This document shows positions 1-64,000 of a stretch of 64,000 nucleotides of DNA, piece after piece. Every line of letters starts with the position of its first letter. The stretch's first letter is position 1. The notes beneath the pieces are model-generated. The model did no database searches, was not told where the DNA came from, and saw only the letters and a list, made by a program, of their open reading frames with translations. The position numbers and the translations under genes are program-made. Source of the stretch: Corallococcus sp. bb12-1 (lineage in GTDB: Bacteria; Myxococcota; Myxococcia; Myxococcales; Myxococcaceae); assembly GCF_026626765.1 (NCBI RefSeq), contig NZ_JAPNJZ010000012.1, forward strand, positions 77,012-141,011. The letters are read 5' to 3'.

Positions 1-236
1 AGCACGCCGCACACGATGGCCAGCGTGAAGCCCAGCGTGAAATCCAGCACCGCGGGCGCTTGGCCCGGAGCGGAGAAGGGGGAGGCCACCTTGAGCGCCG
101 CGAGCACCGCCGCCAGCAGGCTGAAGACGATGTGCAGCACGCCCACGATGAGCTGGAAGAACGCCGGGAAGCGCACCATCAGGAACACCCTCTGGCGCGG
201 ATCCCCCGGCTGCAACTGCGGTCCCGGGCCGCTCAT
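1..236 (-). CDS. Partial CDS (N-terminal part, continues beyond the window start): hydrophobic integral membrane protein
   Basis: Minus-strand ATG at 236..234 overlaps the metF stop TGA (235..233) as an ATGA overlap. Reading leftward gives MSGPGPQLQPGDPRQRVFLMVRFPAFFQLIVGVLHIVFSLLAAVLAAL... with GC-rich third positions and TM-like hydrophobic stretches. Confidence 0.55.
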   Translation of the reverse strand, partial: MSGPGPQLQPGDPRQRVFLMVRFPAFFQLIVGVLHIVFSLLAAVLAALKVASPFSAPGQAPAVLDFTLGFTLAIVCGV

Positions 237-1105
237 GAGCGGGCCCTCAGCGCGCTGACGATCATCCGCGTCGCGGGGGACTTGTTGAGCGTGTAGAAGT
301 GGATGCCCGGCACGCCGCGAGCCAAGAGCTCCATGCACTGCACCGTGGCGTGCGCGACGCCCAACTGCACCACCGCGTCCGGTTGATCCTTCACGCGCTC
401 CATCTGCAACGCCAGTCGCATGGGCACCGTGGCGCCGCACATGCGCGTGAAGCGCTGGACCTGCTCATAGTTGGTGATGGGCATGATGCCGGGGACGATG
501 GGGACGTTGATGCCCGCCCGCCGCGCCCGCTCCACGAAGTCGAAATAGAAGGCGTTGTCGAAGAAGAGCTGCGTCACCACGAAGTCCATCCCCGCATCCA
601 CCTTCGCCTTCAGGTGCTTGAGGTCGTCCTCGCGTGAAGCCGTCTCCACGTGGCCCTCCGGATAGCACGCACCCCCCAGGCAGAAGTTGAAATCCTCTTC
701 TCGGACGAATCGCACCAGCTCCTCCGCGTAGCGGAAGCCGCCCGGCACCGGTTCGTAGGTCTGCTGCCCCAGCGGCGGATCCCCGCGCAACAGGAGCAGG
801 TTCTCGATGCGCGCCGCGTCGAGCCGGCGCAGCACGTCACGAAGCTCGTCCCGGTCGTGGCCCACGCACGTCAGGTGCGCCATGGCCTCGATGCCGGTGT
901 GCTTCTTGATGTGCGTCACCAGGTCCACCGTCCGGTCCCGGGTGCTCCCGCCCGCCCCGTACGTCACCGACACGAACCCCGGATTCAGCGGTGCCAGCTC
1001 CTCCACCGTGCGCAGGAGCGAGGCCACGCCCGCGTCCGTCTTGGGAGGAAAAAACTCGAACGAGAAGCACGGCTGGGAGGGATTGAGGCAGTTGCGGATC
1101 TTCAT
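233..1105 (-). CDS. metF: 5,10-methylenetetrahydrofolate reductase
   Basis: 290-aa ORF. N-terminus FSFEFFPPKT and overall similarity to the MetF family (FAD-dependent MTHFR). Confidence 0.9.
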   Translation of the reverse strand: MKIRNCLNPSQPCFSFEFFPPKTDAGVASLLRTVEELAPLNPGFVSVTYGAGGSTRDRTVDLVTHIKKHTGIEAMAHLTCVGHDRDELRDVLRRLDAARIENLLLLRGDPPLGQQTYEPVPGGFRYAEELVRFVREEDFNFCLGGACYPEGHVETASREDDLKHLKAKVDAGMDFVVTQLFFDNAFYFDFVERARRAGINVPIVPGIMPITNYEQVQRFTRMCGATVPMRLALQMERVKDQPDAVVQLGVAHATVQCMELLARGVPGIHFYTLNKSPATRMIVSALRARS

Positions 1106-1202
1106 GTCCGGAGCAGTTTAGACCCTTCCGCGTCGGCCTTGATCGGAGAAGGTGCGTCGCTATAGTCCGCGCCGTTTCGCCACCCCTGCCATGGAGAAGT
1201 CA

Positions 1203-2288
1203 ATGACCCGGCGCACGCCCCTCAACGAGGCCCATCGAAACCTGGGGGCCCGGATGGTCGACTTCGTCGGTTGGGACATGCCGGTGCAGTACAGCTCCGT
1301 CATCGCCGAGCACGAAGCCGTGCGCACCGCCGTCGGCCTCTTCGACGTGTCCCACATGGGCGAGGTGGAGTTCCGGGGCCCCGGCGCGCTGGAGACGGTG
1401 AACCGGCTCATCTCCAACGACCTGGGGCGCATCCAGGACGGACAGGCCGTCTACGCGGGCCTGCTCAACGACCTGGGCGGTTTCGTGGACGACGTCGTCG
1501 CCTACCGCTTCAGCCCGGAGCACATCCTCATCTGCGTCAACTCCAGCAACCGCGAGAAGGACTTCGCCTGGATGAAGGCGCGGGCGGAGGGCGTGACGCC
1601 GGTGGACCGGGGGGACGACTTCGCGCAGATCGCCGTCCAGGGCCCCAAGGCCTTTGGCCTCGTGCAGCGGCTGACGAAGGCGGACCTGTCCAAGGTCGGC
1701 ACCTACCGCTTCACCGAAGGGGAGGTCGCGGGCGTGAAGTCCATCATCTCCCGCACGGGCTACACCGGTGAGGACGGCTTCGAGCTGTACTGCGCCACCG
1801 ACGACGCGGTGAAGCTCTGGGACGCGCTCATGGAGGCCGGCCAGCCGGACGGCGTGAAGGCCTGCGGCCTGGGCGCGCGTGACTCGCTGCGCACGGAGAT
1901 GAAGTACGCGCTGTACGGCAACGACATCGACGATGCCCACACCGCCCTGGAAGCGGGCCTGGGGTGGATCGTCAAGCTGGACAAGGCCGGGGGCTTCATC
2001 GGCAAGGATGCGCTCGTCGCGCAGAAGGCCGCGGGCGTGCAGCGCAAGCTCGTGGGCTTCGAATTGACCGGCGCCGGCATCCCCCGTCACGGCTACCCCA
2101 TCCTCAAGGACGGCGCCCGCGTGGGCGAAGTCACCAGCGGCACGCAGGGCCCCACCGTGAAGAAGCCCATCGGCATGGGCTACGTGCCCGCCGCGCTGTC
2201 CACCGAGGGCTCCACCTTCGACGTGGAGATCCGCGGCCGCGCCGTGCCCGCGGTCGTCGTGAAGACCCCCTTCCTGAAGAAGTCCTGA
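1203..2288 (+). CDS. gcvT: Aminomethyltransferase (glycine cleavage system T protein)
   Basis: N-terminus [26 protein letters not shown] is colinear with GcvT. A GGAGAAG RBS sits 5 nt upstream of the ATG at 1203; an in-frame upstream ATG at 1152 is less likely. Confidence 0.9.
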
Positions 2289-2329
2289 TTCCCTTCCATC
2301 CCTCCGCACCTTCGCGAGGAGCAACCTCC

Positions 2330-2713
2330 ATGTCCGATTCCATCCCGCAGAACCTGAAGTACACGAAGGAACACGAGTGGGCCCGCGTCGAGGCCAGGTC
2401 CGTGGTGGTGGGCGTCACCCATCACGCGCAGGAAGCGCTGGGCGACGTGGTCTACGTGGAGCTGCCGAAGATCGGCACCCTGCTGGTCGAGGGCAAGCAG
2501 TTCGGCGTCATCGAGTCCACCAAGGCCGTGTCGGACCTGTTCGCGCCCCTGAGCGGCAAGGTGGTCAACGTGAACGCCGCCCTCACCGACAACTCGTCCC
2601 TCATCAACAGCGACCCGTACGGGCAGGGCTGGATCGTTGAGATCGAGCCCTCGGACCCCGAGCAGGTAGGCAAGCTCCTGGACGCCGCCGCATACGGCGA
2701 AATCGCCAAGTAG
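2330..2713 (+). CDS. gcvH: Glycine cleavage system H protein (lipoyl carrier)
   Basis: 127 aa. MSDSIPQNLKYTKEHEWARVE... carries the lipoyl-lysine context VESTKAVSDLFAPLSG. RBS GAGGAG upstream. Confidence 0.9.
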   Translation: MSDSIPQNLKYTKEHEWARVEARSVVVGVTHHAQEALGDVVYVELPKIGTLLVEGKQFGVIESTKAVSDLFAPLSGKVVNVNAALTDNSSLINSDPYGQGWIVEIEPSDPEQVGKLLDAAAYGEIAK

Positions 2714-2818
2714 TCCTTCGCGCAAGAAGTGGCGCGTCCCGGTTGTTAGTGACGCTCCACGAGGCCCCGACCTGCTCGGACGCCGACCCCTTCCGCACCT
2801 CCCGCGAGCCCTTCCGAC

Positions 2819-5725
2819 ATGTCCTTGAACTGGAAGTACCAGGAGTCCTTCGCCGGCCGGCACATCGGTCCGGAGACTCCTGAAGTGAAGCAGATGCTGT
2901 CCACGCTGGGCGTGGACTCGCTGGACGCCTTTATCGAGTCCACCGTGCCGCCGGTCATCCGTTCGCCAGAGCCGCTGCGGCTGCCCGCCGGCCGGGGTGA
3001 GATGGAGGTCCTGGCGCAGCTGGAGACCATCGCCGCGAAGAACCAGGTGTTCCGGTCCTTCATCGGCATGGGCTACCACGACACCCACGTCCCCAACGTC
3101 ATCCTGCGCAACATCTTCCAGAACCCGGGCTGGTACACCCAGTACACGCCCTACCAGGCGGAGATCGCCCAGGGCCGGCTGGAGGCGCTGCTCAACTTCC
3201 AGACGATGGTGACGGACCTCACCGGCATGGAGGTGGCGAACGCCTCGCTGCTCGATGAAGGCACCGCCGCGGCGGAGGCCATGGGCCTCGCGCTGCACTC
3301 GGTGAAGGGCGATATCAAGGGCGCGGCGTTCTTCGTGTCCGACGCCTGCCATCCGCAGACGCTGGACGTGGTGCGCACGCGCGCGCTGCCGCTGGGCGTG
3401 GAGGTCGTCGTGGGCGACCACCGCACGGTGGACCTGTCCGCGAAGAAGTTCTTCGGAGCGCTGGTGCAGTACCCGGCCACCGATGGCGTGGTGCATGACT
3501 ACCGCGCCTTCGCCGAGAAGGTGCACGGGGTGGGCGGTCTGCTCGTCGTCGCGGCGGATCTGCTGAGCCTCACGCTGCTCACGCCGCCCGGCGAGTTCGG
3601 CGCGGACGTGGCGGTGGGCACCGCGCAGCGCTTCGGCGTGCCGCTGGGCTACGGCGGCCCGCACGCCGCCTTCTTCGCCACGAAGAACGCCTACACCCGC
3701 GTGATGCCGGGCCGCCTCATCGGCGTGTCCGAGGATTCGCAGGGCCTGCCCGCGCTGCGCATGGCGCTGCAGACGCGCGAGCAGCACATCCGCCGCGAGA
3801 AGGCGACGAGCAACATCTGCACCGCGCAGGTGCTGCTGGCGGTGATGGCCGGCATGTACGCCGTCTACCACGGGCCGGACGGCCTCAAGGCCATCGCGGA
3901 GCGCGTGCACGGGCTCGCGACGGTGCTCGCGCGGGGCCTCGCGAAGCTGGGCTTCAAGCCGCGCCACGAGCAGTTCTTCGACACGCTGCGCGTGGAGCTG
4001 ACCACGGCGCAGGTGCGCGGCGTGCTGGCCGCCGCCGAGGGCGCGAAGATGAACTTCCGCCGCATCGACGACAAGACGCTGGGCCTGGCGCTGGACGAGA
4101 CGACGCGCGCCAAGGACGTGGAGGACATCCTCACGGCCTTCATCCAGGGCGCGAACAAGTCCGCGCAGCCGGTGGTGCTGGAGGACGTGGCCGCCAATCT
4201 GGAGAGCCCGCTGGTCCCCGAGGTGCGCCGCAAGAGCGCGTTCCTCACGCACCCCATCTTCAACCGCTACCACTCCGAGACGGAGATGCTGCGGTACGTG
4301 CGGCGGCTGGAGGCGAAGGACCTGTCGCTCACGCACTCCATGATTCCGCTGGGCAGCTGCACCATGAAGCTCAACGCCACCGCGGAGATGATCCCGGTGA
4401 CGTGGCCGCAGTTCAGCAAGCTGCACCCGTTCGCGCCCACCTCGCAGGCGGCCGGCTACAAGGTCATCTTCGAGCAGCTGGAGCACGCGCTGTCGCAGGT
4501 GACGGGCTTCGCCGGGTGCTCGCTCCAGCCCAACGCGGGCAGCCAGGGTGAGTACGCGGGCCTGCTCGTCATCCGCGCGTACCACCAGGCGCGTGGGCAG
4601 GGGCACCGCGACGTGTGCCTCATCCCGTCCTCCGCGCACGGCACCAACCCGGCCTCCGCGGTGATGGCCGGCTACCAGGTCGTCGTCACGAAGTGCGACG
4701 AGAACGGCAACATCGACCTTACGGACCTGAAGGCCCGCGCGGACGAGTACAAGGACCGGCTGGCCGCGCTGATGGTGACGTACCCGTCCACGCACGGCGT
4801 GTTCGAGGAGGAGATCCGCGAAATTTGCGCCATCACCCACGAGCGCGGCGGTCAGGTGTACATGGACGGCGCCAACCTCAACGCGCAGGTGGGGCTCACC
4901 GCGCCGGGCCACGTTGGCGCGGACGTGTGCCACATCAACCTGCACAAGACGTTCTGCATCCCGCACGGCGGCGGTGGACCGGGCATGGGCCCCATCTGCG
5001 TGGCAAGCCACCTGGTGAAGTTCCTGCCCGGACACCCGGTCATCCAGACGGGCGGGGCGGACGCCATCGGCGCCATCTCCGCGGCGCCGTGGGGCAGCGC
5101 CAGCATCCTGCTCATCTCCTGGATGTACGTGCAGATGATGGGCGGCGAGGGCCTCACGGAGGCGACGAAGCTGGCCATCCTCAACGCCAACTACATCGCC
5201 GAGCGCCTCCAGCCGCACTACCCGGTGCTCTACCGGGGCAAGCGCGGCCGAGTGGCCCACGAGTGCATCGTGGACCTGCGTCCGCTCAAGAAGACCGCGG
5301 GCGTGGAGGTGGAGGATGTCGCCAAGCGGCTCATGGACTACGGCTTCCACGCGCCCACCGTGTCGTTCCCGGTGGCGGGCACGCTGATGATTGAACCCAC
5401 GGAGAGCGAGTCCAAGGCGGAGTTGGATCGCTTCTGCGACGCGATGATCGCCATCCGCCAGGAGATCCGCGACGTGGAGGAGGGCCGTTCGCCCAAGGAC
5501 AACAACCTCCTCAAGAACGCGCCGCACACCGCGCGCACGCTCACCGCGCCGGAGTGGAACCGCCCCTACACCCGCGAGCAGGCCGTGTTCCCCACGCCGT
5601 GGGTTCGCGACAACAAGTTCTGGCCGTCCGTGGGTCGCCTCAACAACGTGCTCGGGGACCGGAAGCTCGTGTGCTCGTGCCCGCCCATCGAGGACTACGC
5701 GTCGCCCTCGCAGCAGGTCGCCTAG
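2819..5725 (+). CDS. gcvP: Glycine dehydrogenase (decarboxylating), single-chain P protein
   Basis: 968 aa. Contains the PLP-dependent GcvP motifs and is in the correct operon position after gcvT and gcvH. Confidence 0.92.
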
Positions 5726-5760
5726 GCGCTCGGGTCGTCTCTCACGCTGTCAGCACCGGG

Positions 5761-5802
5761 GCCGTCTTCCTGAATCCATGGGAAGGCGGCCCTCGTGTTT
5801 TC
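5761..5802. terminator. Bidirectional hairpin terminator between gcvP (+) and the CDF gene (-)
   Basis: Stem GCCGTCTTCC ... GGAAGGCGGC with a 10-nt loop, followed by CCTCGTGTTTTC. Confidence 0.5.
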
Positions 5803-6700
5803 AGCGGTGCCCGGCGGGCTCCACGTGCACGACGACGTCCACCACCTGCGGGTAGGCGCCGTGCAGTGTCTGCTCCACCTGGTCCGCCACTTCGTGGGCC
5901 TGCGCGGTGGTGAGCTGGGGGTCCACTTCAATCTTCAGGTCCACGTAGACGCTCTCCTCCATGCCCCGGCTGCGCACGTTGCGGCACGAGCGCACGCCGG
6001 ACACCGCCAGCGTGTGCTGGGACACCTGCGCGGGGTCCAAGCGCGCCGTGTCGGAGAGGATGCCCACCGCCTGCCGGACGATGCCGTAGGCCACCCACGC
6101 GACGAAGACCATCACGCCCAGCGCGATGAGCCCGTCCGCGCGCGGGAAGCCCAGCGCCACGAGGCCAATGGAGATGAGCACCGCGATGCTCACGAACACG
6201 TCCGACAGCGTGTGCTTCGCGTCCGCGAGCAAGAGCGCGCTCTTGTACTTCTCGCCGTAGTGTCGCTCCACGCGCGTGACGACCAGGTTGATGAGGAGCG
6301 TGAAGACCATCACCCCCGCCATCGTCGCCGTCACCGTCGGGTGCTTGTCGTGAAGGAGCGAATCGAACGCCATGCGCCCCAGCTCCAGCATGCCCACGCC
6401 AATCATCGCGCCGATGCCCAGCGACGCGAGCGCTTCGAACTTGCCGTGGCCGTAGGGGTGGTCCGCGTCCGCCGGCTGGGAGGCCACGCCCATCGCCACC
6501 AGCCCCAGCACGTTGGAGCCGCCGTCGATGAACGAGTGCAACCCGTCCGCCGTCACCGACGCGGAGTGGGCCATCAACCCGAAGACGAGCTTGGCGACGG
6601 CCACCACCCAGTTGGCCACGAGGATGGCCAGCAGGACGAAGCGGACCTTGCGGTTGCGGTCCTGGAGCGCGGCGGTTCGGTCGACGAAGGTGGCTTCCAC
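5801..6700 (-). CDS. Cation diffusion facilitator (CDF) family metal efflux transporter
   Basis: TM1 is followed by a HSFIDGG motif, a HPYGHGKFE region and a C-terminal cytoplasmic CDF domain. A GTG start (VEATFVDR...) was chosen so that TM1 is included. Confidence 0.8.
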   Translation of the reverse strand: MEATFVDRTAALQDRNRKVRFVLLAILVANWVVAVAKLVFGLMAHSASVTADGLHSFIDGGSNVLGLVAMGVASQPADADHPYGHGKFEALASLGIGAMIGVGMLELGRMAFDSLLHDKHPTVTATMAGVMVFTLLINLVVTRVERHYGEKYKSALLLADAKHTLSDVFVSIAVLISIGLVALGFPRADGLIALGVMVFVAWVAYGIVRQAVGILSDTARLDPAQVSQHTLAVSGVRSCRNVRSRGMEESVYVDLKIEVDPQLTTAQAHEVADQVEQTLHGAYPQVVDVVVHVEPAGHR

Positions 6701-6777
6701 GGCGGGGCAGGGTAGTGCCCCCGCTTGCCGGGCGCGAGGCCCTGGTGGGTCCGGGTGCCCGACGCCGGACGGTGCGG

Positions 6778-8016
6778 CTACTGGCGGAAGAGCCGCATCC
6801 GGGGGCCGCCGCCCATTTCCAGGAAGAAGCCGAACTGGAAGCGCACCGTCGCGTCCTGGGTCAACAGGCCGGAGGGCGGGTTGGGGAAGGGTTGGGCGCG
6901 CTTGAAGGACGCCACCGCCTCCATGTCCAGGAAGTCCAGGCCGCTGCTCTTCTCCACCTGGATGTCCTTCACCGCGCCGCGCTCGTCCAGGGTGATGCTG
7001 AGCAGCGTCTGCCGGTCGCGCCCGGAGTAGATGTTGCCCGTCGGGTCGCGCACGCGCAGCTGCTCGTTGGGGTTCCAGTGCATCCCCACGCTCTGCTTCA
7101 CGCGGTTGAAGAAGCTCGCGTACTTCCACTCGCGCGTGTTGAGGAAGGTGCCGTCGCCTTCCTCCTGGTCGCGGAGCATGTCGTTGGGCGCCGCGCCCAC
7201 CACCCGGTCCATCGCGGCCTGCGACGGCATCAGCGTGGCCAGCCCCGGCGAACCGGTGCGGCCGGTGGAGCCGTCCTCCTCGTTGGTGTCGCCCTGGCCG
7301 GGCTGGATGCGCAGGCGCTTCGCATTGCCCGGGGTGGAGTGGCTCTCCGACTGGTTCTTCACCGCCATGCCCGGACCTTGCTCGCGCGGATCCGTCTTCA
7401 TGGCGATCTCCTGCTTGCGGCGCGTCTCCGGCATCTCGAAGGAGGGCTTCTGGCCGCCCTGCGTCTGGGGCTTGTCGTCCGCGCCCTGGCCGTTGTTGCC
7501 CGACACGCGCGGCGGCTGCACCTGATCCTGCTGCGCGCCCTCCTGCTTCTGGGGCGCAGTCCGCTGGGGCATGGCGTTGCGGTAGTTGGCCGTCTGCTCC
7601 TTGGCGCGCGTCTCCTTCTGGACGGTGTTGTTGCTCTCCGCCAGGTACTTCGCGTCCGGGGACACCTGATCATTTCCCGGCGCCACGTCCACCACCTGGC
7701 CCTGGGGTTTGGTCTCCTCCGGCTTCTTCTCTTCCTTGGGCTCGCGCTTCTCGGTGGGGCGGGGCTTCACCTGGGGGGACGTGGGGCCCCGGTTCTTCGC
7801 CCACTGGTCCGACGTGAGGGGCCGCACCGCCACCGACGTGGGCCGGGGCGTGGGGCGCTTCTCACCGGCCAGGTTCGTCTGGAGGAGGGACGCCAGGAGC
7901 ACGAAGCCCACGACGGCGGCCTGCCCCAGCAGCGCCAGGACGGCCGCCACCAGATAGCGCCACGGCATGCGCTTCTTGCGCCGCTCCCGCCAGTCTGTCG
8001 AGGAACCCTTGCCCAC
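6778..8016 (-). CDS. TonB-family protein (N-terminal TM anchor, Pro/Lys/Glu-rich linker, C-terminal TonB-C domain)
   Basis: TM helix near the N-terminus. Linker KPRPTEKREPKEEKKPEETKPQ. C-terminal TonB_C-like fold (…FFNRVKQSVGMHWNP…TLDERGAVKDIQVEKSSG). The start could instead be the internal MPWRYLV. Confidence 0.7.
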   Translation of the reverse strand: MGKGSSTDWRERRKKRMPWRYLVAAVLALLGQAAVVGFVLLASLLQTNLAGEKRPTPRPTSVAVRPLTSDQWAKNRGPTSPQVKPRPTEKREPKEEKKPEETKPQGQVVDVAPGNDQVSPDAKYLAESNNTVQKETRAKEQTANYRNAMPQRTAPQKQEGAQQDQVQPPRVSGNNGQGADDKPQTQGGQKPSFEMPETRRKQEIAMKTDPREQGPGMAVKNQSESHSTPGNAKRLRIQPGQGDTNEEDGSTGRTGSPGLATLMPSQAAMDRVVGAAPNDMLRDQEEGDGTFLNTREWKYASFFNRVKQSVGMHWNPNEQLRVRDPTGNIYSGRDRQTLLSITLDERGAVKDIQVEKSSGLDFLDMEAVASFKRAQPFPNPPSGLLTQDATVRFQFGFFLEMGGGPRMRLFRQ

Positions 8017-8135
8017 GGCCTGATGATAAACCTCCGGACCGCCTCTTCAGTCCCGAACGTGCGGCCCACAACACCAGAAGCCTCGAAGAGATTCGCGTTC
8101 CCGGCATTGGATGCGCACGAATTGTCCTCTCCGCC

Positions 8136-9965
8136 TCAGTAGATGGGGGCGACCTCCGCGCCGTTGAAGTAGTAGCGCAGGATCTCCGGATAGCGCTGCC
8201 CGGCTTCCGCCCGGCCAATGGCGCCTGTCTGACACATGCCCACGCCGTGGCCCCAGCCGCCGCCCCGGAACAGCCACCCGGTGAGGCGGCCCTCGGCGTC
8301 CCGCTCGGCGTCCACCGTGGCCATGGTGCTGTTGAGCATCCCGAAGAGCCGCCGGATGTTCAGCTCTCCCCGGACCTGGGTGGCGCCCTTCAGCCCGGCG
8401 AGGGTGAGCAGCTTCGCCCGGCCGGAGACCCCGCGCTCGGAGAGGCTCAAGGCCTGGATGGACCCCACGCCCAGCTTCTCCGTGAGCGCGTCCACCTGGG
8501 CCTGCGTGAAGCGCTTCTCCCACCGGAACTTCGTCGGCTGGGCGAAGCTGGACAGCCGGCACGCGGCGGGCACGTCCGGAGCGGCCAGCCACGCCTTGAG
8601 GGAGGACGGCCTGGGCACGTCCGGCGCGGCTTCCAGCAGGTCGGGCCGGCCGCGCAGGCTGGGGTCGGGCGGGCCTCCCCAGACGACGTCGTTGTCCTCG
8701 GAGTGGCCGCCGCACACGGCGCTGTAGACGGAGTCCACCAGCCGCCCGTCCTTGCTGAAGAGCGCCTCGCCCCGGGTGGCCTCCACCGCGGCGGTGGTGC
8801 TGGCCGCCTCTCCGGTGCGGCCCCGGTACACCGCGCAGTGCTGCTCCGAGCACAGCAGGTACGGATCCGCCAGATGCTTGATGCCCACCTTCGCCAGCAC
8901 CTCGCCCCGCGCGGTGACGGCCTGGGCCTTGAGCGCCTCCGGGTGCGCGCGCGCGAAGATTTCGGACGGCACCAGGCCCTTGAGCAGCTCCTCCAGCGGC
9001 ACCACGTTCACCACCGCGAGCTTGCCAGCGCGGTCCACGGCGAACTGGATCGCACCCCGGAAGCTGCGGTCCTCGAAGGCGTGGAAGTCGTAGCCCACGC
9101 CGTACTCCACCTGCCGCACGTCGAAGCCGCTGCCGTCCGGCGTCTCCGCGTCCAGCCGGTCCTGCGCGAGGCCCACCACCGCGTCGTTCTCATCCTTCAC
9201 CTCGAGGATGGCGCTCGACGGCTTGCGGACCTCCTCGAAGAGGGTGGTGCGCAGGCCGTAGCGGCGCAGCAGCTCCGCCTGCTTCTCCTGGGCGGCCTGG
9301 GGCGAGAGGGCCTCGTCACCCAGGAGCAGGTAGCGCCGGTTGTCGATGACCTTCCCCGCGATGCCGTACACCGAGCCCAGCGTGTGCGTGCGCACCGCGA
9401 GCCCCCGGGCGCGCCACGTCTCCTGCGCCTCGGTCAGGCCCGCCTTGTCCGCGAACCGGAACTCGCCCAACTGCAGCCGCGCGCTCCACTGCGCGGGTTC
9501 GCCCTGCGTCACCCGCACCGTCCACCGGGAGCCCGCGGGCGCATCCAGCATCTTGTCGTCCGGTCCGCCGAAGCGCAGGCGCATCCGGCCGCGCGGTGAG
9601 AACGTCACCGCGTCGCGGCCCTCCATCAGCTTGATGGGCAGGTGGGGTTCACCGTTGCGGAAGTCCAGGCGCTTCAGGTCCTGCGGTCCGGGCAGCCCGG
9701 AGGTGAGCGGATCCGGGAGCCCGCTCCCTGTCGTGAGCGACACGCCCGCGTCGGCGATGTTCGCGGGCGCGGTGGGCTTCGTGTTCGAGGAGACCTCCGG
9801 TTCGCCCAGCCCTTGAGTCGCGGGAGCGGGGGCGGGCGCTGGCGTGGCGCAGGAGGCGAGCAGCAGGGCGGTCAGGAGGAGGACGGCTTTGGACACGGCG
9901 GGCGGCACCGTAGCCGCCGCGCGGTCAGGCGTCACGGTCCTCCCTTCCACTGCGGCGCGTCTCAC
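8136..9965 (-). CDS. SpoIID/LytB-domain lipoprotein (amidase-activator-like)
   Basis: Lipobox LLASCA. C-terminal GGGWGHGVGMCQTGA motif characteristic of the SpoIID/LytB family. Confidence 0.8.
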   Translation of the reverse strand: MRRAAVEGRTVTPDRAAATVPPAVSKAVLLLTALLLASCATPAPAPAPATQGLGEPEVSSNTKPTAPANIADAGVSLTTGSGLPDPLTSGLPGPQDLKRLDFRNGEPHLPIKLMEGRDAVTFSPRGRMRLRFGGPDDKMLDAPAGSRWTVRVTQGEPAQWSARLQLGEFRFADKAGLTEAQETWRARGLAVRTHTLGSVYGIAGKVIDNRRYLLLGDEALSPQAAQEKQAELLRRYGLRTTLFEEVRKPSSAILEVKDENDAVVGLAQDRLDAETPDGSGFDVRQVEYGVGYDFHAFEDRSFRGAIQFAVDRAGKLAVVNVVPLEELLKGLVPSEIFARAHPEALKAQAVTARGEVLAKVGIKHLADPYLLCSEQHCAVYRGRTGEAASTTAAVEATRGEALFSKDGRLVDSVYSAVCGGHSEDNDVVWGGPPDPSLRGRPDLLEAAPDVPRPSSLKAWLAAPDVPAACRLSSFAQPTKFRWEKRFTQAQVDALTEKLGVGSIQALSLSERGVSGRAKLLTLAGLKGATQVRGELNIRRLFGMLNSTMATVDAERDAEGRLTGWLFRGGGWGHGVGMCQTGAIGRAEAGQRYPEILRYYFNGAEVAPIY

Positions 9966-10006
9966 CCTGGATGACCGGCAGTGAATAGAACGCCCGACGC
10001 CATGCG

Positions 10007-11683
10007 TTGCCCCTGTTCATGCGAATTCACGGAGGCAACGGCTTGACGAAGCGAAACTCCCTGGCGACCTCCCTGGCTGCCTGCACCCTGGCCCTGAGTA
10101 TGAGCGCTTGTGGCGCCAGTTCGGGCGGGTCATCCAACCCGGCGGGCTCCACCCAGCCGCCCGCGGCCACCGCCAACGCTCCCACCGTCACGAAGTCCAC
10201 CACGGCCCCGGGCACGGCGCCCCCCATCGGCGTACAGCCGGTGGCCAACACGCCTGCCGCGCAGATGCCGGCGCACGATGACCACCTCCCCATCGCGGGG
10301 CCCGGTCCCCAGCCCTCTGTCAGCGCCAAGGCGATGACCGCCGTCGCGGCGACGACGCCCGTTCACGACTGGGTGGTGTCTCCCAACGGCAACGACGGAG
10401 CCGAGGGCACGGAAGCCGCGCCGCTGCGCACCATCGCCATGGCGGTGGGCAAGGCCGCCCCTGGCGACCGGGTCCGCGTGCTGGCGGGCACCTACGCGGA
10501 GCGCGTCGTGTTGGGCGAGAACGTCCAGGCGGGCACGCCCGACGCGAAGATCACCTTGCAGGGCGAGGGCCGCCCGAAGCTCACGCCGGGCAGCGGCTCC
10601 GGCGCGCTCGTCCAGGTGCGCCGGCCGAACTGGATCATCGACGGCTTCGACATCGACGTGCAGTCGCAGCCCATCTTCGGCGTCGGCTTCGAGGGCGACG
10701 TGCAGGGCACGGTGCTCGCCAATTCGGAGCTGCACCACGGGACGGGTGGGGCGGGCATCACGACGTTCAACAACGCCCGCGGCCCCACCATCGAGAACAA
10801 CAACATCCACGACTTCGTGCGCACCACCGGCAACCAGGACTCGCACGGCATCGTCGTGCAGCCGGCGTCCTACGACGTGACGGTGCGCAACAACGACATC
10901 CACGACAACTCCGGTGACTCCGTGCAGTGCCTGGGGCCCGAGGGCTTCAGCACGCTGCCGCCCGCCACGGGCGTCCTGGTGGAGAACAACCACCTGTTCG
11001 GCAACCGGGAGAACGCCGTGGACATCAAGACGTGCCACGACGTCACCATCCGCAACAACCGGATGCACCGCTTCGTGCCGTCGGCCACGGCCAAGGGCGA
11101 AGCGCTCGTCATCCACTACTCGGCGAAGAACGTGCTGGTGGAGGACAACGAGCTGTACGACGCCTCCAAGGGCATCGCCCTGGGTGGCAACCACGAGGGC
11201 CCCGTGCCCACGTCCGTCGTCGTGCGCCGCAACCGCCTGCACGACATCACCGACGCGGGCGGCGGCGAGGGCACGGCCATCCGCCTGGAGAACTCCCAGG
11301 GCGCGGTGGTGGCCAACAACACCATCACCCGGGCGAAGTCCGCCATCATCCTGGGCCACGGCACCGGCGGCCCCACCGAGTCGCTCCGCGTGGAGAACAA
11401 CCTCGTGGATTCGCCCATGGCCGTGGACGTGGGCGCCGAGGCCCCCGGCCTCCAGATGGGCTCCAACCTCTACCCTGCGGGCGCCCAGTTCATGCACACC
11501 GGGAAGCTCGTGGCCCTGGACGCCTTCAAGGCCGCCACCGGGGACGTCACCTCCAACGGCGGGGACGTGACGGTGTCGGACGTCTTCGCCCCGTCGCCCT
11601 CCGCCCAGGACAAGGGCCTGGACGTGGGCCAGCCCTTCTGCGGCGCGGCCCCGGACATCGGCGCGGTGGAGCTGGGCTGCTAG
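10007..11683 (+). CDS. Right-handed parallel beta-helix repeat lipoprotein (pectate-lyase-fold, possible polysaccharide lyase or hydrolase)
   Basis: Signal peptide and lipobox (LSMSACG). Repeated NNxIHDN / xNNxI coils. Pro/Ala/Thr-rich linker. Confidence 0.7.
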   Translation: MPLFMRIHGGNGLTKRNSLATSLAACTLALSMSACGASSGGSSNPAGSTQPPAATANAPTVTKSTTAPGTAPPIGVQPVANTPAAQMPAHDDHLPIAGPGPQPSVSAKAMTAVAATTPVHDWVVSPNGNDGAEGTEAAPLRTIAMAVGKAAPGDRVRVLAGTYAERVVLGENVQAGTPDAKITLQGEGRPKLTPGSGSGALVQVRRPNWIIDGFDIDVQSQPIFGVGFEGDVQGTVLANSELHHGTGGAGITTFNNARGPTIENNNIHDFVRTTGNQDSHGIVVQPASYDVTVRNNDIHDNSGDSVQCLGPEGFSTLPPATGVLVENNHLFGNRENAVDIKTCHDVTIRNNRMHRFVPSATAKGEALVIHYSAKNVLVEDNELYDASKGIALGGNHEGPVPTSVVVRRNRLHDITDAGGGEGTAIRLENSQGAVVANNTITRAKSAIILGHGTGGPTESLRVENNLVDSPMAVDVGAEAPGLQMGSNLYPAGAQFMHTGKLVALDAFKAATGDVTSNGGDVTVSDVFAPSPSAQDKGLDVGQPFCGAAPDIGAVELGC

Positions 11684-11719
11684 GTCGGGCTCCCAGCGCC
11701 TCCCCGGCTGGAAAAACAG

Positions 11720-11762
11720 AAGGCCCGATGCGGAAGCTGCTTCCGCATCGGGCCTTTGTCTT
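11720..11762. terminator. Strong bidirectional rho-independent terminator
   Basis: Perfect stem AAGGCCCGATGCGGAAG / CTTCCGCATCGGGCCTT followed by TTTGTCTT. Sits between the convergent beta-helix gene (+) and tRNA-Cys (-). Confidence 0.75.
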
Positions 11763-11765
11763 GAG

Positions 11766-11837
11766 AGGCGCCACCCGGATTCGAACCGGGGAATGAAGGT
11801 TTTGCAGACCTTTGCCTTACCACTTGGCTATGGCGCC
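11766..11837 (-). tRNA. tRNA-Cys (anticodon GCA)
   Basis: Reverse complement reads GGCGCCATAGCCAAGTGGTAAGGCAAAGGTCTGCAAAACCTTCATTCCCCGGTTCGAATCCGGGTGGCGCCT. Cloverleaf with anticodon loop CUGCAAA and a TTCGAAT T-loop. Confidence 0.9.
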
Positions 11838-11987
11838 GGAAGTAGTTGGGGCCGGGTTTATACGCAGCCCCGTGCGATGCGGTCAAGGAAGCAACAGCAT
11901 CCATCCCTGCTTCTCGTCCCGCTAGCATGCGGCGCGGGGCGTCAGGCCCCCGGGCCCGCGGCTCGGAATTCAAGGGGACGGCAAACG

Positions 11988-13139
11988 ATGCTGCATGGCC
12001 ATGGAGTGTTCCTTGAGGAGCACGAAGCCTTCCGCCGGACGGTCCGGGCGGTGGTGGACAAGGAACTGCGCCCGTTCGCGAACGCGTGGGAGGAGCAGGA
12101 GGAGTTTCCCCGGGAGCTCTTCCGCCGCTTCGGCGAGCTGGGCTTCCTGGGGCTGAAGTACCCGGAGGCCCAAGGGGGCACGGCCGCGGGCGAACTCTAC
12201 GAGGCGGTGCTCCTGGAGGAGCTGGGCCGGTGCGGCTCCGGAGGCGTGGCCGCCGGGCTGGGGGCGCAGTTCACCATCGCCACGGGGCCGCTGCATCTGT
12301 TCGGCACGGAGGCCCAGAAGCAGCGCTGGCTGGCCCCGGCCATCCAGGGGGAGAAGATTGGCGCCCTGGGCATCACCGAACCGGACGCAGGTTCGGACGT
12401 GGCCGGTCTGCGCACCACGGCCCGCCGCGAGGGCGACCACTACGTCGTCAACGGCTCCAAGACGTACATCACCAACGGGGTGCGGGCGGACTTCGTGGTG
12501 CTGGCGGTGAAGACCGACCCCGAGCGGGGCCACAAGGGGCTGTCCATGCTCGTCGTCGAGCGCGGCATGCCGGGCTTCGGCGTGGGGCGGAAGCTCCAGA
12601 AGGTGGGCTGGCGCGCGTCGGACACGGCGGAGCTGTTCTTCGAGGACTGCCGTGTGCCGGCGGAGAACCTGCTGGGGGTGGAGGGGCAGGGCTTCTCGCA
12701 GATCATGGGCAACTTCCAGTGGGAGCGCCTGTCGCTCGCCCTGGGCGCGGTGGGCGCCATGGACGACATGCTGGAGACGGTGCTGGCGCACGTGAAGGAG
12801 CGCCGTGCCTTCGGCCAGACGCTGGGGCAGTTCCAGGTCATCCGCCACAAGCTGGCGGAGCTGTACACCGCCCGAGAGAGCGCGCGTCAGCTCACCTACC
12901 ACGCGCTGCGCCTGCACGTGGCGGGCGAGTACGCCGTCGCGCAGACCTCCATGGCCAAGAAGGTGGCCACGGAGACGTGCTGCCGCGTGGCCGACGAGTG
13001 CCTCCAACTCCACGGGGGCGCCGGCTACATGATGGAGTACGACATCCAGCGCCACTGGCGCGATGCGCGGCTCGGCCCCATCGGCGGCGGCACGAGCGAG
13101 GTGATGAACGAGATCATCGCCAAGCAACTGGGGCTCTGA
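11988..13139 (+). CDS. Acyl-CoA dehydrogenase
   Basis: 384 aa, ACAD fold throughout (…YPEAQGG…, C-terminal ...ARLGPIGGGTSEVMNEIIAKQL). The upstream in-frame extension from 11793 overlaps tRNA-Cys and is rejected. Confidence 0.85.
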   Translation: MLHGHGVFLEEHEAFRRTVRAVVDKELRPFANAWEEQEEFPRELFRRFGELGFLGLKYPEAQGGTAAGELYEAVLLEELGRCGSGGVAAGLGAQFTIATGPLHLFGTEAQKQRWLAPAIQGEKIGALGITEPDAGSDVAGLRTTARREGDHYVVNGSKTYITNGVRADFVVLAVKTDPERGHKGLSMLVVERGMPGFGVGRKLQKVGWRASDTAELFFEDCRVPAENLLGVEGQGFSQIMGNFQWERLSLALGAVGAMDDMLETVLAHVKERRAFGQTLGQFQVIRHKLAELYTARESARQLTYHALRLHVAGEYAVAQTSMAKKVATETCCRVADECLQLHGGAGYMMEYDIQRHWRDARLGPIGGGTSEVMNEIIAKQLGL

Positions 13140-13250
13140 AGCGAGTGCCTCCCGGCTTGTCCCGGTCAGCAAGCGAGCAGTCGAGCGGGAAGAGGGGAAA
13201 AACCCCCTGGGTTCATGTTCGAAGGAACATGACGTCTCGGGGAGGCCCCG

Positions 13251-13601
13251 GTGGAGCCCACCATCATTTGCGATGAGCTGTTCATGCGTCTGGGGGACGA
13301 GGATGTGCTCGTCCTGGACTGTCGGGACGCGATGGACTGGGAGCGGTTCGAGATCCACATCCCCGGTGCGCTGCGCATGACGGCCTCGGAGATCGTCCGC
13401 GACCTGGCGATGCTGCCGGACGACGAGCTCATCGTCCTGTGTGGCACCACCCAGGACTGCGCCGACATCCGCCGCATCTGCCGCGTGCTGAGACTCCGGG
13501 GGCGCAACGCCGTGTGTCTCACCGGTGGGCTCCACGCCTGGGTGACGGGGGGCTATCCCACCGAACGCCACGTGCGCGCCCAGTCCCACGCCCACCGCTG
13601 A
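13251..13601 (+). CDS. Rhodanese-like domain protein (probably non-catalytic)
   Basis: Rhodanese-fold pattern (…VLVLDCRDAMDWERFEIHIPGA…VLCGTT…LTGGLHAW). The canonical Cys-X-X-Gly-X-Arg loop is degenerate. Confidence 0.45.
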   Translation: MEPTIICDELFMRLGDEDVLVLDCRDAMDWERFEIHIPGALRMTASEIVRDLAMLPDDELIVLCGTTQDCADIRRICRVLRLRGRNAVCLTGGLHAWVTGGYPTERHVRAQSHAHR

Positions 13602-13670
13602 GCGGTGGATGCGGCGCGTCGTGAAACGGTGTAAGGAGCGGCCTGCCGCCCCCACCGGAGACCCTCCACG

Positions 13671-14759
13671 ATGGCCAAGCTTCGCGCGGTACTCATTGGC
13701 GCCACCGGACTCGCGGGCCAGCAGTTCATCGCTGCCCTGAAGGACCACCCGTTCATCGAGCTGACCGGGCTCGCCGCGTCGCCCCGTTCCGCCGGAAAAT
13801 CCTACGGAGACGCCCTGCGTGCCTCCAACGGAATGCAGGCCTGGTTCGTCCCGGAGCCGCTGCCGGAAGCCATCGCCCGGATGACGGTCATCAGCGGCGA
13901 CGCGGTGCAGGCGAAGGACTTCGACATCGCTTTCTCCGCCGTGGAGGCGGACGTGGCGCGCGAACTGGAGCCCCGGCTCGCCCGCGACATCCCGGTGTTC
14001 TCCGCCGCGAGCGCCTTCCGCTACGACGATGACGTGCCGCTGCTCATCCCGCCCATCAACGCGGCCCACGCGCCGCTCATCCAGGCGCAGCGCAAGCAGC
14101 GCGGCTGGAAGGGTTTCATCGTCCCCATCCCCAACTGCACCACCACCGGCCTCGCCGTGACGCTGGCCCCTCTGGCCGAGCGCTTCGGCGTGAAGGCGGT
14201 GCTGATGACCAGCCTCCAGGCCATGTCCGGCGCCGGCCGTTCGCCCGGCGTCATCGGTCTGGACATCCTCGACAACGTCGTGCCCTACATCCCCAAGGAG
14301 GAGCACAAGGTCGAGGTGGAGACGAAGAAGATCCTCGGCTCGCTGGACGCTGCGGGCGCGGCGCTCACCCCGCATGACGTGCGCGTCTCCTGCACCTGCA
14401 CCCGCGTCGCCGTCCTGGAGGGCCACACCGAGTCCGTCTTCGTGTCGCTCGGCAAGAAGGCCACCGTGGCGGAGGTCGCCCTGGCGATGCGTGAGTGGAA
14501 GGGCGCCGAGGTGGCGAGCAGCCTGCCGTCCGCTCCGCCCCGGTGGATCGAGGTGCTGGATGACCCGTTCCGTCCCCAGCCCCGCATGGACCGGGACACC
14601 CACGGCGGCATGGCCACCACGGTGGGCCGCATCCGCGAGGATGGTGTCCTGGAGAACGGCTTCAAGTACGTGCTCGTCTCCCACAACACGAAGTTCGGCG
14701 CCGCCAAGGGCGCCATCCTCGTGGCGGAGTTGCTGCGAGCGCAGGGCTTGCTGGGCTGA
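13671..14759 (+). CDS. asd: Aspartate-semialdehyde dehydrogenase
   Basis: N-terminal Rossmann VLIGATGLAGQQFI, catalytic-Cys region, C-terminal dimerisation domain. 362 aa. Confidence 0.85.
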   Translation: MAKLRAVLIGATGLAGQQFIAALKDHPFIELTGLAASPRSAGKSYGDALRASNGMQAWFVPEPLPEAIARMTVISGDAVQAKDFDIAFSAVEADVARELEPRLARDIPVFSAASAFRYDDDVPLLIPPINAAHAPLIQAQRKQRGWKGFIVPIPNCTTTGLAVTLAPLAERFGVKAVLMTSLQAMSGAGRSPGVIGLDILDNVVPYIPKEEHKVEVETKKILGSLDAAGAALTPHDVRVSCTCTRVAVLEGHTESVFVSLGKKATVAEVALAMREWKGAEVASSLPSAPPRWIEVLDDPFRPQPRMDRDTHGGMATTVGRIREDGVLENGFKYVLVSHNTKFGAAKGAILVAELLRAQGLLG

Positions 14760-14867
14760 CTGGGGAAAGTGGTCGGGGAGGGCCCTAAATTCAGGATGCC
14801 ACCCCGGCCGCAACCATCTACTGTGCGCGGCCACGGACGCGCGGAATTCCGCACAGAGGAGTTTTAA

Positions 14868-15209
14868 ATGGCTTACGTCGTCGCCGAGCCTTGCATCAAG
14901 TGCAAGTACACCGACTGTGTCGAGGTGTGCCCGGTCAACTGCTTCTACGAGGGTGAGAACTTCCTCGTGATCCACCCGGACGAGTGCATCGACTGCGGTG
15001 CCTGCGAGCCCGTCTGTCCGACCAAGGCGATCTTCCCCGAGAGCGAGCTGCCCGGGAAGTGGAAGGAGTACCAGGCGCTCAACACGGACCTCTCCGGCAA
15101 GTGGCCCAACATCGCGGAGAAGAAGGCGCCGCTGCCCGAGGCCGAGGAGTTCAAGGAGCAGGAGGGCAAGCGCCCCCAGCTGAGCATGGCGGGCGGCGCG
15201 AAGAAGTAG
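14868..15209 (+). CDS. fdxA: 7Fe ferredoxin ([3Fe-4S][4Fe-4S])
   Basis: [51 protein letters not shown] is the classic FdxA cysteine pattern. Confidence 0.9.
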
Positions 15210-15312
15210 GGCGCCGCGCTGCTCGTGTGCGCCCGTGCAGGTGACGGCCCTTGCGCCCCACGGCGTGAGGGCCTTCGTCATTCGTGGCACCCGGTGGCGA
15301 CGCGCATCCCGC

Positions 15313-16227
15313 TCACTCCGCCCGCAGGAAGCTGAGTCGCAGGCCGCGGGCCTCCAGTGCGTCGCGAAGCCGCGTCACGTCCTCCGTGGGCACGGGCCCG
15401 TGGCGGCCCTGGATGCGCAGCGCCACCTCGCGCGGCCCGGTGCGCTCGACCTCCACGGTGGCCTCCATCGAACCGCGCAGGCTCAGGGCCAGCGCCGGCC
15501 GCTGTGACTTCACGAAGACCTCGATCTTCTCGATGAGGGCCAGCGTGGACTCGACTTGCGCGACGGGTGAGTCGGACGGACCGGCGCTGTCCGGAGACCC
15601 GGCCGCCAAGCTCCGGCCTTCGGCCGACGAGGTCCGGAGGGTGCTTCCAGTGCCGCCGTCCTCACGTGTCCGCGCGGGCGTCGATGCGGAGGGCGTGGCC
15701 GGCCGGGGTTCAGCGCGAAACGTGCGATCCAGTTCGCGGGCGATCAGCTCCGAGGCCCGGTGGTGCGCCTGCTCCCGGCCCTCGGCCTGGGCCTCCTGGC
15801 GCACGGTGCCCAGCCGCTGCGTCTCCACGTGCATGCCCTGACGGACCTGGCGGAGCGTCTCCGGACTTCCGAGCGCGCGGTGCGCGGTGGAGATGACAGC
15901 CGCCGAGGCCCGGACCCCTGGCGCTCCGGACGGTGCCCGCGCCGTCAGGCCCATGGCGCCAGGGGGGACGGTGGGGCGGGAGCCCAACGACTTCGGAGGT
16001 CCCCCCACGGGAACCGTTCCGGGCCGGGGTTCGGGACCGGGACGGCCCCGGGAGCCACCGCGTCCGGGCGTTTGCTGGAGGACCTGCTGAAACGCCTCCT
16101 TCTCCGGGGGGACCTTTTCGTGTCCGGAAGGGGCGTCGGGACCTTCGACCTTCATTGCGTGCCTCGCGCGTAGGGAATGCGCGGGCATCAGCAGCGGTCG
16201 TGCCACCGTGACGGGCGGCCCCTTCAA
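15313..16227 (-). CDS. Hypothetical protein, Pro/Gly/Arg/Ser-rich low-complexity with a small globular C-terminal domain
   Basis: ORF with high GC3. No recognisable catalytic motifs. The C-terminal ~90 aa (…LALIEKIEVFVKSQRPALALSLRGSMEATVEVERTGPREVALRIQG…) loosely resembles a hook-length-control (FliK/YscP-type) C-terminal fold; this is speculative. Confidence 0.4.
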   Translation of the reverse strand: MKGPPVTVARPLLMPAHSLRARHAMKVEGPDAPSGHEKVPPEKEAFQQVLQQTPGRGGSRGRPGPEPRPGTVPVGGPPKSLGSRPTVPPGAMGLTARAPSGAPGVRASAAVISTAHRALGSPETLRQVRQGMHVETQRLGTVRQEAQAEGREQAHHRASELIARELDRTFRAEPRPATPSASTPARTREDGGTGSTLRTSSAEGRSLAAGSPDSAGPSDSPVAQVESTLALIEKIEVFVKSQRPALALSLRGSMEATVEVERTGPREVALRIQGRHGPVPTEDVTRLRDALEARGLRLSFLRAE

Positions 16228-16302
16228 GAGGGGCGGGACTTCAAGGCTGCGTCCCGGAGGAGTTCGCCTCCGGGATGGGCGTGCGGTGCGCGGGACGGCG
16301 TG

Positions 16303-17355
16303 TCAGCGCTTGCCGCCGAAGCCGCCCGGCTGGACGGGCGCGGTGCCCGTCAGGTCGTTGAACGCGAGCGGGCAGGCCGCCACGGCGGCGGGGTCCGCCA
16401 GCGCGGCGTTCTGGGTCCAGTCGCGGTCCTGGAAGAGGAGCGCGTCACGCACCTCCAGCTCCTTGAGCGCCTTGCGGTACTCCCAGAAGCGTCCGCGCAG
16501 CAGCACCCGGGTGCCCTTCGGCAGCGTCGCCAGGTCCATGTACTGCGCATCCTTCAACCGCGCCGTGATGGTCACCGCGGGGCGCAGCTTCGGCTTGCCG
16601 TAGGTCAGTCCGCTGAGCATGCCGTCCTGGGCGGGATCCGGCAGGTAGTAGACGAGCCGGGCCACGAGCGCGGGCGGCTCCGGAGGCGGGGCATTGCGGC
16701 CCTTCTTCTTCTTGGGCTTCTCCAGTTTCGCGTCGACGAACTCCAGGCCCCCGAAGCCCACTTCCTTATCGAGGTAGTCGTCGCGGAACTTCGCATCCGC
16801 CACGCTGGCGGCGGTGGTGTTGGCCTTGAGGACCTCCACGTCGTAGCGCTCGAGCATGGCGGGCAGCGTGAAGAAGAAGCTGTCCACGGGCTTCACGCCG
16901 TCCGCTGCGAAGCGCAGCTTGCCCACGTCGAGCGGCGGGTAGTACGGCGCCAGCGCCACCGCCGTCTGCAGCCACTCCGCCGGCAGCTTCTTGTCGATGA
17001 GCACCCGGCGCATCATCGACACCAGGAACATGCTGGCCGGAAAGCGCGGCGTGGACAGCTGCGTGTTCACGGTCTGGAGCAGCGCCGGATCCACGAAGAA
17101 GTTCTCATCGCGCTTGTGCAGGAACGGAGCGGATTCGCCCACGACGGTGAGCAGCGCGCCCACCAGCTGGGCGCAGCCCGGGTCGGACGTGCCGTTGGTG
17201 AGTGCCTGGTACACGCGCGAACGGAGGAAGCGCTTGTCCATGTCCGCTTCGCGGAACACGGGCGGCTCACCCGTCCCGAAGAAGAACTCCTTCTGGGCGA
17301 GAGCGGGAGACGACAGCAGGCTCAGGGACAGGGCGAGGAGGGCTCGAGAACGCAT
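16303..17355 (-). CDS. Hypothetical secreted protein
   Basis: Internal ATG at 17355 gives the signal peptide MRSRALLALSLSLLSSPALAQ. 350 aa, no recognised domain. Confidence 0.6.
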   Translation of the reverse strand: MRSRALLALSLSLLSSPALAQKEFFFGTGEPPVFREADMDKRFLRSRVYQALTNGTSDPGCAQLVGALLTVVGESAPFLHKRDENFFVDPALLQTVNTQLSTPRFPASMFLVSMMRRVLIDKKLPAEWLQTAVALAPYYPPLDVGKLRFAADGVKPVDSFFFTLPAMLERYDVEVLKANTTAASVADAKFRDDYLDKEVGFGGLEFVDAKLEKPKKKKGRNAPPPEPPALVARLVYYLPDPAQDGMLSGLTYGKPKLRPAVTITARLKDAQYMDLATLPKGTRVLLRGRFWEYRKALKELEVRDALLFQDRDWTQNAALADPAAVAACPLAFNDLTGTAPVQPGGFGGKR

Positions 17356-17651
17356 CCGCTTGACCCTACCATGCCCTCCCCGGCGCGATCCTCCCCCGAG
17401 CGCGTCCGCACATGCTCCGCGTGAAACCGTGGGAGAGGCCATCCGACGCGTCAGGTATTGCAACCGGAGGACCCGATGCGGCGGGGCTTCCGTGACTTTC
17501 AGCGCTGCCTCCAGGGGGCAGGGGGCGGAGCGACCGCGCGGGAGGCGTGCCGGGACGGAGTCGGCCTTGTCCTCCGGAGGGGACTTCTCACGGGGCCGCG
17601 TCTTTTTCCGCCTGTCGGTGGCGCGGCCTTTTGTGTACCTTGCCCAGCGAT

Positions 17652-18131
17652 ATGCCGACGCCTCCCGAGACCACCCCGGCACCCGTCACCATCGCCCAGA
17701 TCAAGAGCGAGGCGGAGCTCTTCCAAGCCCTCGCCATCCGCGAGGTGGTGTTCATCGAGGAACAGCACGTTCCCGAAGGCATCGAGCGCGACGCCGAGGA
17801 TGCGCAGGCGTACCACGTGCTCGCCTACCAGGGCGGGCACGCCATCGGCACCGGCCGGCTGGTGAAGCTGCCGGAGCCTCCTGCGGGACAGACGGGGGCG
17901 TGGGGCCAGATTGGCCGCATGGCGGTGCTCCAGGCGCACCGCAAGTCGCGCGTGGGCTCGCTGCTGCTGACGACGCTGGAGGAGGAGGCGCGCCGCCGCA
18001 ACGTGCACGGCATCATGCTGCACGCCCAGCTCTACGCGCTCGACTTCTACAAGAAGCACGGCTACCAGCCGGTGGGCGCCGTCTTCGACGAGGCCGGCAT
18101 CGACCACCTGGAGATGCACAAGCGGCTGTAG
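17652..18131 (+). CDS. GNAT-family N-acetyltransferase
   Basis: 159 aa. Acetyl-CoA binding motif region (…RMAVLQAHRKSRVGSLLL…) and C-terminal FYKKHGY. Confidence 0.75.
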   Translation: MPTPPETTPAPVTIAQIKSEAELFQALAIREVVFIEEQHVPEGIERDAEDAQAYHVLAYQGGHAIGTGRLVKLPEPPAGQTGAWGQIGRMAVLQAHRKSRVGSLLLTTLEEEARRRNVHGIMLHAQLYALDFYKKHGYQPVGAVFDEAGIDHLEMHKRL

Positions 18132-18148
18132 CCGCCGTGCGGTGCGCT

Positions 18149-20713
18149 TCAGCGCCTCGGAGGACGGGGCGCGGGCGGTTCGGCGTGGCGCGGATCCTCC
18201 GGCCATGAGTGCCGGGGGTACTTGCGGCACAGCTCCTTGCGGATCGCCGGGTAGTGCCGCTCCCAGAAACCCGCCAGGTCGGTCGTTACCTGCACGGCGC
18301 GCATGTTGGGGGCCAGCAGGTGCAGCACCAGCGGCACGCGGCCCGCGCCCACGCTGGGGCCCTGGGCCAGTCCGAAGAAATCCTGCAGCCGTGACTCCAC
18401 CCAGGGCGGCTTGCCCGGCTCGTAGTGCACCTTCACGCCGCGCCCGCCGGGCAGGGTGACGCGCTCGGGGGCATGGTTCGCCAGCAGGCGTTGCTGCTCC
18501 TGCGTGAGGCGCGTGTAGAGCGCGTCCAGCAGCGACACACCCTCCAGGTCGGAGAAGCTGCGCGCGCCCACGCACAGGGAGGCCAGCGCATCGCGCAGGA
18601 AGGTGGCGTCCACGGCGGGAAAGCCCGCTTCGGGGAAGGCCTTGGCGAGCAGCGCCACGCGGGTACGCCACTGCTCCAGCGCCTCGGGTTCCGCGAAGCG
18701 CTCCGGACCCGCGGCGAGCGCCGCCTCGGCCAGCACGCGCGCGGCCGCCTCGGAGGGAGGGGCGGGCGTGCGCGTCTCCTCCAACATGAGGTTGCCGTAC
18801 GCCAGCCGGGTAAGGCGCTCCACGCGGCGCGCCTCCGGGTTCCACTGGAGGGTGTCCACCTCTTCCAGGGCGTCAGGGTAGAGGTCCAACAGCCACTCGG
18901 CCTCCACCGCGCTGGCGAGCCGCACGACGGCGCCGCGGCCGGGACGCTCCTCGGCATCCACGGCGACCATCAACTCCGCGTCCTGGACGACGCTGAACTC
19001 GGACAGGCTGGTGGTGCCGCCGCCGAACATGACCAGCTCAGGGGAGCGGGGGCGTCGTCTGCGGGCCACGCGGTCCGGGTAGCCGGCGAGCACGCTGAGC
19101 ATCAGGGCCTGCTCCACGTCCTCGGGGCGGCCGGGACGCGAGCCCTGCTCCCGCACGTTGCGGCGGAGCTGCTTCTGCACGCGCTCCACGGACTGCACGG
19201 CGCCGGCGTCCAGGGAGAGCGACTGCAGGCGGCCGGAGGAGAAGCCCGAACGTCCGGCCTCGCGGAAGCGCTCCAGCAGCTCCAGGAGGTCGGAAGGGCC
19301 GCTGACGATGGCTGCCGCGCGACCTCCGCCGCCCAGGTTGGCGCGGGCCTCGCGGCGGATGTCCCGTTCGCCCATGAGCGCGGCGAGCAGCGCGGCATCG
19401 GCGCCGACGCCCCGGCGTTCCCCCTCGACGATGACGCGGGCCTGCCGGGGATGGACGGGGAAGCGCAAGAGCCGCTGGCCCACGTCCGTCACCTTGCCCT
19501 GGGCATCCACGGCGCCCAGCCGGCGCAGCAGCGTCTCCGCGGCCTCCATGGCGGGCGCGGGGGGCGCTTCGAAGAACGGGAACGCCGCGAGGTCCTTCAC
19601 GCCCGAGGCGCGCAGCGACAGCACGGTCTCCGCCAGGTCGGTGCGGCGGATCTCCGGAGCTTCCTGATCGGGCCGTCCGTCGAAGTCGTGCTGGGTGTAG
19701 AGGCGCACGCAGTGGCCCGCGCGCGTGCGGCCCGCGCGGCCTGCGCGCTGGGTGGCGGAGGCCCGGCTCACCTTGCCCAGCTTGAGCTGCGGCAGTCCGG
19801 ACCAGGGGGAGTGGGACGCCACGCGCGCGAGGCCGCTGTCGATGACGACCGCGACGCCGTCGATGGTGACGGAGGTCTCCGCGACGTTGGTGGACAGGAT
19901 GATCTTCCGGCGGGAGCTGCGGCGCACGGCGCGATCCTGCTCGGCGGGGGACAGGTCGCCGTGCAGCGGGAGCACGTCGGCGTCGTGGCGTTCGGCGAAC
20001 TCCGCGCAGGTGTCGCGTGCACGGCGGATCTCCCCCGCGCCGGGAAGGAACACGAGCACGTCGCCGTCGACGCCCTGGGTGAACAGGCGCTTGAGCGCGG
20101 AGAGCACCTGTTGATCCAGGTGCCGCTCGTCCGGGGCGGAGAGGTATTCGACGCTCACGTCGAAGCGGCGGCCCTCGGAGCGCAGCGAAGGCGCGCCGCC
20201 CAGGTAGGCGCGCACGGGCTCCGCCTCCAGGGTTGCGGACATCACGACGAGCTTGAGGTCGGGCCGTGCGGTCTCCTGGAGCCTGCGCAACAGCGCGAGC
20301 GAGATGTCCGCGGACAGGTGCCGCTCGTGGAACTCGTCGAGCACGACGATGCCCACGTCGCGCAGGGTGGGGTCTGTCAGCAGCCGTCGTCCGAGCACGC
20401 CCTCGGTGACGAAGGACATGCGGGTCTTCGGTCCGCGCACGTCCTCGAAGCGGACCTGGTAGCCCACGGTCTCGCCCACGCGCTCGCCAATCTCCTCGGA
20501 CACGCGCTGCGCGGCGAGCCGGGTGGGCAGCCGCCGGGGCTGGAGGACGACGATCTCCTTCCCCTGACCCAGGCCGGCCTCCAGGAGGGCCCGGGGAACG
20601 CGCGTCGTCTTGCCCGCGCCGGGAGGTGCTTCCAGCACGAGCGACCGCGAGCTCCGGAGCGTGGAGACGATGTCGGGCAGGAGGATATCGATAGGGAGGG
20701 CGACGTCCGCCAT
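18149..20713 (-). CDS. hrpB: ATP-dependent RNA helicase HrpB (DEAH-box)
   Basis: Walker A GAGKTT, DEFH motif (VVLDEFHER), HA2 region and the HrpB-specific C-terminal domain. ATG at 20713 is preferred because of the AAGAGGA RBS; a GTG at 20731 also exists. Confidence 0.88.
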   Translation of the reverse strand: MADVALPIDILLPDIVSTLRSSRSLVLEAPPGAGKTTRVPRALLEAGLGQGKEIVVLQPRRLPTRLAAQRVSEEIGERVGETVGYQVRFEDVRGPKTRMSFVTEGVLGRRLLTDPTLRDVGIVVLDEFHERHLSADISLALLRRLQETARPDLKLVVMSATLEAEPVRAYLGGAPSLRSEGRRFDVSVEYLSAPDERHLDQQVLSALKRLFTQGVDGDVLVFLPGAGEIRRARDTCAEFAERHDADVLPLHGDLSPAEQDRAVRRSSRRKIILSTNVAETSVTIDGVAVVIDSGLARVASHSPWSGLPQLKLGKVSRASATQRAGRAGRTRAGHCVRLYTQHDFDGRPDQEAPEIRRTDLAETVLSLRASGVKDLAAFPFFEAPPAPAMEAAETLLRRLGAVDAQGKVTDVGQRLLRFPVHPRQARVIVEGERRGVGADAALLAALMGERDIRREARANLGGGGRAAAIVSGPSDLLELLERFREAGRSGFSSGRLQSLSLDAGAVQSVERVQKQLRRNVREQGSRPGRPEDVEQALMLSVLAGYPDRVARRRRPRSPELVMFGGGTTSLSEFSVVQDAELMVAVDAEERPGRGAVVRLASAVEAEWLLDLYPDALEEVDTLQWNPEARRVERLTRLAYGNLMLEETRTPAPPSEAAARVLAEAALAAGPERFAEPEALEQWRTRVALLAKAFPEAGFPAVDATFLRDALASLCVGARSFSDLEGVSLLDALYTRLTQEQQRLLANHAPERVTLPGGRGVKVHYEPGKPPWVESRLQDFFGLAQGPSVGAGRVPLVLHLLAPNMRAVQVTTDLAGFWERHYPAIRKELCRKYPRHSWPEDPRHAEPPAPRPPRR

Positions 20714-20758
20714 GTCCGGGTTCCTCTTCACGGCGGGGCACTCACCGCGCGGCGGGTT

Positions 20759-21946
20759 TCAGGGCGTCCCTGTCTCGGACGGGTCGGTCTTCTTGCGGCG
20801 GCGGGGGCGAACGGCCTCCGGTGGTGCTTCGGAAGCCTCCCGCTCTGGAACCGGAGCCGCCTCCGCCTGTGCGGCGGGAGGCACCGGATTCTTCGGGGGC
20901 CGGCCCCGGCGAGGACGCACCTCGATCGGAGCCGCCTCGGAGTCCGGAACGGAAGTCTCCGCGGCGGGGAGTGCATCCTCGCCCCCCTCGGAAGCAGGAG
21001 CCTCCTCCTCGGAGGCCACGGGGGCGGAGGTCCGCCGCCCCTTGCGATTCGCCGGGGGAAGGGGGGCGGCCTCGACCGTGCCCTCCTCCTCGGACGCATC
21101 CGCGTGGGGATCCGCGGCATCCTCGCCATCCGCCGCCGGGTCGTCCTCGACGGGCGTCTCATCCACCGGCCCGTCGAGCGCGTCTTCCTGCGCGGAGTCC
21201 ACGTCGTCCCCGTACGGATCAAACCCGTCCTCGGCGGAGAGGGCGAGCGAACGACCCGCGCGCTTCCGGGGCTTGAGGGTGAGTCCCGCGGCCTCGAAGA
21301 CTCCCGGAACGGGAACGAGCGCGGCCTCGGCGAGCAGCCGCCCCTGCCGCAACGCGACGTCCAGTCGCCGTCCCAGCGACACCAGGGCCTCGCGGAGCGC
21401 GGCCTCTTCGTCTGGAGGCAGAGGGGTAGGGGACAGGCTCGCGTTCCACGCGGCGAACGTCGTAGCCACCAGCTCCACGACGGGGCGGACCATCGCGAAG
21501 TCGTCGCGGGAGAAGATGCGGGTGACGTAGGAACTCTTGAACCGGCGCTCGTAGGACGACGCGTACTCGTTCACCAGCTCAAGGGGGGCCCGCCGGAGCT
21601 GCGGGAACTTGAGGTGGGGGAAGAGGGCCTCGATGACCGGGGCGCGGCTGCTGGCGGTGAAGGTGATGCCGGCGTGCAGCTTCTCCAGCGCATCCACCCA
21701 CCGGCCCTGCTGATCGAACGAGAACTCCTCGCGAGCCTCATCGAGTTCGGGCAGGTCCTTCACCTGTTCGAGCAGTCCGCCCGCCGGTTCCCGGGCCTCG
21801 CGCAGCCGCTCCAGCGCGGAGGCGAGCCACTGCTTCTCGGCCTCCAGCCCCGGCCTGCCGACGACCATCTCCTCCGCCGTGGCGAGTCGGGCCTCGAAGG
21901 CCTCGGCGAAGCGGATCAGCTCATAGGATTCGAGCGTGGACGACAT
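20759..21946 (-). CDS. Hypothetical protein with structured N-terminal domain, acidic disordered region and C-terminal AT-hook (RPRRGRPPKNP)
   Basis: 395 aa with good coding bias. The C-terminus carries the canonical AT-hook core R-G-R-P flanked by basic residues, plus a KR-rich tail. Lies directly upstream of hrpB on the same strand. Confidence 0.6.
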   Translation of the reverse strand: MSSTLESYELIRFAEAFEARLATAEEMVVGRPGLEAEKQWLASALERLREAREPAGGLLEQVKDLPELDEAREEFSFDQQGRWVDALEKLHAGITFTASSRAPVIEALFPHLKFPQLRRAPLELVNEYASSYERRFKSSYVTRIFSRDDFAMVRPVVELVATTFAAWNASLSPTPLPPDEEAALREALVSLGRRLDVALRQGRLLAEAALVPVPGVFEAAGLTLKPRKRAGRSLALSAEDGFDPYGDDVDSAQEDALDGPVDETPVEDDPAADGEDAADPHADASEEEGTVEAAPLPPANRKGRRTSAPVASEEEAPASEGGEDALPAAETSVPDSEAAPIEVRPRRGRPPKNPVPPAAQAEAAPVPEREASEAPPEAVRPRRRKKTDPSETGTP

Positions 21947-21985
21947 GCGTGGACTCCTCGGAGGGGCGGCGGAGATAGCACACCT

Positions 21986-22681
21986 TCACCGTCCGACGAG
22001 CAGGGCCTCCATGGCTTCGGGGGCGGAGAAATCCGCGAAGGCCCATTCGGCGCCAGCGTCGCGCAGCGCCTGGGGCGTGAAGTTGCCCGTGCCGACGCCA
22101 ATCGTCTGCGCGCCAATGCCCTTGGCCGCCGCGACGTCCTTTGGCGTGTCGCCGATGATCACCACCCGGCATGCCTCCAGGGGGTGTCCCAGTTGCGCCG
22201 CTCCGGCCTGGGCGCCGTGCCGGATGAGCGCGACGCGGTCCTCGAAGTCGCATCCGAAGCCGCCGAAAGCGAACTGATCATGGATGCGAACGCGCTCCAG
22301 CTTCACCCGGGCGCCCGCGCGCACGTTGCCGGTGCCCAGTCCCACGGCGAAGCCCGACCGTGAGCGCGCCTCCAACACGGCCTCGCGCATGCCGGGGTGC
22401 AGGCGGTATTCGCGCTCATCAACCTTGGGGACCTCCTCGGCCAGGTGGGCGACATACGCGTCGACGACCGCGCTGATGGTCTCCTCGGTGACGGGCACGC
22501 CAATGATTCCCAGTCCCATGCGGACGATGGCCCGGTCCGTCATCCCGGACATGCTGAAGCCGTCGCACGCGTCGCGGCGCTGGTGGAGGCGTTCGAAGGC
22601 CAGGGCCATGGAGCGACGCCCCGCGCCACCAGTGGTGACGAGGGTGCCATCGATGTCGAAAAGGAGGACGGTGGGGCGCAT
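21986..22681 (-). CDS. HAD-superfamily hydrolase (phosphoglycolate-phosphatase-like)
   Basis: Motif I LLFDIDGTL, motif II/III (…GTGN…, …IIGDTPKD). Confidence 0.8.
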   Translation of the reverse strand: MRPTVLLFDIDGTLVTTGGAGRRSMALAFERLHQRRDACDGFSMSGMTDRAIVRMGLGIIGVPVTEETISAVVDAYVAHLAEEVPKVDEREYRLHPGMREAVLEARSRSGFAVGLGTGNVRAGARVKLERVRIHDQFAFGGFGCDFEDRVALIRHGAQAGAAQLGHPLEACRVVIIGDTPKDVAAAKGIGAQTIGVGTGNFTPQALRDAGAEWAFADFSAPEAMEALLVGR

Positions 22682-22746
22682 GGCCCCTCATCTAACGGAA
22701 GGCCCCGCCCGACGCGAGTCCCGAGCGAGCCGCCCGGGAGGGGGCT

Positions 22747-23406
22747 TCAGGGCTCGGCCAGTGTGAGCCCCTGCTGGAGGGCCTCGCGCACCTGGGGCAC
22801 CTCCTCCCGGGGGAGCCGTTCCTCCAGCGCCTCCCGCACCTGTTGACCTCCCAGCCGGCCGAGCGCCTGGGCCACCGCCGCGCGAATCCGGACATCCTGG
22901 TCCTCCAGCCGGGCCCGCAGCGCGGTGACGGCCTCGAACCCCAGGCATTGACCGAGCGCCGCGGCGGCCCGGGTGCGGACGTCCGCGGGCCGCTGCGGAT
23001 CCTCCATCATCGCCTGGAGGGTCGGCCCCGCCTGGGGGGCTTCCACCAGGGACAGCGCCGTCACGGCCCGCATCCGTTGCGCATCGGGGACGCTCGGATC
23101 CTCCGTGAGCGCCGCGAGCACGGGCACCACCTCCGGCCCCAGCCGGCTCCAGGCCATCCCTCGCACCGAAGGCTGCGCGAGCAACCTCAGGGCTTCGTCG
23201 CGCAAGGGGCCGGGAACGGGGGCCACCTGGGGCAGGGAAGTGGCGGGGGCGGCCTGGACGTTCGCGCGAGCCGGCGCCGCTTCGGACACGGGCCCCGCGC
23301 CAGCGAGCGCGGCGAGGCCGAACAGGCCCACCCAACGCGACAGGGCGGGACGTGACGGAGCCAGCGAGGGACGAACGCCGCGGGGGCGGGACGACGGGCT
23401 CGGCAT
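22747..23406 (-). CDS. HEAT / PBS-lyase-repeat protein, secreted
   Basis: Signal peptide. Repeated DxxVRxxAAxALGxLG HEAT-like units. Confidence 0.65.
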   Translation of the reverse strand: MPSPSSRPRGVRPSLAPSRPALSRWVGLFGLAALAGAGPVSEAAPARANVQAAPATSLPQVAPVPGPLRDEALRLLAQPSVRGMAWSRLGPEVVPVLAALTEDPSVPDAQRMRAVTALSLVEAPQAGPTLQAMMEDPQRPADVRTRAAAALGQCLGFEAVTALRARLEDQDVRIRAAVAQALGRLGGQQVREALEERLPREEVPQVREALQQGLTLAEP

Positions 23407-23484
23407 GCGGGACTCCCGGTGGAGTGGGGTCTCCGTTATACGACGGCTGCCGGTCCGGACTCGATACAGCTAAGGTCGCGGATC

Positions 23485-23877
23485 ATGGCCGGACGCGTTT
23501 TCTTCTTCCTCCAGCACGCCACGTACGAGCCCGCCTTCCAGGCCGGCTCCATGGGCATCACCGCCGCCGCGATGGGGGACGACGTCTACTTCGTCTTCGC
23601 CTTCGAGGCCCTGCGCCAGCTGGTCCGGGGCGGCTTCGGCCTCGCCCACAGCGAGCGCGAGCGCACGGAGGCGGCCCGGGCGGAAGGGCTCAACGTCCCC
23701 ACGCCAGCCCGGATGCTCGAGGAGGCCCGGGCCCTGGGCGCGAAGCTCGTGGCCTGTGACACCACGGTGCGCATCTGCGGCCTGACGCCCCAGGAGTTGC
23801 AGGGCACCCTCGACGAGGTCATGGGGCTCGCCTCCATCTGGCGTCTGACAGAGGGTGCGCGCGTCCTCTCGCTGTGA
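23485..23877 (+). CDS. DsrE/DsrF-like family protein
   Basis: MAGRVFFFLQHATYEPAFQAGSMGITAAAMGDDVYFVFAFEAL is typical of the DsrE/DsrF fold. Upstream in-frame ATG at 23419 is possible. Confidence 0.5.
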   Translation: MAGRVFFFLQHATYEPAFQAGSMGITAAAMGDDVYFVFAFEALRQLVRGGFGLAHSERERTEAARAEGLNVPTPARMLEEARALGAKLVACDTTVRICGLTPQELQGTLDEVMGLASIWRLTEGARVLSL

Positions 23878-24086
23878 GCGGGTCGGCCACATGCCTGGCG
23901 GATGGATGTGGGTGTCAGACTCCGGAAGGTCCCTGGCCCCGCAGGATCGCCTGTCGTTGCAACTTGGCAGCTTCACCTGAATGGGTCCTGCCTGCTGCGA
24001 GTCGCTGTAGCCTCGGTGGGCGCTCACGCGTTACGCTGACGCCTCGTGGTTCGTGGTCCCCCTCCAAGAAGGAATTCCCAAAGCCT

Positions 24087-25406
24087 ATGCGCGCCAAGTT
24101 GACCCCCCTGAGCGCACTGCTGGCCGGCATCGTCGGTGGTGCCCTGATGGCCGGCTGTCAAACGTATGACTTCGAGCCTGTGGATCCGCTCGCGATCGCC
24201 CAGACGACGAAGGAGACGGTCATCACGGCGCGCGGCAGCAAGCCGGACGTCATGCTGCTGGTGGACACCTCCGGCTCCATGACGTTGCCGGTGGATCCCG
24301 AGCTGACCGTGAACGGCGTGAAGGTCTGCTACGGCAGGAACGAGCAGGGCCAGGAATACCTCTGCGGCGAGAGCCGGCCTGCTTGCGATACGTCCGTGTG
24401 CCCCACGCGCTGGTCGGATCTGCAGGCCGCCATGGGCCCGTTTCTTACGGAGAGCGGCAGCCTCGTCCGCTTCGGCCTGACGACGTATCCCGCGCCCATC
24501 ACGGTGGACTCCCCCTCCGTGGCCCAGGCCTGCGCTGCGGCCGGCGAGGGCGCGACCGGGAGCGGGAGCGTTCGCCTCGCGATCCCGACCACGTTGGATT
24601 CGGACCTGGAACTGCTGGACCACGCGAAGGGCCTCAATGCCATCCTGCAGGCGATTCCCAACGGCGGCTCGAACCGCCCCCGCGGAGGTACGCCCACGAG
24701 CGGAAGCCTGGCATTCACGGGCTCGCTGCTGACGACGGACCCGGCGGAGCGCCCGCAGATCATCATCCTGTTGACCGACGGTTTGCCGAATTGCAACGTG
24801 ATCAACGAGTACAGCGGCAGCCAGGCGGAGCAGTGCAACTGCGTGGTGGCCACGTCTCAGTGCACTGACCCAGACAGCCCGTACTATCGGCGGGGCTGCC
24901 TGGACAAGAACGCCTCGGTCGCGGCGGTGCAGGCCCTGAAGGCTCGCCAGATCTCCACCATCGTCATCGGCTTCGGCGCGGAGACGTCGGCGGGCGCCGG
25001 CCCCCAGGTGCTCAATGAGATGGCGGGCGCGGGCGGCTTCGCGCGCACGTGCCGGGCGGACATCGACTGCGGCGCGGGTGATACCTGCAACGTGGCCACC
25101 CAGCTCTGCGGCCGTGGCTTCTATCAGGCGGGAAACCAGGTGGAACTGGCGTCCGCCCTGAAGGCCATCAGCGAGCGGCTCATGCCCGGCGAGCCCTGCT
25201 ACATCCCGCTCGATCCGAGCCAGATGCCGTCCGACCCTTCGCTCATCGTCGTCTACATCAACGGCGAGCGCACGCTCGGGGGGCCGGACTCCTGGTCGGT
25301 GGTAGACACGGGAGTGCGGTTCACCGGCAGCGCCTGCGCGCGCCTGGAAGCGTCGCGTCCGGAAGCGCCTGTCAGCGTCGAAGTGCGCGCCATCCGCGAA
25401 CTCTAG
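24087..25406 (+). CDS. von Willebrand factor A (vWA) domain lipoprotein, Cys-rich
   Basis: Lipobox LMAGCQ. MIDAS motif DVMLLVDTSGSM. 20+ cysteines in CxC/CxxC arrangements downstream of the vWA domain. Confidence 0.7.
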   Translation: MRAKLTPLSALLAGIVGGALMAGCQTYDFEPVDPLAIAQTTKETVITARGSKPDVMLLVDTSGSMTLPVDPELTVNGVKVCYGRNEQGQEYLCGESRPACDTSVCPTRWSDLQAAMGPFLTESGSLVRFGLTTYPAPITVDSPSVAQACAAAGEGATGSGSVRLAIPTTLDSDLELLDHAKGLNAILQAIPNGGSNRPRGGTPTSGSLAFTGSLLTTDPAERPQIIILLTDGLPNCNVINEYSGSQAEQCNCVVATSQCTDPDSPYYRRGCLDKNASVAAVQALKARQISTIVIGFGAETSAGAGPQVLNEMAGAGGFARTCRADIDCGAGDTCNVATQLCGRGFYQAGNQVELASALKAISERLMPGEPCYIPLDPSQMPSDPSLIVVYINGERTLGGPDSWSVVDTGVRFTGSACARLEASRPEAPVSVEVRAIREL

Positions 25407-25482
25407 AGCGCGGCGGGCGGAGGCGGCTTTACCCGGGCCATGGCGGGGGTTATAGGACCTCGCCAGGCCGGTCGCCTCCGCC

Positions 25483-26460
25483 ATGAAAATCACTGTCCTT
25501 TCGCGCTCCGCCTCCATTTCGTCCACGCGGCGGATCGTCGACGCAGGTCGCGCGAGGGGACACCGGGTCCGCGTGCTCAACCCGCTCCGGGTGCAGATGC
25601 ATCTGGACGGGGGCAGCCGGGCCACCCTGCTGTACGACCGCAAGAAGCTGACACCCACCGACGTCGTCATCCCGCGCATCGCCCTGTCCATCAGCACCTA
25701 CGGGCTCGCGGTGGTGAACCAGTTCGGCTTGGCGCGCGTGCCCCTGGTGAACCATGCCCAGGCCATCGCGCAATCGCGCAACAAGATGCGCGCGCTCCAG
25801 CTCCTGTCCGCCCACGGCATCGACATCCCGGCCACGGTGATGGCCCGCGACGCGGCCCACCTCAAGGAGATGGTGGGCCTCGTGGGCGGGGTGCCGGTGC
25901 TTGTGAAGCTCCTCCAGGGCCAGGAGAAGCACGGCGTGATGGTGTGCGAGAGCCTCCAGTCGCTGGAGGCCGCGCTGGAGGCGGTGCTCGGCCTGGGCCA
26001 CAACATCATCATGCAGGAGTACGTGCGGAGCACCGGCCAGGACGTCCGGGTGCTGGTGGTGGGAGGCGAGGCGGTCGCGGCGGTGCTGCGCAAGCCGCGC
26101 CCCGGCCGCCTCTCGCACACCCTGAACCGGGGCGCCCGCCTGGAGGCCCTGGCCCTGTCACCCGGCCACCGCGCCACGGCGGAGAAGGTCGCCCGGCTGG
26201 TGGGCCTGGAAGTGGCCGCGGTGGACATCCTGGACGTGCAGGGGCAGCCCAAGGTCTTTGAAGTGAACAGCTCGCCCGCGCTGCTGGAGATGGAGGCCGC
26301 GACAGGCATGGACCTGGCTACCCCCATCATCCTGCGCGCGGAGGCGCTGGTGGCCGGGGCGGTTCCCGTGTGGAGCGCCGCGCTGGAGACGCCCCAGGCG
26401 CTGCTGCCGCCTCCGCCACCGCGCAAGGCTCCCGTGAAGGTGGGCGTGCCTCGGAGTTAG
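25483..26460 (+). CDS. rimK: RimK-family ATP-grasp alpha-L-glutamate ligase
   Basis: MKITVLSRSASISSTRRIVDAGRARGH..., ATP-grasp fold, colinear with RimK along its length. Confidence 0.8.
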   Translation: MKITVLSRSASISSTRRIVDAGRARGHRVRVLNPLRVQMHLDGGSRATLLYDRKKLTPTDVVIPRIALSISTYGLAVVNQFGLARVPLVNHAQAIAQSRNKMRALQLLSAHGIDIPATVMARDAAHLKEMVGLVGGVPVLVKLLQGQEKHGVMVCESLQSLEAALEAVLGLGHNIIMQEYVRSTGQDVRVLVVGGEAVAAVLRKPRPGRLSHTLNRGARLEALALSPGHRATAEKVARLVGLEVAAVDILDVQGQPKVFEVNSSPALLEMEAATGMDLATPIILRAEALVAGAVPVWSAALETPQALLPPPPPRKAPVKVGVPRS

Positions 26461-26526
26461 AAGAGAAAGGGCTCCCCGCGCGTCCCAAGCCCCGGTATAC
26501 GAGCGCCGCCTTCCAGGAGACGACCC

Positions 26527-26973
26527 ATGCTGAACCCCCGCTGCTTCCCGCACCTGGCCACCCTGCTGCTGACCTTCGTCAGCGCCCCGGTGCTGGCCCA
26601 GGACGTGGACCCCGCCACCCTCTACGAAGTGACCACCGAGGGCACGTCGACGCAGGTGAAGGCGGGAGGGCAGGGCACCTTCGTGCTCGCCATCAAGTCG
26701 AAGGCCGGAGCCCACGTCTCCGACGAGGCCCCCCTGAAGCTGGAGCTCACGGGCACTCAGCTGACCCCCGCGCAGAAGACGCTGACCCGCGAGCAGTCGG
26801 TGGCGAAGAAGGCCCAGGGGCAGCAGTTCGTGGATCCTCGCTTCGAGGTCCCCTTCACGGCGGTCTCCGCCGGCAAGGGCACGCTGGATGCGACGCTCAC
26901 CTTCTTCATCTGCACGGAGAAGATCTGCGCCCGTCAGAAGAAGACCTTCTCGCTGCCCGTCGAGGTCCAGTAG
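26527..26973 (+). CDS. Hypothetical secreted protein with C-terminal CxxxC
   Basis: Signal peptide LLLTFVSAPVLAQD. C-terminal FFICTEKICARQ. 148 aa. Confidence 0.55.
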   Translation: MLNPRCFPHLATLLLTFVSAPVLAQDVDPATLYEVTTEGTSTQVKAGGQGTFVLAIKSKAGAHVSDEAPLKLELTGTQLTPAQKTLTREQSVAKKAQGQQFVDPRFEVPFTAVSAGKGTLDATLTFFICTEKICARQKKTFSLPVEVQ

Positions 26974-26978
26974 CCCCC

Positions 26979-27782
26979 ATGCGAGAGCGTTCACCCAAGG
27001 CCGGCAGCGATCGCGAGCGCGGTAGTCCCGAAGCGCCGCGCTACGTCTATGGCATCAACCCCGCGCTGGAAGCCCTCCGCGCCCATCCCGACGCAGTTGA
27101 GCGCATCTTCCTCGTCGACGGGCAGGTGGCCGCCAAGGCCGCGGGCGAATTGCTCAGCCGCGCTCGGGACGCCGGGGTCAAGGTGGAGAAGGTCGGCAAG
27201 GAACGGCTGAACGCCATGGCGGAGGGCGGCGTCCACCAGGGCGTCGTCGCCGAGCTCCGGGGCTTCCAGTACGTCGACCTTGAGGACGTGCTCGCCGTGG
27301 CGAAGGCACGCTCCCAGCCGCCCCTGGTGGTCGTGCTCGACGGCATCCAGGATCCGCACAACCTGGGGGCCATCATCCGCTCGGCCCACGCGCTCGGGGC
27401 CCACGGCGTCGTCCTGGCCAAGGACCGCGCGGTGCAGGTGACGGGCACGGTGGCCAAGGCCTCCGCCGGCGCTGTCGAATACTGCGCCATTGCCCGCGTC
27501 ACCAACATCTCCCGCGCCCTGGAAGAGCTGAAGGAAGCGGGCCTCTGGGTCGCGGCTGCGGACATCGAGGGTTCCGAGCCCCTGTGGAGCGCCCGGCTGG
27601 ACGGTCCCCTGGCGCTCGTCGTGGGCGCCGAGGGGGCGGGCGTGAGGGAAGGGGTCCTCAAGCACTGCGACTTCCGCCTCCGGATTCCCATGGGCGGTCA
27701 GGTTGGTTCATTGAATGCGTCGGTTTCCGCCGCGATTCTGCTATACGAGGTCGCCCGTCAACGGGGCCATCCGGCCCGCTGA
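26979..27782 (+). CDS. rlmB: 23S rRNA (guanosine-2'-O-)-methyltransferase, SpoU/TrmH family
   Basis: SpoU_sub_bind N-terminal domain plus SpoU methylase motifs (…VVLDGIQDPHNLGAIIRSA…, …IPMGGQVGSLNASVSAAILLYE). Confidence 0.85.
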   Translation: MRERSPKAGSDRERGSPEAPRYVYGINPALEALRAHPDAVERIFLVDGQVAAKAAGELLSRARDAGVKVEKVGKERLNAMAEGGVHQGVVAELRGFQYVDLEDVLAVAKARSQPPLVVVLDGIQDPHNLGAIIRSAHALGAHGVVLAKDRAVQVTGTVAKASAGAVEYCAIARVTNISRALEELKEAGLWVAAADIEGSEPLWSARLDGPLALVVGAEGAGVREGVLKHCDFRLRIPMGGQVGSLNASVSAAILLYEVARQRGHPAR

Positions 27783-27801
27783 CGACCCCGGATCAATCTC
27801 C

Positions 27802-27830
27802 TTGACTTGGAGAGTGGGGACTTTTAAAAG
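27802..27830 (+). promoter_or_regulatory. Candidate sigma-70-type promoter for the tRNA-tuf operon
   Basis: TTGACT, then a 16-17 nt spacer, then TTAAAA/TAAAAG, about 80 nt upstream of tRNA-Thr. Confidence 0.35.
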
Positions 27831-27909
27831 GTCGCGCCTCTCAAGTCGCTGCCGGGTGGTTGACGGTCCGCCCGGTGATGAGGTAGGGCGGGGCAGTTGC
27901 TGGAGTGAT

Positions 27910-27982
27910 GCCGGTGTAGCTCAGTCGGTAGAGCAACTGATTTGTAATCAGTAGGTCGCGGGTTCAAATCCCGCCGCCGGCC
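27910..27982 (+). tRNA. tRNA-Thr (anticodon UGU)
   Basis: GCCGGTGTAGCTCAGTCGGTAGAGCAACTGATTTGTAATCAGTAGGTCGCGGGTTCAAATCCCGCCGCCGGCC. Anticodon loop UUUGUAA. Confidence 0.9.
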
Positions 27983-28075
27983 AGGTAGGACGGGCCGCGG
28001 AGTAGGGTCCGGGACACGAAGTCGGTTTGGCAGTTTGTGTGTAGGAAGCGGCCGCAGCACCACAATCGAATATCT

Positions 28076-28159
28076 GGAGGGATACCCAAGCGGCCAAAGG
28101 GAGCAGACTGTAAATCTGCCGGCTCTACGCCTTCGATGGTTCGAATCCATCTCCCTCCA
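28076..28159 (+). tRNA. tRNA-Tyr (anticodon GUA)
   Basis: GGAGGGATACCCAAGCGGCCAAAGGGAGCAGACTGTAAATCTGCC...TCCCTCCA. Long variable arm, anticodon loop CUGUAAA. Confidence 0.9.
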
Positions 28160-28168
28160 CTCTGCAAT

Positions 28169-28244
<76 letters not shown>

Positions 28245-28265
28245 GCCGTTGTAGTGAATCGCCAA

Positions 28266-28341
<76 letters not shown>

Positions 28342-28357
28342 TTTTTCGAGGAGTGTC

Positions 28358-29548
<1,191 letters not shown>

Positions 29549-29592
29549 TCGGCTTCACGCCGACCAGCTTCCACGGGCACTGAGTTGCCGAG

Positions 29593-29628
29593 GGGAGGGC
29601 TGCTTTTGTAGCCTTCCCCTCTCGCATC
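29593..29628 (+). terminator. Hairpin after tuf (attenuator/terminator-like, no U-tract)
   Basis: GAGGGGAGGGCT-GCTTTTGT-AGCCTTCCCCTCTC inverted repeat. Confidence 0.35.
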
Positions 29629-29642
29629 TGGTGAAATGAGCC

Positions 29643-29807
29643 ATGCCGAAGGGTAACCGTTCCATCATCTCGCTCGAATGCACCACGTGCAAAGAGCGGA
29701 ACTACACGACCACGAAGAACAAGCGGAAGAGCCAGGACAAGCTCGAGCTGAGCAAGTTCTGCCCTCGGTGCCGCAAGCATACGGACCACAAGGAAGGCAA
29801 GGTCTAG
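29643..29807 (+). CDS. rpmG: 50S ribosomal protein L33
   Basis: 54 aa, [54 protein letters not shown] (Zn-ribbon CxxC...CxxC). Confidence 0.9.
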
Positions 29808-29829
29808 GTCGCGCGTTCCATGAAGGTTT

Positions 29830-29905
29830 AGGCCAGTAGCTCCAACGGTAGAGCAGCGGTCTCCAAATCCGCGTGTTGGGGGTTCGAATCCCTCCTGGCC
29901 TGCCA
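29830..29905 (+). tRNA. tRNA-Trp (anticodon CCA)
   Basis: AGGCCAGTAGCTCCAACGGTAGAGCAGCGGTCTCCAAATCCGCGTGTTGGGGGTTCGAATCCCTCCTGGCCTGCCA. Anticodon loop CUCCAAA. Confidence 0.88.
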
Positions 29906-29993
29906 GCTTCAGTACAGGGACCCCCGGTACCGAGCGGTGCCGGGGGTCCCTGCCTTTTCGCAGTCCAGCTTCCGCAGTCCCTCGTGAGGCAAA

Positions 29994-30437
29994 ATGGCGA
30001 CGGCAACTGAGGCCAGCCAGCAGGCTAACCGCTCGGGCATCGACCCCAAGCGGCTCGTGGTCATCTTCTATCTCGTCGCCGGCATCGTCCTGGCCCTCTT
30101 CCTGGAGCACGTCTTCGGGTTGCTCTGGAGCCGGTTCGGCTGGAGCGACGTCGAGCTCTTCGAGGGCCTGGGCTGGCGTGTGTCAACCCTCGTGGGCTAC
30201 GTCGTGGCCCTGGGGTTGGTGCTGGCGGCCTACTTCCACCCCCGCACGCACGCCCTGTCCATCGACGTGGCGTCCGAGCTGATGAAGGTCACCTGGCCTA
30301 CCTGGTCGGAGACCCGCGCTTCGACCATGGCCGTGGTCGTCGCCTCGCTCGTGGCGGCCGTCCTCCTCTTCTGCATCGACACCGTCGCCTACAACTTGAT
30401 GGTGGAGTGGCTGCCTGCCCTGTGGGGGAAGCTGTAA
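29994..30437 (+). CDS. secE: Preprotein translocase subunit SecE
   Basis: Membrane protein in the conserved position before nusG. C-terminal TM helix pattern matches SecE. Its stop overlaps the nusG start. Confidence 0.8.
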   Translation: MATATEASQQANRSGIDPKRLVVIFYLVAGIVLALFLEHVFGLLWSRFGWSDVELFEGLGWRVSTLVGYVVALGLVLAAYFHPRTHALSIDVASELMKVTWPTWSETRASTMAVVVASLVAAVLLFCIDTVAYNLMVEWLPALWGKL

Positions 30438-30985
30438 TGGCGAAGAAATGGTTCACGGTCCAGACCTACTCGAACTACGAGAACCAGGCGAAGAAGAACC
30501 TGGAAGAGCAGGTGCGCCTCAAGGGCCTGCAGGACCAGGACTTGCTCGGTGAGATCCTCATCCCCATGGAGCAGGTCGTGGAGATGGTGAACGGCGAGAA
30601 GAAGACCACCCGCCGCAAGCTCTTCCCGGGCTACATCTTCGTCCAGATGGAGCTCAGCGACACTACCCTGCACCTGGTGAAGAACACCTCCAAGGTGACC
30701 GGCTTCCCGGGCGTCGGGCAGAACGAACAGCCCCGCCCCATGTCGGACGCGGAGGTCGCGCGGCTCACCGCCCAGGTGACCGAAGGCGCCCACAAGACCA
30801 AGCCCAAGGTCCAGTTCGAGACGAGCGACACCGTCCGCGTCATTGACGGCCCGTTCGCCAACTTCAACGGCACGGTGGAAGAGGTCAACCCGGAGAAGGG
30901 CCGCGTCCGCGTGCTCGTCAGCATCTTCGGTCGTGCGACCCCCGTGGAACTCGATTTCATGCAGGTGGAGAAGACCACCGGCTAA
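30437..30985 (+). CDS. nusG: Transcription termination/antitermination factor NusG
   Basis: MAKKWFTVQTYSNYENQAKKNLEEQ... NGN domain plus C-terminal KOW (…VRVIDGPFANFNGTVEEV…). Confidence 0.95.
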   Translation: MAKKWFTVQTYSNYENQAKKNLEEQVRLKGLQDQDLLGEILIPMEQVVEMVNGEKKTTRRKLFPGYIFVQMELSDTTLHLVKNTSKVTGFPGVGQNEQPRPMSDAEVARLTAQVTEGAHKTKPKVQFETSDTVRVIDGPFANFNGTVEEVNPEKGRVRVLVSIFGRATPVELDFMQVEKTTG

Positions 30986-31088
30986 TCAGTCTTCCGCGTC
31001 CGGATGACGGGCGCGGATCAACGGGTGGGAGGGTCGTCCCGTCTGGCGACCCGCTGGAACCACCCCATCGAAAGGCAGCAGTCCGCCG
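30986..31088 (+). promoter_or_regulatory. rplKA leader (expected L1 autoregulatory binding region)
   Basis: 103-nt untranslated leader between nusG and rplK. Assigned by conserved operon architecture, not by resolving a structure. Confidence 0.3.
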
Positions 31089-31535
31089 ATGAAGAAGATC
31101 ACAGGTCAGGTCAAGTTGCAGATTCCCGCCGGCAAGGCGAACCCCGCCCCGCCGATTGGTCCCGCCCTCGGTCAGCAGGGCGTGAACATCATGGAGTTCT
31201 GCAAGCAGTTCAATGCCAAGACGCAGGCAGAGGCGAAGGAAGGTCTCATCATCCCGGTGATCATCACCGTGTATGCGGACCGCTCCTTCACCTTCATCAT
31301 GAAGACGCCTCCCGCCGCCATCCTCATCAAGAAGGCCGCGGGTCTCCACACGGAGAAGAAGAAGGGTTCGGGCGCGAAGAAGCCGGGCAAGGAGAAGGTG
31401 GGGCAGATCACCCGGAAGCAGCTCGAGGAGATCGCCAACAAGAAGATCCAGGACACCACCGCCGCGTCCCTCGAAGCCTGCATGAACACCATTGCTGGCA
31501 CCGCGCGCTCCATGGGCATTGAAGTCGTCGGCTAG
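31089..31535 (+). CDS. rplK: 50S ribosomal protein L11
   Basis: [39 protein letters not shown]... Confidence 0.95.
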
Positions 31536-31563
31536 CCCGCCCCCTCTCTCAAGGATTCCTGCC

Positions 31564-32277
31564 ATGGCTACCAATGGAAAGAAGTTCCGCGCGTCCTCCG
31601 AGCTGGTGGACCGCAACAAGCGCTATCCCGTCGCCGAGGGCTTCGCGCTGCTGAAGAAGACGGTCGAGTCGCGCGCGACGAAGTACGACCAGACGGTGGA
31701 TGTCGCCATCAACCTGGGCGTGGACCCGAAGCACGCGGACCAGATGGTCCGCGGCGCCGTGGTGCTCCCGCACGGCACCGGCGCCACCGTGCGCGTGGCC
31801 GTGTTCGCCAAGGGTGAGCGCGCGACCGAGGCGGCCAACGCCGGCGCCGACATCGTGGGCGCGGAGGACCTCCAGAAGCGCATCGAGGAGGGCTTCCTCG
31901 ACTTCGACACCGTCATCGCGACGCCGGACATGATGGGCGTGGTCGGTCGCCTCGGTAAGGTGCTCGGTCCCCGCGGTCTCATGCCCAACCCGAAGGTCGG
32001 CACGGTCACCATGGACGTCGCCAAGGCCATCCGCGACTCCAAGGGCGGTAAGGTCGACTTCCGCGCGGAGAAGGCGGGCATCGTCCACGCGAAGATGGGC
32101 AAGGCCTCCTTCGAGACGGCCAAGCTCGAGGCGAACTTCAACGCGCTGGTGGACCTGGTGATGAAGCTCAAGCCGGCCACCGCCAAGGGCGTGTACCTGC
32201 AGGGCATCGCCATCTCGACGACGATGGGGCCGGGCATCAAGCTCGACACCACCGAAATCCTGGCGCGTCACCGCTAG
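31564..32277 (+). CDS. rplA: 50S ribosomal protein L1
   Basis: [32 protein letters not shown]..., 237 aa. Confidence 0.95.
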
Positions 32278-32289
32278 TTCGCGGCGCCA

Positions 32290-32674
32290 GCCGGGCCGGG
32301 AAGAGTGCGCTCCCTGACGGGGAGCGTCAGTCCTGTCGCCCGCTGAACGTCGGTCGCATAGAAAGTGCTGGATCTTTGCGAAAGCCGGGGGTATAGGCCC
32401 CCGGCTTTTGCAATTGGGGCGCCATGTCGAGAGACACGGTGTTCCGACCTGGTTCATGACAGCAGGGACCTGGAAGGGAAGAAGACGCGTCCGTTGGGAA
32501 CCGGGCAACCGGTCGGGCGTTCATTCCACTTCAGGTTCAAACGGCCGCAAGGTCAGCCCTGCCGAGACTGGAGGTGCGGTGTGGTGCCTCTCGGAGGCTC
32601 CTCCCTCGCTCTGCCACTTTGGCCCAGGCATCACGCCCGACCGTCAGGTCGGGCCATAAAGGAGGTGAGTCAAG
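32290..32674 (+). promoter_or_regulatory. rplJL leader region (L10(L12)4 autoregulatory leader expected)
   Basis: About 385-nt structured untranslated region upstream of rplJ, as in other bacteria. Contains several GC-rich inverted repeats. Functional assignment is by position only. Confidence 0.4.
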
Positions 32675-33196
32675 GTGCTGAAGAGCGAGAAGGAAGTGAT
32701 GATCAAGGAACTCCACGAGAAGTTCGCCCGGACCAAGTCCGCGGTGGTCGCCGAGTTCTCCAAGGTGGATGTGGAGACGGTGACCAAGCTTCGTCGCAAG
32801 TTCCGCGAGGGCAAGGTCGAGTACAAGGTCATCAAGAACACGCTGGCGCGCCGTGCTGCTGAAGGCACGGCCCTCTCCGTGATTTCGGATGACTTCACGG
32901 GTCCCGTGGCCCTGTGCATCAGCTACGACGACGTGGTGGCTCCTGCCAAGATCCTGATGGATTTCATCAAGGACATGGAGACCATCAAGGTCCGCAGCGC
33001 CGTGGTGGACGGCCGCAAGGTCGACGTCAACGGTGTGAAGGCGCTGGCGAAGTTGCCGGGCCTCAACGAGCTCCGAGGGCAGCTGCTCGGAATGCTCAAC
33101 CAGCCTGCTGGCATGCTGGTTCGGACCATCGCGGCCCCCGGGTCGCAGCTCGCGCGGGTCATCCAGGCCAACGCGGACAAGTCGAAGCCCGAGTAA
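32675..33196 (+). CDS. rplJ: 50S ribosomal protein L10
   Basis: GTG start after AAGGAGGTGAG. L10 fold; operon position. Confidence 0.9.
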   Translation: MLKSEKEVMIKELHEKFARTKSAVVAEFSKVDVETVTKLRRKFREGKVEYKVIKNTLARRAAEGTALSVISDDFTGPVALCISYDDVVAPAKILMDFIKDMETIKVRSAVVDGRKVDVNGVKALAKLPGLNELRGQLLGMLNQPAGMLVRTIAAPGSQLARVIQANADKSKPE

Positions 33197-33288
33197 TCGT
33201 CCCGAGAAGTTTTTCTACCGCAACCCCTGCGGCTGGGCTGACCCAATGGGTCGCCGGCCGTTAGTCAACACCAGAAGGACACAGTTCC

Positions 33289-33657
33289 ATGGCTGACCTG
33301 AACAAGATTGCCGAAGACCTCTCCTCCCTGACCATCCTCGAGGCCGCTGAGCTCGTGAAGGCCCTCGAGACCAAGTGGGGCGTTTCCGCCGCGGCCGTTG
33401 CCGTTGCCGCGGGCCCTGCTGCCGCCGCCGCTCCTGTCGAGGAGAAGACGGAGTTCAACGTCATTCTCGCGAACGCGGGCGCGAACAAGATCAACGTCAT
33501 CAAGGAGGTACGCGCCATCACCGGCCTGGGCCTGAAGGAGGCTAAGGACCTGGTCGAGGGCGCGCCCAAGACGGTCAAGGAAGGCGTCAACAAGGACGAC
33601 GCCAAGAAGTTCAAGGACCAGCTCGTCGCGGCTGGCGCCACCGTCGAAGTGAAGTAG
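33289..33657 (+). CDS. rplL: 50S ribosomal protein L7/L12
   Basis: [27 protein letters not shown]... Ala-rich hinge. C-terminal [12 protein letters not shown]...VEVK. Confidence 0.97.
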
Positions 33658-33667
33658 TTCTGACAGG

Positions 33668-33705
33668 GGCTGTCCTGTTCTTCCGGGAAATCCCGGACAG
33701 CCTCC
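33668..33705 (+). terminator. rplL-rpoB intergenic attenuator hairpin
   Basis: GGCTGTCC-TGTTCTTCCGGGAAATCCCGGA-CAGCC nested stem-loop, consistent with the well-known partial terminator between rplL and rpoB. Confidence 0.5.
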
Positions 33706-33837
33706 TGACTGGATGAGCAGGCCGGCGTCCCCTTTGCTGGGGCGCCGGCTTTGCCCATTTGACATTTGCCAAATTTCCCGGCGCCGCCGCGCGTTACTGA
33801 AGTTTGCCCCGCCCGAGCAGCCGTCCCCGGAGACCGA

Positions 33838-38064
<4,227 letters not shown>

Positions 38065-38196
38065 GCCTTTTTAGCAGCCGGTGCGCCCGCCTGACCGGTC
38101 GGCATCGCTTCCTCGTGGAGGGAGCGGCCGACCGGGTGCAGGGCGGGGGCCCGAAACGTTTGGCGCCTTGAGCGCTCATAAGTTTTCGGAGGCAAC

Positions 38197-42405
<4,209 letters not shown>

Positions 42406-42442
42406 TGTCTTCCGGGAGCGTCCCTGACGCTCCTTGAGTCAG

Positions 42443-42484
42443 CCGCCGTCCTGGGTCATCCGGGGCGGCGGCTTTCTTGTTTTG
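42443..42484 (+). terminator. Rho-independent terminator after rpoC
   Basis: GCCGCCG-tcctgggtcatccgg-GGCGGCGGC stem followed by TTTCTTGTTTT. Confidence 0.75.
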
Positions 42485-42505
42485 CACAGTTCGTCGTCTG
42501 TTGCC

Positions 42506-42533
42506 TTGACAGTATGTCGCGGTGCGTTATGTT
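42506..42533 (+). promoter_or_regulatory. Candidate sigma-70-like promoter upstream of the phasin-like gene
   Basis: TTGACA-N16-TATGTT, with a second TTGACG immediately overlapping. About 45 nt upstream of the ATG at 42582. Confidence 0.4.
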
Positions 42534-42581
42534 GACGCATCACGTTATATGAGCCCGGGAAGCCGGGCGGGGGAGCAGGAC

Positions 42582-43034
42582 ATGACGACGACGAACGCGA
42601 AGGTGACGGCCGTGACGCAGAACGTGGAGAACTTCCTCAAGGGGCAGTTCTCCCAGGCCCAGAAGCGGTTCGAAGGGCTGGAAGGGGAGGCCAACAAGGC
42701 CTTCAAGGTGCTGGAGACGCGAGGCCAGGAAGCGGCGAAGGAGGTCCAGGCCCTGTGGACGAAGGTGCAGGCCGGCGAGCTGCGTGCGGACCCCCGCGTG
42801 CAGGAGCTGAGCAAGAAGGTGGACGCCGCCAGCGTGGGGCTGCGCAAGCGGCTGGACGGGCTGCAGGCGAAGGTGGTGGAAGCTGTCGGGGTTGCCAGCC
42901 AGTCCCAGGTGGAGCAGATCACCCACGAGCTGGGCCGCCTGTCGAAGAAGCTGGATGTACTGCTGAAGCCCACCCGTCGGGCCCACGGCGCGACCAAGAA
43001 TTCGGGCGGCGCGGCGTCTTCTCCGCGAGCCTGA
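42582..43034 (+). CDS. Phasin-like coiled-coil protein (PHA-granule-associated family)
   Basis: 150 aa, all-helical, heptad-rich (…FEGLEGEANKAFKVLETRGQEAAKEVQALWTKVQ…LSKKLDVLLKPT). Resembles the phasin family; assignment is moderate. Confidence 0.5.
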   Translation: MTTTNAKVTAVTQNVENFLKGQFSQAQKRFEGLEGEANKAFKVLETRGQEAAKEVQALWTKVQAGELRADPRVQELSKKVDAASVGLRKRLDGLQAKVVEAVGVASQSQVEQITHELGRLSKKLDVLLKPTRRAHGATKNSGGAASSPRA

Positions 43035-43136
43035 GCAGCGTTTTCATAACCTGGGGGGTGTGCTTAGGTGGCCGCCCCTTTAGTTCGAGCCCCGGGTTTC
43101 CCTTGTGGAAACGCTGGGGACTCCCGGAGCGACTTC

Positions 43137-43487
43137 ATGGACAACAACACCGAGGCCCCCCGAGAGAAGACCTCCGTGGCGGAGGCTTTCGAGCGCATCT
43201 GGAGCCAGGCGCTCCTGGCGGTGAACACGGCGGAGGAGGAGGCTTCCCGCGCCGTGCAGCGCGTGGCGTCCGTCGCGGGCTGGAGCCAGGACGAGGTGAA
43301 GCGTCAGGCCCGTGAGTTCGCGGAGCGGCTGACGGGGCACCGCAAGGACCTGGAGCACAACGTGGAAGAGCGGGTCCGCACGGCCCTGACGTTGCTCAAG
43401 CTGCCGCGCCGCGAGGAGTTGCAGGCGTTTGGCAGCCGACTGGAGCGCCTCTCCGAGCGCATCCAGGCCCTGGAGCACCGCAAGTGA
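43137..43487 (+). CDS. Phasin-like coiled-coil protein, second paralog
   Basis: 116 aa helical protein (…AFERIWSQALLAVNTAEEEASRAVQRVAS…LERLSERIQALEHRK), same family signature as the preceding gene. Upstream in-frame ATG at 43068 is possible. Confidence 0.45.
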   Translation: MDNNTEAPREKTSVAEAFERIWSQALLAVNTAEEEASRAVQRVASVAGWSQDEVKRQAREFAERLTGHRKDLEHNVEERVRTALTLLKLPRREELQAFGSRLERLSERIQALEHRK

Positions 43488-44245
43488 GTGGACCCGCCGC
43501 CTCGGGCGGCAGGTCGTTGGGAACGCGGTTCTTCGCGGGGCTGCATACCCTGAGCAGCGGGTGCTCCCGGCTCCCGTTGCTCGCGGGCATCGCGCTCGTG
43601 GTGTCCGCGCGGGTGGTGCCCCTCCTGGAGGAGCCCGCCCCCCCGTCCGTCGTTCCCGAGCTGGTGTCGCAGGAGTCCGTCTCCGAGGAGGCGATGCTCA
43701 TCGACGCGGTGCTGGCCAAGCGCGCCCCGGACCTGGGGCTCACGCTGCGCCGGCGCCTGGGGCAGGCCATCGACGAGGAGTCCCGCCGCACCGGGTATGA
43801 TCCGCTGCTGGTGCTGGCGCTCATCGACGTGGAGTCCGACTTCGAGGAGGAGTCCGTCTCCGACAAGGGCGCTCGGGGCTTGATGCAGATCAAGCCCAGC
43901 ACGCTGCACTTCCTGGCGGAGAAGGAGGGGCTGCGGCTGTCGCGCGAAGAGGTGGTGGCCGACCCCGCCGTCTGCGTGCGCCTGGGCATCCGCTACCTGC
44001 GTTCGCTGCAGAGCCGGTTTGGCGGCGATCTGGACCTGGCGCTGATGGCGTACAACGCCGGCCCCACGCGCATCCGGGACGCCCTGAAGGCCGGGGAGCT
44101 GGAGAAGTTCCGCCGCTACCCCCGGGCCGTGCAGCGCGACTTCCGCCGCTTCCGCGAAGGCCATGGCCTGGGCGGGGACTGGGCGCTGGCGCAGCGGGGA
44201 CTGCCACCCGAGCAGCCCGGCACGACGACGACCGCGGCGCCCTGA
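43484..44245 (+). CDS. Lytic transglycosylase (SLT domain), membrane-anchored
   Basis: SLT motifs ESDFEEESVSDKGARGLMQIKPST and LALMAYNAGP. N-terminal TM/signal segment. GTG start overlaps the upstream stop. Confidence 0.8.
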   Translation: MSGPAASGGRSLGTRFFAGLHTLSSGCSRLPLLAGIALVVSARVVPLLEEPAPPSVVPELVSQESVSEEAMLIDAVLAKRAPDLGLTLRRRLGQAIDEESRRTGYDPLLVLALIDVESDFEEESVSDKGARGLMQIKPSTLHFLAEKEGLRLSREEVVADPAVCVRLGIRYLRSLQSRFGGDLDLALMAYNAGPTRIRDALKAGELEKFRRYPRAVQRDFRRFREGHGLGGDWALAQRGLPPEQPGTTTTAAP

Positions 44246-44392
44246 CGGGGGCCTTCTCGCGGTCCTGGTGAATGTTCGGGGCCGTGGCGGGTTCCAAGCC
44301 TTGCCACACTCGCCTTGTCCCGCTCCCCGGGGTGCGCTAAGTCGTTTGCAAGCACCCGGGACTGTTGAGGATTCCCTGGAGGGATGCCCCCC

Positions 44393-45076
44393 ATGTCTCG
44401 TCCGTCCGTCCGCATCGCGCTCACTGTCGCGGCCACGCTGGTCCCCATGTGGGCCCTGGCCGGCTCTGTCTTCCTCAATGGCGTCAACATCGACGGCGTG
44501 AAGGGCCAGCGCTTCGAGAAGGCCACCGTCCGCATCGACGCGGAGGGCAACGTCCACATCGACGCGCCGGGGTACGCCGCCCGCGTGACGACCGTGACGC
44601 CCACGCCGGCTCCCGCCGCGAAGCCCCCTCCGACAGCCCCTCCGCCCGCGGCAGGCCCGCTCGATGCCGGGGTGGTGACGGCGCCCGTGCCGGCCGCTGC
44701 CACGGCCCCCGTGCCGGGGCGCATCACCCAGCGCTACTGGCTGGTGACAGAGCAGACGACCCCGGGCATGACGGACTTCGACATCGACGTGTACGTGAAC
44801 TCCCGCTGGGTGCGTCGTTTGCGCAACAACGAGGAGCAGGTGGCCCAGGACATCACCCGTGAGTTGCGCCCCGGAGCGAACGCGGTGACGCTGATTGCCC
44901 GCAAGGCGCAGGGAAGCCGCCGCAGCACGTCCGCCAGCAACGTCTTCAAGGTGATCATCGGGGAAGGCAATGAGGGCGGCGGCAACGTGATGATTGACAC
45001 GCCCCTCATCCGCTTCCAGAAGACGGCTGCGGACGCGCAGGACTCGACCGAGGAGTTCACCCTCACCACCCGCTGA
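44393..45076 (+). CDS. Hypothetical secreted protein with Pro/Ala-rich linker
   Basis: Signal peptide (…ALTVAATLVPMWALAGS). PTPAPAAKPPPTAPPPAAGP linker. RBS GGAGGG placed 9 nt before this ATG. Start is in the same frame as an upstream ATG at 44384. Confidence 0.6.
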   Translation: MSRPSVRIALTVAATLVPMWALAGSVFLNGVNIDGVKGQRFEKATVRIDAEGNVHIDAPGYAARVTTVTPTPAPAAKPPPTAPPPAAGPLDAGVVTAPVPAAATAPVPGRITQRYWLVTEQTTPGMTDFDIDVYVNSRWVRRLRNNEEQVAQDITRELRPGANAVTLIARKAQGSRRSTSASNVFKVIIGEGNEGGGNVMIDTPLIRFQKTAADAQDSTEEFTLTTR

Positions 45077-45106
45077 CACGGGACGGCGCGGGGAAGGGAG
45101 ACGACG

Positions 45107-45571
45107 GTGTTCACCATCGACGAGCGTTACCGGGGGCTCCCCGCCAGCCGCGACCAGGTGCTCGCGCTGCACCTGTCCCTCAACACGCCGCACGTGGCCA
45201 TCCCTGGCAAGCAGGCCGGACCGGCGCAGGCCTTCGTGGTGGGACTTCGCGGAGGGCAGGGCGCGGGCGTCTTCGTGTACCTCTACCTCGTGGAGGCCGG
45301 TGACTGCGCGGTGTACGTGTCCGGGCGGCGCGTCCAGTCCTCGGACGAGCTGCGGGAGGACGAGGACGACGCGCTCGGGTTCGTGGAGTCGCTGGGCTTC
45401 ATGATGGACAACGCGAACTGGCGCGCGGTCGCGCCCGCGCAGCAGGATGAGTGGCTCAAGACGCTCCCCGTCTTCTTCAAGGAGCCCACGCTCGTGCCCG
45501 CCGTGAAGGCCCGCGCCGAAGAGAAGCGCAACGTCGCCACCACCCTGGGCCGCTTCCTGGCCGCGTTCTGA
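45107..45571 (+). CDS. Hypothetical protein
   Basis: 154-aa ORF with good GC3. No recognisable domain. Confidence 0.5.
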   Translation: MFTIDERYRGLPASRDQVLALHLSLNTPHVAIPGKQAGPAQAFVVGLRGGQGAGVFVYLYLVEAGDCAVYVSGRRVQSSDELREDEDDALGFVESLGFMMDNANWRAVAPAQQDEWLKTLPVFFKEPTLVPAVKARAEEKRNVATTLGRFLAAF

Positions 45572-45594
45572 ACCTCCCTCCCGGATTGGCTCCC

Positions 45595-46353
45595 ATGTTC
45601 CGCATCCCTTCCGCCTGTTGCCTCGCGTTCGTGCTCGCGTCCGCGGGGTGTGCGCACGTCCCCACGCAGAAGGAGCGCGAGAGTTCGGAGATCCACTACG
45701 ACCTGGGCGTGCAGGCGCAGCAGCACGGCCACGTGCAGGACGCGCTCCAGGAGTACCAGAAGGCGCTGGAGATAAACCCGAGCAACCCGGAGGCCCACAA
45801 CGCGATGGGCATCCTGCTGCACCTGTCCTTCCGGCGGCTCGATGAGGCTTCGGCCCACTACGAGAAGGCGCTGGAGCTGCGCCCGACCTTCTCCGACGTG
45901 CGCAACAACCTGGGCAACCTGCGCCTGGACCAGGGCCGCTACGACGACGCCATCAAGCTGTACGAGGCGGCGCTCAACGACATGCAGTACCGCTTCGGCT
46001 TCTCCGCGCAGGGCAACCTGGGCTGGGCGCAGTACAAGAAGGGCGACACCGCGAACGCGCTGCAGAACATCAAGGCGTCCGTGACGACCAATCCGGAGTT
46101 CTGCATGGGCTTCCGGAACCTGGGCATCATCTACGACGAGACGGGCAAGACGGCGGAGGCCTGCCAGCAGTTCGGCCACTACCGTGAGAAGTGCCCGGAC
46201 ACGGCGGAGGCCTACCACCGGGAAGGCGTGTGCCAGGCGAAGCTCGGGAACGTGGATGCGGCGAAGGCGGCGCTCGCGGGCTGTGAGGCCAAGGCGCAGG
46301 CCACCGAGCAGGTGCTCAAGGACGACTGCCGCTCACTGCTGGAACACCTCTAG
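45595..46353 (+). CDS. TPR-repeat lipoprotein
   Basis: Lipobox VLASAGCAH. Several TPR units (…AHNAMGILL…, …YEKALELRP…, …GRYDDAIKLYEAAL…). Confidence 0.7.
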   Translation: MFRIPSACCLAFVLASAGCAHVPTQKERESSEIHYDLGVQAQQHGHVQDALQEYQKALEINPSNPEAHNAMGILLHLSFRRLDEASAHYEKALELRPTFSDVRNNLGNLRLDQGRYDDAIKLYEAALNDMQYRFGFSAQGNLGWAQYKKGDTANALQNIKASVTTNPEFCMGFRNLGIIYDETGKTAEACQQFGHYREKCPDTAEAYHREGVCQAKLGNVDAAKAALAGCEAKAQATEQVLKDDCRSLLEHL

Positions 46354-46371
46354 CCGGGGGCCCTGGGGACC

Positions 46372-46758
46372 GTGGACCACGTCGACTTCGGCAAATACCT
46401 CAGTCAGCAACGCGAGCTTCGCGGGCTGTCGCGCGAGGACGTCTCTCGGGAGACGAAGATCCCCCCCAGCCTCGTCGCGGCGTTGGAGGCGGGGCAGGTG
46501 GAGCGTCTGCCCGAGCGCGTGTTCGTCCTGAACTACATCCGCGCGTATGCCCAGGTCATCGGGTTGTCGCCGGAGGAAGCGGTGCTGCGCTACGAGGAGG
46601 TGGACCGGGCGGTGCCCGCGCCATCTCCCGTGCAGTTGGAGAAGGAGCGGCGCAAGCGGGCGTACGTCATCCTGGCCGCGGTGCTGGCGGTGCTGCTGCT
46701 GGGCACGGTCCTGTTCCTGATGCTGACCGGGAAGCTTCCTTCGCCCCTGGCGCGTTGA
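46372..46758 (+). CDS. XRE-type helix-turn-helix protein with C-terminal TM helix (RodZ-N-terminal-like)
   Basis: HTH (YLSQQRELRGLSREDVSRETKIPPSLVAALEAG) followed by a TM segment AYVILAAVLAVLLLGTVLFLML. Confidence 0.6.
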   Translation: MDHVDFGKYLSQQRELRGLSREDVSRETKIPPSLVAALEAGQVERLPERVFVLNYIRAYAQVIGLSPEEAVLRYEEVDRAVPAPSPVQLEKERRKRAYVILAAVLAVLLLGTVLFLMLTGKLPSPLAR

Positions 46759-46767
46759 AGGGAGATC

Positions 46768-47502
46768 ATGGAGCGGTACGCCGACGACGCGTTCGTGCTG
46801 TCCACGGTCGACTACGGTGAGTCCGACCGGATGGTGACGATGCTGACGCGCGAGCACGGCAAGCTGACCGCGTTCGCCGCGGGAGCGCGCAAAAGCAAGC
46901 GCCGTTTCGCCGGAGCGCTGGAGCCGTTCATGCGGCTGCGCGTCCAGTTGGTGGAGACGCGCGGCAGCACGGTGCGGCTGGACTCCGCGGACATCGTGTC
47001 GGGGTTCTACGCGGCGCGCGAGGACCTGTCGCTCATCGCCCGGGCGCTGTATGCGGTGGAGCTGTGCCGTGAGCTCACGCGTGAGCACGAACCGCACCCG
47101 GAGCTGTTCCTGCTGATGGAGGCCTACCTCCACCGCCTGGATGCGAAGGAGGCGGGGCCCACGTCGCTCCTGGCCTTCGAACTGGCGGCGCTGGCGCAGG
47201 CCGGACTGATGCCCCGCTTCGACTCCTGCGCGCTGTGCGGGGGCGCTCCTGGCGAGCGGCCCCGGTTCGACCAGGGCCACGGCGGCGCGGTGTGCGAGCC
47301 GTGCGGCGGACGGGCTCGCGATTCGGTCGCGGTGCCGGTGGCGTTGCTGACCGGGCTTCGCTCGTTGCAGGAGGGCGGGCGCACTCCGCTGCCCCCCGAC
47401 CTGCGGGCTCGGGCGCGCGGGCTGCTCAACGTCTTCATCGCGCACCATCTAGGCCGGCGGCTCAAGAGCGTGGACTTCATGGCCCAGGTGGGCCTGGACT
47501 GA
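46768..47502 (+). CDS. recO: DNA repair protein RecO
   Basis: N-terminal OB fold (…AFVLSTVDYGESDRMVTMLTREHGKL…) and C-terminal Cys4 zinc motif (CALCGG…CEPCGG). Confidence 0.85.
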   Translation: MERYADDAFVLSTVDYGESDRMVTMLTREHGKLTAFAAGARKSKRRFAGALEPFMRLRVQLVETRGSTVRLDSADIVSGFYAAREDLSLIARALYAVELCRELTREHEPHPELFLLMEAYLHRLDAKEAGPTSLLAFELAALAQAGLMPRFDSCALCGGAPGERPRFDQGHGGAVCEPCGGRARDSVAVPVALLTGLRSLQEGGRTPLPPDLRARARGLLNVFIAHHLGRRLKSVDFMAQVGLD

Positions 47503-47537
47503 AGCGGGAGCCTGCGCGTGCGCGGGCGGGGAGCGTC

Positions 47538-48563
47538 ATGCACGAGACCGGGCCGCTGGACGTGGTGTGTGTCGGCGAGACGCTGGTGGACTTCCTTCCC
47601 GCGTCGGGTGGGGCTTCGCGCGTGCGGGACGTGGACGCATGGAGGCCTTCGACGGGCGGCTCGCCGGCGAACGTCTCCGTGGGGGTTTCGCGCCTGGGGC
47701 TGCGCTCGGCGATGGTGGGCGTGGTGGGCTCGGATGAGTTCGGCCACTTCCTGCGCGACCGGCTGGCGGCGGAGGGCGTGGACGTCAGCCGCCTTCGTCA
47801 GGTGGACCACGCGCGTACGGGACTGCTGTTCGTGTCGCTGGATGCGCGGGGCGAGCGCAGTTTCACGTTCTTCCGCACGCGTTCGGCGGAGTTCCTGCTG
47901 GATGACTCGGACGTGGACGGCGACTTCGTGCGGCGCGCGAAGGTGCTGCACTCCGGCTCCAACTCCCTGGTGCTGCCTGCGGCGCGCGAGGCCGTGGTGC
48001 GCATGCTCACTCTGGCGCGCGAGGCCGGGATGATCGTCAGTTGTGATCCGAACCTGCGGCTCCACGTGTGGCCGGAGCCCGAGGAGCTGCGGGTCCTCCT
48101 GGGACGCATGTTGCCCCTCTGCACGGTGGTGAAGTTGTCGGAGGAGGAGGTGGCCTTCGCGACGGGTGAGCGCACGCCCGAGGAGGCCCTGCGGCACCTG
48201 GACGGGCTGGGTGTGCGGCTGCCGGTGGTGACGCTGGGCGAGCAGGGCGCGGTGTTCCTCTGGCGGGGCGAGGTGGTCCACGTTCCCGCCCCCCGGGTGA
48301 CAGTGGTGGACACGACGGGCGCGGGGGATGGCTTCGTGTCGGCGCTGCTGCATGGGCTGGTGCGCTGGTACGGCGATGCGCGCTCGCTCGCGGACGCGAC
48401 GCGGGAGGAACTGGTCGCGCTGATGACGTTCGCGGCCGACGTGGGCGCCCGGGTGGTGACGAAGCTGGGCGCGGTGGCGGCCCTGCCCCTGGCGTCCGAA
48501 GTGGAGGGCCTGCTGCCCTCGCGTCCCCAGGGCCCGGACGCGGTCCAGCGCGCCGCGCGTTGA
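47538..48563 (+). CDS. PfkB-family carbohydrate/nucleoside kinase
   Basis: VVCVGETLVDFLP N-terminal motif and C-terminal DTTGAGDGFVSALL (ribokinase-family anion hole). Confidence 0.8.
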   Translation: MHETGPLDVVCVGETLVDFLPASGGASRVRDVDAWRPSTGGSPANVSVGVSRLGLRSAMVGVVGSDEFGHFLRDRLAAEGVDVSRLRQVDHARTGLLFVSLDARGERSFTFFRTRSAEFLLDDSDVDGDFVRRAKVLHSGSNSLVLPAAREAVVRMLTLAREAGMIVSCDPNLRLHVWPEPEELRVLLGRMLPLCTVVKLSEEEVAFATGERTPEEALRHLDGLGVRLPVVTLGEQGAVFLWRGEVVHVPAPRVTVVDTTGAGDGFVSALLHGLVRWYGDARSLADATREELVALMTFAADVGARVVTKLGAVAALPLASEVEGLLPSRPQGPDAVQRAAR

Positions 48564-48641
48564 ACCCGGACGCCGTGCCGGGTCAGGCTCCCGTGTTTCA
48601 CTGCGTCCAACGTGGCCCACCATCCCGCCCGGGAGGGACCG

Positions 48642-49934
48642 ATGAGCGACCCGAGACCTGATGCGACGCCCCCCACCTCCGCGAGGGTCCGGGGCCTGGA
48701 GCAGATCGACCGGCTGTCCGTGCCGCTGCCGCACGGCACCGAGGTGACGACGCGCGTGGAGCGCGTGGCGTCCGCCGGGCGCCGCATCCCGCAGGGCGTG
48801 GTGGGCCGCGTCGTGCGCGCGCATGACGGTGGCTTCGATGTGCAGATCGTCGGCGTGGGCGAGGTGTGGTTCGCGCGCGACGAACTGGTGCCCCGGCGCG
48901 TGGGACAGGTCCAGTTCGCCCAGCGGCGCGAGGCGGCCTGGAGCGCGCTGCGACCGTGCGTGGTACTGGAGACGCGCGTGGGCAGCCACGCCTGGGGGCT
49001 CGCGGACGAACGCTCCGACGTGGACGTGCGCGGCGTGTTCGCGCTGCCCCTGCCGTGGACGCTGGGGTTGGGACAGGCGCCGCAGGACCTGGTGAGCGCG
49101 GATGGCAGCACCACGTACTGGGAGGTGCGCAAGACGGTGGAGCAGGCCCTGCGCGCGGATCCGAACACGCTCGAAACGCTGTTCGTCCTCGGTGCGACGG
49201 CGTCGGACGAACTGGGCGAGTGGATGCTCGAAGCGCGCGAGGCGTTCGTCTCCAAGGCCATCTTCGGCAGCTTCGGGCGCTATGCCATGAGCCAGCTCGA
49301 CAAGCTCACGCGCAGCCAGCGGCTGGCCGAGCACCGCGACCTGCTCCTCGCGTGGCTGTGCGAGGACCCCACGCCAGACCTGGACGATGTGGCCCGGAGG
49401 CTGGCCGCCGTGTCGCCCCGGAGCGCGCCCACGCCCGAGGACGGGGTGCTCGCCGCGAAGACGTACGTCAAGCAGCTCTACCGTTCGCTCTGGGACCAGG
49501 GCCTGCTCGCGGCCAACGACTTCGCGGCGCTGACGGCGTACGCGCGCGGTGGCGGCCAGCGCCCTCCGTCCGCTCGGGAGCTGCGGCCGAAGAATGCCTA
49601 CAACCTGCTGCGCCTGGTGGCGCTGGCGACGGGGTGGCTGCGCGACGGGGTTCCTACCTTCGAGGCGACCGGGGCGTTGAAGGCGCGGCTGCTCGACATC
49701 AAGGGCGGGCAGGTGCCGCTGGAAGAGGTTCTGCGCGACGCGGAGGCGATGGCGCCCGCGCTGGAGGTCGCGCACCGCGAGAGCCGACTGCCGGAGCATC
49801 CGGACTACGCTCGCGCGGATCGGCTGTTGCGACGGGTGGGGGACGAGGTGGCCCGGCGCTGGGTGCTGAAGACGCCCGGACCGTTGGGGCGTGACGCGCC
49901 GGAGGCCCCGGCGCTGGAAGGAGGGACGGAATGA
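48642..49934 (+). CDS. Pol-beta-superfamily nucleotidyltransferase (RlaP-like) with about 100-aa N-terminal extension
   Basis: hG[GS]x9-13Dh[DE]h motif VGSHAWGLADERSDVDVRGVF. 430 aa. The N-terminal extension has a small beta-rich segment (…VVGRVVRAHDGGFDVQIVGVGEVWFARDELVP). Confidence 0.7.
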   Translation: MSDPRPDATPPTSARVRGLEQIDRLSVPLPHGTEVTTRVERVASAGRRIPQGVVGRVVRAHDGGFDVQIVGVGEVWFARDELVPRRVGQVQFAQRREAAWSALRPCVVLETRVGSHAWGLADERSDVDVRGVFALPLPWTLGLGQAPQDLVSADGSTTYWEVRKTVEQALRADPNTLETLFVLGATASDELGEWMLEAREAFVSKAIFGSFGRYAMSQLDKLTRSQRLAEHRDLLLAWLCEDPTPDLDDVARRLAAVSPRSAPTPEDGVLAAKTYVKQLYRSLWDQGLLAANDFAALTAYARGGGQRPPSARELRPKNAYNLLRLVALATGWLRDGVPTFEATGALKARLLDIKGGQVPLEEVLRDAEAMAPALEVAHRESRLPEHPDYARADRLLRRVGDEVARRWVLKTPGPLGRDAPEAPALEGGTE

Positions 49935-50719
49935 AGGGCACGATGACGGAGCATCAGCAGCGGATGGCGGACCGGGTGCTGGATGAGGAATCGCGCAGGC
50001 GCGAGCACCTGGTGGTCTCGCTCTCCGGCGCGCATGCGTACGGTTTTCCCTCGCCGGACAGCGACCTGGATCTCAAGTCCATCCACATCGCGTCCACCAG
50101 CGCGCTCCTGGGCCTCCAGCCCCGCCAAGTGAACGCCGAACGGCTGGAGGTGCTGGAGGGCGTGGAGGTGGACTACTCGTCCAACGAGCTGCAGCCCGTG
50201 CTGCTCGGCATCCTCCAGGGCAACGGCAACTACATCGAGCGGGTGCTGGGGGCCATCCCCGTGCGCGCCCTCCCGGAACTGGAGGCCCTGCGTCCCCACG
50301 TGCGGGCCGTGCTGTCGCGCCGCATCCACCGGCACTACCGGGGCTTCGCGCAGGGCCAGCTCCGCGAGTGGGAGAAGAGTGGCTTCCGCTCCGCGAAGAA
50401 GCTGCTGTACGTGCTGCGGACCACGCTCACCGGGACGCATGCGCTGCGCACGGGCGAGGTGGAGACGGACGTCACCGTCCTGCTGGAGCCGTACGGCTTC
50501 GGCGATGCCCATGCGCTGGTGGAACAGAAGCTCCGGGGCGAGCGCAGTGAGCTGCCCGCTGAACTCAGCGAGCGGTGGCAGGGCGAGGTGAAGCGGGCCT
50601 TCGAGGTGCTCGACGCGGCGGACGTGGACTCCCAGCTCCCCCTGGAGCCTCCGGCCCTGGCCGTGGCCGCGCTCGAAGGGTGGATGCTCGACGTGCGGCG
50701 ACAGCGGTTCGGCGCCTAA
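49931..50719 (+). CDS. Pol-beta-superfamily nucleotidyltransferase (RlaP-like), canonical length
   Basis: LSGAHAYGFPSPDSDLDLKSI motif. 262 aa. ATGA overlap with the upstream paralog indicates translational coupling. Confidence 0.7.
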   Translation: MKGTMTEHQQRMADRVLDEESRRREHLVVSLSGAHAYGFPSPDSDLDLKSIHIASTSALLGLQPRQVNAERLEVLEGVEVDYSSNELQPVLLGILQGNGNYIERVLGAIPVRALPELEALRPHVRAVLSRRIHRHYRGFAQGQLREWEKSGFRSAKKLLYVLRTTLTGTHALRTGEVETDVTVLLEPYGFGDAHALVEQKLRGERSELPAELSERWQGEVKRAFEVLDAADVDSQLPLEPPALAVAALEGWMLDVRRQRFGA

Positions 50720-50823
50720 GCCGCTTTCCCGGCCCTCCGGGACGGCCCGTCCGGAGCAGGACCGCTTGTCGGTGAAGACGATCATCGACCTGGGAAGGTC
50801 CGACAGGTAACATCCACCGGGCC

Positions 50824-53058
50824 ATGAGCATGCAGGGTGGCGCCGGAGAAGATCCCGACCGGGGGCGGCGCATCGGAAAATACGAGATCCTCACCCGCCT
50901 CTCGATGGGAGGGATGGCGGAGCTGTTCCTCGCGTTCACCTCCGGCCCCGGTGGCTTCCGCAAGTTCGTCGCGGTGAAGCAGATCCTCCCCGACATCAAG
51001 AAGGACGACCAGTTCGTCAAGATGTTCCTCGACGAGGCGCGCATCACCGCCGCCTTCTCGCACGCGAACATCGGACAGGTGTTCGACCTGGGGGAGGAGG
51101 ACGGCGAGCTGTACCTCGCCATGGAGTTCCTGCCCGGCCAGAACCTGGAGCAGGTGGTGAAGATGGCGGCCAAGCGCGACTACGCGCTGCCGCTGGGCTT
51201 CAGCGCCCGCGTGGTGCGCGACACCTGCCTGGGCCTGCACTACGCCCACCACTTCATGGATCCGTCGGGCCGCCCGGTGGCGGTGGTGCACCGGGACGTG
51301 TCTCCGAAGAACGTGATGATCACCTACGACGGCGTCGTGAAGGTGATCGACTTCGGCATCGCCAAGGCGCGTGGCAAGCTGGGCCGTACGCAGGTGGGCA
51401 CCGTGAAGGGGACCAGTGGCTACATGTCCCCGGAGCAGGTGCGCGACAAGGGGCTGGACGGCCGCAGCGACCAGTTCTCCACGGGCGTGATGCTGCACGA
51501 GCTGATGGTCGGGCAGCGCCTGTTCAACGCGCCGGGCGAGGCCGCCGTGATGATGCAGATCGTGGACGGGGAGATTCCCGTGCCGCGCTCGCTCAACGCG
51601 GCGATCCCCGAGGCCCTGGAAACCGTGGTGCTCAAGTCCCTGTCGCGGGATGCCGCGCAGCGCTTCGGCACCTGCCGCGAGATGGCGCGCGCCATCGAAG
51701 CCTCGCTGGGCTCCGAGCTGTACGACGAAGACCAGATGACCGCCGTCATGGGCGAGCTCTTCGAGGAGAAGCGCCAGAAGACGCGCACCCTCCTGGAACT
51801 GGCCAGCCGCGCCGAGGACGCCCGCGTCAGCGAGGCCGCCGGGGCGCTGCAGGTGGAGGAGGGCGGCGACACGGCCACCGCGCGGGTGCAGTCGCCGCAC
51901 GCGGGGGCCTCGGCTGAGAACGCCGCGCCGTCGTTCCGACCCACGCCCGTCCGGCGCACGAGCGCCGAGCCGACGACCCCGCCGCGTGCGGGTGCGACCC
52001 CGCGTCCCGCCACCGAGGCCGCGGCCCCGCGCAGCGACACGCCTCCGATGACGCCGCGAGCGCAGCGGCCCGCCGACGCCGCGTCCGCTCGCCCGATCCG
52101 TCCTCCTGCCGACGCCGCCCGGGCGAACCGGCCCCGTCCCGTCGCCCGCCCGGAGGCTTCCGAGGCCCGGGCCACGCCTCCCGACGACGCGCTGCTGGAT
52201 CCGCCCAGCGACCTCCAGACCCAGCGCTTCCGCACCCGGCCCGGGCGCTCCGGTGCGGGGCCCGCGCGGCCCTCCCGTTCGGTAGATGAGCCGGCGGAGA
52301 CGCCCCCGGCTCGCGAGCGTTCCGGCTGGCTGGGCAAGGTGGTGCTGCTCCTCGTCCTGGGCGGCGTGGGCTATCTGGCGACGCTCGAACCGGTGCGACG
52401 GCTGTTCATGCCGGCGTACGAGTCCGCCCGCCTGTGGGTGAAGGCGGAGCTGGATCCGGCCCCGAACGTGGACCCCGCGAAGGATGGGACCTGGCCGCCG
52501 AAGCCCTCCGGGCCTCCGCCGGGTTTCGTGCAGAAGACCGAGCCCGAGAAGGCACCCGAAGTCGAAGCGCCTCCTCCCGAACCGGTCGTGGAGGCTCCGC
52601 CTCCCGAAGAGCCCAAGACGCCCGTCGCCAAGGGCGGACGCAAGCCGAAGGTGACCGCTCCGGCGGAGAAGATTGTCGCGGCGAAGACGGAGACCCCGGC
52701 CCCGAAGCCCGCGCCGGAGCCCTCGCAGCGCGCGCCGGAGCCCGTCACCACCGTCACGCAGACGCCGGAGGTCGCGGAGGTGCTGGACACGAGCACCGCC
52801 AAGGGCGCCAAGAAGGCCGGCCTGGGCTGGCTGACGCTCTACACCGTGCCGAAGAACGCGGCCGTGTTCGACGGTTCAACGCAGCTGGGCACCTCTCCGC
52901 TGATCAAGCTGGCGACCCCCGTGGGCACCTACCGCCTGCGCGTGGTGGATCCCCAGGACCCGGGAGGGACGAGCAAGCTGTTGTCCGTTCCCATCCGTCC
53001 GGGCGAAGTGACCCGGTTGCAGATTCGACTGGCCGACCTCCCGCCCTACACGGAGTGA
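50824..53058 (+). CDS. Serine/threonine protein kinase (Hanks type) with Pro/Ala-rich linker and C-terminal PEGA domain
   Basis: VAVK, HRDVSPKN, DFGIAK and GTSGYMSPE motifs. A low-complexity linker of roughly 300 aa. C-terminal …LTLYTVPKNAAVFDGSTQLGTSPL…GTYRLRVV. Confidence 0.9.
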   Translation: MSMQGGAGEDPDRGRRIGKYEILTRLSMGGMAELFLAFTSGPGGFRKFVAVKQILPDIKKDDQFVKMFLDEARITAAFSHANIGQVFDLGEEDGELYLAMEFLPGQNLEQVVKMAAKRDYALPLGFSARVVRDTCLGLHYAHHFMDPSGRPVAVVHRDVSPKNVMITYDGVVKVIDFGIAKARGKLGRTQVGTVKGTSGYMSPEQVRDKGLDGRSDQFSTGVMLHELMVGQRLFNAPGEAAVMMQIVDGEIPVPRSLNAAIPEALETVVLKSLSRDAAQRFGTCREMARAIEASLGSELYDEDQMTAVMGELFEEKRQKTRTLLELASRAEDARVSEAAGALQVEEGGDTATARVQSPHAGASAENAAPSFRPTPVRRTSAEPTTPPRAGATPRPATEAAAPRSDTPPMTPRAQRPADAASARPIRPPADAARANRPRPVARPEASEARATPPDDALLDPPSDLQTQRFRTRPGRSGAGPARPSRSVDEPAETPPARERSGWLGKVVLLLVLGGVGYLATLEPVRRLFMPAYESARLWVKAELDPAPNVDPAKDGTWPPKPSGPPPGFVQKTEPEKAPEVEAPPPEPVVEAPPPEEPKTPVAKGGRKPKVTAPAEKIVAAKTETPAPKPAPEPSQRAPEPVTTVTQTPEVAEVLDTSTAKGAKKAGLGWLTLYTVPKNAAVFDGSTQLGTSPLIKLATPVGTYRLRVVDPQDPGGTSKLLSVPIRPGEVTRLQIRLADLPPYTE

Positions 53059-53142
53059 CGGCCGTCCTTGACGCTCCTGGACCCCCTCACTAGGGTCCGC
53101 CGCGTTTCGCCTTCGACGCACTGCGAGAAGGACTCGCCATCC

Positions 53143-54124
<982 letters not shown>

Positions 54125-54135
<11 letters not shown>

Positions 54136-56233
54136 TCTGCTCCTGGAAATCGGTGCCGAGGAGATCCCGGCGTCGTTCATCGTGCCCGCGCTGGACGACT
54201 TGAAGCGCGTGCTCACCGAGCGCATGGCCGACGCCCGCCTGAAGCACGGCGAGGTGCGCACCTTCGGCACGCCGCGCCGGCTCGCGGTGTGGGTGCGCGA
54301 CGTGGCGGACGCGGGCGAGGACGTGACGAAGGAGGTGCTGGGGCCCAGCGCCAAGGCCGCCTTCGACGCGCAGGGCAAGGCGACCAAGGCCGCGGAGAAG
54401 TTCGCGGAGAGCCTCAAACTGTCGGTGGACGCGCTGGGCCGCACGACGACGCCCAAGGGCGAATACGTGTCCGCGCGCGTGGAGGAGAAGGGCCGTCCGG
54501 CGGACGCCATCCTCCAGGACGCGCTGCACTCCGCGGTGCACGGCATCAACTTCAAGAAGTCCATGCGCTGGGGCGACGTGGACATGTCCTTCGCGCGCCC
54601 GGTGCAGTGGCTGCTGGCGCTCCTGGGCGACACGGAGCTGCCGGTGGTGTTCGGCGACGTGAAGAGCGGGCGGACCACCTACGGCCACCGCTTTCTTTCG
54701 CCCGGCCCCATCACGCTGAAGGCGCCCGCGGACTACGAGGCGACGCTGGAGAAGGCGCACGTGCTGGCGGACATCGGCAAGCGCCGCGCGTCGCTCGTGC
54801 AGAAGGTGACCGCCGCGGCGAAGGCGGCGGGTGGCCAGCTCCTGGAGGACGAGGGCCTGGTGGACCAGGTGACGAACCTGGTGGAGCTGCCGAGCCCCGT
54901 GGTGGGCCGCTTCGACGAGCGCCACCTGGACCTGCCGCCGGAGGTGCTGGTGCAGGAGATGAAGAGCCACCAGCGCTACTTCTCGCTGGTGGACGCTCAG
55001 GGCAAGCTCCTGCCGCGCTTCATCGCCGTGTCCAACACGCCGGTGCGCGACGAGCAGTTGTCGCTGCGCGGCTACGAGCGCGTGCTACGCGCGCGGCTCG
55101 CGGACGGGCGCTTCTTCTTCGACGAGGACCGCAAGACGCCGCTGGGCGACCGCGTGGAGAAGCTGGGCCGCGTGGTGTGGCAGAACCAGTTGGGCACGTA
55201 CCTGGAGAAGGTGGAGCGCTTCCGCTCGCTGGCGGGCTGGCTCGCGCAGGCCACGGACAGGGCAGGGGAGGCGGCCACGGTGGAGCGCGCCGCCACGCTG
55301 TCCAAGGCGGACCTCGTCACCGGCATGGTGGGCGAGTTCCCGGAGCTCCAGGGCGTGATGGGCCGCGAGTATGCGAAGGCCGGCGGCGAGCCGGACGCGG
55401 TGGCCCTGGCCATCTCCGAGCACTACCTGCCCCGTGGTGCCGAGGACGCGCTGCCGACGCAGGACGCGGGCGCGCTCATCGGCCTCGCGGACCGGCTGGA
55501 CTCGCTGTGCGGCATCTTCGCCATCGGCAAGGCCCCGTCGGGCGCGGCGGATCCGTTCGCGCTGCGCCGGGCGTGCCTGGCCATCATCCGCATCGTGCTG
55601 GGACGGGGCTACCGCTTCAGCCTGTCGGCCGCGGTGGATGAGGCCCTGGGCCTGCTCGCGCCGAAGCTGGCCAACGTGAAGCGCAAGCCGGGAGAGGCCG
55701 CGCCGCGCGAACAGGTGCTGGAGTTCTTCCGCGGCCGTCTCAAGGCGCTGTGGGGAGAAGAGCACCGCACGGACGTGGTGGAGGCGGTGCTGGCCGTGGG
55801 CTTCGACGACCTCGTGGCGGCGAAGAAGCGCCTGGAGGCCCTGAGCCTGCTCGTGGGCCATGCGGACTTCCAGCCGCTGGCGGCCGCCTTCAAGCGCGTG
55901 GTCAACATCGTGGAGAAGCAGGGCAAGGACGTGGCGGGCGGGCAGACCAACCCGCAGCGCTTCACCGACGAGCCGGAGAAGAACCTCCACACCGCCTTTA
56001 CCCAGGCGCGTGACAAGGTGGGCGTGCACGTGCGCGCGGACGACTTCGCCGGGGCCCTGCGCGAAATCACCGGCCTGAAGCCCGCCGTGGACACCTTCTT
56101 CGACAAGGTGATGGTGATGGCCGAGGACAAGGACCTGCGGGAAAACCGCATCCGGTTCCTCACGGAGATCGGCGCCCTGTTCAACCAGGTGGCGGACTTC
56201 TCCAAAATCCAGGCGGAAGTCGCCGCCGCCTGA
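54125..56233 (+). CDS. glyS: Glycine--tRNA ligase beta subunit
   Basis: 702 aa, GTG start overlapping glyQ by 11 nt. Colinear with GlyS. Confidence 0.9.
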
Positions 56234-56395
56234 AGCTTTACCGCCGGAGCGTGCCCGTTCCCTCGCCAAGGGAGCGGCACGCGTTTCCGGGCTTTGCGGC
56301 GTGGGTGGGTGTCGTCGGGAGGGCGAACGGGAATAGCGACAGCCCTATTCAGTTGCCCGGGGTAGGGCCCCGTTCCTACACTCCGCCCCCCTCTG

Positions 56396-57931
56396 ATGCG
56401 CCTCCCTTTCCTGACCCCCGCGCTGTTGCTCCTCGCGGCGTGTTCGATCGAATCTGAACCGAACCCGCCCCCGTCCACCCGCTTCGTGTACCCCAGCGGG
56501 GTGGCGTTCTGGCGCCCACCCGCGGCTGGCGGTCCCTCGGCGAGCAACGGCTACCTCTTCGTCGCGAACGCGAACTTCGACAACTGCTACGACTCCGGTT
56601 CGGTGGTGGCGCTCAACCTGGACGCGCTGAGCACGCAGGCGGATGGCCAGTCCGTCCCGGTGCCCAGGCTGGGGACCGCCGTGCCAGCAAGCCCGCTTGT
56701 CTTCGAGTCCCTGTCTGCGTCGGCGGACTCGCTCGTGCAGATCCGCAGCTTCGCGGGTGACATGGGGATGTGGGTCAACCCGGCCAGCGGACTGCCGCGC
56801 CTGTTCGTGCCTTCGCGCGCGGAGGGCAACAACCTGTACGCGGTGGACGTCAGCCTGTCGGCGGATGGCGCGCCGGTGCTCAACTGCGTGCAGGGCGGCG
56901 TGGACTGCCAGACGGGGGCGCTGTCGCTCACGGACGACATCCCGGCGTCGCTCCAGGACTCGGGCCGTCCGGGCCTGCCCCGCGCGCCGTCACCCATTGG
57001 CGTGACGGTGGATGACGCGAACGGCACGCTGTACGTGACGCACTCGGAGGCGGCGGATTCGCCCGCGAACTCCAGCACCAACTTCGAGAACTATCTGGTC
57101 ACCCTGAAGGCGGAGAACCCCACGCGCGACACGCTGGGCTTCATCCCGCTGTCGCCGGAGGGCTACATCTACGGCGGCTCGGATTCGACGACGGTGGGGA
57201 CCGGTTACCTCTTCGTGTCGGGCCGCAACTTCGTGGCGGGCGACAGCGGCACGGTGGGCGCGAACTTCGTCCTGCGGCTGGTGGACAAGAACGTGCCCGA
57301 GCGCATCCTGGAGCCCCGCCTGTCCCTGGCCTACCGCATCCGCGAGGCGCGCGCGGTCCGGGTGGTGTCCCGGCCGGTGACGGCGGCGGAGCTCGCGGTC
57401 CGTCCCTACTTCGTGCGCGAGCGGCTGTACGTGCTGGCGCGGGGCCCGGACACGATGCTCACGATCGACTTCGAATACGACGCACCGCCGGGCGAGCAGT
57501 CCACGGACCCGTCGTTCCGGGTCATCTCCGCGGTGCCCATGCCCGACGGCGTCAGCGACATGCAGCTCATCCGCCGGCAGGGCGCGCCGACCAGCACCGA
57601 CACCAACATCCTCGCGGTGACGAGCACCGGCGACAGCGCGGTGTCCCTCTACGACGAGGCGCTCGGCCAGGTCGTCGTCCAGGTGCCGCTCGTCAATTCG
57701 CAGAACCAGACCAGCAACCCGTCGCAGGCCTTCGCGGTGACGGTGGACAACCCGGCCGGCGTGAACGCGGCGCGGCTGTTCGTGACCAACTTCGGAGACG
57801 GGCAGGTGGCCATCGTGGACATCCCCGACCTCACCCGTCCGCAGGACGCGCGGCTGGTGGCACGACTCGGCACGCAGCAGCAGCGGGATCCGAACCAGGG
57901 CACCAGCGTGTGCCAGGAGAACCAACCTTGA
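56396..57931 (+). CDS. Hypothetical lipoprotein, beta-propeller-like repeats
   Basis: Lipobox LLLAACS. Repeated blade-like segments (YLFVANANFD…GSVVALNL; LYAVDVS; LYVTHSE; LFVTNFGDGQVAIVDI). Confidence 0.65.
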   Translation: MRLPFLTPALLLLAACSIESEPNPPPSTRFVYPSGVAFWRPPAAGGPSASNGYLFVANANFDNCYDSGSVVALNLDALSTQADGQSVPVPRLGTAVPASPLVFESLSASADSLVQIRSFAGDMGMWVNPASGLPRLFVPSRAEGNNLYAVDVSLSADGAPVLNCVQGGVDCQTGALSLTDDIPASLQDSGRPGLPRAPSPIGVTVDDANGTLYVTHSEAADSPANSSTNFENYLVTLKAENPTRDTLGFIPLSPEGYIYGGSDSTTVGTGYLFVSGRNFVAGDSGTVGANFVLRLVDKNVPERILEPRLSLAYRIREARAVRVVSRPVTAAELAVRPYFVRERLYVLARGPDTMLTIDFEYDAPPGEQSTDPSFRVISAVPMPDGVSDMQLIRRQGAPTSTDTNILAVTSTGDSAVSLYDEALGQVVVQVPLVNSQNQTSNPSQAFAVTVDNPAGVNAARLFVTNFGDGQVAIVDIPDLTRPQDARLVARLGTQQQRDPNQGTSVCQENQP

Positions 57932-60087
57932 AGCGCGGCATCCCTGCTGCCCTGTTGCTGAGCGCCGCGAGTCTCACGAGCGCCTGCTCCGACACCACCT
58001 CCACGGCGGGCGCCGCGGGCCTGTCGGGCACGTACGACGTGGTGCTCTCCAACCAGCTCGTCTTCGTCACCTCCCAGGACCGGGACGAGCTGCGCGTGTT
58101 GGACCTCACGCGCTCGCCCCGCGAATACATCCCCGCGCCCAACCCGCTGGAGCCCCTGGCCATCCCCGTCGTCGCGCGGCCCGACTCGCTCACGCGCGAC
58201 GTGGGCTACGACGCCGAGGGCAACGACGTGTCCGGTCCGTACATCTACGCCCGCAGCTCCGGCGGGCGGAGCATCTCCGTGGTGGCCGCCGACCGCGCGC
58301 GCCTCAACGAGGTGACGCGGCTGTCCACCGGCCAGCTCATCACCGCCTTCGCCGCGCACGCCCCGGTGGCCGAGGGCGCGCCGAGCGTCCTGTACTACGC
58401 GCTCCAGACCCGCCCGGAGGCCGCCGAAGCGCTCTGCGGTCCCTTCGGGGGCGGGGTGGTGATGCGCCAGGACCTGCCGGCCCCGGACGCCTTCGACGCC
58501 GCGGCCCTGCCGGCCGCGCTGCCCGTCTTCTGCCTGCAACCGGCGGACACGGTGCTGTCCATGATCACGCTGCCCGCGCGGGCGGGCGTGACGGACTCGC
58601 TGGTCATCGCCATCCGCAACGTGACGGGCACCAGCCGGCTCGTGCGCGCTGTCGCGGATGGCGCTTCGGTGGAGGTCGCCTACAAGCGTCCGCGCCCGGC
58701 GCCGTACACGGTGCCGACGTACACGGACCTGGTGGACATCCCGGCGCGGCTCGTCACCACCCATCCGGCCTACGGGCCGACGGCCACCCGGGTGGCCCAG
58801 GGCCGGTACGTATACGTGGTGCTCGACGAGCTCACGTGCGTCTCCGCGGATTGCGAGGGCGTCATCGCGCTCGACAACGGGCCGGATCCCCTGGTGCCGT
58901 CCGCGACGCCGGTGCTCGCGCGCGACGTCACCGGCGCGCCCATGCTGACGCTGAAGCCGTCCGGCGGCCTGCCCACCGGGCTCACCCTGCGCGCGGGCCT
59001 GGAGGTGCGCGAGTTCCTGTCGGACAGCATCGCGTACACGTCCCCCATCCCGCTGTTGGGCATCGTGCCGTCGTCCAACGGACAGGTCACCCTGTTCCGC
59101 GCCGACGAGCGCCGCGCGTTCAACCTGGACCGGGATCCCATCACGGGCCCGCTGCCTGCCACGGTGACGGTGGAGCTGCGCGACGGCTCGGAGCTCATCC
59201 GGCCGGACCAGGTCCGGAGCATCGAAGTCAATCAGCCGGGGTGTCCGCAGCGCGCGGACGTGGCCAATGCGGACGCCTTCCTGTGTGACGGGACGCTGCC
59301 CTCCGGGACCTACCGCTTCGTCTTCCAGGGCATCCTGCCGGGCCTCGTCAATCTGGCGCGCGACCTGAACGTGGAGGATCCGCCCTTCCTGGTGGAGACG
59401 TCGCTGGTCGCGGCCCGCACCGTGGTTCCGGGCGACTCCCTCGTGCTGGCGAACAACGTGGGGGCCTGCGAGCAGACCGTCAAGGTGCTTCGCCTGGAGG
59501 ACCTGGGGGATGGTCGCACCCAGCTCTTCCCAGACCTGGGGGACGCGGCCACCGTCAGTGCCCTGGAGACGTGCGCCACGTATCCGTTCTTCTCCGTACG
59601 CGCCGGCCCGACCGTGAAGCCCTTCGTCCTCTACTCGGGCCTGGAGACCAGCGACTCCTACGTGCAGCGATTGAACGTCAACGAGATCTACACGGTGTCC
59701 AGCTTCCTGGATTATTACTACCACGCTGATGGCTTCGACCTGGGCCTGGACCCGCCCAAGTCGCCCACGACCTTCGTGCCCGCGCCGCTGTCGCTCACCC
59801 TGACGGCGAAGTTTGGAGGGGCCGATCGGCTCGGCGTCGGCGACCGCTACGTGGTGACGCTGCTGCCGCGCTTCCGGCGCTTCATCTTCGGCGTGGACAC
59901 CGGGTCCGGCAGCTCGCTGACCAACCTGGGGGCCTACACCCTGCCTGGCTCCGTGGTGGCCACGGACGTGGGTGGCTCCAGTCTGGCCTACATCGCGTAT
60001 CCTTCCGCGGACGGCGTGCTCCAGGTGGCCCTGGAGCAGATCAGCGACAACGCGGACAACCTCCAGTACCTCCGGGCCTTCCAGTAA
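57910..60087 (+). CDS. Hypothetical lipoprotein, beta-propeller-like, paralog-like neighbour
   Basis: GTG start overlapping the upstream stop by 22 nt (a TTG at 57928 is an alternative). Lipobox LTSACS. Segments LVFVTSQDRDELRVLDL and YVYVVLDEL resemble propeller blades. 725 aa. Confidence 0.6.
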   Translation: MPGEPTLKRGIPAALLLSAASLTSACSDTTSTAGAAGLSGTYDVVLSNQLVFVTSQDRDELRVLDLTRSPREYIPAPNPLEPLAIPVVARPDSLTRDVGYDAEGNDVSGPYIYARSSGGRSISVVAADRARLNEVTRLSTGQLITAFAAHAPVAEGAPSVLYYALQTRPEAAEALCGPFGGGVVMRQDLPAPDAFDAAALPAALPVFCLQPADTVLSMITLPARAGVTDSLVIAIRNVTGTSRLVRAVADGASVEVAYKRPRPAPYTVPTYTDLVDIPARLVTTHPAYGPTATRVAQGRYVYVVLDELTCVSADCEGVIALDNGPDPLVPSATPVLARDVTGAPMLTLKPSGGLPTGLTLRAGLEVREFLSDSIAYTSPIPLLGIVPSSNGQVTLFRADERRAFNLDRDPITGPLPATVTVELRDGSELIRPDQVRSIEVNQPGCPQRADVANADAFLCDGTLPSGTYRFVFQGILPGLVNLARDLNVEDPPFLVETSLVAARTVVPGDSLVLANNVGACEQTVKVLRLEDLGDGRTQLFPDLGDAATVSALETCATYPFFSVRAGPTVKPFVLYSGLETSDSYVQRLNVNEIYTVSSFLDYYYHADGFDLGLDPPKSPTTFVPAPLSLTLTAKFGGADRLGVGDRYVVTLLPRFRRFIFGVDTGSGSSLTNLGAYTLPGSVVATDVGGSSLAYIAYPSADGVLQVALEQISDNADNLQYLRAFQ

Positions 60088-60150
60088 CTGGGCGGGCCCG
60101 AACGGCTCTGCTATCGTTCCCCACGTTCAGCATTTCCCGAGCCAAGACCG

Positions 60151-61011
60151 ATGATCGATCAGAACTCCCGTCCCGCACGCAAGGTCGGCATCGCCGAGCA
60201 CCTGTGGGAGACGTACGAAGAGATGGCCCAGCAGATGGGGTCGGATCGCGACGCGCTGATCAACCAGGCGCTCTTCATGTTCGCGCGCCTCAACGGCTTC
60301 ATCGACGTGAAGGTGAAGGCCGAGCCCTCCGTGGCGGCGGTGCCTGCCGCCACGCCGACCCCCCGTCCAGCCTCCCCGCCGCCCGCGGCCGCCGCGTCCA
60401 AGGGCGCGCCGCCGGTGCTCGCGCCCGCGCGCGCCGAACCCGCCCGGGCCGCCCCGCGCAACGTGGAGGAGCGTCCGTCCTCCAACGGCCTGGACAATGA
60501 TCCGGTGCGCCGCGAGGTGGCCGAGCGCGTCCTGGAGACGGCCGCCGAACTGGAGCGGCTCATCAAGGGCAAGAATGATCCGCCGCCTCCGTCCGCCGAC
60601 GACATGATCGAGGAGGAGGACGAGGATCCCCTGCCCGACCAGGAGGATCCGCCGCTCGAGGACGAGCTGGAGGACGAGCCCCCCGACGAGGCCGAGGAGG
60701 AGCCGCCGGAGGAGGTCGACGAGGAGGAGGGCGCGTCGCTCTACCTGGTCACCGAATCCGGTGAGCAGGAGAAGATCATCAAGGACCGCTACGTCATCGG
60801 CCGCGGCAAGCACTGCGACTTCGTCATCAACTCCGGCAAGGTGTCGCGCGAGCACGCCGTCATCGCCCGCGACGGCGGCGAGTTCTACATCGAGGACCTC
60901 GGCTCCTCGAACGGGACCTGGTTCAACAAGCAGCGCATCAAGCGCCGCAAGGTCGAGGACGGGGACGAGTACTTCATCTGCAGCGAGAAGATCCGCCTCG
61001 TCATCCACTGA
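60151..61011 (+). CDS. FHA-domain protein (N-terminal small helical domain, acidic linker, C-terminal FHA)
   Basis: C-terminal FHA signature YVIGRGKHCDFVINSGKVSREHAVIARDGGEFYIEDLGSSNGTWFN. Central D/E/P-rich linker. Confidence 0.8.
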   Translation: MIDQNSRPARKVGIAEHLWETYEEMAQQMGSDRDALINQALFMFARLNGFIDVKVKAEPSVAAVPAATPTPRPASPPPAAAASKGAPPVLAPARAEPARAAPRNVEERPSSNGLDNDPVRREVAERVLETAAELERLIKGKNDPPPPSADDMIEEEDEDPLPDQEDPPLEDELEDEPPDEAEEEPPEEVDEEEGASLYLVTESGEQEKIIKDRYVIGRGKHCDFVINSGKVSREHAVIARDGGEFYIEDLGSSNGTWFNKQRIKRRKVEDGDEYFICSEKIRLVIH

Positions 61012-61114
61012 TGACGCAGTGCCCCCCGGTTCGAGGGTCGTGTTCAGCATTTGACGGGCTTGGGGCCTCCCTGGTTTGATGGGGGTCGCCTGCCCGCCTT
61101 GGGACAGGTGCCGA

Positions 61115-61651
61115 ATGACACCTGCTCAATCCGTGCTGTGGACGATTCTGGGAGTGGCCCTGGTGCTTGCGGTGGTGACCGACGTGCTGCGCCGGCTCAT
61201 CCCCAACGTCGTGACCTATCCGCTCATCGTGCTGGGGCTCGGGGTGCGCGGGTGGGCGGAAGGGGTGGGCGGGCTGGAGTCGGGGCTTTTGAGTGGGGTG
61301 CTCGCGGGCACGGGACTGGCGCTGCTGCTGGTCCCCGGCGCGCTGCGCGGGCGCATGGGGTGGGGTGACGTCAAGCTGATGGCGGGCGTGGGCTGTGTGC
61401 TGGGGTTCCCGACGGTGCTCGCGGCGGCGGCCTTCATCTCGTTGGTGGGAGCGCTCCAGGCGGTCGTCACGCTGCTATGGCAGGGTGCCGTCTGGGACAC
61501 GCTGGCGGCGGTGGCCCGTCGCTGGGCGGTGCGGGCGAAATGGATGCGCGAGGAAACCTCGCCCTCGCCCGTGCGACACATCCCCTACGGCGTCTCCATC
61601 GCGCTCGGGACTTTCTGGGCCATGTGGTGGCAGCAACAACATCTGGGATAG
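61115..61651 (+). CDS. A24-family prepilin peptidase (CpaA/TadV-like)
   Basis: Polytopic membrane protein with the two catalytic Asp contexts (VVTDVLRRLIPN and GWGDVKLMAG). Confidence 0.8.
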   Translation: MTPAQSVLWTILGVALVLAVVTDVLRRLIPNVVTYPLIVLGLGVRGWAEGVGGLESGLLSGVLAGTGLALLLVPGALRGRMGWGDVKLMAGVGCVLGFPTVLAAAAFISLVGALQAVVTLLWQGAVWDTLAAVARRWAVRAKWMREETSPSPVRHIPYGVSIALGTFWAMWWQQQHLG

Positions 61652-61697
61652 CGCGCGGACCGTCAGCGCGCACGCACGCAAGAAGGGGATTCACACG

Positions 61698-63146
61698 ATG
61701 TCCACTCGCTTCACGCACGCCGTAGCGCTTGGCGCCCTCGTCACCCTGGTGGCCAGTGCCCCCGCCCTGGCCCAGGAGGGCAGCACCGTCAGCCTCGGGG
61801 TGGGTACTCAGAAGGTGCTCACCATCCCCGGCCTGAGCCGCGTCGCGCTGGGCGACCCGTCCATCGCCGAGGTGAAGACGCTGGGCACCGGCCAGCTGCT
61901 CGTCACCGGCCAGACGGAAGGCAAGACGACGCTGCTCGTCTGGAAGTCCTCGGGTCAGCGCATCAGCTACCTGGTGACGGTCCGCAAGCAGGACCCCAAC
62001 GAGGTCATCTCCGAAATCAAGCGCCTGCTGGGCGAAATCGAAGGCGTGTCCGTGCGCATGGTGGGTGACCGCATCTACCTGGACGGTCAGGCCTACACCA
62101 CGCAGGACGCGGACCGCATCGAGCAGGTGGTGAGCCTCTATCCGAACGTGAAGTCGTTCGTGAAGATCGCCCCCAACGCCAAGAAGCTGGTGGCCCAGAA
62201 CCTGAACGCGGCCTTCCAGAAGGCGGGCCTGAAGAACGTGCAGGCCAACGTGGTGGGCGCGACCATCTTCCTGGAGGGCTCCGTGGAGAGCCAGCAGGAC
62301 CTGCAGAAGGCGGAGCTCATCACCAAGGCCATCGGCGAGAAGGTGGAGAACCTGCTCGTCGTCGGCATCAAGCGGATGATCCTCTCCGAGGTGCAGTTCG
62401 TTGAAATCCGCCGCAACAGCCGCGACCGCTACGGCATCAAGTACCCCACCGACATCACGGGCGGCCTCACCGGCACGTTGAACCTCACCAAGGCGCTCCT
62501 GCCGTCGGGTGACGCGGTCTCCGACCTCATCCTGGGCGCGACCGGTTCGTCGGAGCTGAGCATCGGCTTCCAGGCCAACGACGGTTACGGCCGCCTGCTG
62601 GCGCAGCCCAAGCTGGTGTGCGCGAGCGGTGAGAAGGCGGAGTTCCTCGCCGGTGGCGAGGTGCCCATCCCGCTCATCACCAACACGCAGTTCACGGTGG
62701 AGTACAAGCCGTACGGCGTCATCCTGAACATCCGCCCCACCGCGGACCGCAACGGCAACATCCAGACGGAAGTGGAGGCCGAGGCCTCCGAAATCGACAC
62801 GTCCGTGTCGGTGTCCTTCGGTGGTTCGTCCGCCATCCCCGGCTTCCGCACCCGCAAGGTGAAGACGAACGTCACCGTGCGCCACGGAGAGACGATCGTG
62901 CTGTCGGGCGTGTTCAGCCACGACGAGCAGAAGGCCGTCGCGAAGCTGCCGGGCCTGGGCAACATCCCCATCGTGGGCGAGCTGTTCAAGAACCGCGCGT
63001 TCGACTCCACCAAGCGCGAACTGGTGATCTTCGTCACCCCGCGCATCGTGAACCCGGACTCGGACAAGGTCCGCAGCATCATCGAGGACGTGAAGACCCG
63101 CTACAAGCAGGCCCGGTCCGAAGTGAACTTCAACATCTTCGACTGA
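61698..63146 (+). CDS. Secretin of a Tad/Flp-type apparatus (CpaC/RcpA-like)
   Basis: Signal peptide. N-terminal CpaC-type pilus-formation domain. C-terminal secretin domain (…GVILNIRPTADRNGNI…; …VLSGVFSHDEQKAVAKLPGLGNIPIVGELFKNRAFDSTKRELVIFVTPRIV). Confidence 0.85.
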   Translation: MSTRFTHAVALGALVTLVASAPALAQEGSTVSLGVGTQKVLTIPGLSRVALGDPSIAEVKTLGTGQLLVTGQTEGKTTLLVWKSSGQRISYLVTVRKQDPNEVISEIKRLLGEIEGVSVRMVGDRIYLDGQAYTTQDADRIEQVVSLYPNVKSFVKIAPNAKKLVAQNLNAAFQKAGLKNVQANVVGATIFLEGSVESQQDLQKAELITKAIGEKVENLLVVGIKRMILSEVQFVEIRRNSRDRYGIKYPTDITGGLTGTLNLTKALLPSGDAVSDLILGATGSSELSIGFQANDGYGRLLAQPKLVCASGEKAEFLAGGEVPIPLITNTQFTVEYKPYGVILNIRPTADRNGNIQTEVEAEASEIDTSVSVSFGGSSAIPGFRTRKVKTNVTVRHGETIVLSGVFSHDEQKAVAKLPGLGNIPIVGELFKNRAFDSTKRELVIFVTPRIVNPDSDKVRSIIEDVKTRYKQARSEVNFNIFD

Positions 63147-63204
63147 CGGGGGAGCCCTTCACGGGCGCCCTGAAAGCGACCGCCTCCGACCCCCGGGCCG
63201 GCCC

Positions 63205-63232
63205 CGCTCCCCTCCCAAGAGGGGGGAGGGTG
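63205..63232 (+). other. GC hairpin in the secretin / FHA-ATPase intergenic region
   Basis: CCCTCCC-AAGA-GGGGGGAGGG inverted repeat. Possible attenuator or processing site. Confidence 0.3.
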
Positions 63233-63313
63233 CCGGCCCGAGAGCTTGCGGGCAGGCGAGCGCGTGCGCAGGAGCCTTTGAGGACGCAGGAGGGCTTGGT
63301 AGCATCCCGACCC

Positions 63314-64000
63314 ATGTTTCTCATCACCCTGGCGGAGAAGGGCGGCGGGACGGAGCAGCGGGAATACCCCAAGAACGAGGTCACCATTGGCCGGCTCGCC
63401 GGCAATGACATCGTCCTCGGCAAGGGGAATGTCTCCAAGTACCACTCCCGCATCGTCGAGAAGGACGGACGCTTCATCATCGTGGACATGAAGTCCACGA
63501 ACGGCACCTTCGTGAACGGCAAGAAGATTGCCGGGCCCATGGTGCTGAAGCCCACGGATCAGGTCTCCATCGGGGACTACATCCTCAACGTCGAAGCGCT
63601 GGAGGACGCGCCGCAGGACGACGCGCAGGGCGAAGAGGCGTACGACGAGGAGCAGGGCGAGGAGGCCTACGAGGAGGAAGAGGCCTACGAGGAGGAGGAG
63701 CCCTACGAAGAGGAGGAGGCTCCGGCTCCCGCCGCGCCCAGCCGCATGCCCGCGTCCATGGCCGCGGCCATGGCGAAGAACAAGAAGAAGGTGGACCCGA
63801 AGCTGGAGCGCTACTCGCGCCTCCAGAAGGAGATCCACGACCGGCTCATCGAGTACCTGGACCTGCGTCGCATGGACATGGACCGGCTCGGGGACGAGGA
63901 GCTGTGGCGCCGCACCGAGAAGGCCATCCGCGACATCATCGACCAGATGGAAGCGGACGGAGAGCTTCCCACGGACGTGGACCGCGAAGAGCTGCTCACC
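63314..64000 (+). CDS. Partial CDS (continues past window end): FHA domain fused to the N-terminal region of a CpaF/TadA-type secretion ATPase
   Basis: N-terminal FHA (…VTIGRLAGNDIVLGKGNVSKYHSRIVEKDGRFIIVDMKSTNGTFVNG…). Acidic EEAYEEE repeats. Then LERYSRLQKEIHDRLIEYLDLRRMDMDRL…, which is typical of the CpaF N-terminal helical domain. No stop within the window. Confidence 0.75.
   Translation, partial: MFLITLAEKGGGTEQREYPKNEVTIGRLAGNDIVLGKGNVSKYHSRIVEKDGRFIIVDMKSTNGTFVNGKKIAGPMVLKPTDQVSIGDYILNVEALEDAPQDDAQGEEAYDEEQGEEAYEEEEAYEEEEPYEEEEAPAPAAPSRMPASMAAAMAKNKKKVDPKLERYSRLQKEIHDRLIEYLDLRRMDMDRLGDEELWRRTEKAIRDIIDQMEADGELPTDVDREELLT
63628..63722 (+). repeat. Short in-frame tandem repeat (GAGGAGG/CCTACGAGGAGGA units) encoding an acidic E/A/Y-rich linker
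   Basis: GAGGAGGCCTACGAGGAGGAAGAGGCCTACGAGGAGGAGGAGCCCTACGAAGAGGAGGAG: imperfect repeats of about 18 nt, visible by eye. Confidence 0.6.

What the first reader, a model, noticed from the sequence alone, without database searches (positions are those of the whole stretch)
60151..64000. Tad/Flp-like secretion-pilus module bracketed by two FHA proteins, resembling the Myxococcus 'Kil' prey-killing apparatus
The gene order is FHA protein, A24 prepilin peptidase, CpaC-type secretin, then an FHA domain fused to a CpaF-type ATPase N-terminus, which runs off the window. This is not a classical Caulobacter-style tad operon. The presence of FHA domains, including one fused directly to the motor ATPase, suggests phospho-threonine-dependent control of a contact-triggered machine. 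As far as I recall, M. xanthus carries a Tad-like 'Kil' system in two clusters that is required for contact-dependent prey lysis, and the neighbourhood here (rpoBC, glyQS upstream) is compatible with cluster 1 of that system. If the sequence is from a different myxobacterium, this would be an orthologous or variant Kil module. The window truncates the cluster, so TadB/C platform, CpaB and pseudopilin genes should lie just beyond.
Basis: partly seen in the sequence, partly recalled or inferred. Interest (0 to 1): 0.8.

Follow-up and report, generated by a model that had tools for sequence, protein, structure and literature searches.

The report
Corallococcus copy of Kil prey-killing cluster I
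This stretch is the Corallococcus copy of a gene cluster already described in Myxococcus xanthus (Kil cluster I), which builds part of a Tad-type pilus machine that kills prey on contact, so it is real but already known.

Summary
Window 60151-64000 encodes, on the + strand, an FHA protein, an A24 prepilin peptidase, a short secretin and the first 229 residues of an FHA-CpaF ATPase.

This is the orthologue of M. xanthus Kil cluster I (mxan_3102-3108) in a Corallococcus, probably sp. bb12-1. The order glyS-lipoprotein-lipoprotein-FHA-kilA-kilC-kilF-kilD-polA is collinear in all 35 related loci held with full flanks. KilC is 87% and KilF 90% identical to M. xanthus. A published table already lists a full Kil set in C. 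coralloides.

Two points are wrong:
- The cluster starts at 56396 with two lipoprotein genes, not at 60151.
- Beyond the window lie the rest of kilF, kilD and polA. The platform, CpaB and pilin genes belong to cluster II elsewhere in the genome.

Novelty is low. Some untested leads came up:
- a ribbon-helix-helix-like N-terminal domain in the MXAN_3104-type FHA protein
- a conserved promoter abutting the kilF start codon, suggesting a leaderless mRNA
- a covarying hairpin before kilA
- a transmembrane segment in KilD, which papers call cytoplasmic
- a partly syntenic receptor Ser/Thr kinase upstream of glyQ

The parts
56396..57931 (+). Lipoprotein gene 1 (511 aa), orthologue of mxan_3102. The signal peptide ends in the lipobox L-A-A-C. 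No Pfam hit.
   Evidence: ORF and GC3 of 0.93. Collinear orthologues at 30-81% identity in 35 loci with full flanks. Same position as the 492-aa gene in M. xanthus CP017171. No Pfam family even at E<=5.
57910..60087 (+). Lipoprotein gene 2 (725 aa), orthologue of mxan_3103. It overlaps gene 1 by 22 nt, as in M. xanthus.
   Evidence: It is the fastest-diverging gene of the block: 40% identity to M. xanthus, against 87-90% for KilC and KilF.
60109..60117 (+). Conserved extended -10-like motif TGCTATCGT, about 33 nt before the FHA gene start.
   Evidence: Conserved as TGnTATCnT across genera in an otherwise diverging spacer. Promoter function is inferred. It fits the monocistronic prediction for MXAN_RS15045 in bioRxiv 10.64898/2026.08.20.745974.
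60151..61011 (+). FHA protein (286 aa), orthologue of mxan_3104. Nearly invariant ribbon-helix-helix-like N-terminal domain (residues 1-50), Pro/Ala-rich linker, invariant helix (117-141), acidic linker, C-terminal FHA (197-285).
   Evidence: Pfam FHA E=8.8e-20. 100% identical to a protein named from Corallococcus sp. bb12-1. Invariant columns listed. AlphaFold2 model: FHA pLDDT above 90, helices 14-28 and 33-47 at pLDDT 54-70. CopG is the only PDB profile hit (E=0.039), and hhalign against CopG gives 83.9% probability. The pThr-binding residues are present: GR217, S232-x-x-H235, N254-G-T.
61051..61080 (+). Promoter-like element before kilA: TTGACG, 18 nt, TTTGAT, with TGG just upstream of the -10.
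   Evidence: Conserved across genera. Coordinates. Function is inferred.
61088..61110 (+). Conserved hairpin ending 4 nt before the kilA start codon. Its 3' arm contains an AGGTG Shine-Dalgarno-like motif.
   Evidence: RNAalifold on 19 sequences from several genera gives 7 consensus pairs, 4 with compensatory double changes.
61115..61651 (+). kilA: CpaA/TadV-type A24 prepilin peptidase (178 aa from the conserved ATG; the mechanical ORF starts at TTG 61076).
   Evidence: Peptidase_A24 E=1.2e-15. Asp23 (in ...VVTDVLRRLIPN) and Asp85 (in GWGDVK) are present. Their catalytic role is my inference from the motif context and from general knowledge of this family. No methyltransferase domain. 72% identical to M. 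xanthus.
61698..63146 (+). kilC: short CpaC/RcpA-type secretin (482 aa) with a Sec signal peptide, pilus N-terminal domain, BON and Secretin domains, and no N0/Secretin_N hit.
   Evidence: 87% identical to M. xanthus. Identical protein on C. terminator contig RAVZ01000379. A Shine-Dalgarno-like motif precedes the start in 46 of 47 relatives.
63195..63239 (+). GC-rich hairpin between kilC and kilF (GGGCCGGCC...GGCCGGCCC), with no T-tract.
   Evidence: A comparable hairpin with a different interior sequence is present in Corallococcus, Myxococcus, Pyxidicoccus, Archangium, Cystobacter and Hyalangium. Its role as terminator, processing site or stabiliser is inferred.
63278..63305 (+). Promoter-like element abutting kilF: TTGAGG, 16 nt, (TGg)TAGCAT, ending 8 nt before the ATG. 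This predicts a leaderless kilF mRNA.
   Evidence: A TAnnnT hexamer ends 6-9 nt before the kilF ATG in 68 of 77 distinct relatives, and almost nowhere else in the 70 nt upstream. The same test gives 0 of 47 for kilC and 0 of 55 for kilD, which carry Shine-Dalgarno-like motifs instead. The generic promoter scan missed it because it scores 8 of 12 against a threshold of 9.
63314..64000 (+). kilF, first 229 codons: N-terminal FHA domain, acidic E/Y-rich linker, and the start of the CpaF-type ATPase N-domain. Truncated by the window end.
   Evidence: FHA E=6.1e-18. pThr-binding residues GR26, S41-x-x-H44 and N63-G-T. Residues 178-229 are 96% identical to the published M. xanthus KilF block. The full-length relative is 588 aa with T2SSE and Walker A, and its closest solved structure is CpaF.

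Best explanation
The region is the Corallococcus orthologue of Kil gene cluster I of Myxococcus xanthus (mxan_3102-3108). It encodes the outer-membrane and motor half of a Tad-like (type IVc) pilus machine used for contact-dependent prey killing.

By transfer from M. xanthus experiments, the mechanism would be as follows:
- On touching prey, KilD and KilF are recruited to the contact site.
- The KilF hexameric ATPase drives polymerisation of the KilP pilin on the KilG/KilH inner-membrane platform, which is encoded in cluster II elsewhere.
- The pilus leaves through the short KilC secretin.
- KilA matures a subset of the tip minor pilins.
- The pilus, with interchangeable tips and together with a needleless T3SS, arrests motility and kills the prey.

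The FHA domains here carry the full set of canonical phospho-threonine-binding residues. They sit on KilF, on the MXAN_3104-type protein, and twice on KilD. They most likely dock these proteins onto Thr-phosphorylated partners, so that the machine assembles only where a kinase signal marks prey contact.

What is shown here: gene content, orthology, domain architecture and conservation. What is inferred: the function in this organism and the phospho-dependence.
For: - Domain calls for all four genes.
- Collinear block glyS-lipo1-lipo2-FHA-kilA-kilC-kilF-kilD-polA in 35 of 35 loci with full flanks, and nothing inserted in the shorter loci. M. xanthus is included.
- Identity to M. xanthus: KilC 87%, KilF 90%, KilA 72%, FHA protein 71%, KilD 58%.
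- The M. xanthus locus used for comparison carries a KilF that is 100% identical to the published KilF alignment block. The window and C. terminator are 96% identical to that block.
- The domain table of the published cluster (FHA; peptidase; BON + pilus-N + secretin; FHA + P-loop; FHA + TPR) matches gene for gene.
- Full-length KilF in the 98.4%-identical contig has T2SSE and Walker A, and CpaF is its best PDB match.
- Experimental roles come from PMC8460266 and PMC12075869.
- A full Kil set, including KilB/G/H, KilP and Tip1, is tabulated for C. coralloides.
- FHA pThr-binding residues are present.
Against: - No experiment exists for Corallococcus.
- Cluster II, kilP, the tip genes and the T3SS* were not seen for this strain, because they are outside the window.
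- The ATPase domain itself lies beyond the window and is known only from a 98.4%-identical relative.
- No paper read here tests FHA phospho-dependence, and some FHA folds (for example the T3SS SctD cytoplasmic domains) act as scaffolds without pThr binding.
[quoted passage not shown] No deletion data for mxan_3102-3104 were found in the Seef 2021 supplements.
Confidence: 0.9

Rival explanations
1. It is an ordinary adhesive Tad/Flp pilus locus, used for surface attachment or biofilm formation, that merely resembles Kil.
For: The core proteins (A24 peptidase, CpaC-type secretin, CpaF-type ATPase) are generic Tad parts.
Against: It is not just similar. It is the positional orthologue of the genetically characterised kil cluster I, at 87-90% identity for KilC and KilF. 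It lacks the contiguous pilin, CpaB, CpaE/TadZ and TadB/C genes of classical tad operons. It carries the Kil-specific FHA-ATPase fusion and the short N0-less secretin (PMC8460266).
Confidence: 0.04
2. The FHA domains are phospho-independent scaffolds, as in T3SS SctD/YscD-type proteins, and contact triggering is achieved some other way. The machine is Kil, but the pThr-switch reading is wrong.
For: Both FHA domains also hit Pfam Yop-YscD_cpl (E=1e-9 to 3e-12). KilD has the SctD-like layout of cytoplasmic FHA, a transmembrane segment and a periplasmic domain. No kinase has been linked to Kil in the papers read.
Against: The Arg, Ser-x-x-His and Asn-Gly-Thr residues that contact pThr in canonical FHA domains are all kept in KilF and in the 286-aa protein, and are invariant across 40 homologues of the latter. 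A receptor Ser/Thr kinase is a syntenic neighbour in three genera.
Confidence: 0.25
3. The 286-aa FHA protein (MXAN_3104 type) is not a part of the machine. It is a phospho-regulated ribbon-helix-helix DNA-binding protein that controls transcription of kil or neighbouring genes.
For: The N-terminal 50 residues are nearly invariant. CopG is the only PDB profile hit (E=0.039). hhalign against CopG gives 83.9% probability. The model has two helices of the right length after an unstructured N-terminal strand region. The gene has its own conserved promoter-like motif and is predicted monocistronic in M. xanthus.
Against: The similarity is weak. Pfam RHH models score only E=0.13-0.2. Model confidence in that domain is low (pLDDT 54-70). 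An RHH fold can also serve only as a dimerisation module.
Confidence: 0.3

Closest known systems
Myxococcus xanthus Kil system, gene cluster I (mxan_3102-3108: two lipoproteins, FHA protein, KilA, KilC, KilF, KilD). Seef et al. 2021 eLife (PMC8460266); Herrou et al. 2025 Nat Commun (PMC12075869).
   Same: Same genes in the same order, with the same flanks (glyQS upstream, polA downstream). Same domain architectures, including FHA-CpaF and the N0-less secretin. 87-90% identity in KilC and KilF.
   Different: Different genus. The accessory proteins diverge much faster: lipoproteins 40-47%, KilD 58%, against a housekeeping GlyS at 86%. No functional data exist for Corallococcus.
Caulobacter crescentus Cpa / Aggregatibacter Tad (Flp) pilus operons
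   Same: Homologous A24 peptidase (CpaA/TadV), secretin (CpaC/RcpA) and ATPase (CpaF/TadA). Solved CpaF is the best PDB match of KilF (E=1.5e-128).
   Different: No FHA domains there. One contiguous operon with pilin, CpaB, CpaE/TadZ and TadB/C. Polar, cell-cycle-controlled adhesion pili rather than contact-site assembly. Here the genes are split over distant clusters and TadZ is missing from the cluster.
Bdellovibrio bacteriovorus and Bradymonadales Kil-like Tad systems
   Same: Same Kil-like Tad clade according to the published phylogeny, with FHA/TPR regulatory neighbours (PMC8460266; bioRxiv 10.64898/2026.07.08.737194).
   Different: Different gene arrangement, TadZ-TadA fusion and polar control in Bdellovibrio. 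Much lower identity.
FHA-dependent post-translational triggering of the Pseudomonas aeruginosa H1-T6SS (PpkA/Fha1/TagH-type)
   Same: A contact- or membrane-perturbation-triggered nanomachine whose assembly depends on an FHA protein downstream of a receptor Ser/Thr kinase. The Kil authors cite it as the analogy.
   Different: Unrelated machine (T6SS against a Tad pilus). In Kil, no kinase-FHA link has been demonstrated.

Membership tests
Kil system, gene cluster I (mxan_3102-3108) | Gene content and order: lipoprotein, lipoprotein, FHA protein, KilA, KilC, KilF, KilD, between glyQS and polA | tested here: met
   tblastn synteny against M. xanthus and 79 other loci gives the pattern S12HACFDP in all 35 loci with full flanks. 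The called genes of M. xanthus CP017171 have matching Pfam content. KilD and polA lie beyond the window and were seen on the 98.4%-identical contig.
Kil system, gene cluster I (mxan_3102-3108) | KilF: N-terminal FHA domain fused to a CpaF/TadA-type hexameric ATPase | tested here: met
   The FHA domain and the first 52 residues of the ATPase N-domain are in the window. T2SSE, Walker A and the CpaF PDB match are in the full-length near-identical relative. The ATPase domain itself is outside the window.
Kil system, gene cluster I (mxan_3102-3108) | KilC: short secretin with pilus-N, BON and Secretin domains and no N0 domain | tested here: met
   Pfam finds PF13629, PF04972 and PF00263 only, with no Secretin_N hit at E<=0.01. 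The protein is 482 aa.
Kil system, gene cluster I (mxan_3102-3108) | KilA: A24 prepilin peptidase of the CpaA/TadV type, with both catalytic Asp and no methyltransferase domain | tested here: met
   Peptidase_A24 E=1.2e-15. Asp23 and Asp85 (GWGDVK) are present.
Kil system (whole machine) | Cluster II (KilB, KilG, KilH, minor pilins), the KilP major pilin and the Tip clusters present elsewhere in the same genome | not testable with these tools
Published for C. coralloides GCF_004104415.1: KilB/G/H at gene indices 4611-4609 and KilP at 2247.
Kil system (whole machine) | [quoted passage not shown] | not testable with these tools
   Needs genetics and microscopy in Corallococcus. Shown only for M. 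xanthus (PMC8460266, PMC12075869).
Classical Tad/Flp operon (Caulobacter cpa, Aggregatibacter tad) | One contiguous operon with Flp pilin, CpaB/RcpC, TadZ/CpaE and TadB/TadC next to the secretin and ATPase | tested here: not met
   No such genes lie between glyS and polA in the window, in its extension, or in any of the 80 related loci.
Classical Tad/Flp operon (Caulobacter cpa, Aggregatibacter tad) | CpaF/TadA-type ATPase, CpaC/RcpA-type secretin and CpaA/TadV-type peptidase | tested here: met
   At the level of these core proteins it belongs to the Tad (type IVc) superfamily.
T3SS SctD/YscD-PrgH family (raised by the Pfam Yop-YscD_cpl hits) | FHA-fold cytoplasmic domain, a transmembrane segment and periplasmic ring-building domains, encoded within a T3SS gene cluster | tested here: not met
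   The Yop-YscD_cpl hits coincide with the FHA domains. The 286-aa protein and KilF have no transmembrane segment. There are no T3SS genes in the block.
Ribbon-helix-helix (CopG/Arc/MetJ) superfamily, for residues 1-50 of the 286-aa FHA protein | An N-terminal beta-strand followed by two helices, forming an intertwined dimer that binds DNA | tested here: inconclusive
   CopG is the only PDB hit (E=0.039). hhalign gives 83.9% probability. Pfam RHH_1 and RHH_4 score only E=0.13-0.2. The AlphaFold2 monomer shows the two helices at pLDDT 54-70 and no strand.

The most novel reading that the evidence does not exclude
Cluster I may carry the still-unknown contact-sensing cascade of the Kil machine. 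In this reading, a receptor Ser/Thr kinase with a periplasmic PEGA-like domain (window 50824-53058, the MXAN_RS15020 orthologue) phosphorylates partners that are read by three FHA proteins:
- KilD, which would be a bitopic membrane protein rather than cytoplasmic;
- KilF;
- the MXAN_3104-type protein, which would be a ribbon-helix-helix/FHA phospho-switchable DNA-binding regulator.

kilF-kilD would be made from their own leaderless transcript.
Probability: 0.15. Interest if true: 0.55.

Novelty: already known. Interest (0 to 1): 0.18.

Why it matters
As it stands, the locus only shows that this Corallococcus carries the standard myxobacterial prey-killing Tad machine. That is expected for a predatory myxobacterium and is already tabulated for the genus.

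The value lies in the comparative by-products. The core parts (KilC, KilF) are under much stronger constraint than the two lipoproteins and KilD. The untested FHA protein has a second, nearly invariant domain. The non-coding signals suggest how the cluster is split into transcription units. These give concrete experiments on the open question of how prey contact triggers Kil assembly.

Tried and rejected
- Generic promoter/terminator scan of 56000-64000: no promoter and no more terminators than in shuffles. The conserved promoter-like motifs were found only by cross-genus comparison.
- Rfam at gathering threshold over the whole window: only six tRNAs, none in the cluster.
- Pfam and NCBIfam on the two lipoproteins: nothing, even at E<=5. 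The published InterPro beta-propeller assignments could therefore not be reproduced with these libraries.
- NCBIfam on the four genes: only sub-threshold generic hits (GspD, PilQ, FhaB, GltG and others), and no Kil-specific model exists.
- Literature search for a kinase-FHA link in Kil: one unrelated Bdellovibrio preprint only.
- The Ser/Thr kinase as an obligatory neighbour: rejected. It is absent from that position in Melittangium and in strain GXIMD 01537.
- A fold search of the AlphaFold2 model was not run, because the domain of interest has pLDDT below 70 and the FHA domain would dominate the matches.
- My first GC3 filter script dropped two real genes through a script artefact. Direct calculation gives GC3 of 0.92-0.93 for them.

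Full report
**What is in the sequence.** On the + strand of window 56396-64000 there are six closely spaced genes with coding-type composition (GC3 0.85-0.94).
- Two genes have lipoprotein-type signal peptides and no Pfam match: 56396-57931 and 57910-60087. They overlap by 22 nt.
- A 286-aa protein with a C-terminal FHA domain lies at 60151-61011.
- An A24 prepilin peptidase follows. The mechanical ORF starts at 61076, but the conserved start is ATG 61115, and the gene ends at 61651.
- A 482-aa secretin with pilus-N, BON and Secretin domains lies at 61698-63146.
- From 63314 an ORF runs off the window. It encodes an FHA domain, an acidic linker and the beginning of an ATPase N-domain.

**Extending past the window.** The secretin is encoded identically on an 8.8-kb contig of Corallococcus terminator CA054A, which is 98.4% identical in DNA to window 61358-64000.
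- There the truncated gene is 588 aa, with T2SSE (E=1.7e-65) and the Walker A motif GGTGSGKTT. Its best solved relative is Caulobacter CpaF (E=1.5e-128).
- It is followed, 7 nt later, by a 736-aa protein with two FHA domains, and then by polA.
- The 286-aa FHA protein is 100% identical to a protein named from Corallococcus sp. bb12-1. That is therefore the likely source of the window.

**Identity with the Kil system.** Seef et al. (PMC8460266) define Kil cluster I as mxan_3102-3108: two lipoproteins, an FHA protein, KilA (peptidase), KilC (secretin), KilF (FHA-ATPase) and KilD (FHA/TPR).
- A scan of one genome per species found 80 loci with a KilF relative.
- In all 35 loci with full flanks the order glyS-lipo1-lipo2-FHA-kilA-kilC-kilF-kilD-polA is collinear. 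The shorter loci show sub-strings of the same order.
- M. xanthus shows it too. Its KilF is 100% identical to the M. xanthus KilF block in the paper's alignment file, and the window and C. terminator protein is 96% identical to that block.
- Identities to M. xanthus are KilF 90%, KilC 87%, KilA 72%, FHA protein 71%, KilD 58%, lipoproteins 47% and 40%. The flanking GlyS is 86% and PolA 71%.
- The RS-numbering in a 2026 operon preprint (glyQ/glyS = RS15025/30, unknowns = RS15035/40, FHA = RS15045, kilA-polA = RS15050-70) fits the same order.
- Herrou et al. 2025 already tabulate a full Kil set in C. coralloides: KilA/C/F/D contiguous, KilB/G/H in a second cluster, plus KilP and Tip genes.

So this is the known system in a sister genus.

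- The published cluster starts about 3.7 kb upstream of the given start, at the two lipoprotein genes.
- The platform (TadB/C = KilG/H), CpaB (KilB) and pilin genes do not lie just beyond the window. kilD follows kilF in every locus that reaches that far. polA then follows, except in Stigmatella, where other genes do. Those parts are in cluster II (mxan_4648-4661) and in further loci.

**How it most likely works.** This is transferred from M. xanthus experiments.
- KilD and KilF form foci at prey contact sites.
- KilF is needed for polymerisation of the KilP pilus.
- KilC, KilG/H and KilB are needed for killing.
- KilA matures a subset of tip minor pilins.
- The pilus with interchangeable tips works together with a needleless T3SS.

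Both FHA domains in the window keep the Arg, Ser-x-x-His and Asn-Gly-Thr residues that contact phospho-threonine in canonical FHA domains. In the 286-aa protein these residues are invariant in 40 homologues. I therefore consider phospho-dependent docking the most likely role. None of the papers I read tests it, and a scaffold-only role remains open.

**Additional observations, not in the papers read.**
1. *N-terminal domain of the FHA protein.* The 286-aa protein (MXAN_3104 type, no mutant data found) has a nearly invariant N-terminal domain of about 50 residues and an invariant helix at 117-141. The N-terminal domain gives CopG as the only PDB profile hit (E=0.039) and 83.9% hhalign probability. 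The AlphaFold2 model shows two helices in the expected places, but at low confidence. This is a ribbon-helix-helix-like module, not proven.
2. *kilF promoter.* A TAnnnT hexamer, often preceded by TGn, ends 6-9 nt before the kilF ATG in 68 of 77 distinct relatives. The same test gives 0 of 47 for kilC and 0 of 55 for kilD, which have Shine-Dalgarno-like motifs instead. With a TTGAGG box 16 nt upstream, this predicts an internal promoter and a leaderless kilF mRNA. A GC-rich hairpin, conserved in position but not in sequence, precedes it.
3. *kilA upstream region.* kilA is preceded by a conserved TTGACG-N18-TTTGAT motif. A hairpin ends 4 nt before the ATG, with 4 of 7 consensus pairs showing compensatory changes.
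4. *Other promoter-like motifs.* Conserved motifs also precede the FHA gene and lipoprotein gene 1.
5. *KilD topology.* In four genera KilD has a central hydrophobic segment (mean Kyte-Doolittle 2.3-2.6) preceded by basic residues, with no Cys before it and exactly ten after it. This suggests a bitopic membrane protein rather than the cytoplasmic protein described.
6. *Neighbouring kinase.* A receptor-type Ser/Thr kinase lies directly upstream of glyQ (50824-53058). It has a Pkinase domain, a transmembrane segment and a weak PEGA hit. Orthologues sit in the same place in M. xanthus (61% identity) and Stigmatella (55%), but not in Melittangium or strain GXIMD 01537. Myxobacteria encode many such kinases (my own knowledge), so this is only a lead.

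**Verdict.** The feature is real and correctly recognised as Kil cluster I. It is an orthologue of a published, experimentally studied system, and its presence in Corallococcus is already tabulated. Novelty: already known. Interest is low. The residual interest lies in the leads above, which bear on the unsolved question of how prey contact triggers assembly.

Noticed in passing
L001 3727-5937 (KilD, just beyond the window end); also L082 14957-17188, L083 14919-17159, L084 14924-17119: KilD orthologues in four genera share a central 19-aa hydrophobic segment (mean Kyte-Doolittle 2.3-2.6) preceded by RR or KRKK. There is no Cys on the N-terminal side (two FHA domains) and exactly 10 Cys in the ~430-aa C-terminal part. 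This looks like a bitopic inner-membrane protein with a periplasmic disulfide-rich domain, whereas the papers call KilD cytoplasmic.
   Followed up: partly
window 50824-53058 (+): A receptor-type Ser/Thr kinase (744 aa) lies directly upstream of glyQ. It has a Pkinase domain (E=2e-34), a transmembrane segment near residue 503 and a weak C-terminal PEGA hit (E=0.0011). Orthologues sit in the same position in M. xanthus (61% identity) and Stigmatella (55%) but not in Melittangium or GXIMD 01537. It is a candidate partner for the FHA proteins, or a chance neighbour.
   Followed up: partly
window 63278-63313 and the same position in L002-L081: A -10-like hexamer sits 6-9 nt before the kilF ATG in 68 of 77 relatives, with no Shine-Dalgarno motif. 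This predicts a leaderless kilF transcript from an internal promoter. More distant relatives (L064, L077, L080) have an AGGAG Shine-Dalgarno motif instead.
   Followed up: partly
window 61088-61110: A hairpin ends 4 nt before the kilA start codon. It is conserved in structure but not in sequence across Corallococcus, Myxococcus, Archangium, Cystobacter and Hyalangium (4 of 7 pairs with compensatory changes). It may mask the AGGTG Shine-Dalgarno-like motif or protect the 5' end of the mRNA.
   Followed up: partly
window 56396-60087 compared with 61698-64000: Divergence within one syntenic block is very uneven. Against M. xanthus the two lipoproteins are 47% and 40% identical and KilD 58%, while KilC is 87%, KilF 90% and housekeeping GlyS 86%. 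Fast evolution of the envelope-exposed accessory proteins would fit a role at the prey interface, or weak constraint.
   Followed up: no
window 56240-56285: A GC-rich inverted repeat (gcgtgcccgttccct...agggagcggcacgc) followed by GTTTCC lies just after the glyS stop codon. A conserved TTGCCC-N18-TACACT motif lies 13 nt before the first lipoprotein gene. Both would argue for a transcription unit separate from glyQS, unlike the operon prediction in the 2026 preprint.
   Followed up: no
L002-L010 (Corallococcus draft assemblies): Nine independent Corallococcus draft genomes all have a contig of about 8.8-9.0 kb that starts inside kilA and ends just after polA. The assemblies break at the same two places, so there may be hard-to-assemble or repeated sequence at both ends.
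   Followed up: no
window 48612-50719 (+): Two adjacent genes with the RlaP (RNA-repair-pathway DNA polymerase beta family nucleotidyltransferase) domain lie between recO and the kinase. They are absent from the corresponding position in M. xanthus, Stigmatella and Melittangium.
   Followed up: no
window 27910-28338, 29830-29902 (+) and 11766-11837 (-): Six tRNA genes, four of them in a tight cluster just upstream of a 414-aa ORF (28304-29548) and the ribosomal-protein/rpoBC region. This is ordinary bacterial organisation.
   Followed up: no
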